From Ranitomeya imitator (lineage: Eukaryota): 64,000 nucleotides of DNA. Position numbers and translations under genes: made by a program. This document shows positions 1 to 64,000 of this stretch, piece by piece. Within the stretch, counting starts at the first letter, position 1. Each line of letters begins with the position of its first letter. The notes under the pieces were generated by a model. It saw only the letters and a program-made list of their open reading frames with translations, was not told the origin of the DNA and searched no databases. Location: contig NC_091285.1 of NCBI RefSeq assembly GCF_032444005.1, forward strand, positions 658,068,001 through 658,132,000, written 5' to 3'.

Positions 1-260
1 CTTTTTTTAGAGCACTTCTTCCACTGCGTCAGAGGTTGAGCAGGATCAGCGGGGACATGGTCGGGTGGCAAGGCGGAAGCGTGTACGTATACCTGGCTGA
101 CTGTTTATTGTATCCTGACTTTACTATTCTTGAATATTCATTTCTTTACTTTCCTCTTTCTTTACCATTTTCTTCTTGACTCCTTTTTTTCTTGACTTTC
201 AATATTCATGCCAGTTCTCTGCCTCTGTTTTCTCTTTTCCTTATGTTAATGTCTCTTAAT

Positions 261-1779
261 CTCCCTGGTCCATGTCCGTTGTGGGACACCCGGGTTCCGC
301 AGCACTCGGAAAACGTGACAATTCAGCGGCTATGGAATGAGGTGGCCAAAGCGATGTCAGATGGCTGGGACAACGCCCCGACGACTCGGGTCCGAAATGC
401 ATTTTGTAAGTATTGCAATGCGGTGTGCTGCAGCAGTGACCTTGGCCGGGATCACACAACTGTGTATGATGAGAGAAACTCTCAGGGGTTTCTCTCATCA
501 CACACAGTTGTGGATGTCTAGAGTGGTCTGGAGTGGTGGTCCTTCACCAAACAGGCACGGACTCGTCCCAGCCTTCCAGCAGCGCTGCAGCAAGTGGGCC
601 TGCAACACAGACTGGAGACCAGGAAGCTGGTCCATCAGGTGTTCCCCTGTCCCAGTCCTCTGCCTCTGCCTCTTTTTTTGGGCTCTTCCAGCAGACGGCC
701 TCGGACAGGTCACTCATGCCCGAGTTTTTGCACTTGAGCTCGTTCTTTCATGATGGACTCAAGCGATGGGTGACCGACTGGATAGTGCCATAAACCATAT
801 GAATACACTTATCCAGGAGGTCACCAAAAGCCTTGACCAAGTGAAAGTCGACCTCCAGAGGCCAGCACATCATTTTTTCAATCAAATAGAGAAGGGCATG
901 TTGGAACACCTTACTCCTCATCTCCAGCTTAGTGTCATGCAGGCCTGCAGTGCTACTTACGTGCAGGCTATGCAGCAGAGTCGGTATGTTCAGCAGACAG
1001 TGGCGGCATATCCACCTGTGCCAACACTGTCATGCATGACCTCAATACCAACCTCTACTGCTTACCACTGCATGGCCACCTCCATTCCAAACACTGCTGG
1101 ACACCACTACAGTACCACCACCATGCCTAGTGCTGTTGGACAGCCCACCACCACCACCATGACAACTGCTGTTCCTGCTTGGACCTCTTCCACTGCCACC
1201 ACCATGCAGCAGCAGGACCCTGGCATGGCCTTCCGCTCGACCACCACCACCACAATGCAACAGGACCCAGGCATGGACTTCCCCACCACCATGCAGCAGC
1301 AGGACCCTGGCATGACCTTCCGCTCCACCACCACCACGATGCAGCAGAACTCAGGCATGGCCTTTCCCACCACCATGCAGCAGCAGGACCCTGGCATGGC
1401 CTTCCGCTCCACCACCACCATGATGCAGCAGGACCCAGGCATGGCCTTCCCCACCACCATGCAGCAGCAGGACCCTGGCATGGCCTTCCACTCCACCACC
1501 ACCACGATGCAGCAGGACCCTGGTATGGCCTTCCGCTCTACGAGCACAATGGACTCTAGCATGGCTGTCTGGTCTATGAGCACAATGGACTCTGGCATGG
1601 CTGTCCTCTCTTCGAGCACAGTGCAGCAGCCGGACCCTGACAGGTCGTCCACCACGACCAGGCCGCAACAAATGAGCCCACCGAGGCTCCCCAGACCACG
1701 TAGATCCCAAAAAGGGAAAAAAAATAAAAAGCAGCGTACTATCTGTATTCCTCCCCATCACCTCCCAATGTGTCTGTAA
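261..1779 (+). pseudogene. Harbinger Myb/MADF-like accessory protein, disrupted
   Basis: LWDTRVPQHSENVTIQRLWNEVAKAM resembles a MADF helix region and ends at a GTAAG donor at 406; downstream frames 533-793 and 766-1779 join by a frameshift; C-terminal HFFNQIEKGMLEHLTPHLQLSVMQAC segment and basic tail. Confidence 0.55.
1204..1560 (+). repeat. In-frame coding minisatellite (QQDPGMAF-type units)
   Basis: Eight units alternating long (QQQDPGMAFRSTTTTM) and short (QQDPGMAFPTTM) within ORF 766-1779. Confidence 0.9.
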
Positions 1780-2912
1780 AGTCAGGTTTGTCTCACCCTT
1801 CCAGTGTGTCTCAGGCCTCTCATGTGTCAAGCCCCATCCCTGAACTCCCAGACCCCACTATTTTAATTGCCCCTTCTCCTGCCACCCCTGCGTCGTCCAC
1901 ACTTAGCCAGGCCTCACAGCTACACACCCCCCAGTTCTGTCACTCTACCCCAAGCAGGCGCAGTTAAAAATTTTTTTGTTAAAAAATAAATAATGTTTTT
2001 TGCCCCCAATAATGTTTTGTTATTTGTGTATTTCGCCACCGGCAACACACACCTTGCGCCTTATAAAACACTGCGCCATACACTATATTTTTTTGCCAAC
2101 TGATAGCTCCAGGAGTTATTAAGTACAACACTGCAGCTTTGTGTGTTTGGTATAGAGCTATGATGTGGCAAAAAAATATATAACTTGAATTTTCTCCATA
2201 ATCTCTTCAGTCTGATTAATCTGTGTCGCAGACTGAAGTGAAAATGGCGGTAATACAAAGCAGAACTATACTCAACAAGTCATGTGTCATAAATAGTGAG
2301 TTCATGATGCACAAAACTCTGCGTCTTCAACTCATTATTTATGAAACCTGACCTGGTGAGTAGAGAACTGCCTTGCATTACTTCCATTTTCTCTTCAGTC
2401 TACGTAATCTATTTCACACAAACTGAAGAGACGATGGAGGTCATACAAGGCATATCTATACTCACCTGGACATGTGTCAGAAATAGTGAATTCATGAGGC
2501 TGTTTGTGCATCATGAATTCATTATTTATTACACCTGACTTGATGAGTGTAGATCTGCTTTGTATTATACCTCCATCGTTTCTTCAGTCTGCGTCCAATA
2601 GATACTGCAGAACAGAAACAGGATGTAATGAATTCAACTACCTTATCACTAGCAACCTAAGTGGTTTTTAGAGGAAATACATAGGAGACTCGGTCAAGAT
2701 ATCAAAACACGTAGTTTATTAACAAAAGATATTAGTATCATTTAAAAGATAACTGGTACAGACCCAAACCCAACAGGACATTTTACACAATATTTTCTTG
2801 CCATGCCACACATAAAATATTAGAATCAAAATAGGCAGCAAATTGGTCCCGCATGTGGCCAACTTCAACAGTTGACCGCAGCGGGTGATGCGGGTGTTAG
2901 CCAGTAGATAGA

Positions 2913-3101
2913 AAAATATTTAGAATTGAGAGTCCTCAGTGGTTGATACCTTTTAATGGCTAACTGAAAAGATGGTAACAAATTGCAAGCTTTCGAAACT
3001 ACACAGACTGTGTAGTCTCGAAAGCTTGCAATTTGTTACCATCTTTTCAATTAGCCATTAAAAGGTTTCAACCACTGAGGACTCTCAATTCTAAATATTT
3101 T
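2913..3101. repeat. Near-perfect palindrome (94-bp arms, 1-nt spacer), probably Penelope pLTR-derived
   Basis: 2913-3006 is the reverse complement of 3008-3101 with 3 mismatches; centre CTACACAG-A-CTGTGTAG. Confidence 0.85.
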
Positions 3102-3106
3102 GGTAT

Positions 3107-3326
3107 ATTCTGGGAATTTGTCCGGGTTGGCATTAAGCTCGCCATATAGCGTGTGGTAGGCTCCACGGCTCTCCCGGAGTTCAACAATGGGGTGTCTCCA
3201 AAAACGCCTACGCCGTGTCCTTCTCTTTCGTTCTCTATTTCTTTGTTGCTCCCAAGCAAACGCACAGGCAAGAAACAGCTTGAAGTCCAGGTTGAAATAA
3301 AAGCTTTCCATGTGAAGATCCATCAT
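3107..3326 (-). pseudogene. Harbinger (HARBI1/ALP1-like) transposase N-terminal fragment
   Basis: RRRFWRHPIVELRESRGAYHTLYGELNANPDKFPEY is typical of Harbinger transposase N-termini; truncated at the palindrome. Confidence 0.7.
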
Positions 3327-4227
3327 GACACAGGATACAGTAGCACACTGTTAAGATTTCATCAGTCTTAGGGTCTATATATAGATATCCCATAATACAT
3401 GCCCTCTGTAGTCCCATTGGCGGTGTCTGGTTATCTAGATTTTTCTCCTGTTAAATTTTATTTTTTTTTACACGTTTGCATGCGGTTTATCGTGTGTTTC
3501 AGGTTGCGGATTAAATGCTGCGGATTGTAACGCAAATGTGAAACTAGCCTTAGCGACCAGACCAGAAGCAGCTGAAATGGAGCTGTATGTTTTGGACCAG
3601 CATATAAGGGGTCGTTAACCTCTTCAGCAACAAAGGAAACCAAATTCATTTAATGTGGGATCCAAACACACAGGCTAAATGGAAGATCTGTGATTAACAA
3701 TACGCAGGGATCTTCTACCCCCAGATCGCTTAGGTTGGCGTGACACACTCATGAAAGAATATTACACACGTTGCTTGTTACACAAAGTATTAGGGCTCTT
3801 TTCCACTTGAGAGGAAAAAAGCGGTCCGATTTACAGACCTAAAAAACGGATAAAAACTATGCATTTGTCATGCAAGTGTCACGTGATTTTTTATCGCAAC
3901 ATCCGTATGACATCCATATTGCTGTCCGATTTTTACGCACCGGTGTCCTTTGAAAAGCCGGCAAATCAGTGCTGTGTACAGTAAAATCACACTGACAGAT
4001 TAGAATAGAAAAGATAGAATATATATACTGTATACACATAGAATATGTATACACAGTATACATATATATATGTCACTGAGACACCAATATATATGTTTAT
4101 ATTTAATGCAGCGCTAGATAGCAGAAAAGCCGGTAATTCAATTGCCGGCTTTTGCATTCTCCTTCACAAACCCGACAGGATATGAGACATGGTTACATAC
4201 AGTAAACCATCTCATATCCCTTATTTT

Positions 4228-4303
4228 ACATAGTAACATAGTAACATAGTTAGTAAGGCCGAAAAAAGACATTTGTCCATCCAGTTCAGCCTATATTCCA
4301 TCA
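4228..4303 (-). mobile_element. 3' tail of a CR1/L2-class non-LTR element, 5'-truncated
   Basis: Minus strand reads ...GGCTGAACTGGATGGACAAATGTCTTTTTTCGGCCTTACTAACTATGTTACTATGTTACTATGT, a short tandem 3' tail. Confidence 0.55.
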
Positions 4304-4849
4304 TTTTATTACATATTCCATCGTGACTATTAATGTAAGAAGTGTCTTTGTGTAAAATTTGGTGGCTCTAGCTGTTAAAATAAAGGGTTAACTCCTTTAC
4401 CCCAAGGGTGGTATGCACGTTAATGACCGGGCCAAATTTTACAATTCTGACCAATGTCCCTTTATGAAGTTATAACTCTGGAACGCTTCAACGGATCCCA
4501 GTGATTCTGACATTGTTTTCTCGTGACATATTGTACGTCATGATAGTGGTAAAATTTCTTTGCTATTACCTGCGTTTATTTGTGAAAAAAATGGAAATTT
4601 GGCAAAAATTTTGAAAATTTCGCAATTTTCCAACTTTGAATTTTTATGCAATTAAATCAGAGATATGTCACACAAAATACTTAATTAGTAACATTTCCTA
4701 CATGTCTACTTTACATCAGCACAATTTTGGAACCAAAATTTTTTTTTTAGGGAGTTATAAGGGTTAAAAGTTGACCAGCAATTTCTCATTTCTACAACAC
4801 CATTGTTTTTTAGGGACCACATCTCATTTGAAGTCATTTTGTGGGGTCT

Positions 4850-6790
4850 ATATGATAGAAAATAACCAAGTGTGACACCATTCTAAAAACTGAACCCCTC
4901 AAGATGCTCAAAACCACATTCAAGAAGTTTATTGGTATTTTGGTATGTTTAAATAAAAATGAACATTTAACTTTTTTTCACAAAAAATTTACTTCAACTC
5001 CAATTTGTTTTATTTTACCAAGAGTAACAGGAGAAAATGGACCCCAAAAGTTGTTGAACAATTTGTCGTGAGTACACCGATACCCCATATGTGGGGGTAA
5101 ACCACTGTTTGGGCGCATGGCAGAGCTCGGAAGCGAAGGAGCGCCATTTGACTTTTCAATGCAAAATTGACTGGAATTGAGATGGGACGCCATGTTGCGT
5201 TTGGAGAGCCCCTGATGTGCCTAAACATTGAAACCCCGCACAAGTGACTCCATTTTTGAAAGTAGACCCTCTAAGGAACTTATCTAGATGTGTGGTGAGC
5301 ACTTTGACCCACCAAGTGCCTCACAGAAGTATATAATGTAGAGCCGTAAAAATGAAAAATCATATTTTTTACAAAAATGATCTTTTTGCCCCCAATGTTT
5401 TATTTTCCCAAGGGTAAGAGAAGAAATTGAACCACAAAAGTTGTTTTACAATTTGTCCTGAGTACGCTGATACCCCATATGTGGGGATAAACCACTGTTT
5501 GGGCGCTTGGTAGAGCTCGTAAGGGAAGGAGTGCCATTTGACTTTTCAATGCAAAATTGACTGGAATTGAGATGGGACGCCATGTTGCGTTTGGAGAGCC
5601 ACTGATGTGCCTAAACATTGAAACCCCCCACAAGTGACACCATTTTGGAAACTCATCTAGATGTGTTGTAAGAGCTTTGAACACCCAAGTGTTTCACTAC
5701 AGTTTATAACGCAGGGCCGTGAAAATAAAAATTCTTTTTTTTCCCAACAAAAATTCTTTTTTAGCCCCCAGTTTTGTATTTTCCCAAGGGTAACAGGAGA
5801 AATTGGACCCCAAAAGTCGTTGTCCAATTTGTCCTGAGTACGCTGATGCCCCATATGTTTGGAGGAACCACCGTTTGGGCGCATGGGAGAGCTCTGAAGG
5901 GAAGGAGCACCGTTTTGGAATGCAGACTTTGATAGAATGGTCTGCGGGCGTTATGTTGCATTTGCAGAGCCCCTGATGTACCTAAACAGTAGAAACCCCC
6001 CACAAGTGACCCCATTTTGAAAACTAGAGCCCCCATGGAACTTATCTAGATGTGTGGTGAGAACTTTGAATGCCAAGTGCGTCACAGAAGTTTATAATGC
6101 AGAGTCATGAAAATAAAAATAAAACAATTTCCACAAAAAAGATTTTTTAACCTCCAAGTTTTTATTTTCACAAGGGTAACAGGGGAAATTGAACCCCAAA
6201 AGTTGTCCAATTTGTCGTGAGTATGCTGGTACCCCATATGTGGGGGGACCACTGTTTGGGCGCACAGCAGAGCTCGGAAGGGAAAGAGCGCCGTTTTGGA
6301 ATGCAGACTTTGATAGAATGGTCTGCGGGCGTTATGTTGCATTTGCAGAGCCCCTGATGTACCTAAACAGTAGAAACACCCCACAAGCGACCCCATTTTG
6401 AAAACTAGACCCCCCATGGAACTTATCTAGATGTGTGTTGAGAACTTTAAATGCCCAAGTGCTTCACAGAAGTTTATAATGCAGCGTCGTGAAAATAAAG
6501 AATATATTTTTTTTCCACAAAAAAGATTTTTTAGCCCCAAGTTTTTATTTTCACAAGGGTAACAGGAGAAATTGGACACAAAAAGTTGTTGACTAATATG
6601 TCCTGAGTACACTGATACCCCATATGTTTTGGTAAACCCCTGTTTGGGCACACGGGAGAGCTCGGAAGGGAAGGAGCACTGTTTTGCTTTTTCAACGCAG
6701 AATTGGCTGGAATTGAGATCGGACGCCATGTCGCGTTTGGAGAGCCCCTGATGTGCCTAACAGTGGAAACCCCCCAATTATAACTGAAAC
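4850..6790. repeat. About five diverged ~380-bp internal tandem repeats
   Basis: GAGTACRCYGATRCCCCATATG-like motif recurs near 5070, 5461, 5838, 6219 and 6606. Confidence 0.85.
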
Positions 6791-7050
6791 CCTAATCCAA
6801 TCACACCACTAACCCTGATCTCAACGGTAACCCTAACCACACCCCTAACCCTGACACACCCCTAACCCTAATCCCAACCCTATTCCCAACCGTAAATGTA
6901 ATCCAAACCCTAATCCTAACTTTAGCCCCAACCCTAACCCTAATTTTAGCCCCAACCCTAACCCTAACTTTAGCCCCAACCCTAACTGTAGCCCTAACCC
7001 TAGCCCCAACCCTAACCCTAACCATAGCCCTAACCCTAGCCCTAACCCTA
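6790..7050 (+). repeat. Degenerate telomere-like (CCCTAA)n tract
   Basis: CCCTAA/CCCTAG/CCCCAA hexamers with a ~24-bp higher-order unit CCCTAACCCTAACTTTAGCCCCAA. Confidence 0.85.
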
Positions 7051-9736
7051 ACGGGAAAATGGAAATAAATACATTTTTTTAATTTTTCCCTAACTAAGGG
7101 GGTGATGAAGGGGGGTTTGATTTACTCTTTATAGTGGGTTTTCTAGCAGATTTTTATGATTGGCAGCTGTCACACACTAAAAGACGCTTTTTATTGCAAA
7201 ACATATTTTTTGTGTTACCACATTTTGAGAGCTATAATTTTTCCATATTTTGGTCCACAGAGTCATGTGAGGTCTTGTTTTTTGCGGGACGAGTTGATGT
7301 TTTTATTAGTAACATTGTCGAGCATGTGACATTTTTTGATCGCTTTTTATTCCGATTTTTGTGAGGCAGAATGACCAAAAACCAGCTATTCATGAATTTC
7401 TTTTGGGGGGGCTTTACTACCGTTTCGCGTTTGGTAAAATGGATAAAGCAGTTTTATTCTTTGAGTCAGTATGATTACAGGGATACCTCATTTATAGCAT
7501 TTTTTATGTTTTGGCCCTTTTATATGATAAAAACTATTTTATAGAAAAAATATTTATTTTTGCATCGCTTTATTCTGAGGACTATAACTTTTTTATTTTT
7601 TCGCTGATGATATTGTATGGTGGCTCATTTTTTGCGGAACAAGATGATGTTTTCAGCAGTACCATGGTTATTTATATCCATCTTTTTGATCGCGTGTTAT
7701 TCCACTTTTTGTTCAGCAGTATGATAAAGCGTAGCTTTTTGCCTTGTTTTTTTTTTTTTTACGGTGTTCACTGAAGGGGTTAACTAGTGGGACAGTTTTA
7801 TAGGCCAGGTCGTTACGGCCGCGGTGATACTAAATATGTGTACTTTTATTGTTTTTTCTTATTATTTAGATAAAAGAATGTATTTATCGGAACAATATTT
7901 TTTTATTATTATTATTTATTTAGGTTTTTTTTTTATACATGTAATTTTTTTTTAACTTTTTTACTTTGCCCCGGGTGGGGGGGGGGGGGGCGGACATCAC
8001 AGTAAAGTGACAGATCGCTGATCTGACACTTTGCTGTGCACTGTGTCAGATCAAAGATCTGACGTACACATCAGGGGGGCTTCCCGACGCCTGCTCTGAG
8101 CAGGCGCTTGCAAGCCACCTCCCTGCAGGACCCGGATGCAGCCCCGTGGCCATTTTGTATCCGGGCCTGCTGCAGGGAGGAGGTAAGAGACCCTCGCAGC
8201 AACGCGATCACATCGCGTTGCTCTGAGGATCTCAGGGAAGCATGCAGGGAGCCCCCTCCCTGCGCGATGTTTCCCTATACCGCCGGAACACTGCGATCAT
8301 GTTTGATCGCAGTGTGCAGGGGGTTAATGTGCCGGGGGCGGTCCGTGACCGCTCCTGGCACATAGTGCCGGATGTCAGCTGCGATAGTGTGCTGACACCC
8401 GGCCGCGCTCCCCCCTTGAGTGCAGCTGATCGTGCTGGATGTACTATTATGTCCTTGGGAAGTAGGGCCCACCCCACATGGATGGAATATTATGTCCAAT
8501 GGCAGAAAGGGGTTAAATAACTGAAAAAAAAATTAACGTGGGCTCCCGCACAATTTTCTCCACCAGAGTGGTAAAGCCAGTGACTGAGGGCAGATATTGA
8601 TAGCCTAGAGAGGGACCAAGGATATTGCCCCCCCCCCGGCTAAAAACATCTGCCCCCAGCCACCCCAGAAAAGGCACATCTGTAAGATGCGCCTATTCTG
8701 GCACTTGGCCACTCTCTTCCCACTCTCCTGTAGCAGTGGGATATGGGGTAATAAAGGGTTAATGCCACCTTGCTATTGTAAGGTGACATTAAGCCTGGTT
8801 AATAATGGAGAGGTGTCAATAAGACACCTATCCATTATTAATCCAATAGTAGTAAATGGTTAATAAAACACACACACATTAGGAAAAAAGTATTTTAATG
8901 AAATAAAGACACAGGGTGTTGTAATAGTTTATTATACTCTCAATCCAATCGAAGGCCCTTGTCACCTGAATCAAAGTTAAAACAAAAATCAACAATATTC
9001 CATACCTTCTGTCGTTCAGTCTTGTCCCATGCTGTAAATCCATCTGAAGGGGTCAAATAATTTTACAGCCAGGAGCTCTGTTAATGCAAGTGTGCTCCTG
9101 CCTTTAAAATCTGAGGAATGAATGGAATGCAGGGGAACGTAGCTACCTAGACTTGCGGTGCTGCGCCCCCTGCTGGCATAACCTCATATGAACTCCAGCA
9201 TGGGAATTTTTCTGAATATTTTCTCACGCTAGATTTCATATGAGTTTAGCAAGGTGGCATTAACCCTTTATTACCCCATATCCCACCGCTACAGGGGAAT
9301 GGGAAGAGATTGGCCAAGTGGTAGAATAGGCGCATCTTACAGATGTGCCTTTTCTGGGGTAGCTGGGGCCGATGTTTTTAGCCAGGGGGGGGGGGGGGAG
9401 GCAATAACCATGGTCCCTCTCTATGCTAATAATATCTGCCCTCAGTCACTGGCTTTACCACTCTGGTGGAGAAAATTGCGCGGGAGCCAATTTTGCCCGT
9501 GATGTAACCCTTTATTTTAACAGCTAGAGCCCCCCAATTTTACACAAATACACTTCTTACATTAGTAGTGTGGAATATGTAATAAAATAAGGGATATGAG
9601 ATGGTTTACTGTATGTAACCATGTGTCACATCCTGTCTGGTTTGTGAAGGAGATAGCAAAAGCCGGCAATTGAATTACCGGCTTTTCTGCTATCTAGCTC
9701 TGCATTAAATATATATATATATGTGTCTCACTGACA

Positions 9737-10876
9737 TCTATAATATAACGCTGGGAGCATCACTCTGTCCGAAGCCTTTATAGACTGCGCAAGTGCAAGC
9801 GCCGGCGCAGTCTGGACCCCACAGAATGACGCTCCCGGGAGATTGCGGTATGCGTAAGCACTGAACGCACACCGCGATCTCCAACGGAGAGGCAGGGACG
9901 TGCCAGGAGGGTAAGTATAAGCTATATTCACCTGTCTGTCCCGTTCCAGCACTGCGCGCCGCCCCATCTTCCGGGTCCTCTGCCTGTGACGTTCACAGTT
10001 CAGAGGGCGCGATGACGCGCTTAATGCGCGCCGCCCTCTGACTGACCAGTCACAGCCAGAGGACCCGGAACACGGAGCGGCACGCAGCGCTGGAACGGGA
10101 CAAACAGGTGAATATAGCAAGTGTTGGGGGCCTGAGCTAGCGGCGATACCGGCACCTGACCCCCACAGCGCGCCGCTGTCCCCGCCTGCTCAGGCCCCCC
10201 AGCACTCGGCGCCCAGCGACGATAGGTGAGTATGTTATTTTTTTTTTTATATATATATATATATCGCAGCAGCATACGGGGCATATAATACAATGGAGCA
10301 TCTTATGGGGCCATAAATCTTTATGGAGCAGCATATGGGGCATATAGTATGGAGCATCTTATGGGGGCCATCAACCATAATGGAGCAGCATATGAGGCAT
10401 ATACTATGGAGCATTTTATGGGGCCATCAACCTTTATGGAGCAGCGTATGGGGCATATGGATGGGAGCAGCAAATTACAGAACGGGGGCGCAGGATGGGT
10501 GCAGCACATGACAGGATGGGGACGCAGGATGGCAGCAGCACATGACAGAACGGTGGCGCAGGATGGGAGCAGCACATGACAGGATGGGAGCAGCACATGA
10601 CAGAACGGGGGCGCAGGATGGCAGCAGCACATGACAGGATGGGAGCAGCACATGACAGAACGGGGGCGCAGGATGGCAGCAGCACATGACAGGATGGGAG
10701 CAGCACATGACAGAACGGGGGCACAGGATGGCAGCAGCACATGACAGGATGGGGGCGCAGGATGGAGCAGCACATGACAGGATGGGGACGCAGGATGGAG
10801 CAGCACATGACAGGATGGAGACCATATACCAATATAAATGCTCGCCACCCGGGCGTAGAACGGGTTCAATAGCTAG
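9737..10876 (+). mobile_element. Non-autonomous Helitron
   Basis: Inserted between A and T; 5' TCTATAATATAA; 3' hairpin ACCCG-GGCGTAGAA-CGGGT (10847-10865) followed by CTAG at 10873-10876; no TSD. Confidence 0.75.
10460..10820. repeat. Minisatellite of mixed 21- and 34-bp units (core GCAGCACATGACAG)
   Basis: Visible tandem units inside the Helitron; source of several spurious ORFs. Confidence 0.85.
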
Positions 10877-11696
10877 TATATATATATATACATATATATA
10901 TATACCTATTCTATGTGTATATATCTATTCAATTCTAACCTGTCAGTGTAATTTTACTGTACGCCGGACATGAATTGCCGGCTTTTCAAAGGACATTGGT
11001 GCGTAAAAATCGGACATCACTCGCATGGTCCGGGATGCTGTGGGATATTTTTCTCGCATCCAATGACTTACATTGGCAAGTCTTGTCCGAGAATCGCAGC
11101 AATACGCAGCATGCTGCGATTTTCTTCTCAGTCTGATTTCAGCTGAGAAAAAAATCGCAGATGAGATGTCACCCATTGAATAACATTGGTCCGAGTGCAA
11201 TCCGATTTTTTTATTGGATTGCACTTGTCCGTTTTTCTCTCTCGCAAGTGGAAATGAGCCCTTAGATGTCGCGTTGTATAACTTGCATACTGTATGTTAC
11301 ACATACTCACTCCATGGTGCACACACAAACATTGCATCTTACCTACACACTCCATGTTAAATGTCTCTAAGGCAACAAGCTTCAAGCACAAGAAAAGAAA
11401 AGTGTAAAAATCTCAAGAACAGCTGAAAATTATAATAAGATGAAAATTGCAGAATTGCTTTTATTTACAAGCACGATAGGAGAATACCCACTTATAAAGA
11501 TGGGATTAACCCTTTCAGACGAGTCATGTGACAGTACACACTGCGCAGCGCTGGGAAATTCATCTAAGGTCCAGATAAAATACTGTTGGCCAGAAATCGG
11601 CCAGTCTTGCAGGTTTTATGAAAATATGTGACTTCCAATGAACAGGAAAAAAAAAAAGTTATTTTCTTACGTTCCAGCAAATTCTTTGTGCCTCAT

Positions 11697-11733
11697 CACT
11701 TCCTATTGATTCAGCTTCCTTGTATTATAAAAG
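11697..11733 (+). promoter_or_regulatory. Candidate lectin core promoter: ETS/PU.1-like site and TATA box
   Basis: CACTTCCT (11697-11704, AGGAAGTG on minus) and TATAAAAG (11726-11733), about 80 bp upstream of the inferred ATG at 11810. Confidence 0.4.
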
Positions 11734-11809
11734 CAGTAAATGCGTGTAGTCAGCAATTTATTTAGATACTTGATTCGGAGTCTCGGAGAGCAGAGAACAG
11801 CAAGAAAGG

Positions 11810-11831
11810 ATGATGGACAAGCTGAGATCGG
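11810..11831 (+). CDS. Lectin exon 1 (MMDKLRS), inferred
   Basis: ATG downstream of TATA; phase-1 donor G|GTATGG completes the GAA codon with exon 2. Confidence 0.45.
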
Positions 11832-14800
11832 GTATGGCTGTTATTTCCTCACCCTCATCACCCTAATCACATTTACTACATTTATTTTTACACCATTTAT
11901 GTTTCTAGATTCTTTACGGCATTTACCCTACAGGCGGAATTATTTTATTTGTTATTAGATCAACCTTTTGCAGATGTGGTGAAACCGGTGAATTTTTAAA
12001 AATGTATGTTTAGAAAAGGGGGTTATTTCAGACATTTGTTTTTTGCTTTGTTTTTATATTTACCAAAAATATATTTGTAGTACTTTTTATGCTATCTTTA
12101 AGTCCTTGTAGAGGACATGAGCCTGCGAGTGCCTGTAAGTATATATATATGTCAGTATGTCAATATAGTGATGAAGTAACAAGAAAATGCTGATGCTCCT
12201 GGCCTTTTCGCAAGGGTGTACCATCCATAGTGACAGCCCAAGTGGCCACTTTGGGGTTCATGAGTAAAGGGTCCCGGCTGCGGCTCGGCATTGGGCCCTC
12301 TTCCCCGTCATCACAATTTCAGCAGTATGCGCATACTCAGGACGTGGATACCGTTGAATACAATGGTGGAACGGGAGACGAATGCTTCACCATTCAGCCT
12401 GCACATGTGAGTCTGATACTCTGTGCACTCCAGGCACAATTACGTCACTACAGCTCTAATGTGAAGCTTCCGTACTCACACTGCAAAAACCGCAGCAGTG
12501 CACTGAGGGAATGGGGTGAGAGTTTTTTAACTGTCAGTAATTTTGAGGGCATCCTATTAAGTGATGGGCTCTACTTGCCACCATATTGAGTTTGGAGCTG
12601 TGGGGGTGCTTATAGCGAGTGGGCCATTATGCTAAGTGCGGTGCTTGTGGGGGCCAATAAACTGAATGGGAAGTTGTGATGGACACAATACTGAGTTGGT
12701 TACTAAGCAAGGAACAATCATACTAATTGATATGCTGTGGGGTCTTCATTCTATGTAGGGGGCTGTGGTGGGCCATCATAATTGGTGGGCAGTTTTGGAG
12801 GTCTTTATACTGTGTGAGGGGCTCTGGGGGATGCCATCCTGGGTGTGGTGCTGTAGGGACTCTCATACTGAGTGGGGGCACTTATTCTATGTGGGGGGTT
12901 GTTATACTGTGTGAGGGGCTGTGAGGGCCATTATATTGTGAAAGGGGCTGCGGGGACCATCATACTGAGTGGGGGCTCCCATACTGAGTGTGGTGCTGTG
13001 GGGACCCTCTTTCTGTGTGGGCTATAATGCTGAGTGGGGAGCTGTTGGGGCCATTGTACTGTGTGAGGAGCTGTGGGGGCCTTCATACAGAGTGACGGGC
13101 TTTGGGGGCTCTCATACTGAGTGTGGGCCCTCATTCTATATGGGGGGCTGTTATACTGTGTGAAGGGCTGTGAAGGCAATAATATTGTGTAAGGGGCTGT
13201 GGGGACCATCATACTGAGTGGGGGCTCCCATACTGACTGGGAGCTAAAGGGGCTCTCATTCTGAGTGTGGTGCTATGGGGACCCTCTTTCTGTGTAGGCT
13301 TTCATGCTGAGTGGGGAGTTGGGGGAGCCATTTTACTGTCAGGGGCTGTGGGGGCAATTTTACTGCGTGAGGGGTCATCATATTCGGTTAATGGTTGTGG
13401 GGACCATCATACTGTGTGAGGGGCTGATGGGGCCTTCACACTGTGTGACTGGCAGTGGCCGCCATCATATTAAAGTGGTGGCTGTTGGGCTCCCATTTTG
13501 AGTGTGGGGGGGGCTGTAGGGGCTCCCTTACGGTACCGTCACACAGTGGCATTTTGATCGCTACGACGGCACGATCCGTGACGCTCCAGCATCGTAACAA
13601 TATCGCTCCAGCGTCGTAGACTGCTGTCACACTTTGCAATGTACGACGCTGGAGCGATAATTTCATGACGTATGTGCGATGTAGAAGCCGTTGGTTACTA
13701 TGCGCACATCGTATACAATATCGTGCACACCTTTGTTACACCATGCGATCATGCCGCCACAGCGGGACACTAGACGACGAAAGAAAGTTTCAAACGATCT
13801 GCTACGACGTACGATTCTCAGCGGGGTCCCTGATCGCAGGAGCGTGTCAGACACTGCGAGATCGCTGGAACGTCATGGATATATCGCTCGAACATCACGA
13901 ATCGTGCCGTCGTAGCGATCAAAATGCCACTGTGTGACGGTACCCTTAGTGAGTTGGGGAAGTGTGCTTATTCTGTGCCAGTGTGCTGTGGGGGGGGCCT
14001 TCATAGAGAGTAGAGTGCTGTGGTGGCCATCATACTCAGTGTGAGTTATACTGATAGGACATCATACTGTTTGGGGGGTACATGATACTGTGTGTGTCTT
14101 TTTTTAAGGTGGTAGGGGGCCCAATTAGAACTTTTGCTATGGGGACCTATGATTTCTATGTATGTCACTGGCCTTTCTCATGCCCATGTCATTGTAATTC
14201 AACATGTCCTATCCTCCTCTTTCACCAAATCATCTCTTAGAGGGGAGTCAGGAAGCCCCCTAACATGGGACCTAAAGGCAATTCACATATTCCATTGCAA
14301 ATTGTTTTGCCTAAATAAATATAATTTGGGATAAAATTATTTTTCAGATAATGGGAAGATGACGAACTGAGCCAAACAAATTTACAACGTTTAAACCATG
14401 CACTTTTGGGTAGACTTTAACTCCCTTTTTCATAAAAAAAAAATTAATTCTGGTTTCTAACATCCCCCCTCCCCCCCGTTTCTCAGCTGCAATTTTTTTT
14501 TATCTTGTGCTTTATTTACTGACCTCAGGTCCAACACTGAGTCTCTGTCGCTGCGTCAGTTACTGTCTGTAATCAGAAAAAGTTCCTAAGTGTAACCAAT
14601 GCCACTTCAACAATATATAACCACGAAAAAGACTTACTACGGTAATAAGTAGTCAAACAGAAGCAAACCATAATAATCAACATTTATTAAAGCATTTTTT
14701 TTTAAATTATATGAGAAAAAACAATCATATCATGACATCCAGTAGGAGGGTGTTAGGACTGGCGGAACGCACCAAGTATAAGGTGAAATAATATTGGTGC

Positions 14801-17800
14801 GTTCGCAGTCCGGGGTCCACCGTGCAGGTGAAAACTTGCTGCTAGTAAATGGCAGCGCTATATGGCGGTGGAAGCGAACCCTGTAAAGCCACTGGTCATC
14901 AATACCGCACTAATGAGTGCAAGCAAGGAGTCAGCTAACTCAATCCCAAGACTCAGGATTGAAGTCCGTTCAGACTACCTGCGCACAACACCGCAACTGT
15001 GTGTGTTAGGTAATTGATAGAAATAGTTAGAGCACCGAAGGGTGAACTGTGCCGTGCTGGCAGACACCACCAAGCACCCGGACGTGGGTTTAGGAAGCAC
15101 ATTACTGGCGCGTGGCGCCGCACTGGCGGTCACAGCTATGGACGCTGATTCGTGTGTAACACGTTGTGAGGATAATCGGGCACTAGAAAGCAGCCATACA
15201 CCTTACGCGAGCAGTCATTCAATAGGGAGGGTTTTTTAAAGGACGACTTGCACTCATCAACAAACACAAGTATACAATTGTACACTAGCGCATGGCCGTG
15301 CGGTCATGCGAAACTTATATAGCTGCAGCACGTTCAGGACCTTCCAATAAAGGGCCAATGGGAACCGCTGCAGCATCTGAGCATGTGACCCTCGATCTCC
15401 AACGGGAGATCTCACCCTGGGCATGCTCAGAAGGGAAAAAGCAGGACTTAGTCCCAAAAGCGTCCGCTCGCTGCTGCCCAGCACTGACTTTAATGGCAAA
15501 AGCTGGAAAAGCAACAGCAAGCCTAAGCACAGAGTGAGACTGAGCAAGACGTAAGGACCGACGTCTCTGCTGAGCAGGTTCCACTGCGGCAGGAGAAGAA
15601 TGGGAGACCGCAGCAGAAACGGCCTGAGATTCCCCCTGTGTAGAAGCGGGAACTCGACCCCCAACAGAGGGGCTCCAAAGAGTATGGCAATATATTCTAT
15701 CAAAAGATGGTAAATATACAGCTCAATTATAATATTGATTAAGTGCCTAGCGACCACAAATATTTCCGTCCATTCCATTCAATAGCAACAGTATATTATC
15801 AATAATATCTATGTGTCATAGCAACCAGGCAACCCCCACATGTACTTATGCTGGCTAACAGATGTAAATCATTCAGCTGCGTCAAAAAAAACTAAATCTC
15901 CGAGCACTAAAAAATACTCGGAGGACAACCGTGCGTGCTCGAGAAATCTCGAGTAACTAGTATATTCGCTCATCACTAGTCAGCACCTAACAGTAACCAA
16001 AAAAATCCATTTCAGAAAAAACTGCCACAAATCAGCAGGTGTCCCGAGCATTTGTGTTAGAAAAAATTAACTGATGTTGAACATAAAATGGAATTAAATG
16101 GTCTTTCTGGCTGTATAAAATCGGTAGTGTATAGCCAGATGCTTTTACAACTTTATCTCACAATCCCATCCAGGCCCTTTTGTGATTGTTGTTGTGACTG
16201 CCCTGATAATGGTGTTATATTAGTCAAAGTCCACCTGGTTCTCTCACTTTTCATGTCCTATAACTGTTCTTTTTCAGAAGGAATGTGTTCATACTTTAAG
16301 GAAAGACCGGTGATCATCACATACGGACTGCTGGCACTTTCATTTATCCTGGTTATTGTTCTCTTCATAGCTGTCCATTCTAAAAGTCAGTAACGTTTTT
16401 TGTTCATTCATTGTCATAGATTATCTGTAGTGTATTTATCTGTACGCTATCCAATGCCTGACTATGCTATTTGTGCATGAACCTCTCCACTTAGGTCATA
16501 TTCGACGTGTAACTCTAAAAATCTGGGCCACAAAGCAAAATATGTAACATGGAGACAGGGATTGTGTAGGTACGGGATCTGCGTCTGCACCATCCTCAAT
16601 ATTGTAGATGTCAGTCTTCTGCAATAACTGGGATTAGCGATAACTCTGATCCTGAGGAGAGAGGGAAACCTCCAATGCTACTGATTATTTTAGCTGTTGA
16701 ACCCCTAAGATGCCATTGTCACTAGTGATCGTGGCCTCTAGGTGGTTAGACAGAAGGAGGAGTCATCCTTCTCTTACCCATTTGCTCTGCTACAATTAAA
16801 TATTGGGGTGCCAATGGATTATTGTCTTGTAAACATAAAAAAAGCCTTTTTATGTTTGGATGTTGGTGGGCCCTGGGGTCAAGTAATTGTGTGTAGTCAG
16901 TGCCAAAATTTACCTGTAACATAAAGTAAAATGTGTCAGGATCAGGAAAAATCAATCTAAGAATCACTGGGATATGTTAAAGCATTCCAAAGTTATTACC
17001 ATATACAGTGCCACTAGTCAAAAATGAAAAATTTGGCCTGGTCAGGAAGGTGAAATTAGGCTTGGGGGTGAAGGGTTTAATTAACAGGTTAGAAAATTAA
17101 AGCAGTCGTCTGACCAGTTGTCAGGAGCCAATAATGTTATTATATTCTATTAATTTAATCTTCTTTACTAGATTCCCACCCAGAACATAAAGCTCTGGCC
17201 AGCAGGGACGACATGGTCAGCGTGAACATCACTGGTAAGATGCCATTGTCCTCCTGGGCTAATGTGTCCAGATACTGACCTTTTTCTTGTTTTAGTCATG
17301 CTTTTTTTTTTTTTCTGAAGATTTTTTTTTATCTTTTGTAAATCATTATGGAAGTAACGATTAAGCTGGAGTTGTTAGTGCAGTTAGGACTTTTGCTTGT
17401 GACTCTGTTGTGATTATTTGTGTCATATGTATACCCCTTGCTTGATATTTTTTTTCCACTTTTGAAGCCACTCCTCTACTGGAGAGACTTTATGTCTTTT
17501 TATTCGACTTTTGAAATTTCTATATGTTGATTAAAACTTATTTGCGTAGCGAACCACGCATAGGTTGCACCCCGCTTAAAAGGTGTCGAAAACAAAAGTG
17601 CGAAAAATAGCAGAGGGTTGCAATTTATTGGCAAGATTGATCTTTTATGTGCCAATGGACTGACACGAACGCATTGATTAATGCCTTTTTACTTTTACAA
17701 GAGAAAAACACATGCAAAAATTGAGTAAAATAAGTGACTCAACATGTTTTTTTACTTAACCACAAGATTTTGTTCATTTCCTCTTTTGCAGTTAATTCGC

Positions 17801-20800
17801 TAATTGAAAAAATGAAAACTGTGGAGCAAGATGCAAAAAGTAAGAAACAAAATGTACAAAAGGGAGACTTGTCAATGTGTCAGGCATATAACACTAGAAA
17901 AAGAGGTTCTTGACAACCATCGGAAAAAAGACATTAATGTATGTGAAAAGCTGCATTTTTAAGTTGTTATCTGACCTATGAAAAAAACATAAAAACAACA
18001 GCTAAAGTACAAACAGCTGGCACATGAACTGCTTAGTAGGGATGGGGGGGATCGGTGGTAGTTCGAGTTCGAGTACCTGACCTTTTTTAAAAAGTTTAGT
18101 ACAGAAAAAAGAACAATACCCAAACGTCCACCTAAACCCAAAATTCATTGAAAATAAAGTATTCCTGAAATGCTAAGATAAATTCTCTCTCTCATTAGTG
18201 CAGGACATATGACTGCAGAGGCCATTGATTGACTGCAGTGGTCCGGTGTCAGCTGCATGCAGTCAGAGACTTGGTGATGAACTGGAGCTTCTGCTCTAAA
18301 CTGGAGGGGATTGAAGAGTAGAGTATTTTTTCATAACATATGCTGCCATTTTTTTTAAAGGCCAGGTTGCCCCCCTTTAAAGGGATACTGTCTACAGGAT
18401 TTCATTTATTATTATTATTATCATTATTATGATTTTTTAACTTAGCACTATCCTATTCCACAGTGCCCCCGACATCAATGTGATGGACAGCTGACTTTGT
18501 CCTTCTGGAATTATTGCTGAACAAAGGGGTGTAAGTTACTCACAGCTAGCACCGTTGGTCTATCAAGAGCTGGTTGCAAACTTTCACATCCTCGATGGTC
18601 CCACACGCCTTAGCCTGTGCAAGCATATCCGGGAGGGTCTCCCCTTCTCCCTCTTCTACCACGTTGTGTATGGAAAGGGTGCAGGCCTCTAGCTCATGAT
18701 GTGCTTTCATCATGTTCACTTGGAAGGCCTTCTGCCTTCACCGTGTGTGGTCCAGGATGATAAGGCGTGTTATGGCATTGAGCCGCCGGTGCACAAGGTA
18801 CGGACATTCCCAGACTGCTTGAAGCTTGTCTTGGGGTACCAGGACAAGTACATACACCTTTTGACCCACATGATAGGTCCTCTTACAAGCATTATGGTCA
18901 TACCATTGCTTCTGGTTGGCCTGGGCTCACATCATATTATTGTGCACCAGCTGCACCAAGGCCTGCATCTCAGCTCAAAGAGGGAAGATCCTGTAGAGGC
19001 CTGTAGAATCTCCCTGTAGCAAGTGTGGAGGGTACTGATCCCAGTCATGCCCATGGAAGGTGATCAACATCTTAAGCATCTGCTTCAGGGTTCCATTGAA
19101 GTGTTGCTGCGGCGCCCCAGGGTCCTGGTCGTCGCAGAGGTATCGCGTTCCTCTCAGGGAGAGTGATGCTTCGTTTGGAGGCAATGAAGGAGAACTCTTT
19201 GTCAGGTAACACAATGCATGCAACATGATCACACTCCAGACCAGAAGGGGGAGCTCTAAGCCTGTTTAAGGTGAACTCCCTTATAAGAACATCCTGATCT
19301 GGAGGGAAAGGGTTCAGTTGCTGTCAGAAAGACAGAGGGAAAGGAAGCAGAGGAGCTGTGTAGCCTGAAGTGCTGCAGCTCCTGGGAAGAGACATTCAGA
19401 AGGCAGAACTGTATTGCAGTGAGCGTGCAAGGAAAGCAAAGCAAAGGAGAGAATACCAGAAGGGGACCAGCCCTGCACAGGCTGCCTCCATCTGAGGTGC
19501 AGAATCCCGGTAGCCAGAACACCGGGGGAGTAAGGACCTTTATGATTTACTTCAGAGACTGGCCGGACAGCTAATTGCAGGTTACCTGTCCGCACCTACA
19601 CCCAGGAGGCACGGTGGCACCTCTCAGAGGCCGGGGCATGCTAGAGTCCCTATAAACAGCCTCAAACCACCAGTCATATAGGTTTTGTCCTATCCTATAT
19701 GGGGGACAGAGAGAGGGAAACACCACATCTGCGAGGCCCTTATGTGAAGCCATAGGCAATAAGGGACTACAGCGGAAGGGAAGGCTATTGATTTCCACCT
19801 GGACAAAGGGAATTCTGGACTTGCCTCCAAACCAACCGGACTCTGCCTGCCCTGTGATCTGGTGCCCTGGACTGTGGATGCTGAAATCTTCAGTAAAGGT
19901 AAAGAGACTGCCACCTTGTGTCCTCGGTCTTCTCTGCGCCTCTCCCCATCTACCATCTACCCACTGGGAAGCCCTGGGGACATACTTCACCTGTGGGAAG
20001 GTATACCATCTAGCTACCATAACATCACCCCAGCGGACCCCTTAAAGCAGCGTCGGTCACCCTGACCGAATACCACAGGTGGCGTCATGAACATAAACTT
20101 TATCCCTTTAAAGACCTTTCCCTTTTACATGGACGTCCCAGGGCCATGGACGGGGTCAGCCACTGTGACATCCCCCTGTGAGACGCAGGACCCAGTACCG
20201 AGTACCCCATGGCGGCCCCATGGGGGCGCTCCATTCCCACCGGCCATTAATCTGTGGGTAGTACGGGCTGGTTACCTGGTTGGTGATCATTTCCTGGGAA
20301 AAACCCATTCAGGATAAAATCTCCAGAAAGGCAGTGGCCACCTTGTCGGCCCAAATGGATGAAAATCTATCTCTTTCGAGTACCTGGTGGCATAGTCCAC
20401 AGTCTACTTCAGTCAGTATAAAGCGTTTCACGGAGCTGCTGGGTATGGACATCAGTCCAACAAGATCCACAGTTACCGCTCTTCAATAATGTGCAAAGCT
20501 ACCAGTGGGGCTTTGGGGCACCACCCTGCCTTTTCCACTCTCTGAAATGTGTTGCATAAACGGCAGTAGGCAGCCACATCAACCTCCTTAGTATTAGTGA
20601 TCTCTAGATGTCCAGCCATTGGAATCTCGTTTACAATCTGCAACAACTGTGCCCTCAATGAACAGGGTACCACTAACTGTTGTTTCCTAGGCCATGTCTC
20701 TAGTGAACCCTGTTGAACCGTTACCTGGTACAGCTGTCCTTGGTCCCAACCACCCCCTCAAGGTCTGAGACAGAGGGAGGGTGTGCTGCCTGCTCCTTGA

Positions 20801-23800
20801 GCGCTTTCAGGCTGTCATCGGCTTCCAACGCTGCCTGAAGTCACTGATTAGAAGTGGCCAAAATAGATGAGATCACCACGTCTTCTGTCAGTTCCCCGGG
20901 GCCTCCATCTAACCCAGCAAGCAGCTACTTGGTCGGAAGGGAGGAAGCCATCTGACCCCCGAGTGGCCCTGGCATTATCAGTGCAAGTGACAGCAGCCAT
21001 GGCTGCTGCAACTGCAGGTAGTGCCCGCTTTCCTGCTGCTTCTGGCTAAGTCACCGGTCCAGACTGACTAACCTGGCCCTCTTGCATCCTGGTTGTGGAC
21101 GAACGCTAACAATCAATGCGCATTTTATGATATTTTCTTGTAAGGAGAAGATTGAGATCATTATCATTAAGTAGATCAAAAAAAGATTGTAGTTCCGACC
21201 AATGAAGTACCATGCCAAATCCAAGAAATATCATCAATGTAGCATGCCCAAAATATGACACTTAGTGATTCTAAAAGAAAAAGGTCTGTTTCCCACAGCC
21301 CTAGAGACAGGTTGGCATATGCCTGAGCACATGTTGCCCCCATAGCTGTACCCTAGAGATGTAGGAAATAGGCACCATTGAAGGTTAAAAAGTTATGGGA
21401 CAGGGTAAACACCAACAATTGAACCAGAAATTCCGCATGTGTTTGATCAAGATTTTCTATCTGTAGAAAATAGGAGACTGCTTGTAGGCCATCTTGATGT
21501 TTTATACATGTATACGAGGACTCGATGTCACAAGTAAATAATGTTGATGTATATACATATATTCTCCATTAAAGCACCCATCCCAGACACTATAGGCCTA
21601 CCTGGAGGTGTGATGGCCTTCTGTGAATTTTTGGAAGAAAATACAGAGTAGGGTCAACTGTATCTGGGAACATATAGAAGAGACCTGGGATCAGATTTTG
21701 GATGAGACATGCTTGAATCTGATGGAGAGCATGCCCAAAAGGATTCAAGCAGTGTTGAAAGTAGAGATGAGCAAATTTGATTGGGTTCCTGCTTATTTGG
21801 CAAGCTATAGAGTTTACCAAATAAGCTGCAGAGGGAACCCAGATACATGGAGTGCTCCAGCTGATCAGATGCTCCGATCCGCAGCTGCATGTGTCGCGGC
21901 TGTGTCACAGTCACAGCACATGCATGGAGAGCCTGTGTGTTGTGACTGTGACACAGCCGCAACACATGCAGCTGCGGAGCAGGACAGCTGATCAGCTGGT
22001 ACGCTCCATGTATCCGGCTTCCCTGTGCAGCTTATTTGGTACACACTATAGCTTGCCGAATAAGCAGGGACTTGATCAAATTCGCTCATCACTAGCTGAA
22101 AGTCAAAGGTGGATTAACAAATTAATAAAAAATAGATGATTGTCTATAAAATGATGGTAGTCTCATGTTCAAAGCTGTAGTGGATGGCAAGATATGGAGA
22201 CCGAATGTCAAAAGTCCAAAACATTGTTTGCCTTTCCCTCGTCAGTGTATAAAGGGGTTATAGGGACATTCATTAAGATGCATGTAAAGTGGTGAAATCA
22301 GCAGAAAAATGGAAAACCATCCTCAGCATAGCCCATCAAAATTAGATCTCACTTGACTTTTGGCATCCCCACCTTTCAAAGTTGCATAACTTGTTGGATC
22401 ACCATGACCCTTTCAAACTGTTAGACAGATATGATGAATTTGGGACCATCACCGATCTATTATCAATGGTACCAAGTTGTCTTAAATATAGACAGTTTAT
22501 TACTTCTTTCTTCCAAAAACAGCACTGCTTTTGTTCACAGGCCGTGTCTGGTATTGCAGTTCACTCCTATTCGCTTGAATGGAGTTGTGCTGTAAGACCA
22601 GAAACAACCCACTAACCGGTGTGACACTGCTTTTGAAAGAAAGCCTCTATTTTTACTAATTCTGTACAATCCCTGACAATATCACATTTTTTTAATTTCA
22701 GAGAAATACACCTGTGATGCTGGTTGGATTGTGTTTGACAGAAAATGCTACTTTTTTTCAAGCTCCAAATCTAACTGGTTTAAAGCCCGGTCCATGTGCG
22801 TACTCAAGAACTCTGATTTAGCTGTGATCAAGAACGAATATGAGCAGGTGAGATGTCAGTTATGAATATGATTGGCCTCATAACCCATCAGCTTGTCTAA
22901 ATAGACCTTCAAGGTATATACGGACCACAACGGAAAACATATATATTAATCTGTCATGCAAGCTCAAAACCAAGTGGGGGAGCGAAAAACAGAGAATTGG
23001 GGAAAAGGACACTCCAGCAAAGAAGCCTTATAACCCAATATAAAGAATGGAGTTCAAGTCTAATAATTAAAAGGGTAGAAATAATAATGCAAAAAGTACT
23101 AATAACCATTACAATTTCAGCGAGAAAAACCGGTGGAAAAGATCGGTGGGTATACTAGAGAGTACCACATATATTAAAAGGTAACGTGCAAAGTGCTTTG
23201 TTATAAAGAAGGAAAAGATAAGCAGGAGGAAGAGTAGTGAGTATAACTCAAACAGAATTGCCTACTAGCCTAGGGATCAGTGCCCTGTCACTATCATGAC
23301 CCCCCCCCCATGTCCTGGATATCTTACTCATGTTGTGGTATCCTCTGGCTCCCCACCGTGCAGCCCCAACGCACGTTTTCACATTGGCTTCATCAGGGGC
23401 TCAAATCTAACTGGTTAGAGCCGGTCCATGTGTGTACTCAAGAACTCTGATTTAGCTGTGATCAAGAACGAAAATGAGCAGGGAGATGTCAGTTATGAAT
23501 ATGATTGGCCTCATAACCCATCAGCAAGTCTAAATAGACCTTTAGTTGCATTAAAAATCTTGTTAATGGCTTGGACAATCATTTAAAGGGTAGTTACCTC
23601 CATTGAGACATCACAAAGCTTTGGAGTAGAGCTAATTTCTATAGGCTTTAAGGATGCTGCTCTCTTTTGGTTCTCTTCCTACCTTACTGAACAATCATTC
23701 CGTGTATCATTTAATTTCTCTTCTTCTCCTCTTTCCCATATGCCAGATTCATATGACCGCATTTCAATGCTTGGATTGACCACTGATCTCCCGACCCGGA

Positions 23801-26800
23801 TTTACGGCCATGTGTATGTTTATAAGTTCGAGATGGGAGTTCCGCGTTCAGTCCTGGAATTACAGTCCGGTCCATGTACAGTATATACTGTGAAACTTGT
23901 TGTGTGAACTTTTCCTTACTTTCGAGCTTTCACAGATATTGTTCCTAGCTCTTCTTCTCTTTTGTTTTATATTGCCCCATGGGAAAATTGTCAGCCCATT
24001 TGGCTTTCAGTGCCATCTCTTTACTGTGGACACCCTATTATACATTACAATATACTTCTCTTAACATCACCTTCATCAGCACTACAAAACACTAGTGATT
24101 GTCTGTCCTCTATCTCTAACATCATGTCCTTTCTCTGGCTGAACCTTCCAAAAATTGAACTTCTTGTATTTTCACCATCTACTAAGACACTTGTGGCCTA
24201 TCATCACCATCATAGGTGGGCACATTCCCATGTAACAGTAAAAAATGCAAAATTTGAACCTACATATTACCAACAAATACAGTCTAATACTGTCAGGGCT
24301 AGCGGAACACACCGAGAAAATAGAGTTGTTTATTATGAAAGGTGCGTTCGCAGCCCGGGGTCCACCGTGCAGGAGGAACATGCTGCTAGCGAATGGTGGC
24401 ACTGTTAGGCGGTATAGACTAGCTCTGTTACTCCACAGAGTAGCCGTGAAAGGGAAGCACTGCGCCCTGTGAGCCTCACAGGAGCACAAGCTTACTGCCA
24501 AGCTGATAGCAGTCAGTGGTTATGTAACATGCAATCTCCTCACCGGAGAAGCCGGTATTCTAGGGGCTTATTTCAGCCGGGTCCCTGAACACACTCATAC
24601 AATCTCCTCACCGGAGGTGCCGGTATTCTAGGGGCTTATTTCAGCCGGGTCCCTGAACACACTCATACATAACCTCACTGGCGCAAAGCACATATATGAA
24701 TTGATACTAGCGCATGGCCGTGCGGCCAAGCGAGCCTTAAATAGCTGCAGCACGTTTAGGACCTTTCAAATAAGGACCAATGGAGAGCTGCAGCACCTGA
24801 GCATGTGACCCCATATCTCCACTGAGAGATCTTGCCCTGAGCATGCTCAGAGTGCAAAGCAGGATTTAGTCCTAGTACCTACAAGGACCTTAGCTGCAGT
24901 ATCTGATCATGTGACCCTTGATCTCCACTGAGAGATCTTACTCTGGGCATGCTCAGAATGTGAAAAGCAAGACAGCCCCAGAAGCGTCCGCTCGCCGCTG
25001 CCCAGCACTGACTTCAATGGCAGAAGCAGGAAATGCAGCAGTAACTCTTAGCACAGAGTCAGACTGAGCGAGACGCTGGGATCGACGTCTCCGCTGAGCA
25101 GGCTCCACTGCGGCAGGAGAAGAATGGGAGACCGCAGCAGAGATGGCTCGAGATTCCCCCTGTGCAGAGGCAGGAACTCAACCCCTAACATTACCCCCCT
25201 CCTAGGGCCCCCCCTCCTTGGGCCTCACTACGTTCGAAGGCAGCAATGAGCTGCGGAGCCCGAATGTGCTCAGCAGGCTCCCAGGACCTGTCCTCAGGAC
25301 CATAACCCTTCCAGTCCACCAAATAAAATTTTTTGCCATGTACCACCTTGCACCCCAAAATAGCGTTTACCTCATAATCGTCCATAGACAAATCCGATGT
25401 CCCAGCAGATGACTCAGAAAACCGGGACATATACATGGGTTTCAAGAGGGACACATGGAAGGTGTCGGTGATACCCAGGCGTGGCGTAAGGGCCAAACGA
25501 TAGACCACAGGATTAACCTGTTCGAGGACCTTGAAGGGGCCCAAGTAGCGAGGAGCAAACTTAGTGGACTCAACTCGCAGCCTGATGTTACGGGCAGAGA
25601 GCCACACCAAGTCGCCAGGAGCAAAGGTCGGAGCGGGGCGCTGATGTGCATCAGTGGAGGACCTCATTCTCTCCTTGGAGGCCCGAATGGCATCCTGAGT
25701 GCGGTCCCAAATATCCCGTGCCTCCACAGCCCAGTCTGACACCCTGAAGTCGGCGGAAGAAACGGGCATAGGCACAGGTACCCGTGGATGCTGACCATAG
25801 TTGAGGAGGAATGGGGTTTGTCCAGTGGAGTCGGCTACGGCGTTGTTCAGTGCAAACTCTGCCCACGATAGCAAGGATGCCCAGTCATCCAGCCTGGCTG
25901 AAACAAAATGTCGCAGGTATGTGACCAAGGTCTGGTTGGCCCTCTCTACCAACCCATTCGTCTCGGGATGATATGCGGAAGAGAGATTCAACTCAATGCT
26001 GAGAAGACAACAAAGCTCTCTCCAGAACTGAGACGCAAACTGGGGACCCCGGTCACTGACAATTTTGTATGGCATACCATGTAGGCGGAAGATGTGTTTT
26101 ATGAACAACGCTGCCAAGGCCCGTGCAGAAGGTAACCGTGGTAGCGGCACCAAATGCACCATTTTTGAGAAATGATCGGTGATGACCCAAATGATGGTAC
26201 AGCCGCGAGACTTGGGTAAACCCACAACAAAGTCCATCCCGACCATCTCCCAGGGCCTATCTGCCACCGGCAAGGGATAGAGTAACCCAGCTGGCCTTTG
26301 ACGAGGAGATTTATTTTTGGCGCAGGAGACACACGCCTGAATATAATCTCTGACATCCCGGACCATATGTGGCCACCAGTACATCCTCACTAGCAGCTCA
26401 GATGTCCTCTTTGTCCCAAAGTGTCCACCCACCGTGGACGAATAAGCCCAAGAGAGAACCTCCGGTCACAAATTAATGGGCACAAAAGTCTTGCCCAGAG
26501 GCACAGACTCTAGCGAAACCGGCGCTACGGTTCTCAGGCTCTCTGAAGGGACAATAAGCCGAGGCTCCCCCTCCTCCTCCTCAGATGACATACCAGAGCG
26601 AGAGAGAGCGTCTGCACGAATGTTCTTCTCCCCAGCGAGATAATGAAGGGTGAAGTGGAACCGGGAGAAGAACAAGGACCATCTGGCCTGGCGAGAATTT
26701 AGCCTCTGGGCTGTCTGCAGGTATAACAAATTTTTGTGGTCCGTGAAGACTTGAAAGGGAAAATGAGCCCCCTCCAAGAGATGTCTCCATTCCGAGAAAG

Positions 26801-29800
26801 CCAGCTTCATCGCTAGCAACTCCCTGTTCCCAATGGAATAATTCCTCTCCGCAGGTGTGAAGGTCTTGGAGAAGAAGAAGCACGGATGCTTCCGACCTTG
26901 AGCATCCTTTTGGAAGAGGACTGCTCCTGCACCAACGGAAGAGGCATCCACCTCCATTATGAACGGCTTATCAACATCGGGACGATGTAGGATGGGAGCG
27001 CTAGCAAAACGGGACTTAATAGAAGAAAAGGCCCTGGAGACCTCTTCAGACCACAATTTGGGATTTGCTCCCTTCTTGGTGAGGGCTACCAAGGGAGCTA
27101 CCAAAGTTGATAAGTGGGGAATGAACTGGCGGTAATAATTAATGAACCCCATAAAGCGCTGCACCGCTTTAACAGAATGGGGTTCTTGCCAGTCCATCAC
27201 AGCCTGTAATTTGGCAGGATCCATAGCTAATCCCTGGGCGGAGATGATATAGCCCAGGAAAGGTAAAGACTCCTGCTCAAACATACACTTCTCCAACTTT
27301 GCGTGGAGAGAATTTGCCCGTAAGAGGTCGAAGACTCTGCCAACATCTCTCCGGTGGGAGTCAATATCTGGAGAAAAGATGAGAATAACATCCAGATAGA
27401 CTACGACCGAGGTGGAAAGCATATCCCGGAAAATGTCGTTGACAAAATCTTGGAAAACGGCTGGGGCATTGCAGAGCCCGAAGCGCATCACCAGATACTC
27501 ATAGTGCCCATCTCTGGTGTTAAACGCCGTCTTCCATTCGTCCCCCTCACGGATGCGAATCAGGTTATAAGCACCCCGCAGATCTAATTTGGTAAATACC
27601 TTAGCTCCCCTTAGCCTATCAAAAAGCTCAGAAATCAGGGGCAGCGGGTACTTATTCTTAACGGTGATGGCGTTAAGACCCCTGTAATCTATGCAAGGAT
27701 GTAATTCTCCATTCTTCTTCTGCACGAAGAAGAACCCTACCCCTGCTGGTGACACTGACTTCCTAATGAACCCTCTTGCCAAATTTTCCTGGATGTATTG
27801 GGACATAGTCTTTGGTGAGAGAAGAGAGATCTGCGGGTAACTCAGTGGTGGAAACCTGAACGCACTCTTTCACACATCTGCCCTTACAGGATTCACTCCA
27901 ACCCAATATCCTCCCAGAGGACCACTCAATATGTGGGGAGTGGAAACGGAGCCAGGGTATTCCCAGCAGAATCTCATCCATTCCCTCGGGAAGGACAAGA
28001 AGGGAAACTATCTCCTTGTGGGATGGGGACATAGCTAACGTGAAAGGGACAGTCTGGTGTGTGATCTGAGATGGAAGTGTTGACCCGTTCACTACTCTAA
28101 CAGTCACCGGTTTGGCGAGCATCCCCAGAGGTATTGCATGGCGCAGAGCAAAAGCCGAGGACATGAAATTCCCCTCAGCTCCGGAGTCCACACAAAGTTC
28201 GACTGTTAGAGAGTAAGATCTTAATATGATTGTCCCCTTGAATGACAGCTTGGAGGAAAATGCCGCTGTGTCTAGATAACCTCCTCCAACGGTTACTAGA
28301 CGTGATTGTTTACCCAACCGCCGTGGACATTTATTGGCATAATGTCCCTCTTGTTGGCAATTTCTGCAAACTATGGGTACTCGAGCAGTCCGAGACTTAG
28401 GTCCCACTCGAGAAACCTCCATGGCCTAATGGGAGTCGGACGCCTGAACGGAAGATTCTAGAGGTCTGGCGAAGGTGGGAGCCAGCCGAAACCTCTGCCT
28501 ACACTGGGCCCGCTCCAACCTCCGCTCGTTAAAACGGAGGCCAATGCGGGTAGATATAGAAATAAGCTCCTCCAGTGTGGCGGGAATCTCCCTGGTGGCC
28601 AAGGCGTCCTTCACATGGTCTGCCAGTCCTCTCCAGAACACCGGAATAAGGACTTTATCCGGCCACTCCAGCTCCAAGACCAGAGTCCAGAATTGGACGG
28701 CGAACTGGCTGACCATGGACGAACCCTGGGTTGTTGCCAACAATTGGAGTGCGGTATCATGGGTGACACGAGGTCCCAAAAAGACCTGTTTCAGAGTGTC
28801 CAGGAAGAGAGGAGCACTCTGCACCACACGATCATTGAAGACACAAAAGAGAATAGTGAAACCAAAAACACTCAGTTTGAAAAAATGTTGCAGTAATCCG
28901 CAAGTGCTAGTAAAAGATGTAAAAAACAGGGTATTTGGTTGATACGTTTTTTGCAAAAAATGTATACTAAGCTGCTCTACCAATCTTCACGGTATACCCT
29001 TATCAGAGCAGTCCTAACTAATGTATGCAATCCCTATCTGATGTATTTAAAAACCTGATCATCTGTATATAACCTGTGTGAACAGGGTTCAGAGAGGAAA
29101 AATCCATGTGTGCATACAGGGTAGAACAGCTTTTGTGCAGATAGCCCAAGAGGAGTGGTGGAACTCCCCAGTCTTGTAGACACAAGAGAACAATTATGGA
29201 AACAGGAACACATGGGCTACTTGCACAGTGAACAAGTCTGTATGATCATGTTCACACACCACCAAGAAACCTGAAGACACAAAAGAGAATAGTGAAACCA
29301 AAAACACTCAGTTTGAAAAAATGTTGCAGTAATCCGCAAGTGCTAGTAAAAGATGTAAAAAACAGGGTATTTGGTTGATACGTTTTTTGCAAAAAATGTA
29401 TACTAAGCTGCTCTACCAATCTTCACGGTATACCCTTATCAGAGCAGTCCTAACTAATGTATGCAATCCCTATCTGATGTATTTAAAAACCTGATCATCT
29501 GTATATAACCTGTGTGAACAGGGTTCAGAGAGGAAAAATCCATGTGTGCATACAGGGTAGAACAGCTTTTGTGCAGATAGCCCAAGAGGAGTGGTGGAAC
29601 TCCCCAGTCTTGTAGACACAAGAGAACAATTATGGAAACAGGAACACATGGGCTACTTGCACAGTGAACAAGTCTGTATGATCATGTTCACACACCACCA
29701 AGAAACCTGAAGACACAAAAGAGAATAGTGAAACCAAAAACACTCAGTTTGAAAAAATGTTGCAGTAATCCGCAAGTGCTAGTAAAAGATGTAAAAAACA

Positions 29801-32800
29801 GGGTATTTGGTTGATACGTTTTTTGCAAAAAATGTATACTAAGCTGCTCTACCAATCTTCACGGTATACCCTTATCAGAGCAGTCCTAACTAATGTATGC
29901 AATCCCTATCTGATGTATTTAAAAACCTGATCATCTGTATATAACCTGTGTGAACAGGGTTCAGAGAGGAAAAATCCATGTGTGCATACAGGGTAGAACA
30001 GCTTTTGTGCAGATAGCCCAAGAGGAGTGGTGGAACTCCCCAGTCTTGTAGACACAAGAGAACAATTATGGAAACAGGAACACATGGGCTACTTGCACAG
30101 TGAACAAGTCTGTATGATCATGTTCACACACCACCAAGAAACCTGAAGACACAAAAGAGAATAGTGAAACCAAAAACACTCAGTTTGAAAAAATGTTGCA
30201 GTAATCCGCAAGTGCTAGTAAAAGATGTAAAAAACAGGGTATTTGGTTGATACGTTTTTTGCAAAAAATGTATACTAAGCTGCTCTACCAATCTTCACGG
30301 TATACCCTTATCAGAGCAGTCCTAACTAATGTATGCAATCCCTATCTGATGTATTTAAAAACCTGATCATCTGTATATAACCTGTGTGAACAGGGTTCAG
30401 AGAGGAAAAATCCATGTGTGCATACAGGGTAGAACAGCTTTTGTGCAGATAGCCCAAGAGGAGTGGTGGAACTCCCCAGTCTTGTAGACACAAGAGAACA
30501 ATTATGGAAACAGGAACACATGGGCTACTTGCACAGTGAACAAGTCTGTATGATCATGTTCACACACCACCAAGAAACCTGAAGACACAAAAGAGAATAG
30601 TGAAACCAAAAACACTCAGTTTGAAAAAATGTTGCAGTAATCCGCAAGTGCTAGTAAAAGATGTAAAAAACAGGGTATTTGGTTGATACGTTTTTTGCAA
30701 AAAATGTATACTAAGCTGCTCTACCAATCTTCACGGTATACCCTTATCAGAGCAGTCCTAACTAATGTATGCAATCCCTATCTGATGTATTTAAAAACCT
30801 GATCATCTGTATATAACCTGTGTGAACAGGGTTCAGAGAGGAAAAATCCATGTGTGCATACAGGGTAGAACAGCTTTTGTGCAGATAGCCCAAGAGGAGT
30901 GGTGGAACTCCCCAGTCTTGTAGACACAAGAGAACAATTATGGAAACAGGAACACATGGGCTACTTGCACAGTGAACAAGTCTGTATGATCATGTTCACA
31001 CACCACCAAGAAACCTGAAGACACAAAAGAGAATAGTGAAACCAAAAACACTCAGTTTGAAAAAATGTTGCAGTAATCCGCAAGTGCTAGTAAAAGATGT
31101 AAAAAACAGGGTATTTGGTTGATACGTTTTTTGCAAAAAATGTATACTAAGCTGCTCTACCAATCTTCACGGTGTACCCTTATCAGAGCAGTCCTAACTA
31201 ATGTATGCAATCCCTATCTGATGTATTTAAAAACCTGATCATCTGTATATAACCTGTGTGAACAGGGTTCAGAGAGGAAAAATCCATGTGTGCATACAGG
31301 GTAGAACAGCTTTTGTGCAGATAGCCCAAGAGGAGTGGTGGAACTCCCCAGTCTTGTAGACACAAGAGAACAATTATGGAAACAGGAACACATGGGCTAC
31401 TTGCACAGTGAACAAGTCTGTATGATCATGTTCACACACCACCAAGAAACCTGAAGACACAAAAGAGAATAGTGAAACCAAAAACACTCAGTTTGAAAAA
31501 ATGTTGCAGTAATCCGCAAGTGCTAGTAAAAGATGTAAAAAACAGGGTATTTGGTTGATACGTTTTTTGCAAAAAATGTATACTAAGCTGCTCTACCAAT
31601 CTTCACGGTATAACCTTATCAGAGCAGTCCTAACTAATGTATGCAATCCCTATCTGATGTATTTAAAAACCTGATCATCTGTATATAACCTGTGTGAACA
31701 GGGTTCAGAGAGGAAAAATCCATGTGTGCATACAGGGTAGAACAGCTTTTGTGCAGATAGCCCAAGAGGAGTGGTGGAACTCCCCAGTCTTGTAGACACA
31801 AGAGAACAATTATGGAAACAGGAACACATGGGCTACTTGCACAGTGAACAAGTCTGTATGATCATGTTCACACACCACCAAGAAACCTGAAGACACAAAA
31901 GAGAATAGTGAAACCAAAAACACTCAGTTTGAAAAAATGTTGCAGTAATCCGCAAGTGCTAGTAAAAGATGTAAAAAACAGGGTATTTGGTTGATACGTT
32001 TTTTGCAAAAAATGTATACTAAGCTGCTCTACCAATCTTCACGGTATACCCTTATCAGAGCAGTCCTAACTAATGTATGCAATCCCTATCTGATGTATTT
32101 AAAAACCTGATCATCTGTATATAACCTGTGTGAACAGGGTTCAGAGAGGAAAGATCCATGTGTGCATACAGGGTAGAACAGCTTTTGTGCAGATAGCCCA
32201 AGAGGAGTGGTGGAACTCCCCAGTCTTGTAGACACAAGAGAACAATTATGGAAACAGGAACACATGGGCTACTTGCACAGTGAACAAGTCTGTATGATCA
32301 TGTTCACACACCACCAAGAAACCTGAAGACACAAAAGAGAATAGTGAAACCAAAAACACTCAGTTTGAAAAAATGTTGCAGTAATCCGCAAGTGCTAGTA
32401 AAAGATGTAAAAAACAGGGTATTTGGTTGATACGTTTTTTGCAAAAAATGTATACTAAGCTGCTCTACCAATCTTCACGGTATACCCTTATCAGAGCAGT
32501 CCTAACTAATGTATGCAATCCCTATCTGATGTATTTAAAAACCTGATCATCTGTATATAACCTGTGTGAACAGGGTTCAGAGAGGAAAAATCCATGTGTG
32601 CATACAGGGTAGAACAGCTTTTGTGCAGATAGCCCAAGAGGAGTGGTGGAACTCCCCAGTCTTGTAGACACAAGAGAACAATTATGGAAACAGGAACACA
32701 TGGGCTACTTGCACAGTGAACAAGTCTGTATGATCATGTTCACACACCACCAAGAAACCTGAAGACACAAAAGAGAATAGTGAAACCAAAAACACTCAGT

Positions 32801-35800
32801 TCATTGCGCTCCCATAGCGGCGTTGCCCACTCCAACGCCCTGCCCGACAAAAGGGATAAAATAAATCCCACTTTTGCCCGTTCCGTAGGAAAACGTGCAG
32901 CCAGAAGCTCAAGATGTATGGAGCACTGACTCACGAATCCCCGACATTGCTTACTGTCACCAGCAAACTTGTCTGGAAGCGGGAGACGGGATGAAGTCAG
33001 AGCAGGGGTGGCAGAGGACAAACTGGCTGCAGCTACACTTGCAGCCTGAACAGCGACTGCGGTAACATCCACAGCTGAGGTTGTGCGCTCGAGAGCCGCC
33101 AACCTACCCTCCAGCTGCTGGATGTACCGCTGTAAACACTGACCGTCCGCCATTTACTAGCCAGACCCTGGCGCTAGTATACTGTTAGGGCTAGCGGAAC
33201 GTACCGAGAAAATAGAGATGTTTATTATGAAAGGTGCGTTCGCAGCCCGGGGTCCACCGTGCAGGAGGAACCTGCTGCTAGCCAATGGCGGCACTGTTAG
33301 GCGGTATAGGCTAGTTCTGTTACTCCACAGAGTAGCCATGAAAGGGAAGCCCTGCGCCCTGTGAGCCTCACAGGAGCACAAGCTTACTGCCAAGCTGATA
33401 GCAGTCAGTAGTTATGTAACATGCAATCTCCTCACCGGAGAAGACGGTATTCTAGGGGCTTATTTCAGCCGGGTCCCTGAACACACTCATACAATCTCCT
33501 CACCGGAGGTGCCGGTATTCTAGGGGCTTATTTCAGCCGGGTCCCTGAACACACTCATACATAACCACACTGGCGCAAAACACATATATGAATTGATACT
33601 AGCGCATGGCCGTGCGGCCATGCGAGCCTTAAATAGCTGCAGCACGTTTAGGACCTTTCAAAGAAGGACCAATGGAGAGCTGCAGCACCTGAGCATGTGA
33701 CCCCAGATCTCCACTGAGAGATCTTGCCCTGGGCATGCTCAGAGTGCAAAGCAGGATTTAGTCCTAGCACCTACAAGGACCTTAGCTGCAGTATCTGATC
33801 ATGTGACCCTTGATCTCCACTGAGAGATCTTACTCTGGTCATGCTCAGAATGTGAAAAGCAGGACTTAGCCCCAGAAGCGTCCGCTCGCCGCTGCCCAGC
33901 ACTGACTTCAATGGCAGAAGCAGGAAATGCAGCAGTAACTCTTAGCACAGAGTGAGACTGAGCGAGACGCTGGGATCGACGTCTCCGCTGAGCAGGCTCC
34001 ACTGCGGCAGGAGAAGAATGGGAGACTGCAGCAGAGATGGCCCGAGATTCCCCCTGTGCAGAGGCAGGAACTCGACCCCTAACATATACCAAACACAAAT
34101 CAGGACTATAAGATCATGGATTACTTTTCATGTACAACTTCCAATGTGGGGTACAATGTGCAAGGTGCTCTGGAGGTACTATATCTATATTGAGGAAATC
34201 CTGCTTTGAGCAGGGGGTTGGACCAGATGACCCAGGAGGTCCCTTCCAACTCTACCATTCTATGATTCTATGAAACGATGCAAAAACTACAACCGAGGAT
34301 GACACAGACAAATAACCGGGAATGAACTGGACATGCCAATGGGAAAACATTTCTCTGGACCTGGAGACTTGCAAGAAATACACACGCATTTTTTTCATTT
34401 CAGCCCATTGAGCCATTAAATTAATTGGGGAAAAGCAGTGAGAAATGTTAAGCCATACCCATGTCATACGGATGTCATAGGCATGTCATACGGATACTTA
34501 GATGCGAGGAAATCGCATTATCGCAATGCAAACGGATTACACATGGCTGACCATATGGAGAACTTTTGTGCCACTATCGGCTGAGAGAATCGGACCGATT
34601 TTTCATACGTTAAGTGTGACACTTATATCAAATATAACAGGATGGCAACCTTGTTTGCTCCCATTTGCATAAAGTTATCATTGGCAGTATGTGCGGAGGA
34701 AAGTCTCATACTGTTTCATTATTCTCGGCAGCACATCCTCTTGAAACTGGATGATGAGTTGCTGATAACGAATATTTTAATACCCACATAAAAGACGTGG
34801 TAAAGCAACAAACACCCATTTCATTTGTCCTTTACTCAGACACACTTATACATAGGACAATGATACGGGAGGATCACTGATGGTTGAACCCTTCCTCTTT
34901 GCTTCTAGGTGTCTCCTTTCTCAAGCGGTAGATAGGAGGTAGCAAAACTCCATGCTTTTTGCCCCGAGTGACAAATATCAACACCGTAATTGGAGGCCCA
35001 TGTAGATCTTTAGTAGGTGTGAAATTTGCTTGTATACAATGTTATGTGGTATTTCCTGCAGGTTATCGTGGTGGTACCATTGTATAGAATTGTTATTTAG
35101 AACACGGTATGTCAGTGTTATTTATTGCCATTGAATGCGAAGTTACACTACTTGGAACAATTAGTTACTGAATGATCTAGTGATTTATATGCTAACGTAA
35201 CAGATGGAGAGACCAGCCCATAATGCTTCTGTATCTCAACATAAAAAATACATAGAAGTGATAAACTTTGTAACATCCCTGAACTTTCTGTAATATCCAG
35301 ACTTTGCAAAACTGTTTTTAGTCCATTTTATACAGTCTCGCCTCGGAAGTCTATGAAAAAAAGGTTTATTCTTTAGTTTCTTTATTTGCCCCCCACAGAG
35401 ATTTATTGGTGCAAAAACAGGTGATAGAGCTTATTGGATTGGTCTAACTGACAATGAGGCGGAAGGAAACTGGACATGGGTCGATGGAACAGACTACAAA
35501 TCATCATATAAGTAAGTTTTGTAACTCCCTGATTATCTATGGTTATATGGTGTAGTGCAGCGGTGCTCACCATGTGCAGTGATGAGGCAGTGACCTAGGA
35601 AAGCTACAAAGTAAATGTAATTTAATGTTCCGTATACTCACAAACAAAGCAACAAAAAAAACCGTCCATGTGAGTCTGGCTGCCGAGGGCAACTGCACCA
35701 CTGTATCATGCTTCGGAGTGCCAGGAGTTTGCTCAGCTGGCTCTCTGGTAACTCACATAGGCTGTGCTTCTGCAGAGCCATCTGCTCTGCAAGTTGCAAA

Positions 35801-37950
35801 CTCTAAAACTGACACACCCAACCCTCTGCTGCAGGTTTTTTTTTTAACCCCTTCACCCCCGGAGCTTTTTCCGCTTTTTCATTTTCGTTTTTTGCTCCCC
35901 TCCTTCCCAGAGCCATAACTTTTTTATTTTTCCGTCAATATGGCCATGTGAGGGCTTATTTTTTGCTGGACGAGATGTACTTTTGAACGATACCATTGAT
36001 TTTACCATGCCATGTAACAGAAAACGGGAAAAAAATTCCAAGTGTGATGAAATTGCAAAAAAAGTGCAATCTCACACTTGTTTTTTGTTTGGCTTTTTTG
36101 CTAGGTTCACTAAATGCTAAAACTAACCTGCCATTATGATTCTCCAGGTCATTACAAGTTCATTGACACCAAACATGTCTAGGTTATTTTTTATCTAAGT
36201 GGTGAAAAAAATTTCCAAATTTTGCTAAACAATTTTTTTTAAAAATTGCGCGATTTTCCGATACCCGTAGCGTCTCCAATTTTCGTGATCTGGGGTCAGG
36301 TGAAGGCTTATTTTTTGTGTGCCGAGCTGGCTTTTTTAATGATACCATTTTGGTGTAGATACGTTCTTTTGATCGCCCGTTATTGCATTTTAATGCAATG
36401 TCGCGGCGACCAAAAAAACGTAATTTTGGCATTTTGATTTTTTTTCTCGCTACGTCATTTAGCGGCCAGGTTAAACCTTTGTTTTTATTGATAGATCGGG
36501 CGATTCTGAACGCGGCGATACCAAATATGTGTATGTTTGATTTTTTTTTAATTGTTTTATTTTGATTGGGGCGAAAGGGGGGTGATTTGAACTTTTATAT
36601 ATTTTTTATTTTTTTTATATTTTTAATCACTTTTTTTTTTTAATTTTAGCATGCTTCAATAGCCTCCATGGGAGGGTAGAAGCATGCATAACTCGATCGG
36701 CTCTGCTACATAGAGGTGAAGCACAGATCACCTCTATGTAGCAGAAATGCAGGGTTGCTTTGAACGCCGACCACAGGGTGGCGCTCAAAGCAATCGGCCA
36801 TCAACAACCATAGAGGTCTCAAGGAGACCTCTGGTTGTTATGGCGATGCACTGCTGACCCCCGATCATGTGACGGGGGTCAGCAGTGCGAGCACTTCCGG
36901 CCGCGCGGCCGGGAGCGCTAGTTAAATGCCGCTGTCAGCGCTTGACGGCGGCATTTAACTAGTTAATGAGCGCGGGCGGATCGCGATTCCGCTCGCGCTC
37001 ATTGCGCGCACATGTCAGCTGTACAAAACAGCTGACATGTCGCGGCTTTGAGGTGGGCTCACCGCCGGAGCCCACCTCAAAGCAGGGGATCTGCCAGCTG
37101 ACGTACTATTCCGTCAGCTGGCAGAAAGGGGTTAAGGAACTCGTGGCCATAGACCACATGGAAAACCTGGCCAGGGAGGAAATGGACCGTCCCACTACCT
37201 CCCTGTAGTCCGTTTTCAAAAATAAAAACCCATGATGGGTTTTCTTAAATCTGCCTTGGGCAAATAGCTTGCCCAAGACCAACACTTACTTTTATGTTGC
37301 ATTGCAATCACAGCTATGTCTGTGACTGCAAATGCACTCCCACGGCCTAAATACATCTCTGTGGGCATCCTGAGAAACACATAGCAACCCTCGCATATGA
37401 CCCCAGTCACTTCCTCACAATGGATGAGTGGGGAATTAATCTCTGTAAACTCTACCAACAAGACGAGTGATTACAGCTGCAGGTACAATGCCAAATATAT
37501 GGCTATGGTTGTCTCATATCTATTGGCAAAGGTCATCAATATTGAAGACCCACATAGCACCTGCACAATTCACTACCCTTTCCAATTCATGTAATGTAAA
37601 GATATACCGGTGTATACCAGCCCAACTAAGGCCAAAACAAAAAGGATACTCTTTGGGCTAACATTACGTAAATAGAGGCCTAGAGATATGGTTGAAATAT
37701 CTTCTAGAAGCCATTTCCAGTTTATCCGCCAAAAGTAGGGCTCAGATGTAGTCTGCACCAGGACTAACCTCTCTTACGTCATTGTCATTATCTCATATTA
37801 TCTCCTCTCTGTTGCAGGAACTGGATGCCCAACGAACCTACCAGTTCGGGAGGTGATGAAGATTGTGTCCACATTTGGAAGGAAGCAAAATGGAATGACA
37901 AGAACTGCCACGATAGCACTACACTTGCCATCTGCGAGAAGAAACTCTGA
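11810..37950 (+). CDS. Type II transmembrane C-type lectin (CD209/CD23/hepatic-lectin-like), six coding exons, 194 aa
   Basis: join(11810-11831,16278-16385,17172-17234,22702-22847,35399-35511,37818-37950) = 585 nt, all GT-AG with compatible phases (1,1,1,0,2); short tail, TM helix, short stalk, long-form CTLD with 6 Cys, WIGL, EPT and WND. Exon 1 is the least certain. Confidence 0.85.
12570..14100. repeat. Degenerate G-rich minisatellite (CATCATACTGWGTGGGGG-like core)
   Basis: Many diverged copies on both sides of the MITE at 13531-13945. Confidence 0.65.
13531..13945. mobile_element. Harbinger-type MITE
   Basis: About 44-bp perfect TIR (GGTACCGTCACACAGTGGCATTTTGATCGCTACGACGGCACGAT), TTA on both sides. 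Confidence 0.85.
14751..15666 (-). mobile_element. Solo LTR related to the Gypsy element at 24291-34084
   Basis: TGTTAGG...CCAACA, 5-bp TSD GAGGG (14746-14750, 15667-15671), clear similarity to the LTRs at 24291 and 33183. Confidence 0.9.
16278..16385 (+). CDS. Lectin exon 2, transmembrane anchor
   Basis: EGMCSYFKERPVIITYGLLALSFILVIVLFIAVHSK; TTTTCAG acceptor, GTCAGT donor. Confidence 0.8.
17172..17234 (+). CDS. Lectin exon 3, stalk
   Basis: NSHPEHKALASRDDMVSVNIT; CTAG acceptor, GTAAGA donor, phase 1-1, NIT sequon. Confidence 0.75.
18540..20700 (-). mobile_element. Decayed Gypsy pol fragment (integrase), probably Gmr1-like order
   Basis: Integrase Zn-binding region (VPCSLRAQLL..AGHL..YCRLC..PKAPL, 20473-20673), core continuing to HFNGTLKQML after the LTR insertion; downstream sequence resembles the region preceding RT. 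Confidence 0.6.
19108..20233. mobile_element. Solo LTR inserted in the integrase remnant
   Basis: TGCGGCGCCCC...GGGGCGCTCCA termini; integrase reading resumes across it; TSD decayed. Confidence 0.6.
21590..21761 (+). mobile_element. Tc1 transposase C-terminal fragment
   Basis: WEHIEETWDQILDETCLNLMESMPKRIQAVLK (MPxRxxAV motif). Confidence 0.7.
21762..22094. mobile_element. hAT-type MITE
   Basis: TIRs TAGAGATGAGCAAATTT / AAATTCGCTCATCACTA, 8-bp TSD GTTGAAAG / GCTGAAAG, internal inverted repeats. Confidence 0.7.
22702..22847 (+). CDS. Lectin exon 4, CTLD part 1
   Basis: EKYTCDAGWIVFDRKCYFFSSSKSNWFKARSMCVLKNSDLAVIKNEYEQ; TTTCAG / GTGAGA. Confidence 0.92.
22910..23401 (-). mobile_element. Short Penelope-type non-autonomous insertion with degenerate hammerhead
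   Basis: Minus strand near 23360-23400 reads GCCC-CTGATGA-AGCC...GAAAACGTGCGTT-GGGGC; flanked by a ~140-bp direct duplication. Confidence 0.5.
23402..23542 (+). pseudogene. Duplicated 3' half of lectin exon 4 plus intron start
   Basis: Copy of 22766-22909 with small indels; donor destroyed (CAGGGAGATG vs CAGGTGAGATG). Confidence 0.9.
24040..24200 (+). mobile_element. L2-like LINE RT C-terminal remnant
   Basis: LQNTSDCLSSISNIMSFLWLNLPKIELLVFSP resembles the L2 LKLN..KTELL motif region. Confidence 0.45.
24291..25190 (-). repeat. 3' LTR of decayed Gypsy
   Basis: 900 bp, direct repeat of 33183-34084; internal 68-bp tandem duplication near 24532-24668. Confidence 0.95.
25191..26432 (-). pseudogene. 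Integrase plus chromodomain
   Basis: GHFG..WWP..C..C, MDFV, SDRGPQF, TNGLVERAN; chromodomain YEVNAIL..YLVDWKGYGPEDRSWEP. Confidence 0.9.
26466..27806 (-). pseudogene. Reverse transcriptase plus RNase H, catalytic YLDD changed to YLDV
   Basis: KLDLRGAYNLIRI, YLVMRFGLCNAPAVFQ, VVYLDVILIFS, VDASSVGAG, TDHKNL; frameshifted relative to neighbours. Confidence 0.9.
27763..28831 (-). pseudogene. gag C-terminal part, zinc knuckle and aspartic protease
   Basis: DRVVQSAPLFLDTLKQVFLGP..., CRNCQQEGHYANKC, CVDSGAEGNF; frameshift near 28424. Confidence 0.85.
28838..32800. repeat. Tandem array of nine 436-bp units plus ~40-bp overhang inserted in gag
   Basis: TGAAGACACAAAAG recurs at 28836, 29272, 29708, 30144, 30580, 31016, 31452, 31888, 32324 and 32760; TCATTG duplicated at both ends; only three substitutions seen. 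Confidence 0.98.
32801..33153 (-). pseudogene. gag N-terminal part
   Basis: MADGQCLQRYIQQLEGRLAAL...LPDKFAGDSKQCRGFVSQC...EWATPLWERN; joins DRVVQS at 28831 when the array is removed. Confidence 0.9.
33183..34084 (-). repeat. 5' LTR of decayed Gypsy
   Basis: 902 bp; TATTTAA on minus at 33629-33635; about 11 substitutions versus the other LTR in the first 180 bp. Confidence 0.95.
34200..34273 (+). mobile_element. CR1 LINE 3' tail
   Basis: GGTCCCTTCCAACTCTACCATTCTATGATTCTATGA, the characteristic CR1 octamer tail. Confidence 0.8.
35399..35511 (+). CDS. Lectin exon 5, CTLD part 2
   Basis: RFIGAKTGDRAYWIGLTDNEAEGNWTWVDGTDYKSSY; CACAG / GTAAGT. Confidence 0.92.
35848..37131. mobile_element. piggyBac-like MITE in lectin intron 5
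   Basis: TTAA-CCCCTT...AAGGGG-TTAA; shares its right end and AT-rich segment with 4392-8512. Confidence 0.8.
37818..37950 (+). CDS. Lectin exon 6, CTLD part 3 and stop
   Basis: KNWMPNEPTSSGGDEDCVHIWKEAKWNDKNCHDSTTLAICEKKL*; TTGCAG acceptor. Confidence 0.92.
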
Positions 37951-38369
37951 ACTTTCATTGTCCTCATGGACAATCGCTATAATCGTCTGCTCTGATTAAT
38001 CTCTTAGAGATGGAGCCAATTTTTACCTCTCCGACCAGGCCAAATATTTGAAATCTGTCCAGTGTCACTTCATGTGGAACAATTCAACATATTCCAGTGA
38101 TTTTGAGATAGTTTTTTTTTTTAGCAATATATTGTATTTTATGTAAACTTAGGTGGATATGTTTTTTTTTTTTTTTTTTAATATTGGAATTTTGGAGAAA
38201 TTTTTTAAACTTTGCAATTTTCAATCATTTTATTTTTATATCTTCTTATACTAGTTAGTCAGTCATGCCGTACAAAATAAGTAATAAATACATTTCACAT
38301 ACGTCTACTTTACATCTGCATCATTTTTAAAATGTCATTTATTTTGTTAGGATGCTAAAGGGGTTAATA

Positions 38370-39530
38370 ATTTAAAAGGCGTGTCCAAACGGCGCTTAGG
38401 ACCAAGGGAGATATGAATATGCAATAACCCGCATGAAATTGTATGGCAGTATGGTGCAGTTGTACTATAAATGTGCCAGTGCTTGCAAGAAAAGGTTGGT
38501 GATCGGTATGAAGAAGTGGTAACAAAATAAATAGGTATACTGCGGTGCACTCCCTAAATTGGATAAGAAAAGGTAAGCGGGCACCGCCATACTATAAGTA
38601 TCCAGAGATAATGAGAGGGGTGCTACCATAGTGTCCTAAAAATGCATGTTTGAAAAGCGAAAAAAAGAAAAAGAAGAAGCAAACAGAGGTGCACACACCA
38701 AATATACATGTGAACAAAGGCTTTATTGAAACAATAACAAGTGCACATACTTGTATAAAAAGCATTTAAAAACATCTAAAACACACACAAGTCATGGCTC
38801 AATAGGGTCATGGCGGCTAAGTATAGGCAAAAAAAAAATCCATGAGTGATACTGTGAGTGCTTAGTAATCTATAAATCACGTAGCTGCTTACTAAGAGCA
38901 GTTTTAAATACTTTTTCCCAAGTTAATATTTCAGAAAATAAATAATAATAAATACCAGGCTTAGATATAGCTCATTAATTAAAATTTTGAAATGTACATT
39001 ATTATTATTATTATTATTAATTTTGAAATGTATATAGCATTACCAGTGCAGCACAGTTCCACTTAGAGAAAAACACTCGTCATCTTATGAAAAGCAGTAC
39101 TCAGATACACTCATGAAGAGAATGTGCAACACAGATAATCAATGTATAGCCAAAAATAATAACCCTAATAATACCAATAGGCATGCATATAAACAAAATT
39201 CATACTTGCCAAGGGATCAATATGTAGCCATGTGGGGCATCCCTACGCGTATCGCTACCATATGCAGCTTCGTCAGGGGAAGATATAAAATACGCTGCCC
39301 AGCCGCTTTAAGTAGAAGTAGGTGCACTTACTATTGTTACTCGGATCACCAACACCTGTGTTTGGCAGTCTAGGAACAAATCAGCGAAACCCTAAATTGT
39401 AGATTACTAAAAATAGTGTACGGGGGTATTGCCTGCTCCTGTTCTTGTGTGGGGGAAGCATGGAATGCGCTACCCCAATAACTTGGTTTCAACAGGGATG
39501 AGAAGATGTGCCGTGTAGTACTGATCCTAG
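38370..39530 (-). mobile_element. Penelope-type pLTR / non-autonomous fragment
   Basis: Hammerhead-like motif on minus at 39240-39280, A-rich end with GCAC(T/A)C and CTTTATT motifs like the other PLE ends here; boundaries approximate. Confidence 0.45.
39240..39280 (-). ncRNA. Minimal type I hammerhead-like motif (GAUA variant)
   Basis: UCCC-CUGACGA-AGCU GCAUAUGGU AGC-GAUA-CGCGUA-GGGA: stems I and II and palindromic ACGCGU stem III present; GUA cleavage triplet; A14 replaced by U. Confidence 0.6.
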
Positions 39531-40039
39531 CGTGGGGTCGCTAGGGGTTTAGCTGATCCATGCGGTGAGGGTGAAAGAGTCCAAAGTACGTGCGCTACTG
39601 CACAAGCCGTAAACAGGCAGCGAATATTGGTGAGAGAACGCAATCTTGTGCCTGTTGCTGAACCTTCACGCCAAAGGTGGGTGCAGTAGCGCACACACTT
39701 TGGACTCTTTTGCAATGGACTACTGTGAGATCATGGTTATTACCAACTTCTGGCTTCTTGTGATAAGGATATGCCAAACATGTGGCTGCTTACTCTGGTT
39801 TAGGCACAGTGGGTCTCAGAAGGAGGGGAGCATTTGGATTTGGGAGCGCAGATTTCCCTGGATTTTATTTGAAGGAGTGAGAGCTGAAGGTTTTTCTAGA
39901 GGCTTTGTTCTGGCAACCAAAATTTCCAGATAGGTCATGATAAGCTTCTAACACAATGTTGACATTTTGCATAGGTACGATGATCTGGACTACTCAGTTA
40001 TGTGTAGTTGGATCAATGGTTCTTCGAACAAACCATTTG

Positions 40040-40260
40040 ATAAAGTATCTCATAAAGTATCTCATACTATTTTTATTGAAAAAATTACCAAGTATGGGAC
40101 TGACAAGGCTACGGTTAGGTGGATTCATAACTGGCTCAGTGATCGTATTCAAAAAGTGGTAATAAATGGTTGCACATCCAATTGGAAGAGTGCTTCAAGT
40201 GGGGTACCTCAATGCTCGGTCCTAGCCCCAGTGTTGTTCAACATTTTTATAAATGATCTA
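40040..40260 (+). mobile_element. CR1 reverse transcriptase fragment
   Basis: FDKVSH...[49 protein letters not shown]. Confidence 0.85.
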
Positions 40261-40261
40261 G

Positions 40262-40772
40262 TGTGACGCTAGTCACTTCTCACGACCAAGCTGTAAGTCA
40301 GAATGATCAATGAGTCCAAAGTCAGAAGGAAGTGACAAAGCACGGTCAGGTAATGTTCTGAGGTCAGAATACCAGTAGGCTTACGGATCAGAGCAGAAGG
40401 GGTTAAACAATTGGATGGTCAGAGCGAAGTCCAAGGTCAGGCAGTAAATAATCAAGCATACAGAACTCAAGGCACAGGGAGCACAAACCTACTAGATGAA
40501 TGTATAACTGGCAGTGGTCTGGGAGAAGCAGCTCAGTTAAGTAGCATGGCAATCACCCGGGATAGTGAACACTTTGAGACACTCGATGCCTCCCAGTCAC
40601 AGATTGGATAGTCGATCTGTCAGTCAACACACTGAGAGCTCAGCACGCCCCAGATTGGATGGCCAAGCTGTCAATCAAAGTACTGACAGCTTCATCAAGC
40701 CCCTGTACTGGATTGGATGGCCGAGCTGTCAGTAACTGCATCCTATACATACTTGGGGGTGGAACCGTAACA
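40262..40772. mobile_element. Solo LTR inserted in the CR1 fragment
   Basis: TGTGAC...GTAACA termini, flanks TCTAG / TCTAA. Confidence 0.55.
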
Positions 40773-40814
40773 TCTAAATAAGGGAACTGGATGACCAAGA
40801 GAAGGCAAGAGAGA

Positions 40815-40978
40815 AAGTCATGTGGTCAGATGAGGCTAAAATAGAACTTTTTGGTATCAACTCCACTCGCCATGTTTGAAGGGAGAAGAAGGATGAGTAC
40901 AACCCCATTAACACCGTCTCAACTATGAAGCATGGTGGGGGAAACATCATACTTTGGGTATGCTTTTCTGCAAAGGGA
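40815..40978 (+). mobile_element. Tc1 transposase DDE fragment
   Basis: KVMWSDEAKIELFGINSTRHV*...[11 protein letters not shown]. Confidence 0.8.
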
Positions 40979-42342
40979 AAATAAGGAAAAGGGTCAAAAA
41001 GAACCCAAAAGAATGACCATCAAGTCCACAGATAATAAAAAATAATCCATCTTTATTAAATATAATATAGGAAACAGGTGAGGACACAGTGCCACACTAA
41101 GTACAAAACACAGCACAATCGCATGACTGCACCAGGAGCGCACGGAGCCAGGGGACAATAGCTGCTTATGTTTCAATTAAATTATCAAAACCATTCCCTC
41201 CCCAACAGGGGGATGTAATAAATGTAGGTAACATAAAATAATAGAAGGTTAGAACTGCACATGTATAGCATCAAGGGAAGATTCTAATATAAATATATGT
41301 CACTTATAGTATAAGATACCTAATCCCACCAAAGGCAGGAACTCTAACCACAGAGGAATGGATATAATTACCTCTATAAGGATGCAGACAACCAGGTTCC
41401 CAGGGTCCGTGCACCCACCCTGACGCACGTTTCGGAAGCACTCGTGGCATAAAGTGCCATGAGCGGTTTTATATACAAATGGATGCCGGAAGTGAAATGG
41501 AGTATGATCCCGGAGGTGTATGCCGGTTGTCATTCCAACAAACACTGATTACCACCAGTGTATATAGGAAAAGATAAAATGCAAAAAAACAATATACAGA
41601 CATATAAATAGGCGGCGCGTCCTCCCTCCCAGCTCCCAGCAAACGCACTGTGCCCCGCCAAACAACAGACAAGCATGGGGCCCCGTGTAGTCTGATGATG
41701 AGCGTGCAGCCAGTGTGAGCGCCAGAAGGGGGGGCGAAGTACGTGCCACGCAAGCGCAGTAAGTATAGAAACGCACAGGCGTAATATTGTAAGCAGGCGA
41801 ACAGTGTGGGCAAATAGATTGACCAAATTCTACGGTGTTAAAGAGGACAAGACCCTAAATATCAGTCTTCTGTGGGTACAAAGGTACTTAGCAAGGTGCC
41901 ACATAGCAGCTGCCACTGCAAGAGTGGCATAGATAAATATATCATATATAGCAGCTGCAGCAAATATAGCGACACAGGCACAAAAGTGGGAAAAATATGA
42001 TGATAATGCACACTATAGGAAGATGTATCATCATAAGTTGTCGCTTCAAAAACAGAATTCATTGTCCATCGTACACAAATAGTGAACATATATCCGACTC
42101 TAAAAGCTTGATTAGACGCTGTGACAAAATACAACATTAACAATAGTCCATTGTTATGACCATACGTTCTTTAACCCGACGTATCTTCAATAGCCGCAGA
42201 GACTTCCCCACTAGATCTTATTATTGATGAACAGCATATACAGTTGGTCCAACTTATTGATCACAATATTTAGAAAATAGATATAATTCGCCAATCCATA
42301 TGACATCTTATTCGCCTGCTTGGCGGTGGATGTGACGGCCAG

Positions 42343-45300
42343 TGTTGTGAATTCTGTGGCTGAATTCACTCCTGTGGTCACAAGTGGTACTGCAGCTTCT
42401 GAGCTTCCTCCCTCAGGTGTTCTGGTGAGCTCGTTGGCTGCTTTGTTATTTAACTCCGCCTGATTCTGTCTTCCTTGCTCCTTGTCAATGTTCCAGTGTT
42501 GGATCTGAGCTTCTGGATCTTTCCTGTGGCCTGCTGCTCTGCTTAGATAAGTGCTTCTTTGCTTTTGTTGTTACTTTTTCTGTCCAGCTTGTCAATTCGT
42601 TTTGCTGGAAGCTCTGAGACGCAAAGGGTGTACCGCCGTGCCGTTAGTTCGGCACGGTGGGTCTTTTTGCCCCCTTTGCGTGGTTTTTTGCTTTAGGGTT
42701 TTTTGTAGACTGCAAAGTTCTCTTTGCTATCCTCGCTCTATCTAGAATATCGGGCCTCACTTTGCTGAATCTATTTCATCCCTACGTTTGTCTTTTCATC
42801 TTGCTAACAGTCATTATATGTGGGGGGCTGCCTTTTCCTTTGGGGTATTTCTCTGAGGCAAGTCAGGCTTGCATTTCTATCTTTAGGCTAGTCAGCTCCT
42901 CAGGCTGTGCCGAGTTGCATAGGTAGTGTTAGGCGCAATCCACAGCTGCCTTTAGTTGTGTTTAGGATAGGTTCAGGTATTGCGGTCTACAGAGATTCCA
43001 CGTCTCAGAGCTCGTTCTATTGTTTTTGGGTTATTGTCAGATCACTGTATGTGCTCTGATTGCTGGCACACTGTGTCATTGGATTGCCTACATAACAGTA
43101 CAAGGAGCCCACCTAATGATTCTCAATAGAGGGAAAAAAGAAGTTCTGACATCATTTTTTTTCTCAGCTCTGTGTTCAGTCTTTTTGTTCCCCTAGACAT
43201 TTGGGTGTTTCAGGACACAGGTGTGGACATGGATATTCAGGGTCTGTGCTCTTCAATGGATAATCTCGTTACAAATGTACAAAGGATTCAAGATACTATT
43301 GATCAGAAATCTATGTTAGAACCAAGAATTCCTATTCCTGATTTGTTTTTTGGTGATAGAACTAAGTTTCTAAATTTCAAAAATAATTGTAAGCTATTTC
43401 TGGCCTTGAAACCTCATTCTTCTGGTAATCCTATTCAACAGGTTTTGATTATTATTTCTTTTTTGCGCGGCGACCCTCAGGACTGGGCATTTTCTCTTGC
43501 GCCAGGAGACCCTGCATTGAGTAATGTCAATGCGTTTTTCCTGGCGCTCGGATTACTTTACGATGAGCCTAATTCAGTGGATCAGGCTGAGAAAAATTTG
43601 CTGGCTTTGTGCCAGGGTCAGGATGATATAGAAGTATATTGTCAGAAATTTAGGAAGTTGTCAGTACTCACTCTGTGGAATGAATCTGCGCTGGCAGCTT
43701 TGTTCAGAAAGGGTCTCTCTGAGGCTCTTAAGGATGTCATGGTGGGTTTTCCTATGCCTGCTGGTTTGAATGAGTCTATGTCTTTGGCCATTCAGATCGG
43801 TCGACGCTTGCGCGAGCGTAAATCTGTGCACCATTTGGCGGTATTGTCTAAGATTAAACCTGAGCCTATGCAGTGCGATAGGACTATGACCAGAGTTGAA
43901 CGGCAAGAACACAGACGTCTGAATGGTCTGTGTTTCTACTGTGGTGATTCCACTCATGCTATTTCTGATTGTCCTAAGCGCACTAAGCGGTTCGATAGGT
44001 CTGCCGTCATTGGTACTGTACAATCCAAATTCCTTCTGTCCATTACCTTGATATGCTCTTTGTCATCGTATTCTGTCATGGCGTTTGTGGATTCAGGCGC
44101 TGCCCTGAATCTGATGGATTTGGATTATGCTAAACGTTGTGGGTTCTTCTTGGAGCCTTTGCGGTGTCCTATTCCGTTGAGAGGAATTGATGCTACACCT
44201 TTGGCCAAGAATAAACCTCAGTACTGGACCCAGCTGACCATGTGCATGGCTCCTGCACATCAGGAAGTTATTCGCTTTCTGGTGCTACATAATCTGCATG
44301 ATGTGGTCGTGTTGGGGTTGCCATGGCTGCAAACCCATAATCCAGTATTGGATTGGAACTGTATGTCGGTATCCAGCTGGGGTTGTCAGGGGGTACATGG
44401 TGATGTTCCATTTTTGTCTATTTCGTCATCCACTCCTTCTGAGGTCCCAGAGTTCTTGTCTGATTATCAGGATGTATTTGAAGAGCCCAAGTCCGATGCC
44501 CTACCTCCGCATAGGGATTGTGATTGTGCTATCAATTTGATTCCTGGTAGTAAATTCCCTAAAGGTCGATTATTTAATTTATCCGTGCCTGAACACGCCG
44601 CTATGCGCAGTTATGTGAATGAATCCCTGGGGAAGGGACATATTCGCCCATCATCATCACCACTGGGAGCAGGGTTCTTTTTTGTAGCCAAGAAGGATGG
44701 TTCGCTGAGACCGTGTATTGATTACCGCCTTCTTAATAAGATCACTGTTAAATTTCAGTATCCCTTGCCATTGTTATCTGACTTGTTTGCTCGGATTAAG
44801 GGGGCTAGTTGGTTCACTAAGATAGATCTTCGTGGTGCGTATAATCTGGTGAGAATCAGGCAAGGAGATGAATGGAAAACTGCATTTAATACGCCCGAGG
44901 GTCATTTTGAGTATCTAGTGATGCCGTTCGGACTTGCCAATGCTCCATCTGTGTTTCAGTCTTTTATGCATGACATCTTCCGTGAGTATCTGGATAAATT
45001 CCTGATTGTTTACTTGGATGACATTTTGATCTTCTCAGATGATTGGGATTCTCATGTGAAGCAGGTCAGAATGGTTTTCCAGGTCCTGCGTGCTAATTCT
45101 TTGTTTGTGAAGGGATCAAAGTGTCTCTTCGGTGTGCAGAAAGTTTCATTTTTGGGGTTCATCTTTTCCCCTTCTACTATCGAGATGGATCCGGTTAAGG
45201 TCCAAGCCATCCAGGATTGGACTCAGCCGACATCTCTGAAAAGTCTGCAAAAATTCCTGGGCTTTGCTAATTTTTATCGTTGCTTCATCTGTAATTTTTC

Positions 45301-48044
45301 TAGCATTGCCAAACCATTGACCGATTTGACCAAGAAGGGTGCTGATTTGGTTAATTGGTCTTCTGCTGCTGTGGAAGCTTTTCAGGAGTTGAAGCATCGT
45401 TTTTGTTCTGCCCCTGTGTTGTGTCAACCAGATGTTTCTCTTCCGTTCCAGGTTGAGGTTGATGCTTCTGAGATTGGAGCAGAGGCGGTTTTGTCACAGA
45501 GAGGTTCTGGTTGCTCAGTGATGAAACCATGTGCTTTCTTTTCCAGGAAGTTTTCGGCTGCTGAGCGTAATTATGATGTGGGCAACCGAGAGTTGCTGGC
45601 CATGAAGTGGGCATTCGAGGAATGGCATCATTGGCTTGAAGGAGCTAAGCATTGCGTGGTGGTATTGACTGATCATAAGAACCTTACTTATCTCGAGTCT
45701 GCCAAGCGCTTGAATCCTAGACAGGCCCGTTGGTCGTTATTTTTTGCCCACTTCGATTTTGTGATTTCGTACCTTCCGGGCTCTAAAAATGTGAAGGTGG
45801 ATGCTCTGTCTAGGAGTTTTGTGCCCGACTCTCCGAGTTCATCTGAGCCGGCGAGTATCCTCAAGGAAGGAGTCATTGTGTCTGCCATCTCCCCTGATTT
45901 GCGGCGGGTGTTGCAAAAATTTCAGGCGAATAAACCTGATCGTTGTCCGGCGGAGAAACTGTTCGTCCCTGATAGGTGGACTAGTAAAGTTATCTCTGAA
46001 CTTCATTGTTCTGTGTTGGCTGGTCATCCTGGAATCTTTGGTACCAGAGAGTTAGTGGCTAGATCCTTCTGGTGGCCATCTCTGTCACGGGATGTACGTA
46101 CTTTTGTGCAGTCCTGTGGGATTTGTGCTAGGGCTAAGCCCTGCTGTTCACGTGCCAGTGGGTTGCTTTTGCCCTTGCCGGTCCCAAAGAGGCCTTGGAC
46201 ACATATTTCGATGGATTTCATTTCTGACCTTCCCGTTTCTCAAAAGATGTCAGTCATTTGGGTGGTCTGTGATCGCTTTTCTAAAATGGTCCATCTGGTG
46301 CCCTTGGTTAAATTGCCTTCCTCTTCTGATTTGGTGCCTTTGTTCTTCCAGCATGTGGTTCGTTTGCATGGCATTCCTGAGAATATTGTTTCTGACAGAG
46401 GTTCCCAGTTTGTTTCAAGGTTTTGGCGAGCCTTTTGTGGTAGGATGGGCATTGACCTATCTTTTTCCTCGGCTTTCCATCCTCAGACTAATGGCCAGAC
46501 CGAACGAACCAATCAGACCTTGGAAACATATCTGAGATGTTTTGTTTCTGCAGACCAGGATGATTGGGTGTCCTTTTTGCCGTTGGCTGAGTTCGCCCTT
46601 AATAATCGGGCCAGCTCGGCTACCTTGGTCTCTCCATTTTTCTGCAATTCTGGGTTCCATCCTCGTTTCTCTTCAGGACAGGTTGAGTCTTCGGACTGTC
46701 CTGGTGTGGATTCTGTGGTGGACAGGTTGCAGCAGATCTGGACTCAGGTAGTGGACAATTTGACCTTGTCCCAGGAGAAGGCTCAACTTTTCGCTAATCG
46801 CAGACGCCGTGTGGGTCCCCGACTTCGTGTTGGGGATCTGGTTTGGTTATCTTCTCGTCATATTCCTATGAAGGTTTCCTCTCCTAAATTTAAACCTCGT
46901 TTTATTGGTCCGTATAGGATTTCTGAGATTCTCAATCCTGTGTCTTTTCGTCTGACCCTCCCAGACTCCTTTTCCATACATAATGTATTCCATAGGTCGT
47001 TGTTGCGGAGATACGTGGCACCTATGGTTCCATCTGTTGAGCCTCCTGCCCCGGTTTTGGTGGAGGGGGAATTGGAGTATATTGTGGAGAAAATTTTGGA
47101 TTCTCGTGTTTCTAGACGGAAACTCCAGTATCTGGTTAAATGGAAGGGTTATGCTCAGGAAGATAATTCCTGGGTTTTTGCCTCTGATGTCCATGCTCCA
47201 GATCTTGTTTGTGCCTTTCATGTGGCTCATCCTGGTCGGCCTGGGGGCTCTGGTGAGGGTTCGGTGACCCCTCCTCAAGGGGGGGGTACTGTTGTGAATT
47301 CTGTGGCTGAATTCACTCCTGTGGTCACAAGTGGTACTGCAGCTTCTGAGCTTCCTCCCTCAGGTGTTCTGGTGAGCTCGTTGGCTGCTTTGTTATTTAA
47401 CTCCGCCTGATTCTGTCTTCCTTGCTCCTTGTCAGTGTTCCAGTGTTGGATCTGAGCTTCTGGATCTTTCCTGTGGCCTGCTGCTCTGCTTAGATAAGTG
47501 CTTCTTTGCTTTTGTTGTTACTTTTTCTGTCCAGCTTGTCAATTCATTTTGCTGGAAGCTCTGAGACGCAAAGGGTGTACCGCCGTGCCGTTAGTTCGGC
47601 ACGGTGGGTCTTTTTGCCCCCTTTGCGTGGTTTTTTGCTTTAGGGTTTTTTGTAGACTGCAAAGTTCTCTTTGCTATCCTCGCTCTATCTAGAATATCGG
47701 GCCTCACTTTGCTGAATCTATTTCATCCCTACGTTTGTCTTTTCATCTTGCTAACAGTCATTATATGTGGGGGGCTGCCTTTTCCTTTGGGGTATTTCTC
47801 TGAGGCAAGTCAGGCTTGTTTTTCTATCTTTAGGCTAGTCAGCTCCTCAGGCTGTGCCGAGTTGCATAGGTAGTGTTAGGCGCAATCCACAGCTGCCTTT
47901 AGTTGTGTTTAGGATAGGTTCAGGTATTGCGGTCTACAGAGATTCCACGTCTCAGAGCTCGTTCTATTGTTTTTGGGTTATTGTCAGATCACTGTATGTG
48001 CTCTGATTGCTGGCACACTGTGTCACTGGATTGCCTACATAACA
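42343..48044 (+). mobile_element. Full-length chromodomain Gypsy LTR retrotransposon with intact ORF
   Basis: 755-bp LTRs 42343-43097 and 47290-48044 (about 5 differences by eye), TSD GGCCAG, PPT AAGGGGGGG before the 3' LTR, single gag-pol ORF. Confidence 0.97.
43229..47410 (+). CDS. Gag-Pol polyprotein (gag, CCHC, protease, RT, RNase H, integrase, chromodomain), 1393 aa
   Basis: CFYCGDSTHAISDC, VDSGA, YLDDILIFS, VDAS/ELLA/TDHKNL, GHPG..WWP..C..C, SDRGSQF, TNGQTER, YLVKWKGY; first ATG at 43229; stop lies inside the 3' LTR. Confidence 0.95.
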   Translation: MDIQGLCSSMDNLVTNVQRIQDTIDQKSMLEPRIPIPDLFFGDRTKFLNFKNNCKLFLALKPHSSGNPIQQVLIIISFLRGDPQDWAFSLAPGDPALSNVNAFFLALGLLYDEPNSVDQAEKNLLALCQGQDDIEVYCQKFRKLSVLTLWNESALAALFRKGLSEALKDVMVGFPMPAGLNESMSLAIQIGRRLRERKSVHHLAVLSKIKPEPMQCDRTMTRVERQEHRRLNGLCFYCGDSTHAISDCPKRTKRFDRSAVIGTVQSKFLLSITLICSLSSYSVMAFVDSGAALNLMDLDYAKRCGFFLEPLRCPIPLRGIDATPLAKNKPQYWTQLTMCMAPAHQEVIRFLVLHNLHDVVVLGLPWLQTHNPVLDWNCMSVSSWGCQGVHGDVPFLSISSSTPSEVPEFLSDYQDVFEEPKSDALPPHRDCDCAINLIPGSKFPKGRLFNLSVPEHAAMRSYVNESLGKGHIRPSSSPLGAGFFFVAKKDGSLRPCIDYRLLNKITVKFQYPLPLLSDLFARIKGASWFTKIDLRGAYNLVRIRQGDEWKTAFNTPEGHFEYLVMPFGLANAPSVFQSFMHDIFREYLDKFLIVYLDDILIFSDDWDSHVKQVRMVFQVLRANSLFVKGSKCLFGVQKVSFLGFIFSPSTIEMDPVKVQAIQDWTQPTSLKSLQKFLGFANFYRCFICNFSSIAKPLTDLTKKGADLVNWSSAAVEAFQELKHRFCSAPVLCQPDVSLPFQVEVDASEIGAEAVLSQRGSGCSVMKPCAFFSRKFSAAERNYDVGNRELLAMKWAFEEWHHWLEGAKHCVVVLTDHKNLTYLESAKRLNPRQARWSLFFAHFDFVISYLPGSKNVKVDALSRSFVPDSPSSSEPASILKEGVIVSAISPDLRRVLQKFQANKPDRCPAEKLFVPDRWTSKVISELHCSVLAGHPGIFGTRELVARSFWWPSLSRDVRTFVQSCGICARAKPCCSRASGLLLPLPVPKRPWTHISMDFISDLPVSQKMSVIWVVCDRFSKMVHLVPLVKLPSSSDLVPLFFQHVVRLHGIPENIVSDRGSQFVSRFWRAFCGRMGIDLSFSSAFHPQTNGQTERTNQTLETYLRCFVSADQDDWVSFLPLAEFALNNRASSATLVSPFFCNSGFHPRFSSGQVESSDCPGVDSVVDRLQQIWTQVVDNLTLSQEKAQLFANRRRRVGPRLRVGDLVWLSSRHIPMKVSSPKFKPRFIGPYRISEILNPVSFRLTLPDSFSIHNVFHRSLLRRYVAPMVPSVEPPAPVLVEGELEYIVEKILDSRVSRRKLQYLVKWKGYAQEDNSWVFASDVHAPDLVCAFHVAHPGRPGGSGEGSVTPPQGGGTVVNSVAEFTPVVTSGTAASELPPSGVLVSSLAALLFNSA

Positions 48045-49068
48045 GGCCAGTTATAGACGAATAGTCCACTCTTTTAATCACCATACTTCCAAGACATCCA
48101 AGGAAAATGAGAACCACGTACCAAAGTGAAACAACTACTGTACCTAAATAATAAAAAAAGAATATGAATAAATTAAAAACAGCAAAAGATGCCATGGCAG
48201 GTACAAAGAGTGCAGCAGGTGGTGATCACAGAAAGGGTGCAAAGTTGAGGCTCTCATTAAGGCCATGTAGATGGACTATATCAAGTGTCCAAATCCACCA
48301 TGCCTCTAACTGTGCCAGTCATTGGAAGATTTTCCCACCACAGATTTCCAAATCGATGGCATCAATGCCCTTGACTCGTAGGCCATTACCCTCACAGTTA
48401 TGATACAACTTAAAGTGTCTAGGTATCGTTTTTTATAGCGCTGCATCCTCCTGATTCGTTGCCGCCTGAATGCCAAGTACGTGCTCCCTAAGAAAGAAAG
48501 AAAAAGAATGGACTAAAACAGGCCTGCACAACCATATAGAAAAATGATAACAAAATACGTTTATTAAACACCACAAAAAACAACATAAAAACACTTAAAA
48601 TTACAACAATGTGTAAACACCCCAATCTACACCAATAAATATGCAGCGATAAATACAGGGTATGTACCCACAGACTATCTAGAGTGAAAGAAACCACATG
48701 CTAGCACGCTGGAGAATGTCATGGACAAAAGGAGCCCCACAATGTCTAATTATAATATAATACAATCAAAGACGTATAGAGTGAAAGCTCCTAGAGATAT
48801 ATCTAAATTCAAAGATGATGGACAAAGCACATCAAAATGAGGCACATAGCATGTGGATAGCAAAATGTAGCCAAAGTGGAATATAGTCTTAAACACATAG
48901 ATCAAAGCTCTCCTTTAAGAAATAAAGATGGCATGGTACGAAATAAATACCTCGCTGATTCTAAAATAAGATGGAATGAGACCAGGAGAGCCAGAGAGCT
49001 AAAATAATGCTGCAAAACTGCATGTCGTGAGTAACCAAAGGTAATGAGGAGGGAGTGTAGGAACAGAG

Positions 49069-49107
49069 CCCCACGCGTATCGCCGCCGCAGCGGCTTCGT
49101 CAGGGGA
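49069..49107 (-). ncRNA. Minimal type I hammerhead-like motif (GAUA variant, GUG triplet)
   Basis: UCCC-CUGACGA-A GCCGC UGCG GCGGC-GAUA-CGCGUG-GGG. Confidence 0.55.
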
Positions 49108-50252
49108 AGTGGGTATGTGGTGCATGACTGGCGTATAAATAGAAGCATCAATCATTGTGATTACGTACCGGTGTGCCACTCAGTATAGGAGGAGAAGGGG
49201 GCAAGGACGACTCGCAGCCGCGTATGAAACAGGAGATGAACGGAGGCCTCCGTGGGACAAAGTCGGCGCGTGCGCAGATGCGGCCTCAGTAATGAGCCGC
49301 ACTGCGCATGCGCCCAGTATAACAAGCCGAGTGGAGCTGAGCTGTGCGCCGAAGCCCATAAAAGCAGTCAATGGATAGTGGGAGGGAGGATCCAAAGATA
49401 CCATGGGAAGGAGGGAGGGATTGCAATAATGATGTTATCAAAACATGAACAAAGTGAAAAAGCCCCTCTCTGGAACGGATCTCAGAAGGGATGCAGAGAC
49501 CAGGAGCATAGAAACTCAACAATGAGGAATCCATGTAACGGAGTACCCTAGGTCTAAAGGAAATAAACCATATAAACAAAACAGCATTAGAATGCAATAT
49601 TAAAGTGAATCTTATGTAATATAATAAGGAGAACCTCAGATAAAAAAACCCGATGGTCTCCATAATTATATAACGCTATAGTATGCCGCATGAAAGCGGT
49701 CCATTATTCATGTGCGTATCAGCCACCATCCCCCACACAAGAATAGACCAAAAATATTATGGATATATATAATTTCACTGATTGTGAATCCAAAGAATCC
49801 TGTAAAAATAAAAATACAATATATAACAAAAGAAAGTCCCAAATGAACCCAGGTCATGCACAGGAGAAGTCCAGATGGTCTACACGCGACCACAGCAAAA
49901 ATGGCACATTGTGAAACAGTCCAATCCAGATGTTATATTCCACATGGAATCTGTCCGATAAACATCTCTCCCATAAAGGAATCAATTAGTATTCATCCTA
50001 GATCCATGGTACATGCACGTCCCAGATGACCATCCACCAGATTCAAGAGAGAGTACGATGAAAAGACATCCCTCGGTTCCAAGTCCTATGAAGTAGGTAT
50101 GGGCGGGTGTGGACCCAGTGGACCGCTGAAAATGAAGGACCAAAATAGGTAAAGAGGAAACAACCAATCTTCATATCGCCAAACAATTTACGTAAGTAAG
50201 TGTGGACACAAGGGAAGGTGTAGAAACAGCTAAACCCCACAGATAGTTGTAT

Positions 50253-50805
50253 CATCCCAGGAACCCTGTAAAAAGGAGCTCCTCATTTAAGCCCACAGGG
50301 GCCACAGTATGTAGCTGAAAAATCCACCTAGACTCAATTTGGAGAAGAAGCTTGCGTTTGTCCCCCCCCTCTCTCATTGGTGGTGAGTTTCTGCAAACCA
50401 ACCACCTGCAGGTTAGCCGAGGACCCCCCATGCTTGGCTAAAAAGTGTTCAGCCACTGGGGTAAGGGCCTTACCCTTCCTCCGATCCGATGCTGCCAAAT
50501 GTATCGTGGAAACGTGTTTCTGTGCCCGCCTCCTCAGTTCTTGGGTGGTCTGCCCAACGTATATCATCCTACAAGGACAAATAAGGGCATAGATCACATC
50601 CCTAGATCTACAATTAATGTAAGACCTAAGGGAGTGTCTACTAAGGAGAGTAGGATGTATAAACAGGTCACGGGTCGGAGTCATGTGGGGACAGATGTTG
50701 CAGTCCCCATATGGAAAAGAACCTCTCAAAGTGATCCCTCTATTTAGCTTGACAGTCGGTCTCTTAAAGTGACTCCGGGTGAGAAGATCCCTGAGATTAG
50801 GTGCC
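50253..50805 (-). pseudogene. GIY-YIG endonuclease region of the nested PLE
   Basis: APNLRDLLTRSHF linker, YGDCNICPHM, VIYALICPCRMIYVGQTTQELRRRAQKH, ESRWIFQLHTVAPVGLNEE after a frameshift. Confidence 0.85.
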
Positions 50806-52188
50806 TGTTATGGTTGTGCAGGCCTGTTTTAGTCCATTCTTTTTCTTTCTTTCTTGTGCTATATTATAGTGGACTTGGCTTTGCACCCTTTCTTATATTT
50901 GATTTGTGGCTAGAGTGCACCCTGTATTTATATTAAGTACGTGCTCCCTGACTCTAACCTTAAGTTGACGTGTAGTCAATCCAACATATATCAGGGAGCA
51001 TGAGTATGTGGCATAGTAAATCATGTTTTTTGAGGTGCATGTAATCGATTTTCCAATCTTATAATTCTTTTGGCTCGTAAAGTAAAAAATGGAATCACTG
51101 TGATCGATGTTGACACCGGCCACACAACGGCCACAGGGAATGCAACCATGTCTGGTGGGAAGGTCACTCGAAAACGTTCTTGGGGCTCACTATTATAGCG
51201 GCTATGGACCAGATGGTCACGTAAATTCTTGGCTCGTCTGAATGTAATGGATGGTCTTTCCGGTAATAATTTGGCAATAATTGGGTCAGTCATTAGGATA
51301 GGCCATGATTTTGAAAGAGCTATGCTTACAGATTTGGATTGGGTGCTATAGTTAGTGATAAATTTCAGTAGTCCAGAATCATTAGCTTGGGCCTTATTGT
51401 TGTATAGCAGCGAATTCCTATCTAACCATTTCGCACGATGGTATGCTCTCTTAATTGCCCGACGGCTATACCCCCGTTCAAGAAAATGCTTTTTAAGTTT
51501 CTATGCCTCCTTCTCAAAAAGTGTCTGCGTGGTGCAGATATGGTGGAGGCATAGAAACTGCCCTACTGGTACCGAACGGATCATGTGGCCGGGATGTGAG
51601 GAAGAGGCGTGCAGCAACATATTCATGGAAGTCGGTTTCTGATGGATATTAGTATTGATATTGCCATGGATGCCTCTCCTTAGAGTGACATCCAAAAATT
51701 CAATCTCATCTGGGTGGTGCTTGACAGTGAGATGTATATTGCGATCATTTTCATTAAGTTCCTCAAATAAGTTGTTAAGGGCTGGTGCAGTACCCTGCCA
51801 GATCAGAAAGACGTCATCAATGTACCGCGCCCAAGTGAGGACGCAGTCCATCGACGATGATCGCTGGTCGGACAGGAAGAGCTCCCTCTCCCAGGAACAG
51901 GTTGGCATAAGAGGGGGCAAAGGCCGCCCCCATAGCTGTTCCCTGGAGCTGCAGGTAGAAGGACCCCTTGAAAATAAAAAAATTGTGAGCAAGTGTAAAT
52001 TCCAAGATTTCAAGAAGGAGAGCCCTAAAGCTGGAAGAATTATCTGATGACTCTAGAAAAAATTCTACGGCACGAAGGCCATCGTTGTGTCCAATGCTAG
52101 TATACAGAGACTCAACGTCAGCTGTAACTAGAAGAGTGACTGGGTCGAGTGAGATCCCATCAACCATACGGAGTAACTGTGTGGTATC

Positions 52189-52963
52189 TGTTGTGAATTC
52201 TGCTCTTGGGTTCCCTCCAGTGGTTGTAGGTGGGAATGCAGTTGTCTCTGAGTCACAGTCCTGGCCAGGTGTATCTGCTGATTGCAGTTCTGACTGGTAT
52301 ATTTAGGTGTGCAGGATTCATTAGTCCTTTCCAGTTGTCAATGTTTCTTCTGAAGTGTTGGATCACTTTCTGGCTTCTCCTGCTCAGCTGTCAATTCAGC
52401 AAAGATAAGTGTCTGGTTTTTGTTTCTGTGGCACACATGCAGTGTGCTTATATTCTGTGCTATTCATTTGTTTTTCTCTTGTCCAGCTTAGACTGTGTCA
52501 GTGTTTTCTCAGTCTTGTTGGATTCTCTGGAGATGCAGATATACGCTCCACATCTTTAGTTAGATGGTGGAGTTTTTGTATTTTCTGTTGTGGATATTTT
52601 TGGAAGGATTTTTAATACTGACCGCTTAGTATCCTGTCCTATCCTTTCCTATTTAGCTAGTGTGTGCCTCATTTGCGAAATCCTGTTTTCTGCCTACGTG
52701 TGTCTTTTCGTCTACTACTCACAGTCAATATTTGTGGGGGGCTGCCTATCCTTTGGGGTTCTGCTCCGAGGCAAGGTAGAAATTCCTATTTCCATCTATA
52801 GGGGTATTTAGTCCTCCGGCTGTGTCGAGGTGTCTAGGTTTTGTTAGGCACACCCCACGGCTACTTCTAGTTGCGGAGATAAGATCAGGGTTTGCGGTCA
52901 GTATAGTTACCACCTACTCCAGTGAAAGTTTTCATGCTGCTTCAAGGTCACCTGATCATAACA
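52189..52963 (+). mobile_element. Solo LTR related to the element at 42343, inserted in the PLE RT
   Basis: TGTTGTGAATTC...CATAACA, 6-bp TSD GGTATC; PLE RT reading resumes across it. Confidence 0.9.
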
Positions 52964-55269
52964 GGTATCTTTCAGAATTGAAGGTAGTCCCTCCACCAAA
53001 GGCTGTAAGATGGAATTTATCCATTTATTGACATTCTCCAGGAGATTCCCCCGGCCTGAAATGGGACATCCAGGCGGAGTATACATATTTTTGTTGATTT
53101 TGGGGAGGAGATAAAAAGTTGGTATCGCTGGTTCATTCACTATCAATGCTGCGGCCAATTCCTTAGTAATGACCCCATTGTCGACGGCACTTGAAAGGAT
53201 TAAATTTAAGAAGTGCACTGTAGGCAGACAAGGGGTTAAACGTCAATTTTTTGTAACACACCGGATTTTTAAGTTGATGGAAGGCTTCACGTTCACACAT
53301 GAATGTAGGCCAAATTACAATGTTTCCCCCCTTGTCTGCTGGTTTCAATACCACATCTGATAAGTGCCGCAGAGAATGGAGGCGTAGCCGCTCCTCACCC
53401 GTCAAATTATCACATCGAATGTGAGAGGAATTTTCAAAAGTCTTTAGTAACCACCTGTGCATACAGATCAATTGTACTACAGGTGGATAGTGGGGGGGAT
53501 TCTCCTGGAGCAAGGTCTAATGGAAGGAGGGATCCTACCTCCCTCTGATGTCTTGTGTTCATCAGACATTCCTCCAGCGCCCTCAATGCTGTTTGTTCTT
53601 CTTCTGTGGGAAAAAGAGTATGTAAATTATCATCAAAAAAGTATTGTTTAAACATCAACGGCGGTTCAAAAATATGAAGGTCCTTAGTGATAGTGAATAT
53701 ATCAAGACCTGCTGATGGAGAAATGAGAGGCCTTTGTTCAATAGTGAAATCAGATACGGTTAGTGGGTGTTCACTCAAATGTATTACCTTATTATCCCCA
53801 TATCCTCCATCTGGAGAGAGGGGACCCTGCCGTTTATATGGATGGTAATTATGCTTGCGGGGTCTCTTATACCCTGGTCCAGAGCGTGTTACCATTGAAG
53901 ATGTTGAGGGATCTGATGTTTCACCAACTGAGGAGATGGATGAAAAAGAGTTTATCGGGTTTCTTGGATGGGACTGAGATGATGTCTTGGCCCATTGATA
54001 AACTCATTTGAGTTGATAGTCATTAATATCTCTATTGAATTTAATAATTTGGTTTTCATGTATTTTTTTCAGTGTCATATCCACGACATTTTAAAGATCT
54101 TTATCGAAAGACTGTAGTCTTTCCTTAGTACAACCAGCCCAAAGATCCACCTGAGCTGCATCGATCAATTTGTCAAGCTCCCCAATGGATTTAGTGCTCA
54201 GATTAATCAAAAGTTGCATTAAAGTTTTTGAACAGCTGTTGCACGCCTCCTCCTACTATCCAACAAATAACTCGTCCTCAACTGGGAACAATTCGTATTC
54301 TCAGACCCCTGGGAATCATGGCACGGGACACATATTTCACTATAAATGCACAATTCCACCAGAGACTGGTACGTTTGACCACCATGTTCTGTATGGAAGT
54401 GCAGTTATCACCCCATACGTGATCACCGACCCGCTGCACACCAGCCGCACCATCCACCAAAAACCCGGTCCATTTGTCCTAGCAAGGCTTTTTCTCTGGC
54501 TCTGTAATCCATACTACCGTGAGTGACACCTGTGCAAAACACAGCAAAAAGGGGTCAGGAAGACTACATCGTATTGAAGGGAGAATGATTAGGGTCATGA
54601 ATCGCAAGATTTTGGCTAACAACCTCCTTCCTTCAGTAAGAGTGAATGGTTGCTATTTACTTCTATCAGTTTCTTCAATTTTATTGCATGACATTGGTAT
54701 TGGCGAAGTCTCAGGGGGATAGCCATCAACCGGCCCATCTTATCACCAACCCACCCGAAAATAAACCAATTAAAATAAAAACTGGACACCAAATTCTTTT
54801 TGGAATAACTATGGCCACAGCAGCCTTTATTTAAAACAACAAACAGAAAAAACATTCAAGAATAAAATAACATTAAACGCTGGGAGGAGTCCATGAAGCT
54901 CCCAAAATCTGGTGATTAACAAATATATAAATTAGCTCTCAATTTCACTCCCAGCCTTTACCCCACTGGCTCGGGAGCACCATAACCACAAGAGTGCCAA
55001 TGTTCACTCAAACATCCTGGGGATCCGACAACCTTGCGGACTTCCCCACCCCATTTCACCAGATCCATAACATATTAAATGCCAAAAAGGAGGAAACCAA
55101 ATGCCCATGGATCCCCCATACCAATTTCCAACCAACTTCAAGGACTCCCCCAACCTCCACAACGTGGGCCTTTGAACACCTCAAAGGCCCGACCGCACCA
55201 AACAGCAATGGCCCTTTTAATGCCCTCCTGTAAGCCAAGTGCTCAAATGTCACTGCCCACACCATTCAA

Positions 55270-55800
55270 ATGAACCCCATCAGCCAAACAAAAATCATCC
55301 ACCCTTATTCCAACTCAAAGTGCCTCACAGCCATACCCCCATTCCTCGAAATGAATGCAGACACTGCCCTATTGACCTTAATCCTGGCTTTGTTAATTTT
55401 GGCCACCGACCTCGCATTCCAGCAACATAGTCGCGGCACAATTTCAGACCACACAGTGGTAATCCCAGAGTATGACAGCCACAGCTGCAACAAGTCATGC
55501 TTAGCATCCTTTACCAACTCCCGGGGCCCTGTCCAACCAGGCACTGCCATGAATTTTGTGCAACACCTGATTCCAAGTCATCCCTCAGAAGACAAGCCAC
55601 CTGAGGACCGCTGCACTCCTGGGAAAATTAAGCTGTCTAACTTCCTTCCTCACATCGGCACACATCGCTCCACAATGGACATACGAATGGCTGAAAATCA
55701 ACACAAGCAGCGGGGTGGAACCTATAAAAATGACAAAGAAAAACAAGGCTTTAGGAATCCAATTGGTGGGAAAGATTATGAAACAAAAATTATCACAAAC
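55270..55800 (-). pseudogene. SGNH/GDSL hydrolase-like ORF of Ngaro
   Basis: FSHSYVHCGAMCADVR..RQLNF, VWSEIVPR..W.ARS..INKARIKVNRAVSAFISRNGGMAVRH. Confidence 0.6.
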
Positions 55801-55805
55801 TAAAG

Positions 55806-56700
55806 CTCTAAACCACCTCCTCTGGCCTAACATAACCACGATAACACTTTGACCACCATATCCCAATACGCTGAACCACTGCAGCTCTGAGCCCTCCTAA
55901 TGCCGCCTCCATCGACGCCCTAATACAAAATGAATGAGGCGCAAAATGAGATTAGTCCAAACCCAGCCTGCGCACACCCTTTCTAATTATAGCAGTGAAC
56001 TGGTACCTGGACAAAAAGGACCCGTCCACATGACATAATAGAGGACCAACATGGCTGGGCTGCAATACACGAAAATGATGCAAACACTCAACTGGACATA
56101 AAGATGGTCCCTGGATGGATCTCAAAATGACTCGCTGACCCTTACTCTCTTGATCCATTTTAGACCTGTGCAGCCAGAACTCCACTCCATTCGTGGTAAT
56201 CACTACATCCTTGGCCAAAAGACCCCCGAAGAGCTTTTACTCAGCACCACTAACTCACTGGCCCTGAGAGCCCCAAAAAATGCGAGGGAAAAAGCCAAAC
56301 TGAAAAGACAGATTTCGAAAAATGAACTGCAAATCGATCCCAACACCCCACCCCCCGCAGCCTTTCCAACAGGCCAAAAGAAACAGGAAGCCTAACATCG
56401 CCATGACTCCTAACTCTACGAAAACCCCTGACAGCCTGTTTACCAGGAACAGTTTAGTCAGATCAGGTTGCCCCCGCATTCTAAAACCAAAAGCCAGGGC
56501 AGCCGTCAGCCGTGAAACTTTTGCCAAAGACCAACCCTCCGCCAAACCACTACCCAGCCATGAAAGTAATACTCCCACCTGATGCTCTACAGACTGCGGA
56601 CCCACGCTCGTAGCCAACAAACCCTCCCATGAATACCAAACTGCCTGGTAAGCTGCCCTGGTTTAGGAGCTAACAAAGCCCTGATCAACAACTCAGTGGC
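55806..56700 (-). pseudogene. Tyrosine recombinase
   Basis: AFFGALRASEL (after frameshift), LHRSKMDQ..KG, CPV, HSFCIR (degenerate HSFRIG), W.S..Y..YVR. Confidence 0.75.
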
Positions 56701-58503
56701 ACGGAGAAGACACTCCAAAGCACTTCCGGGTATTCCAGCTCCATGACCTCTGACTCCGGAGGCAGCGTGCGAAACCAGTCCATCTGTGAATGAGATAGAG
56801 AATCAGCAATAGCATTCTTGACCCCTGGCACATGAGACGCCGTCACATAAGAATTCAAAGACAAACAAACCAGAACCAGTTGACGAAGCACTTGCACCAC
56901 CAGAGGCAACGATTCCATGAGGCTGTTAATCGCACACACCACCCCCATATTGTCACAATTGAAACGCACATGCCTATCCTGAAATTCCTGCTTCCACAAG
57001 TGAACAGCCACCAAAATCAAAAAAATCTCCAACAGTGAAATATTCCTGACCAAGCCTAAAGAAAACCAAGCCTCCGGCCAACGTGCCACACACCACTGAC
57101 CCCTGAAATATGCTCCAAAACCAATTTCACCAGACTTATCTATGAACAAATCCAAAACCCCATTATTCACTGTCTTCTCCATGAGCATTAAATGACCATT
57201 GTACTGCTCCAAAAATGTATTCCAAAACGCCAAATCCTCTCTGAGTTATGCGGAAAGCTGAATAAAGTGATGAGGAGCATAAACTCCCGCAGTGGCACTG
57301 GCTAACCTCCGCGTAAAAAACTCGCTCCATCGGGATAATCAGACACGCAAAATTCAGCTTTCATAAAAGCGACTGCAGATCACGCAGAGACAGCTTCCTC
57401 AGAAGTCGCGCCCTAGCAACCTCCTTCCTCATATCGATCATTCTTGCCTCAGGCAAACAAAATTGCCATTCAACAGTGTCAATAACAATACCCAAAAAAG
57501 GTAAACAAGTAGATGGACCCTCCGTCTTACCTGGGGAAAGCAGCACCCCAAAACGCCCCGCAACCCACTCCAACGTCCTCAAAAGTGTCTGACAGCACAG
57601 TGACCCACCTGGGCCAATGCACAAAAAGTAATCCAGATAATGGATCACAGAGTCAAGACCGGAAACATCCCGAACCACCCATTCCAGAAAAGAACTGAAA
57701 GCCTCAAAGTACGCACAAGACAATGAACAACCCATAGGCAAGCACCGTTCTATGAAAAATTCCCCTTTCCAATAACAGCCCAACAACTTAGAGCTATCCG
57801 GATGCACCGGCAGTAAAGGAAAAGCAGACTCAATATCCATCTTCGTCAACAAAGCCCCTTTATCATACTTTTTGACCAACCGAACTGCCTCATCAAAAGA
57901 AGTGTAGACCATGGAGCAGAGGTCCGGATCAATTACATCTTTCACTAACATGCCCCGGGAAGAAGACAGATGATGAATGAGCCGAAACTTATTCGGTTCT
58001 TTCTTGGGCACCACCCCCAAGGGTTAAACTGCCAAATCATCAAACGGAAGACAACTAAATGGACCTGCCATACTACTCTAAGAGACCTCCTCCAATTTCT
58101 CAGAGACTACATCCCCATATATTTCAGTCGACTGGAGGTTCTTAAGCACCCGGGGGATGATAAAAGGAGGGGCAGGGATGGTAAAACCAACTTTAAAACC
58201 TAGTAACAACAATGCTGCTTTCTCCCTATCAGGGTATCTATTTAGATAGGGGACAATCTTTTCCAACCTCACTAGAGTCTCCCCCTTGAAAATTAGTGCC
58301 CCCTGCACTGGGCTTTCCTTTCTCAAAGCATCTGGTAGCCCCATGCGAGGAGCCATTGCAATGGGAGCAGAGGTGCTTAAACTTACAATTGGCTCCGAAC
58401 TCGCACTGGCTATCGTTGAACTGCCAGCATAATCCCAATTTTTTACCTTTGGCCTGCCCCATCTGGCCCCCGGCCCCTGCAGTGCTAGACTGACTGCTGG
58501 CAT
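56685..58503 (-). pseudogene. DIRS-type reverse transcriptase and RNase H
   Basis: GVVPKKEPNKFRLIHHLS, KMDIESAF, LPMGCSLSCAYFEAFS, HYLDYFL; GFGAY, CDNMGVV, HVPGVKNAIADSLS. Confidence 0.85.
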
Positions 58504-60053
58504 GACTGTTGGCTGCCAAATAATCCTAAGCCACAGGCCTTTTTTTATCCCACCTAATCGCAGGCCTTATCGCCTTCCTCTGCCGAAATTGCTCATCACA
58601 ATGGAGCCAAGCTTGTCCCCCATAAGTACTATGGGCCACGCCAATGGAGTCCATGTAACAAAATAGGGGAGAGCAATTCTCCAGAGCCTTCTCCCCAATC
58701 ACGCTCGCCAAAATGGCAAAAGACTGTAAGCAGTTCACAAAAGTTTGAGGGATCAGATGCCACGTACAATTCTACTCTTCTTCCTTCTTACTATCGTCCT
58801 TCTTTCCCTTGTCTAAATTGAATTTTTCCAAAGGAAGTAGGGAAAAAAATTCTCAACATATTCATCCTTCCAGATCTTTTCCCTGACTTCCTATTTAAGG
58901 TGCGCCCCCAACGGACCCTCGAAGCACACTAAACCTCCCGGTGTGCCCTGTCATCTCAATGAATTCTGCACTCCTTTTCCTTCTCTGTCTGCCCTGACAC
59001 TGACATGGGATCAGAAAGCCTACCCTGCCCCTCAAGCGACTTATTCAGCTAAACATACCCTCTAGCTTGCGGACCTATCCAAGCAGCTAAATGCCCAGGT
59101 GCCACCACTCCCCTTTCCAGACGGGTAAGCAAATCCCGCATGTTACCCAAAACCTCCCTTACACTCCCTCTAACCGGATCCTCTGTACCCCCAACCCCCA
59201 CAGGGGCCTACGTTAAACCTCTGACTATCCCTTAAAACAGGGGACAACAACATATGTGGAGACTGACAAGACACAGAGTAATACTCACCAGGCTGCAAGG
59301 GGGCTGTGACCCCTCCAGCCAGAAAAGGGGAGTCCAGACATCCGTCCGCTGTGCTGTTCCTGCTCCTCGTGCCATCCAGAGGCCCCAGACAGGATTCCAG
59401 CATCCCAGGGGTTCCTGATGTCCAGGGAAGATGATCCGGAAGGGAGAAGGAAGATCCTGACCAATGCACTGCACCAGCAAGTTGTGCCTGCGCCGGTGAA
59501 CCCGCAGCACACGGCCCGCTGTCCGAAATCTCCGGCAACCGGGGAGATGTCACCAAAGCCCCATTAGGTGCAGGAGAGCCCCTTGCTGCAGACCAAGAAC
59601 AAGCCTCATCACGAGGCCCGAATGGATGCTGCCCCCCGCTGCCCCGTCTCCTCACAGTGAAGTGTCCCTCCATGGTCAGAGTCAGGCCACCTGGTTCTCT
59701 AAGCTTTTGGGCACAAAATAGCCGATACTTTTGGGCACAAAATATTAAGTCTCCAGAAAGACAGTTATACTATCCTATCAAAAAAGCTTGGAGAACTCTT
59801 CTTAAAATCAATAAATCTTTATTAAACACAATAATTGATAAAACATATAAATTATAAGGTAGCACATGATTGGACAATACATGGTACACTCAAGTACAAA
59901 GTGGCATTAAAATTAAAAAATACATGATTGTTCTCAAACAAAAGCCATTCTCAATATCTGGGATTATGGAGCTATATTCACTATATATCCACATACAGTA
60001 GATCATAATAATATCATTATAAAAAAGACTACAGTCACAAATCTCCATAAATA

Positions 60054-61108
60054 CACTGCTCAAAAAAATAAAGGGAACACTTAAACAACAGAATTTAACT
60101 CCAAGTAAATGAAACTTTTGTGAAATCAAACTGCCCACTTAAGAATAGTATTGAGCGATACCTTCCGATATTTGAAAGTATCGGTATCGGATGGTATCGG
60201 CCGATATCCAAAAAATATCGGATATCGCCGATACCCGATACCAATGCAAGTCAATGGGACACAAATATCGGAATGTATCCTGGATGGTTCCCAGGGTCTG
60301 AAGGAGTGGTTCTGCAGGTGGGAACCACAGACCACATCTCAGTACCAATGCTTTCTGGCTGATGTTTTGGTCACTTTTGAATGTTGGTTGCGCTTTCACA
60401 CTTGTGGTAGCATGAGACGGACTCTGCAACCCACATAAGAGGCTCAGTTAGTGCAGGTCATCCAGGATGGCACATCAATGCGAGATGTGGCAAGAAGGTT
60501 TGTTGTGTCCAGAGGCTGGAGACGCTACCAGGAGACAGGTCAGTACACCAGGAGACGTGGAGGGTGCCGTAGGAGGGCAACAACCCAGCAGCAGGACAGC
60601 TACCTCAGCCTTTGTGCAAGTAGGAACAGGAGGAGCACTGCCAGAGCCCTGCAAAATGACCTCCAGCAGGCAACAAATGTGCATGTGTCTGCACAAACGG
60701 TCAGAAACAGACTCCATGAGGATGGTCTGAGTGCCTGACGTCCACAGATGGGGGTTGTGCTCACAGCCCAACACCGTGCAGTACGCTTGGCATCTGCCAC
60801 AGAACACCAGGATTGGCAAATTTGCCGTTGGCGCCCTGTGCTCTTCACAGATGAAAGCAGGTTCACACTGAGCACATGTGACAGACGTGACAGAGTCTGG
60901 AGACGCTGTGAAGAGTGATCTGCTGCCTGCGACATTCTTCAGCATGACTGGTTTGGCAGTGGGTCAGTAATGGTGTGAGGTGACATTTCATTGAAGGGCC
61001 GCACAGTGCTCCATGTGCTCGCCAGAGGTAGCCTGACTGCCATTAGGTACCGAGATTAGATCCTCAGACCCTTTGTGAGACCATATGCTGGTGCTGTTGG
61101 CCCTGTGC
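60054..61108 (+). mobile_element. Tc1 transposon 5' part, interrupted by a MITE and truncated by the BEL element
   Basis: TA-CACTGCTCAAAAAAATAAAGGGAACACT TIR; paired-like HTH ([20 protein letters not shown]), [19 protein letters not shown]; in-frame stops. Confidence 0.85.
60146..60306. mobile_element. hAT-like MITE fragment
   Basis: Starts TAGTATTGAGCGATAC (related to the TAGAGATGAGC TIR family) with clustered GATATC/GATACC palindromes. Confidence 0.45.
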
Positions 61109-64000
61109 TGTTCCATGTATATTCCTCAGTTTCCATGTATGTTGTTATATTTTACTCTGCTGCCACCCAATGGCCTTTTTCTGTATGGCAGCTTGTTTTT
61201 CATGTATTTCTTGTGGGCATGTCTTACATCCGGTTCAGGGGTCAAATCTTCTCTTCCTCTGGCAGCCATTTCCAGTTTACTTTCTGTTGTGAGAGGACGT
61301 GCTTTTGAACTGGGCTTAGGAAGGCATCAGTCTTTCGACCACTCTCTCATGCTGCTCACACTTGCAGACACACTTGGTGCTACATCTTACTGTACCCTGT
61401 CTACCCTGCATTTCTGGAGAAGTTCTGTATTACCAGTTATACGCTGTATGTCCAGATCTACAAAATAAACAAGTCTGGATTACACAATCCCTGGAGTGCA
61501 TCATCTCTCTGGACGCTGAGCAGCATTGGTCCTGTCTGCCTCATATCGAGGAAATACGAAGGTACGATTATCTCTCTCACAACTCTTATTAGTCTGCGAC
61601 ACCTTCATTCGCCTCATGTGGGGACAGAACAGTCGAAAGACTGCCTTGAAGCCCGGCCAGAATCACCCTTATATCACTATTCACGTGCCCGCTCTCTGCC
61701 CGCTCACATACTGCAGCCCTGCTCTGCTAAGAAATCTCCTGCAGCATCACCTCAGACTGCATTGTACATAAAGACTCTCTGTGTATTATACCGCACTGCT
61801 GCAGATCGTCGGACCGCAGAACCCCACAATTCTCCAACAACACCTTGGGAATCTTATCAGGGGGTCGCAACTAAGCTGCACCGCAATTTCCAGCCCCCAA
61901 TTCAAAGGTTCAGTTTCTTAAAGGGACAGCGCACCTTAAATCAAAATGGCCGAAAAGGACCTTCCACAGTTCCCCAATGCTGAAACAGAGCAAATACAAC
62001 CTGATACTGTCCATTATGAAGATCAGGACGCAGAGCCTGCTTCTGCAGCAGACCCAGATGCACGACCAGTACGTTCCATCAAGCCAACATTAAAGGTCCT
62101 CGAGAATTACCATTCCACAAGGGATGAGTTCAATGACAACCTTAATGACCTATGGGAACGAGTCACCTCCCTTATGTCAAGCGTCCAACGCCACAAAAAT
62201 GATGCAGCGGGTTTACAGGACACTATAAGACAGCTAGACGTGGCCCACGGCAGATACAAGAGACTGTCCACAAAGTATGCTGCCTTCCTAAAAGAATCTA
62301 AAATCGACGAAGCCCTATCAGAGTTAAGCAAGGCAGATTCCACAGACAGAGAAAGGGACGCCGCCGTGCAAGACGCCAAAGATAAAGCGGAGCTTCGTAT
62401 CACCCATCTGCAAGAAACTAGATCGCACAGGTCAGCCTCGTCTAAACACTCTGCTCGGTCATACAAATCATCCTGCTCAAGAACTTCAGCCCTCAGCGAC
62501 AGAATCCTAGAGGCCCATTTAAATGCAGAGCGGTCCAAACTAAGACGTTCATACACCGAAAAGAAAGCAGAAGCAGAGGCTCGAGCAAAGATTCTTCAAA
62601 CAGAAGCAGAAGCGAAGAGAGCAGAAGCAGAGGCTCGAGCAAAGATTCTTCAAACAGAAGCAGAGGCTCAAGCAAGGATTCTTCAAACAGAAGCAGAGGC
62701 TAGAGCAAAGATTCTTCAAACAGAAATGGAGGAAGAAATTGCATTAGCCGAAGTAAAAATACTCGAGCAAGCATTGAAGCAAAACCTCGACCCGATTTGC
62801 CTGCCACCACAGGAAGAAAACGACCCAGCTGTTCGTACCAGAGACTACGTGCAGAAACAGATACCTGCAGCGCACACCTTCTCCAGTGACGTTCAACCCA
62901 ACATTGCGGAAACGTCCAAGTCAGCCCAACCTATGGTGCCAGTATCGCCCACAGCCCCTACAGAGACCCAAGACCAACGCCGTGATGTACCCCCTCAGGA
63001 ACAATCATCATCGCAAGACGACCACAAGGCACACTCCAGCCCGCCTCCACAGTTCAAGCAGCAGTCATCAGAATCTCTAGAGGTTAAACCACAGCTCAAC
63101 CCTGCAGCGACATCATTCTACCCGGGAACAATTCACCCTTCCACGCCACACGGCTTATATGCCCGAGGGGCACCACAAGCTAATATGGTAACAAGGAGTG
63201 AAGGATCAGACATGTCCGAGTTTGCCAGGTTCATGGTGAGCAGGGAGCTAATCAGCACTAGCCTCTCAAAATTCGACGACTGTGCAGAGAACTACAGAGC
63301 CTGGAAAGCAACCTTCAAGGCCGCCATGGCTGATCTCAACCTATCCGTGGAGCAGGAGCTCGACCTCATGGTAAAATGGTTGGGTCCTGAATCCACAAAC
63401 CGTATCAAGAGTCTTAGGACCGTCTATGTGGGGCAAGCTGAAGCAGGTCTCGCTGCGGCCTGGCAGAGACTTGAAAGAACCTACGGCAGCGCTGAAGCCA
63501 TAGAAAAGTCCCTATTCAAGAGACTGCAGAACGTTCCAAGGATCAACCTTAAGGAAGCCCACAAGCTTCTGGACTTAAGTGATCTGCTTATGGAGCTGGA
63601 ACTTGCTAAAAGAGACCCTCGTCTGTCAGGACTGTGCTACCTGGACACTGCCCATGGGGTGAACCCAATCGTCTCAAAGCTGCCACATAGTCTGCAAGAG
63701 AAGTGGGCAGTGTGTGTCTCCAGGTATAAAAGGTCACATGACGTCACCTTTCCTCCGTTTATTCAGTTCTGCAAGTTCATTGACGAACAAGCCCAAATGA
63801 GGAACGACCCTAGCCTCGACTTCCTGGAGTCTAACACTGCAGCTCCAGCAACACCTTCATCAAGGTATGAAAGCGTCGCACATAGACGCAAGGACTCAAG
63901 GAACAGTGTAAGCGTCAGAAAGACTAACCTGCCATCACCTGCAGTACCTGCCGACAAGCAGTACACTATTCCGTCGAGGGATAAGTCTTTCAATCGTGAG
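61109..64000 (+). mobile_element. BEL/Pao LTR retrotransposon, 5' part (continues beyond window)
   Basis: Putative LTR 61109-61631 (TGTTC...GAACA, AATAAA near 61465) followed by a long gag ORF. Confidence 0.8.
61946..64000 (+). CDS. BEL/Pao Gag (DUF1759-like), open to window end
   Basis: ATG 61946; RPVRSIKPTLKVLENY, coiled-coil repeats, LSKFDDCAENYRAWKATFK, AWQRLERTYG, IVSKLPHSLQEKW; frame checked at several points, missing from the ORF track because no stop lies in the window. Confidence 0.85.
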   Translation, partial: MAEKDLPQFPNAETEQIQPDTVHYEDQDAEPASAADPDARPVRSIKPTLKVLENYHSTRDEFNDNLNDLWERVTSLMSSVQRHKNDAAGLQDTIRQLDVAHGRYKRLSTKYAAFLKESKIDEALSELSKADSTDRERDAAVQDAKDKAELRITHLQETRSHRSASSKHSARSYKSSCSRTSALSDRILEAHLNAERSKLRRSYTEKKAEAEARAKILQTEAEAKRAEAEARAKILQTEAEAQARILQTEAEARAKILQTEMEEEIALAEVKILEQALKQNLDPICLPPQEENDPAVRTRDYVQKQIPAAHTFSSDVQPNIAETSKSAQPMVPVSPTAPTETQDQRRDVPPQEQSSSQDDHKAHSSPPPQFKQQSSESLEVKPQLNPAATSFYPGTIHPSTPHGLYARGAPQANMVTRSEGSDMSEFARFMVSRELISTSLSKFDDCAENYRAWKATFKAAMADLNLSVEQELDLMVKWLGPESTNRIKSLRTVYVGQAEAGLAAAWQRLERTYGSAEAIEKSLFKRLQNVPRINLKEAHKLLDLSDLLMELELAKRDPRLSGLCYLDTAHGVNPIVSKLPHSLQEKWAVCVSRYKRSHDVTFPPFIQFCKFIDEQAQMRNDPSLDFLESNTAAPATPSSRYESVAHRRKDSRNSVSVRKTNLPSPAVPADKQYTIPSRDKSFNRE

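What the first reader, a model, noticed from the sequence alone, without database searches (positions are those of the whole stretch)
28838..32800. Nine-mer of a 436-bp non-coding unit inserted with a target duplication into gag: candidate rolling-circle or retrozyme-like Penelope parasite
Seen: exactly 9 x 436 bp plus a ~40-bp overhang of the same unit; TCATTG duplicated on both sides; removing the array restores gag W-E-R-N-D-R-V-V-Q. I saw only three substitutions (31174, 31613, 32153), whereas the host LTRs differ at about 11 of their first 180 positions, so the array is far younger than its host. The unit has no ORF and is rich in hairpins and palindromes (TTTTTTGCAAAAAA, GGTATACC, TCTTGT-AGAC-ACAAGA, TGAACA...TGTTCA). 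It shares TGGTTGATAC with the Penelope-type palindrome at 2939-2949 and has an A-rich ACACTC end like other PLE ends here. Known: retrozymes and newt satellite 2 are tandem small-RNA repeats, and PLE insertions often form tandem pLTR repeats. Inference: a small, possibly circular, RNA was reverse-transcribed through several rounds and inserted as one multimer, probably by a PLE RT/endonuclease. The alternative is a monomer with ~40-bp terminal repeats later amplified by unequal exchange.
Basis: partly seen in the sequence, partly recalled or inferred. Interest (0 to 1): 0.78.

Follow-up and report, generated by a model that had tools for sequence, protein, structure and literature searches.

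The report
Ribozyme-free tandem retroelement in frog Gypsy
Nine near-identical copies of a very abundant 436-letter non-coding frog repeat were pasted in one event into a dead Gypsy jumping gene, most likely by Penelope-type reverse transcription; the repeat has no self-cutting RNA motif, and the scan has already met the same family elsewhere in this genome.

Summary
The array is 9 x 436 bp plus 39-42 bp, with three single-unit substitutions. TCATTG stands on both sides, and the array splits gag of a minus-strand Ty3/Gypsy chromovirus.

- No hammerhead or other Rfam ribozyme is present, and nothing shows an RNA circle.
- The claimed sequence links to Penelope elements in the window are chance.
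- The unit is not a rare private parasite. Contigs of four coded frog organisms hold it as a tandem repeat with a 99.8-100% identical consensus, at 2-5 times the depth of the already abundant host Gypsy.

A one-event, multi-unit insertion is still the best reading.
- The target duplication is real: paralogous Gypsy copies carry the site once.
- The length is not a whole number of units.
- Both ends fall in the most A+C-rich 45 nt of the unit.
- The 39-42-nt overhang has the size of the Penelope "tail".
- The target contains ATT.

This matches published Penelope-type priming. I read it as a ribozyme-free, non-autonomous tandem retroelement (confidence 0.6).

The scan has noted this before on other DNA of this genome: three 436/437-bp multimers that I take, unchecked, for the same family (s1-279618, s1-288107, s1-271797). 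It is a new variant of a known kind, of moderate interest.

The parts
28838..32800 (+). Inserted block between the two target-site copies: 9 units of 436 bp plus 39 bp (TRF limits 28836-32801)
28832..28837 (.). Left copy of the target-site duplication TCATTG (its last two bases TG also fit the unit)
   Evidence: paralogous uninterrupted gag contigs
32801..32806 (.). Right copy of the target-site duplication TCATTG (its first base T also fits the unit)
32744..32801 (+). Last copy of the A+C-rich segment (unit phases 421-436 and 1-42), which holds both phases at which the insert begins and ends. The final 39-42 nt are the overhang ('tail').
   Evidence: A+C 0.78 in the best 45-nt windows, against a unit mean of 0.55 (sd 0.085)
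28947..28960 (.). First copy of the palindrome T6GCA6 (unit phases 112-125), a T6 run on both strands, repeated in every unit
31174..31174 (+). Private substitution A>G in unit 6 (phase 159, inside GGTATACC)
31613..31613 (+). Private substitution C>A in unit 7 (phase 162, inside GGTATACC)
32153..32153 (+). Private substitution A>G in unit 8 (phase 266)
24291..34084 (-). Host: Ty3/Gypsy chromovirus-type LTR retrotransposon, flanked by ATAC on both sides
33183..34084 (-). Host 5' LTR (TG...CA, 902 bp)
24291..25190 (-). Host 3' LTR (900 bp; K2P 0.0295 to the 5' LTR)
32806..33153 (-). Host gag, piece upstream of the array (DUF4939 match)
28429..28833 (-). Host gag, piece downstream of the array (weak Retrotrans_gag match)
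25194..28422 (-). Host pol in three open stretches: zinc knuckle and protease, RT and RNase H, integrase with SH3 and chromodomain

Best explanation
The block is one young insertion of a high-copy, protein-free, ribozyme-free tandem retroelement with a 436-bp unit.

Proposed mechanism (inferred):
1. A multi-unit RNA of the A-rich (+) sense was copied by target-primed reverse transcription.
2. The bottom strand of the gag target was nicked at the left edge of TCATTG.
3. cDNA synthesis began inside the RNA, in its A+C-rich segment (phase about 40-42).
4. Synthesis ran back through nine units.
5. The cDNA was joined to the top strand at phase 1-3 through a 2-nt microhomology (TG). The top strand was cut at or just after ATT, six bases away, which gives the TCATTG duplication.

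The enzyme was most likely supplied in trans by an endonuclease-bearing Penelope-like element. That class starts reverse transcription at internal sites in an AC-rich region, leaves a 30-40-bp 'tail' and lays down head-to-tail copies.

Shown here: the anatomy, the real target duplication, the age gap, the absence of known ribozymes, and the abundance in several species.

Inferred: the RNA intermediate, its sense, and the Penelope-type enzyme.
For: 1. One event with a true target duplication. TCATTG flanks the block. Paralogous Gypsy copies in runs X5, X18 and X20 carry the site once and continue straight into 32807. The gag pieces abut.

2. All units are of one age. There are three substitutions in 3924 bp, all private to one unit and none shared by neighbours. 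That is about 5% of the per-lineage divergence of the host LTRs.

3. The length is 9 units plus 39-42 bp. This is not what opening a circular DNA multimer would give. Only 3% of possible phases give an overhang of 30-42 bp.

4. Both ends lie in the A+C-richest 45-nt window of the circular unit: 0.78 against a mean of 0.55, sd 0.085.

5. Published Penelope-type behaviour fits. Partial tandems, multicopy head-to-tail insertions of non-autonomous relatives and a 30-40-bp tail at one end are described in PMC8557442. Cleavage at 5'-ATT-3', reverse transcription starting at two nearby internal sites in an AC-rich stem-loop, and a tail equal to the stretch between them are described in PMC11167929. 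The target here contains ATT.

6. The family is large and homogeneous. Runs of four coded organisms hold the whole unit as a tandem repeat: a 'goes back 436' joint in all four, and a 466-nt circular contig in X20. Main contigs are 99.8-100% identical, at 2-5 times the summed depth of the host Gypsy gag.

7. Leads only, not checked by me. Scan notes report other TSD-flanked 436/437-bp multimers in this genome, some with inverted arms or a flipped piece and a 16-bp duplication. I assume they are this family from the matching unit length.
Against: - No Penelope-like element was identified in this window. There is no hammerhead at E <= 1, and no GIY-YIG domain in the ORFs tested. The RT fragment at 57361-58020 stays unclassified.
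- The unit shares no sequence with anything else in the window, so dependence on a given autonomous element is not shown.
- The A+C-rich segment does not fold into a stable stem-loop (-1.9 kcal/mol).
- This locus has no inverted arm.
- ATT in a 6-bp target and a 39-42-nt overhang are each weak and were noticed after the fact.
- No RNA run is on record as holding the unit.
- Only one locus could be read here, so fixed end phases across loci are untested.
Confidence: 0.6

Rival explanations
1. DNA-level capture of satellite DNA. A linear concatemer of the abundant 436-bp satellite was ligated into a staggered double-strand break in gag by end joining. The concatemer would come from rolling-circle replication of an extrachromosomal circle, or be a broken-out piece of an array. 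Fill-in of the stagger gave the short duplication.
For: The unit behaves as an abundant tandem satellite in four organisms. The junctions carry 1-2 nt microhomologies, as in end joining. No ribozyme, no poly(A) and no RNA evidence were found. From my own knowledge, extrachromosomal circles of tandem repeats are well documented in frogs and flies.
Against: Both ends fall within one 42-nt A+C-rich segment, and the overhang has the tail size. A random break would not explain that. A simple circle would give a whole number of units. A piece of an old array would usually carry shared variants between neighbouring units, and none are seen. Scan notes of inverted arms and 16-bp duplications at what look like sister loci fit two-strand priming better (unchecked).
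Confidence: 0.17
2. A 436-nt circular RNA, as in retrozymes, was reverse-transcribed round and round and inserted as a multimer.
For: The units are identical and the length is just over nine turns. HHR-bearing retrozyme arrays exist in the same genome according to scan notes. Published models have tandem cDNA made on circular retrozyme RNA (PMC7229834).
Against: No hammerhead, HDV-like, twister, pistol, hatchet or hairpin ribozyme reaches E <= 10 over 3.4 units on both strands. The single CUGANGA lacks a usable helix II and G12. The fold z-scores are only -2.0 and -1.9, so the RNA is not rod-like. A multi-unit linear transcript of a homogeneous array explains the same data without a circle.
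Confidence: 0.1
3. A single unit with 39-42-bp terminal direct repeats was inserted, and later grew to nine units in place by unequal exchange or replication slippage.
For: The overhang would provide the homology needed for a first unequal exchange. Tandem arrays do expand in place.
Against: Stepwise growth over time should leave variants shared by neighbouring units, but all three substitutions are private. Several apparent sister loci of about 4 kb with 9-10 identical units are noted in the same genome (unchecked). That would require the same expansion repeatedly.
Confidence: 0.07
4. The number of units is an assembly artefact: expansion or collapse of a repeat.
For: Only k-mer contigs were on offer, and these collapse the array. 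The count of nine was therefore not checked against reads.
Against: Three unit-specific substitutions order units 6, 7 and 8. Both junctions are clean. A 4-kb array is short for long-read assemblies (my own knowledge).
Confidence: 0.04

Closest known systems
Animal non-LTR retrozymes (PMC7229834; bioRxiv 10.64898/2026.07.22.740005), including newt satellite 2
   Same: Protein-free units of a few hundred bp. Head-to-tail multimers dispersed in the genome. Low G+C. Target duplications longer than 4 bp. High copy number. Proposed mobilisation by Penelope-like elements.
   Different: Each retrozyme unit carries a type I hammerhead ribozyme and yields circular RNA. This unit has no detectable ribozyme, and nothing shows a circle. 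At 436 bp the unit is slightly above the published 170-400 nt range.
Non-autonomous Penelope-like elements that insert as multicopy head-to-tail arrays, such as MRC1 and non-autonomous Chlamys of Chlamydomonas (PMC8557442)
   Same: No ORF, no canonical hammerhead, pseudo-LTRs or multicopy tandem insertions, recent activity.
   Different: Those share their 3' end with an identified autonomous family. Here no autonomous partner was identified. They are from green algae, not vertebrates.
Poseidon-type element PAc of Anolis carolinensis (PMC11167929)
   Same: Cleavage at ATT-containing AT-rich DNA. cDNA start at internal sites in an AC-rich RNA segment. A 30-40-nt tail between two start sites. Tandem genomic copies.
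   Different: PAc is autonomous, carries a hammerhead, and its start sites sit in a stem-loop. Here the segment is A+C-rich but does not fold stably, and the start sites are inferred from one locus.
Dispersed satellite blocks seeded from extrachromosomal circles (my own knowledge, not tested here)
   Same: An abundant tandem repeat appearing as a short new block in a euchromatic or transposon context with microhomology at the junctions.
   Different: Such insertions have no reason to begin and end in one short motif or to carry a tail-sized overhang.

Membership tests
Animal non-LTR retrozyme | Type I hammerhead ribozyme in every unit | tested here: not met
   No hammerhead hit at E <= 10 over 3.4 units on both strands, none at gathering score or at E <= 1 in the whole window. 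The one CUGANGA at the unit junction has no valid helix II or G12.
Animal non-LTR retrozyme | Head-to-tail multimers of a non-coding unit, without LTR, PBS or PPT | tested here: met
   9.1 x 436 bp; longest stop-free stretch 75 codons
Animal non-LTR retrozyme | Abundant circular RNA of unit length | not testable with these tools
   No holder is on record as RNA. Contigs cannot tell a circle from a tandem transcript.
Penelope-type (PLE-dependent) insertion | Partial tandem or multicopy head-to-tail layout | tested here: met
   feature as described in PMC8557442
Penelope-type (PLE-dependent) insertion | Extension ('tail') of 30-40 bp at one end | tested here: met
   The overhang is 39-42 bp beyond nine whole units. 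About 3% of phases would give 30-42 bp by chance.
Penelope-type (PLE-dependent) insertion | cDNA start inside an AC-rich RNA segment; AT-rich or ATT target | tested here: inconclusive
   Both ends lie in the A+C-richest window and the target TCATTG holds ATT. But this is one locus only, there is no stable stem-loop, and both points were noticed after the fact.
Penelope-type (PLE-dependent) insertion | Adjacent inverted 5'-truncated copy (frequent, not obligatory) | tested here: not met
   No inverted unit sequence at either junction. Scan notes report inverted arms at what look like sister loci (unchecked).
Penelope-type (PLE-dependent) insertion | Sequence shared with the pLTR or 3' end of an autonomous PLE of the same genome | not testable with these tools
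   There is no repeat library and no access to the rest of the genome. Within the window nothing resembles the unit and no PLE was identified.
Satellite DNA | High-copy tandem repeat shared by related species | tested here: met
   Whole unit held by 19-20 runs of 10 studies and four coded organisms. The tandem joint occurs in all four runs laid, with main contigs 99.8-100% identical.
Satellite DNA | Long heterochromatic arrays as the main form | not tested
   Contigs collapse arrays, and the rest of the genome could not be read.
Helitron-type rolling-circle DNA transposon | 5'-TC and CTRR-3' ends, insertion between A and T, no target duplication | tested here: not met
   The ends read AAGACAC... 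and ...CACTCAGT, with a 3-6-bp duplication.
Integrase-mediated insertion | Insert ends 5'-TG...CA-3' with a fixed 4-6-bp duplication | tested here: not met
   With TG as the first bases, the last CA lies 3 bp inside the right end, which leaves no duplication.
Ty3/Gypsy chromovirus (the host element) | LTRs with TG...CA, and gag, protease, RT, RNase H, integrase and chromodomain in that order | tested here: met

The most novel reading that the evidence does not exclude
The 436-nt unit is processed and circularised without any known ribozyme, either by an undescribed self-cleaving motif or by a host nuclease and ligase. The insert is then a rolling-circle cDNA of that circle. This frog lineage would then hold a second, ribozyme-independent class of circular-RNA retroelements beside its hammerhead retrozymes.
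Probability: 0.1. Interest if true: 0.8.

Novelty: new variant of a known kind. Interest (0 to 1): 0.45.

Why it matters
Retrozymes have been defined by their hammerhead ribozyme, and their tandem insertions have been explained by circular RNA templates. This family has the same insertion anatomy but no ribozyme, and it appears active in several poison-frog-type genomes.

If that holds, the tandem layout comes from the Penelope-type copying machinery rather than from the ribozyme or a circle. Such elements would also be a direct source of new satellite-like arrays in giant amphibian genomes.

The locus is a clean case for that argument. It has an exact empty site in paralogues, a datable host, and both ends in one motif. 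The value is tempered because the scan has already noted apparently sister loci with the same reading, and because the enzyme link remains inferred.

Tried and rejected
**Ribozymes.**
- Rfam at E <= 10 on 3.4 units, at gathering score on the window and at E <= 1 on the window gave no ribozyme, tRNA or snRNA-like hit.
- The manual hammerhead core search found one CUGAAGA at the unit junction. I rejected it for lack of a valid helix II and G12.

**Copies and relatives of the unit.**
- There is no other copy or relative of the unit, or of its end motifs, in the window.
- The claimed link to 2939-2949 is chance. That site sits beside a long hairpin that gets only sub-threshold miRNA-like hits.
- Exact-pattern scans of metagenome contigs (twice) and viral contigs found nothing.
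- The unit's small ORFs are not in the protein collection.

**Looking for a Penelope-like element in the window.**
- No GIY-YIG domain was found.
- The RT fragment at 57361-58020 had no PDB relative and an uninformative Atlas result.

**Reads.**
- I did not send the whole array to read laying, because that tool turns away long repeats. I laid one permuted unit plus the right flank instead.
- All runs on offer were contigs. The copy count of nine, presence/absence alleles, RNA ends and strand could therefore not be tested.
- I first read 'million letters' as run size and computed copy numbers. I rejected this because the figure counts contig letters. Only relative depth is used.

**Other mechanisms.** Helitron-type and integrase-mediated insertion were rejected on the end sequences.

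**Weak observation.** GAACA occurs six times in the unit, but this does not survive correction for all 5-mers.


Full report
**1. The observation.**

Tandem Repeats Finder reports one array at 28836-32801 with period 436, 9.1 copies, 99% matches and no indels. Cutting the array into units shows nine full units. They differ only at 31174 (A>G), 31613 (C>A) and 32153 (A>G), each change private to one unit. A partial tenth unit follows.

The hexamer TCATTG stands at 28832-28837 and again at 32801-32806. The insert between the two copies, 28838-32800, is 3963 bp, that is 9 x 436 + 39. The TG of the left copy and the T of the right copy also fit the unit. The overhang is therefore 39-42 bp, and the strictly certain duplication is 3-6 bp.

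The unit has no stop-free stretch above 75 codons.

**2. The host.**

The array lies in a minus-strand LTR retrotransposon at 24291-34084. Its LTRs are TG...CA, 900 and 902 bp long, with ATAC on both outer sides.

Its open stretches match gag, zinc knuckle and protease, RT and RNase H, and integrase with SH3 and chromodomain. It is therefore a Ty3/Gypsy chromovirus-type element. It is decayed: pol is in three separate open stretches. I only describe these breaks.

The gag pieces on either side of the array align to residues 47-109 and 113-217 of the gag of the other, intact Gypsy in the window. They therefore abut within one residue.

**3. The target duplication is real.**

I laid contigs of four public runs on one permuted unit plus the right flank (32366-33300). 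Contigs of paralogous Gypsy copies in X5, X18 and X20 reach 32807 from the left with the uninterrupted gag sequence. That sequence matches the window's left flank up to the duplicated hexamer, which they carry once (loose ends before 32807).

So the site is single in sister copies and double here.

**4. Age.**

The host LTRs differ by 26 substitutions in 900 aligned positions (K2P 0.0295, about 0.015 per lineage). The units differ from their common sequence at 3 of 3924 positions, or 0.00076.

If all three changes arose after insertion, the array is about one twentieth of the age of its host. None of the three is shared by neighbouring units. This fits units of one age better than stepwise growth in place.

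**5. What the unit is not.**

Rfam gives no hammerhead, HDV-like, twister, pistol, hatchet or hairpin ribozyme, and no tRNA or snRNA-like head. This holds at E <= 10 over 3.4 units on both strands, at gathering score for the window, and at E <= 1 for the window.

The only CUGANGA in a dimer spans the unit junction. It has no acceptable helix II or G12, and about 0.4 such matches are expected by chance.

The RNA folds are about 2 sd better than shuffles on either strand, so the RNA is not rod-like.

The unit's ends fit neither a Helitron nor an integrase product.

The best match of the unit anywhere else in the window is 15-20 nt at E of 1 to 3.4. The end motifs occur only in the array. I could identify no Penelope-like element in the window.

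**6. What the unit is.**

The run search was made with 436 bp of left flank plus 565 bp of array. Nineteen runs hold half or more of the sampled words. Most hold 0.55-0.57, which is the share made up by the unit. They come from ten studies and four coded organisms, and include very small contig sets.

In the four runs laid (organisms A to D):
- The joint 'goes back 436' is present in every run.
- X20 has a 466-nt contig that closes on itself after 436 nt.
- The main contigs of X5 and X18 are identical to the window's unit, and that of X20 differs at one base.
- In X5, X18 and X20 the unit's depth is 2-5 times the summed depth of all copies of the host Gypsy gag that are at least 85% alike. That Gypsy is itself highly repeated.

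Diverged subfamilies also exist, among them a variant with a 13-bp deletion.

The figure 'million letters' counts contig letters, so I give no absolute copy number.

The unit is thus an abundant, homogeneous tandem repeat family of a group of related frogs. Scan notes call the genome poison-frog-like.

**7. How it went in.**

Three features of the anatomy speak for copying rather than for cut-and-paste of existing DNA.
- The length is not a whole number of units, which a linearised circular multimer would give.
- Both ends fall inside one short segment. The 45-nt windows that start at phases 421-428 are the most A+C-rich of the circular unit (0.78 against a mean of 0.55, sd 0.085). They contain both the start phase (1-3) and the end phase (40-42).
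- The overhang of 39-42 nt has the size of the 30-40-bp 'tail' that marks insertions of Penelope-like elements (PMC8557442).

For an Anolis Poseidon element, the tail was shown in vitro to be the stretch between two internal start sites of reverse transcription. Those sites lie in an AC-rich stem-loop, and priming follows cleavage at 5'-ATT-3' (PMC11167929). The target here, TCATTG, contains ATT.

Non-autonomous Penelope-type elements without hammerheads that insert as multicopy head-to-tail arrays are described in green algae (PMC8557442).

My model has four steps:
1. A multi-unit RNA of the A-rich sense serves as template.
2. The bottom strand is nicked at the left edge of the hexamer.
3. 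cDNA starts at phase about 40-42 and runs through nine units.
4. The cDNA joins the top strand at phase 1-3 over the TG microhomology.

The RNA, its sense and the enzyme are inferred. The anatomy is shown.

**8. Limits of that reading.**

- It rests on one locus.
- The A+C-rich segment does not form a stable hairpin.
- ATT and the overhang size were noticed after the fact.
- No autonomous partner was found.
- No run is on record as RNA.

The main rival is DNA-level capture of a satellite concatemer at a staggered break. It explains the microhomologies and the abundance, but not the position of both ends. In-place growth from a monomer and an assembly error are minor rivals.

**9. Earlier notes of this scan (leads that I could not check).**

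The same genome is said to hold hammerhead retrozyme arrays with units of 353 and 384 bp.

It is also said to hold other multimers with a 436/437-bp unit, which I take for this family on unit length alone:
- a 9.3-mer with a duplicated target and a short flipped piece (s1-279618);
- ten copies in two inverted arms (s1-288107);
- a 5.2-mer with an inverted cap and a 16-bp duplication in a Gypsy integrase (s1-271797).

Ribozyme-free families of about 500 and 525 bp are noted as well. Follow-up agents read these as ribozyme-free Penelope-style insertions, and I reuse that reading. It raised my odds for the retro-type model from about 0.5 to 0.6.

If the notes are right, variable duplications (6 and 16 bp) and inverted arms add weight to two-strand target priming. 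Three of the four loci are about 4.0-4.3 kb long, which may reflect template length or enzyme processivity.

**10. Verdict.**

- The element fails the defining test of a retrozyme (no hammerhead) but works like one in its insertion anatomy.
- It is best filed as a ribozyme-free, presumably Penelope-dependent tandem retroelement that doubles as an abundant satellite.

This is a new variant of a known kind, already met by this scan elsewhere in the genome. Interest is moderate.

**Tools.**

Raw reads were not on offer. I did not send the whole array to read laying, because that tool turns away long repeats.

Noticed in passing
window 31174 and 31613: Two of the three substitutions in the array hit the same 8-bp palindrome GGTATACC (unit phases 159 and 162) in adjacent units. 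This may be a mutational hot spot or copying errors at a hairpin.
   Followed up: no
window 42343-48045: A second, very young and apparently intact Ty3/Gypsy chromovirus of another family. Its LTRs are 99.3% identical (42343-43098 and 47290-48045) and it has one 1412-aa gag-pol ORF at 43172-47410.
   Followed up: partly
window 2959-3055 and 21864-21992: Two long hairpins that get sub-threshold miRNA-precursor hits on both strands (E down to 1.5e-09, below gathering score), probably fold-back MITE-like repeats. There is no hammerhead there.
   Followed up: no
window 4954-6776: A decayed tandem array with a period of about 393 bp and 77-83% identity between copies. Further tandem blocks lie at 10268-10818 and 12763-13376. 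A scan note mentions a 390-bp satellite carried by TTAA transposons in this genome.
   Followed up: no
window 15262-15666: A fragment 82-87% identical to the inner part of the host Gypsy LTRs, so a solo or truncated LTR of a related family.
   Followed up: no
window 33420-33561 and 33678-33877 (and the same in 24528-24972): The host LTRs carry internal tandem duplications of 68 bp (2.1 copies) and 106 bp (1.9 copies).
   Followed up: no
window 57361-58020 (-): A 219-aa reverse-transcriptase fragment (RVT_1, E = 3.6e-09) that I could not assign to a LINE or Penelope type. No GIY-YIG domain was found nearby.
   Followed up: partly
unit phases 245-418 (e.g. window 29080-29253): GAACA occurs six times (five forward, one reverse) in the second half of the unit, against 0 of 2000 shuffles. 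The motif was chosen after the fact and does not survive correction for all 5-mers.
   Followed up: partly
runs X1, X5, X18 laid on window 32366-32801: The family has diverged subfamilies in the same organisms. One variant lacks 13 bp just after the A+C-rich segment (joint 'goes back 423'). X18 holds a more distant version of phases 43-72.
   Followed up: no
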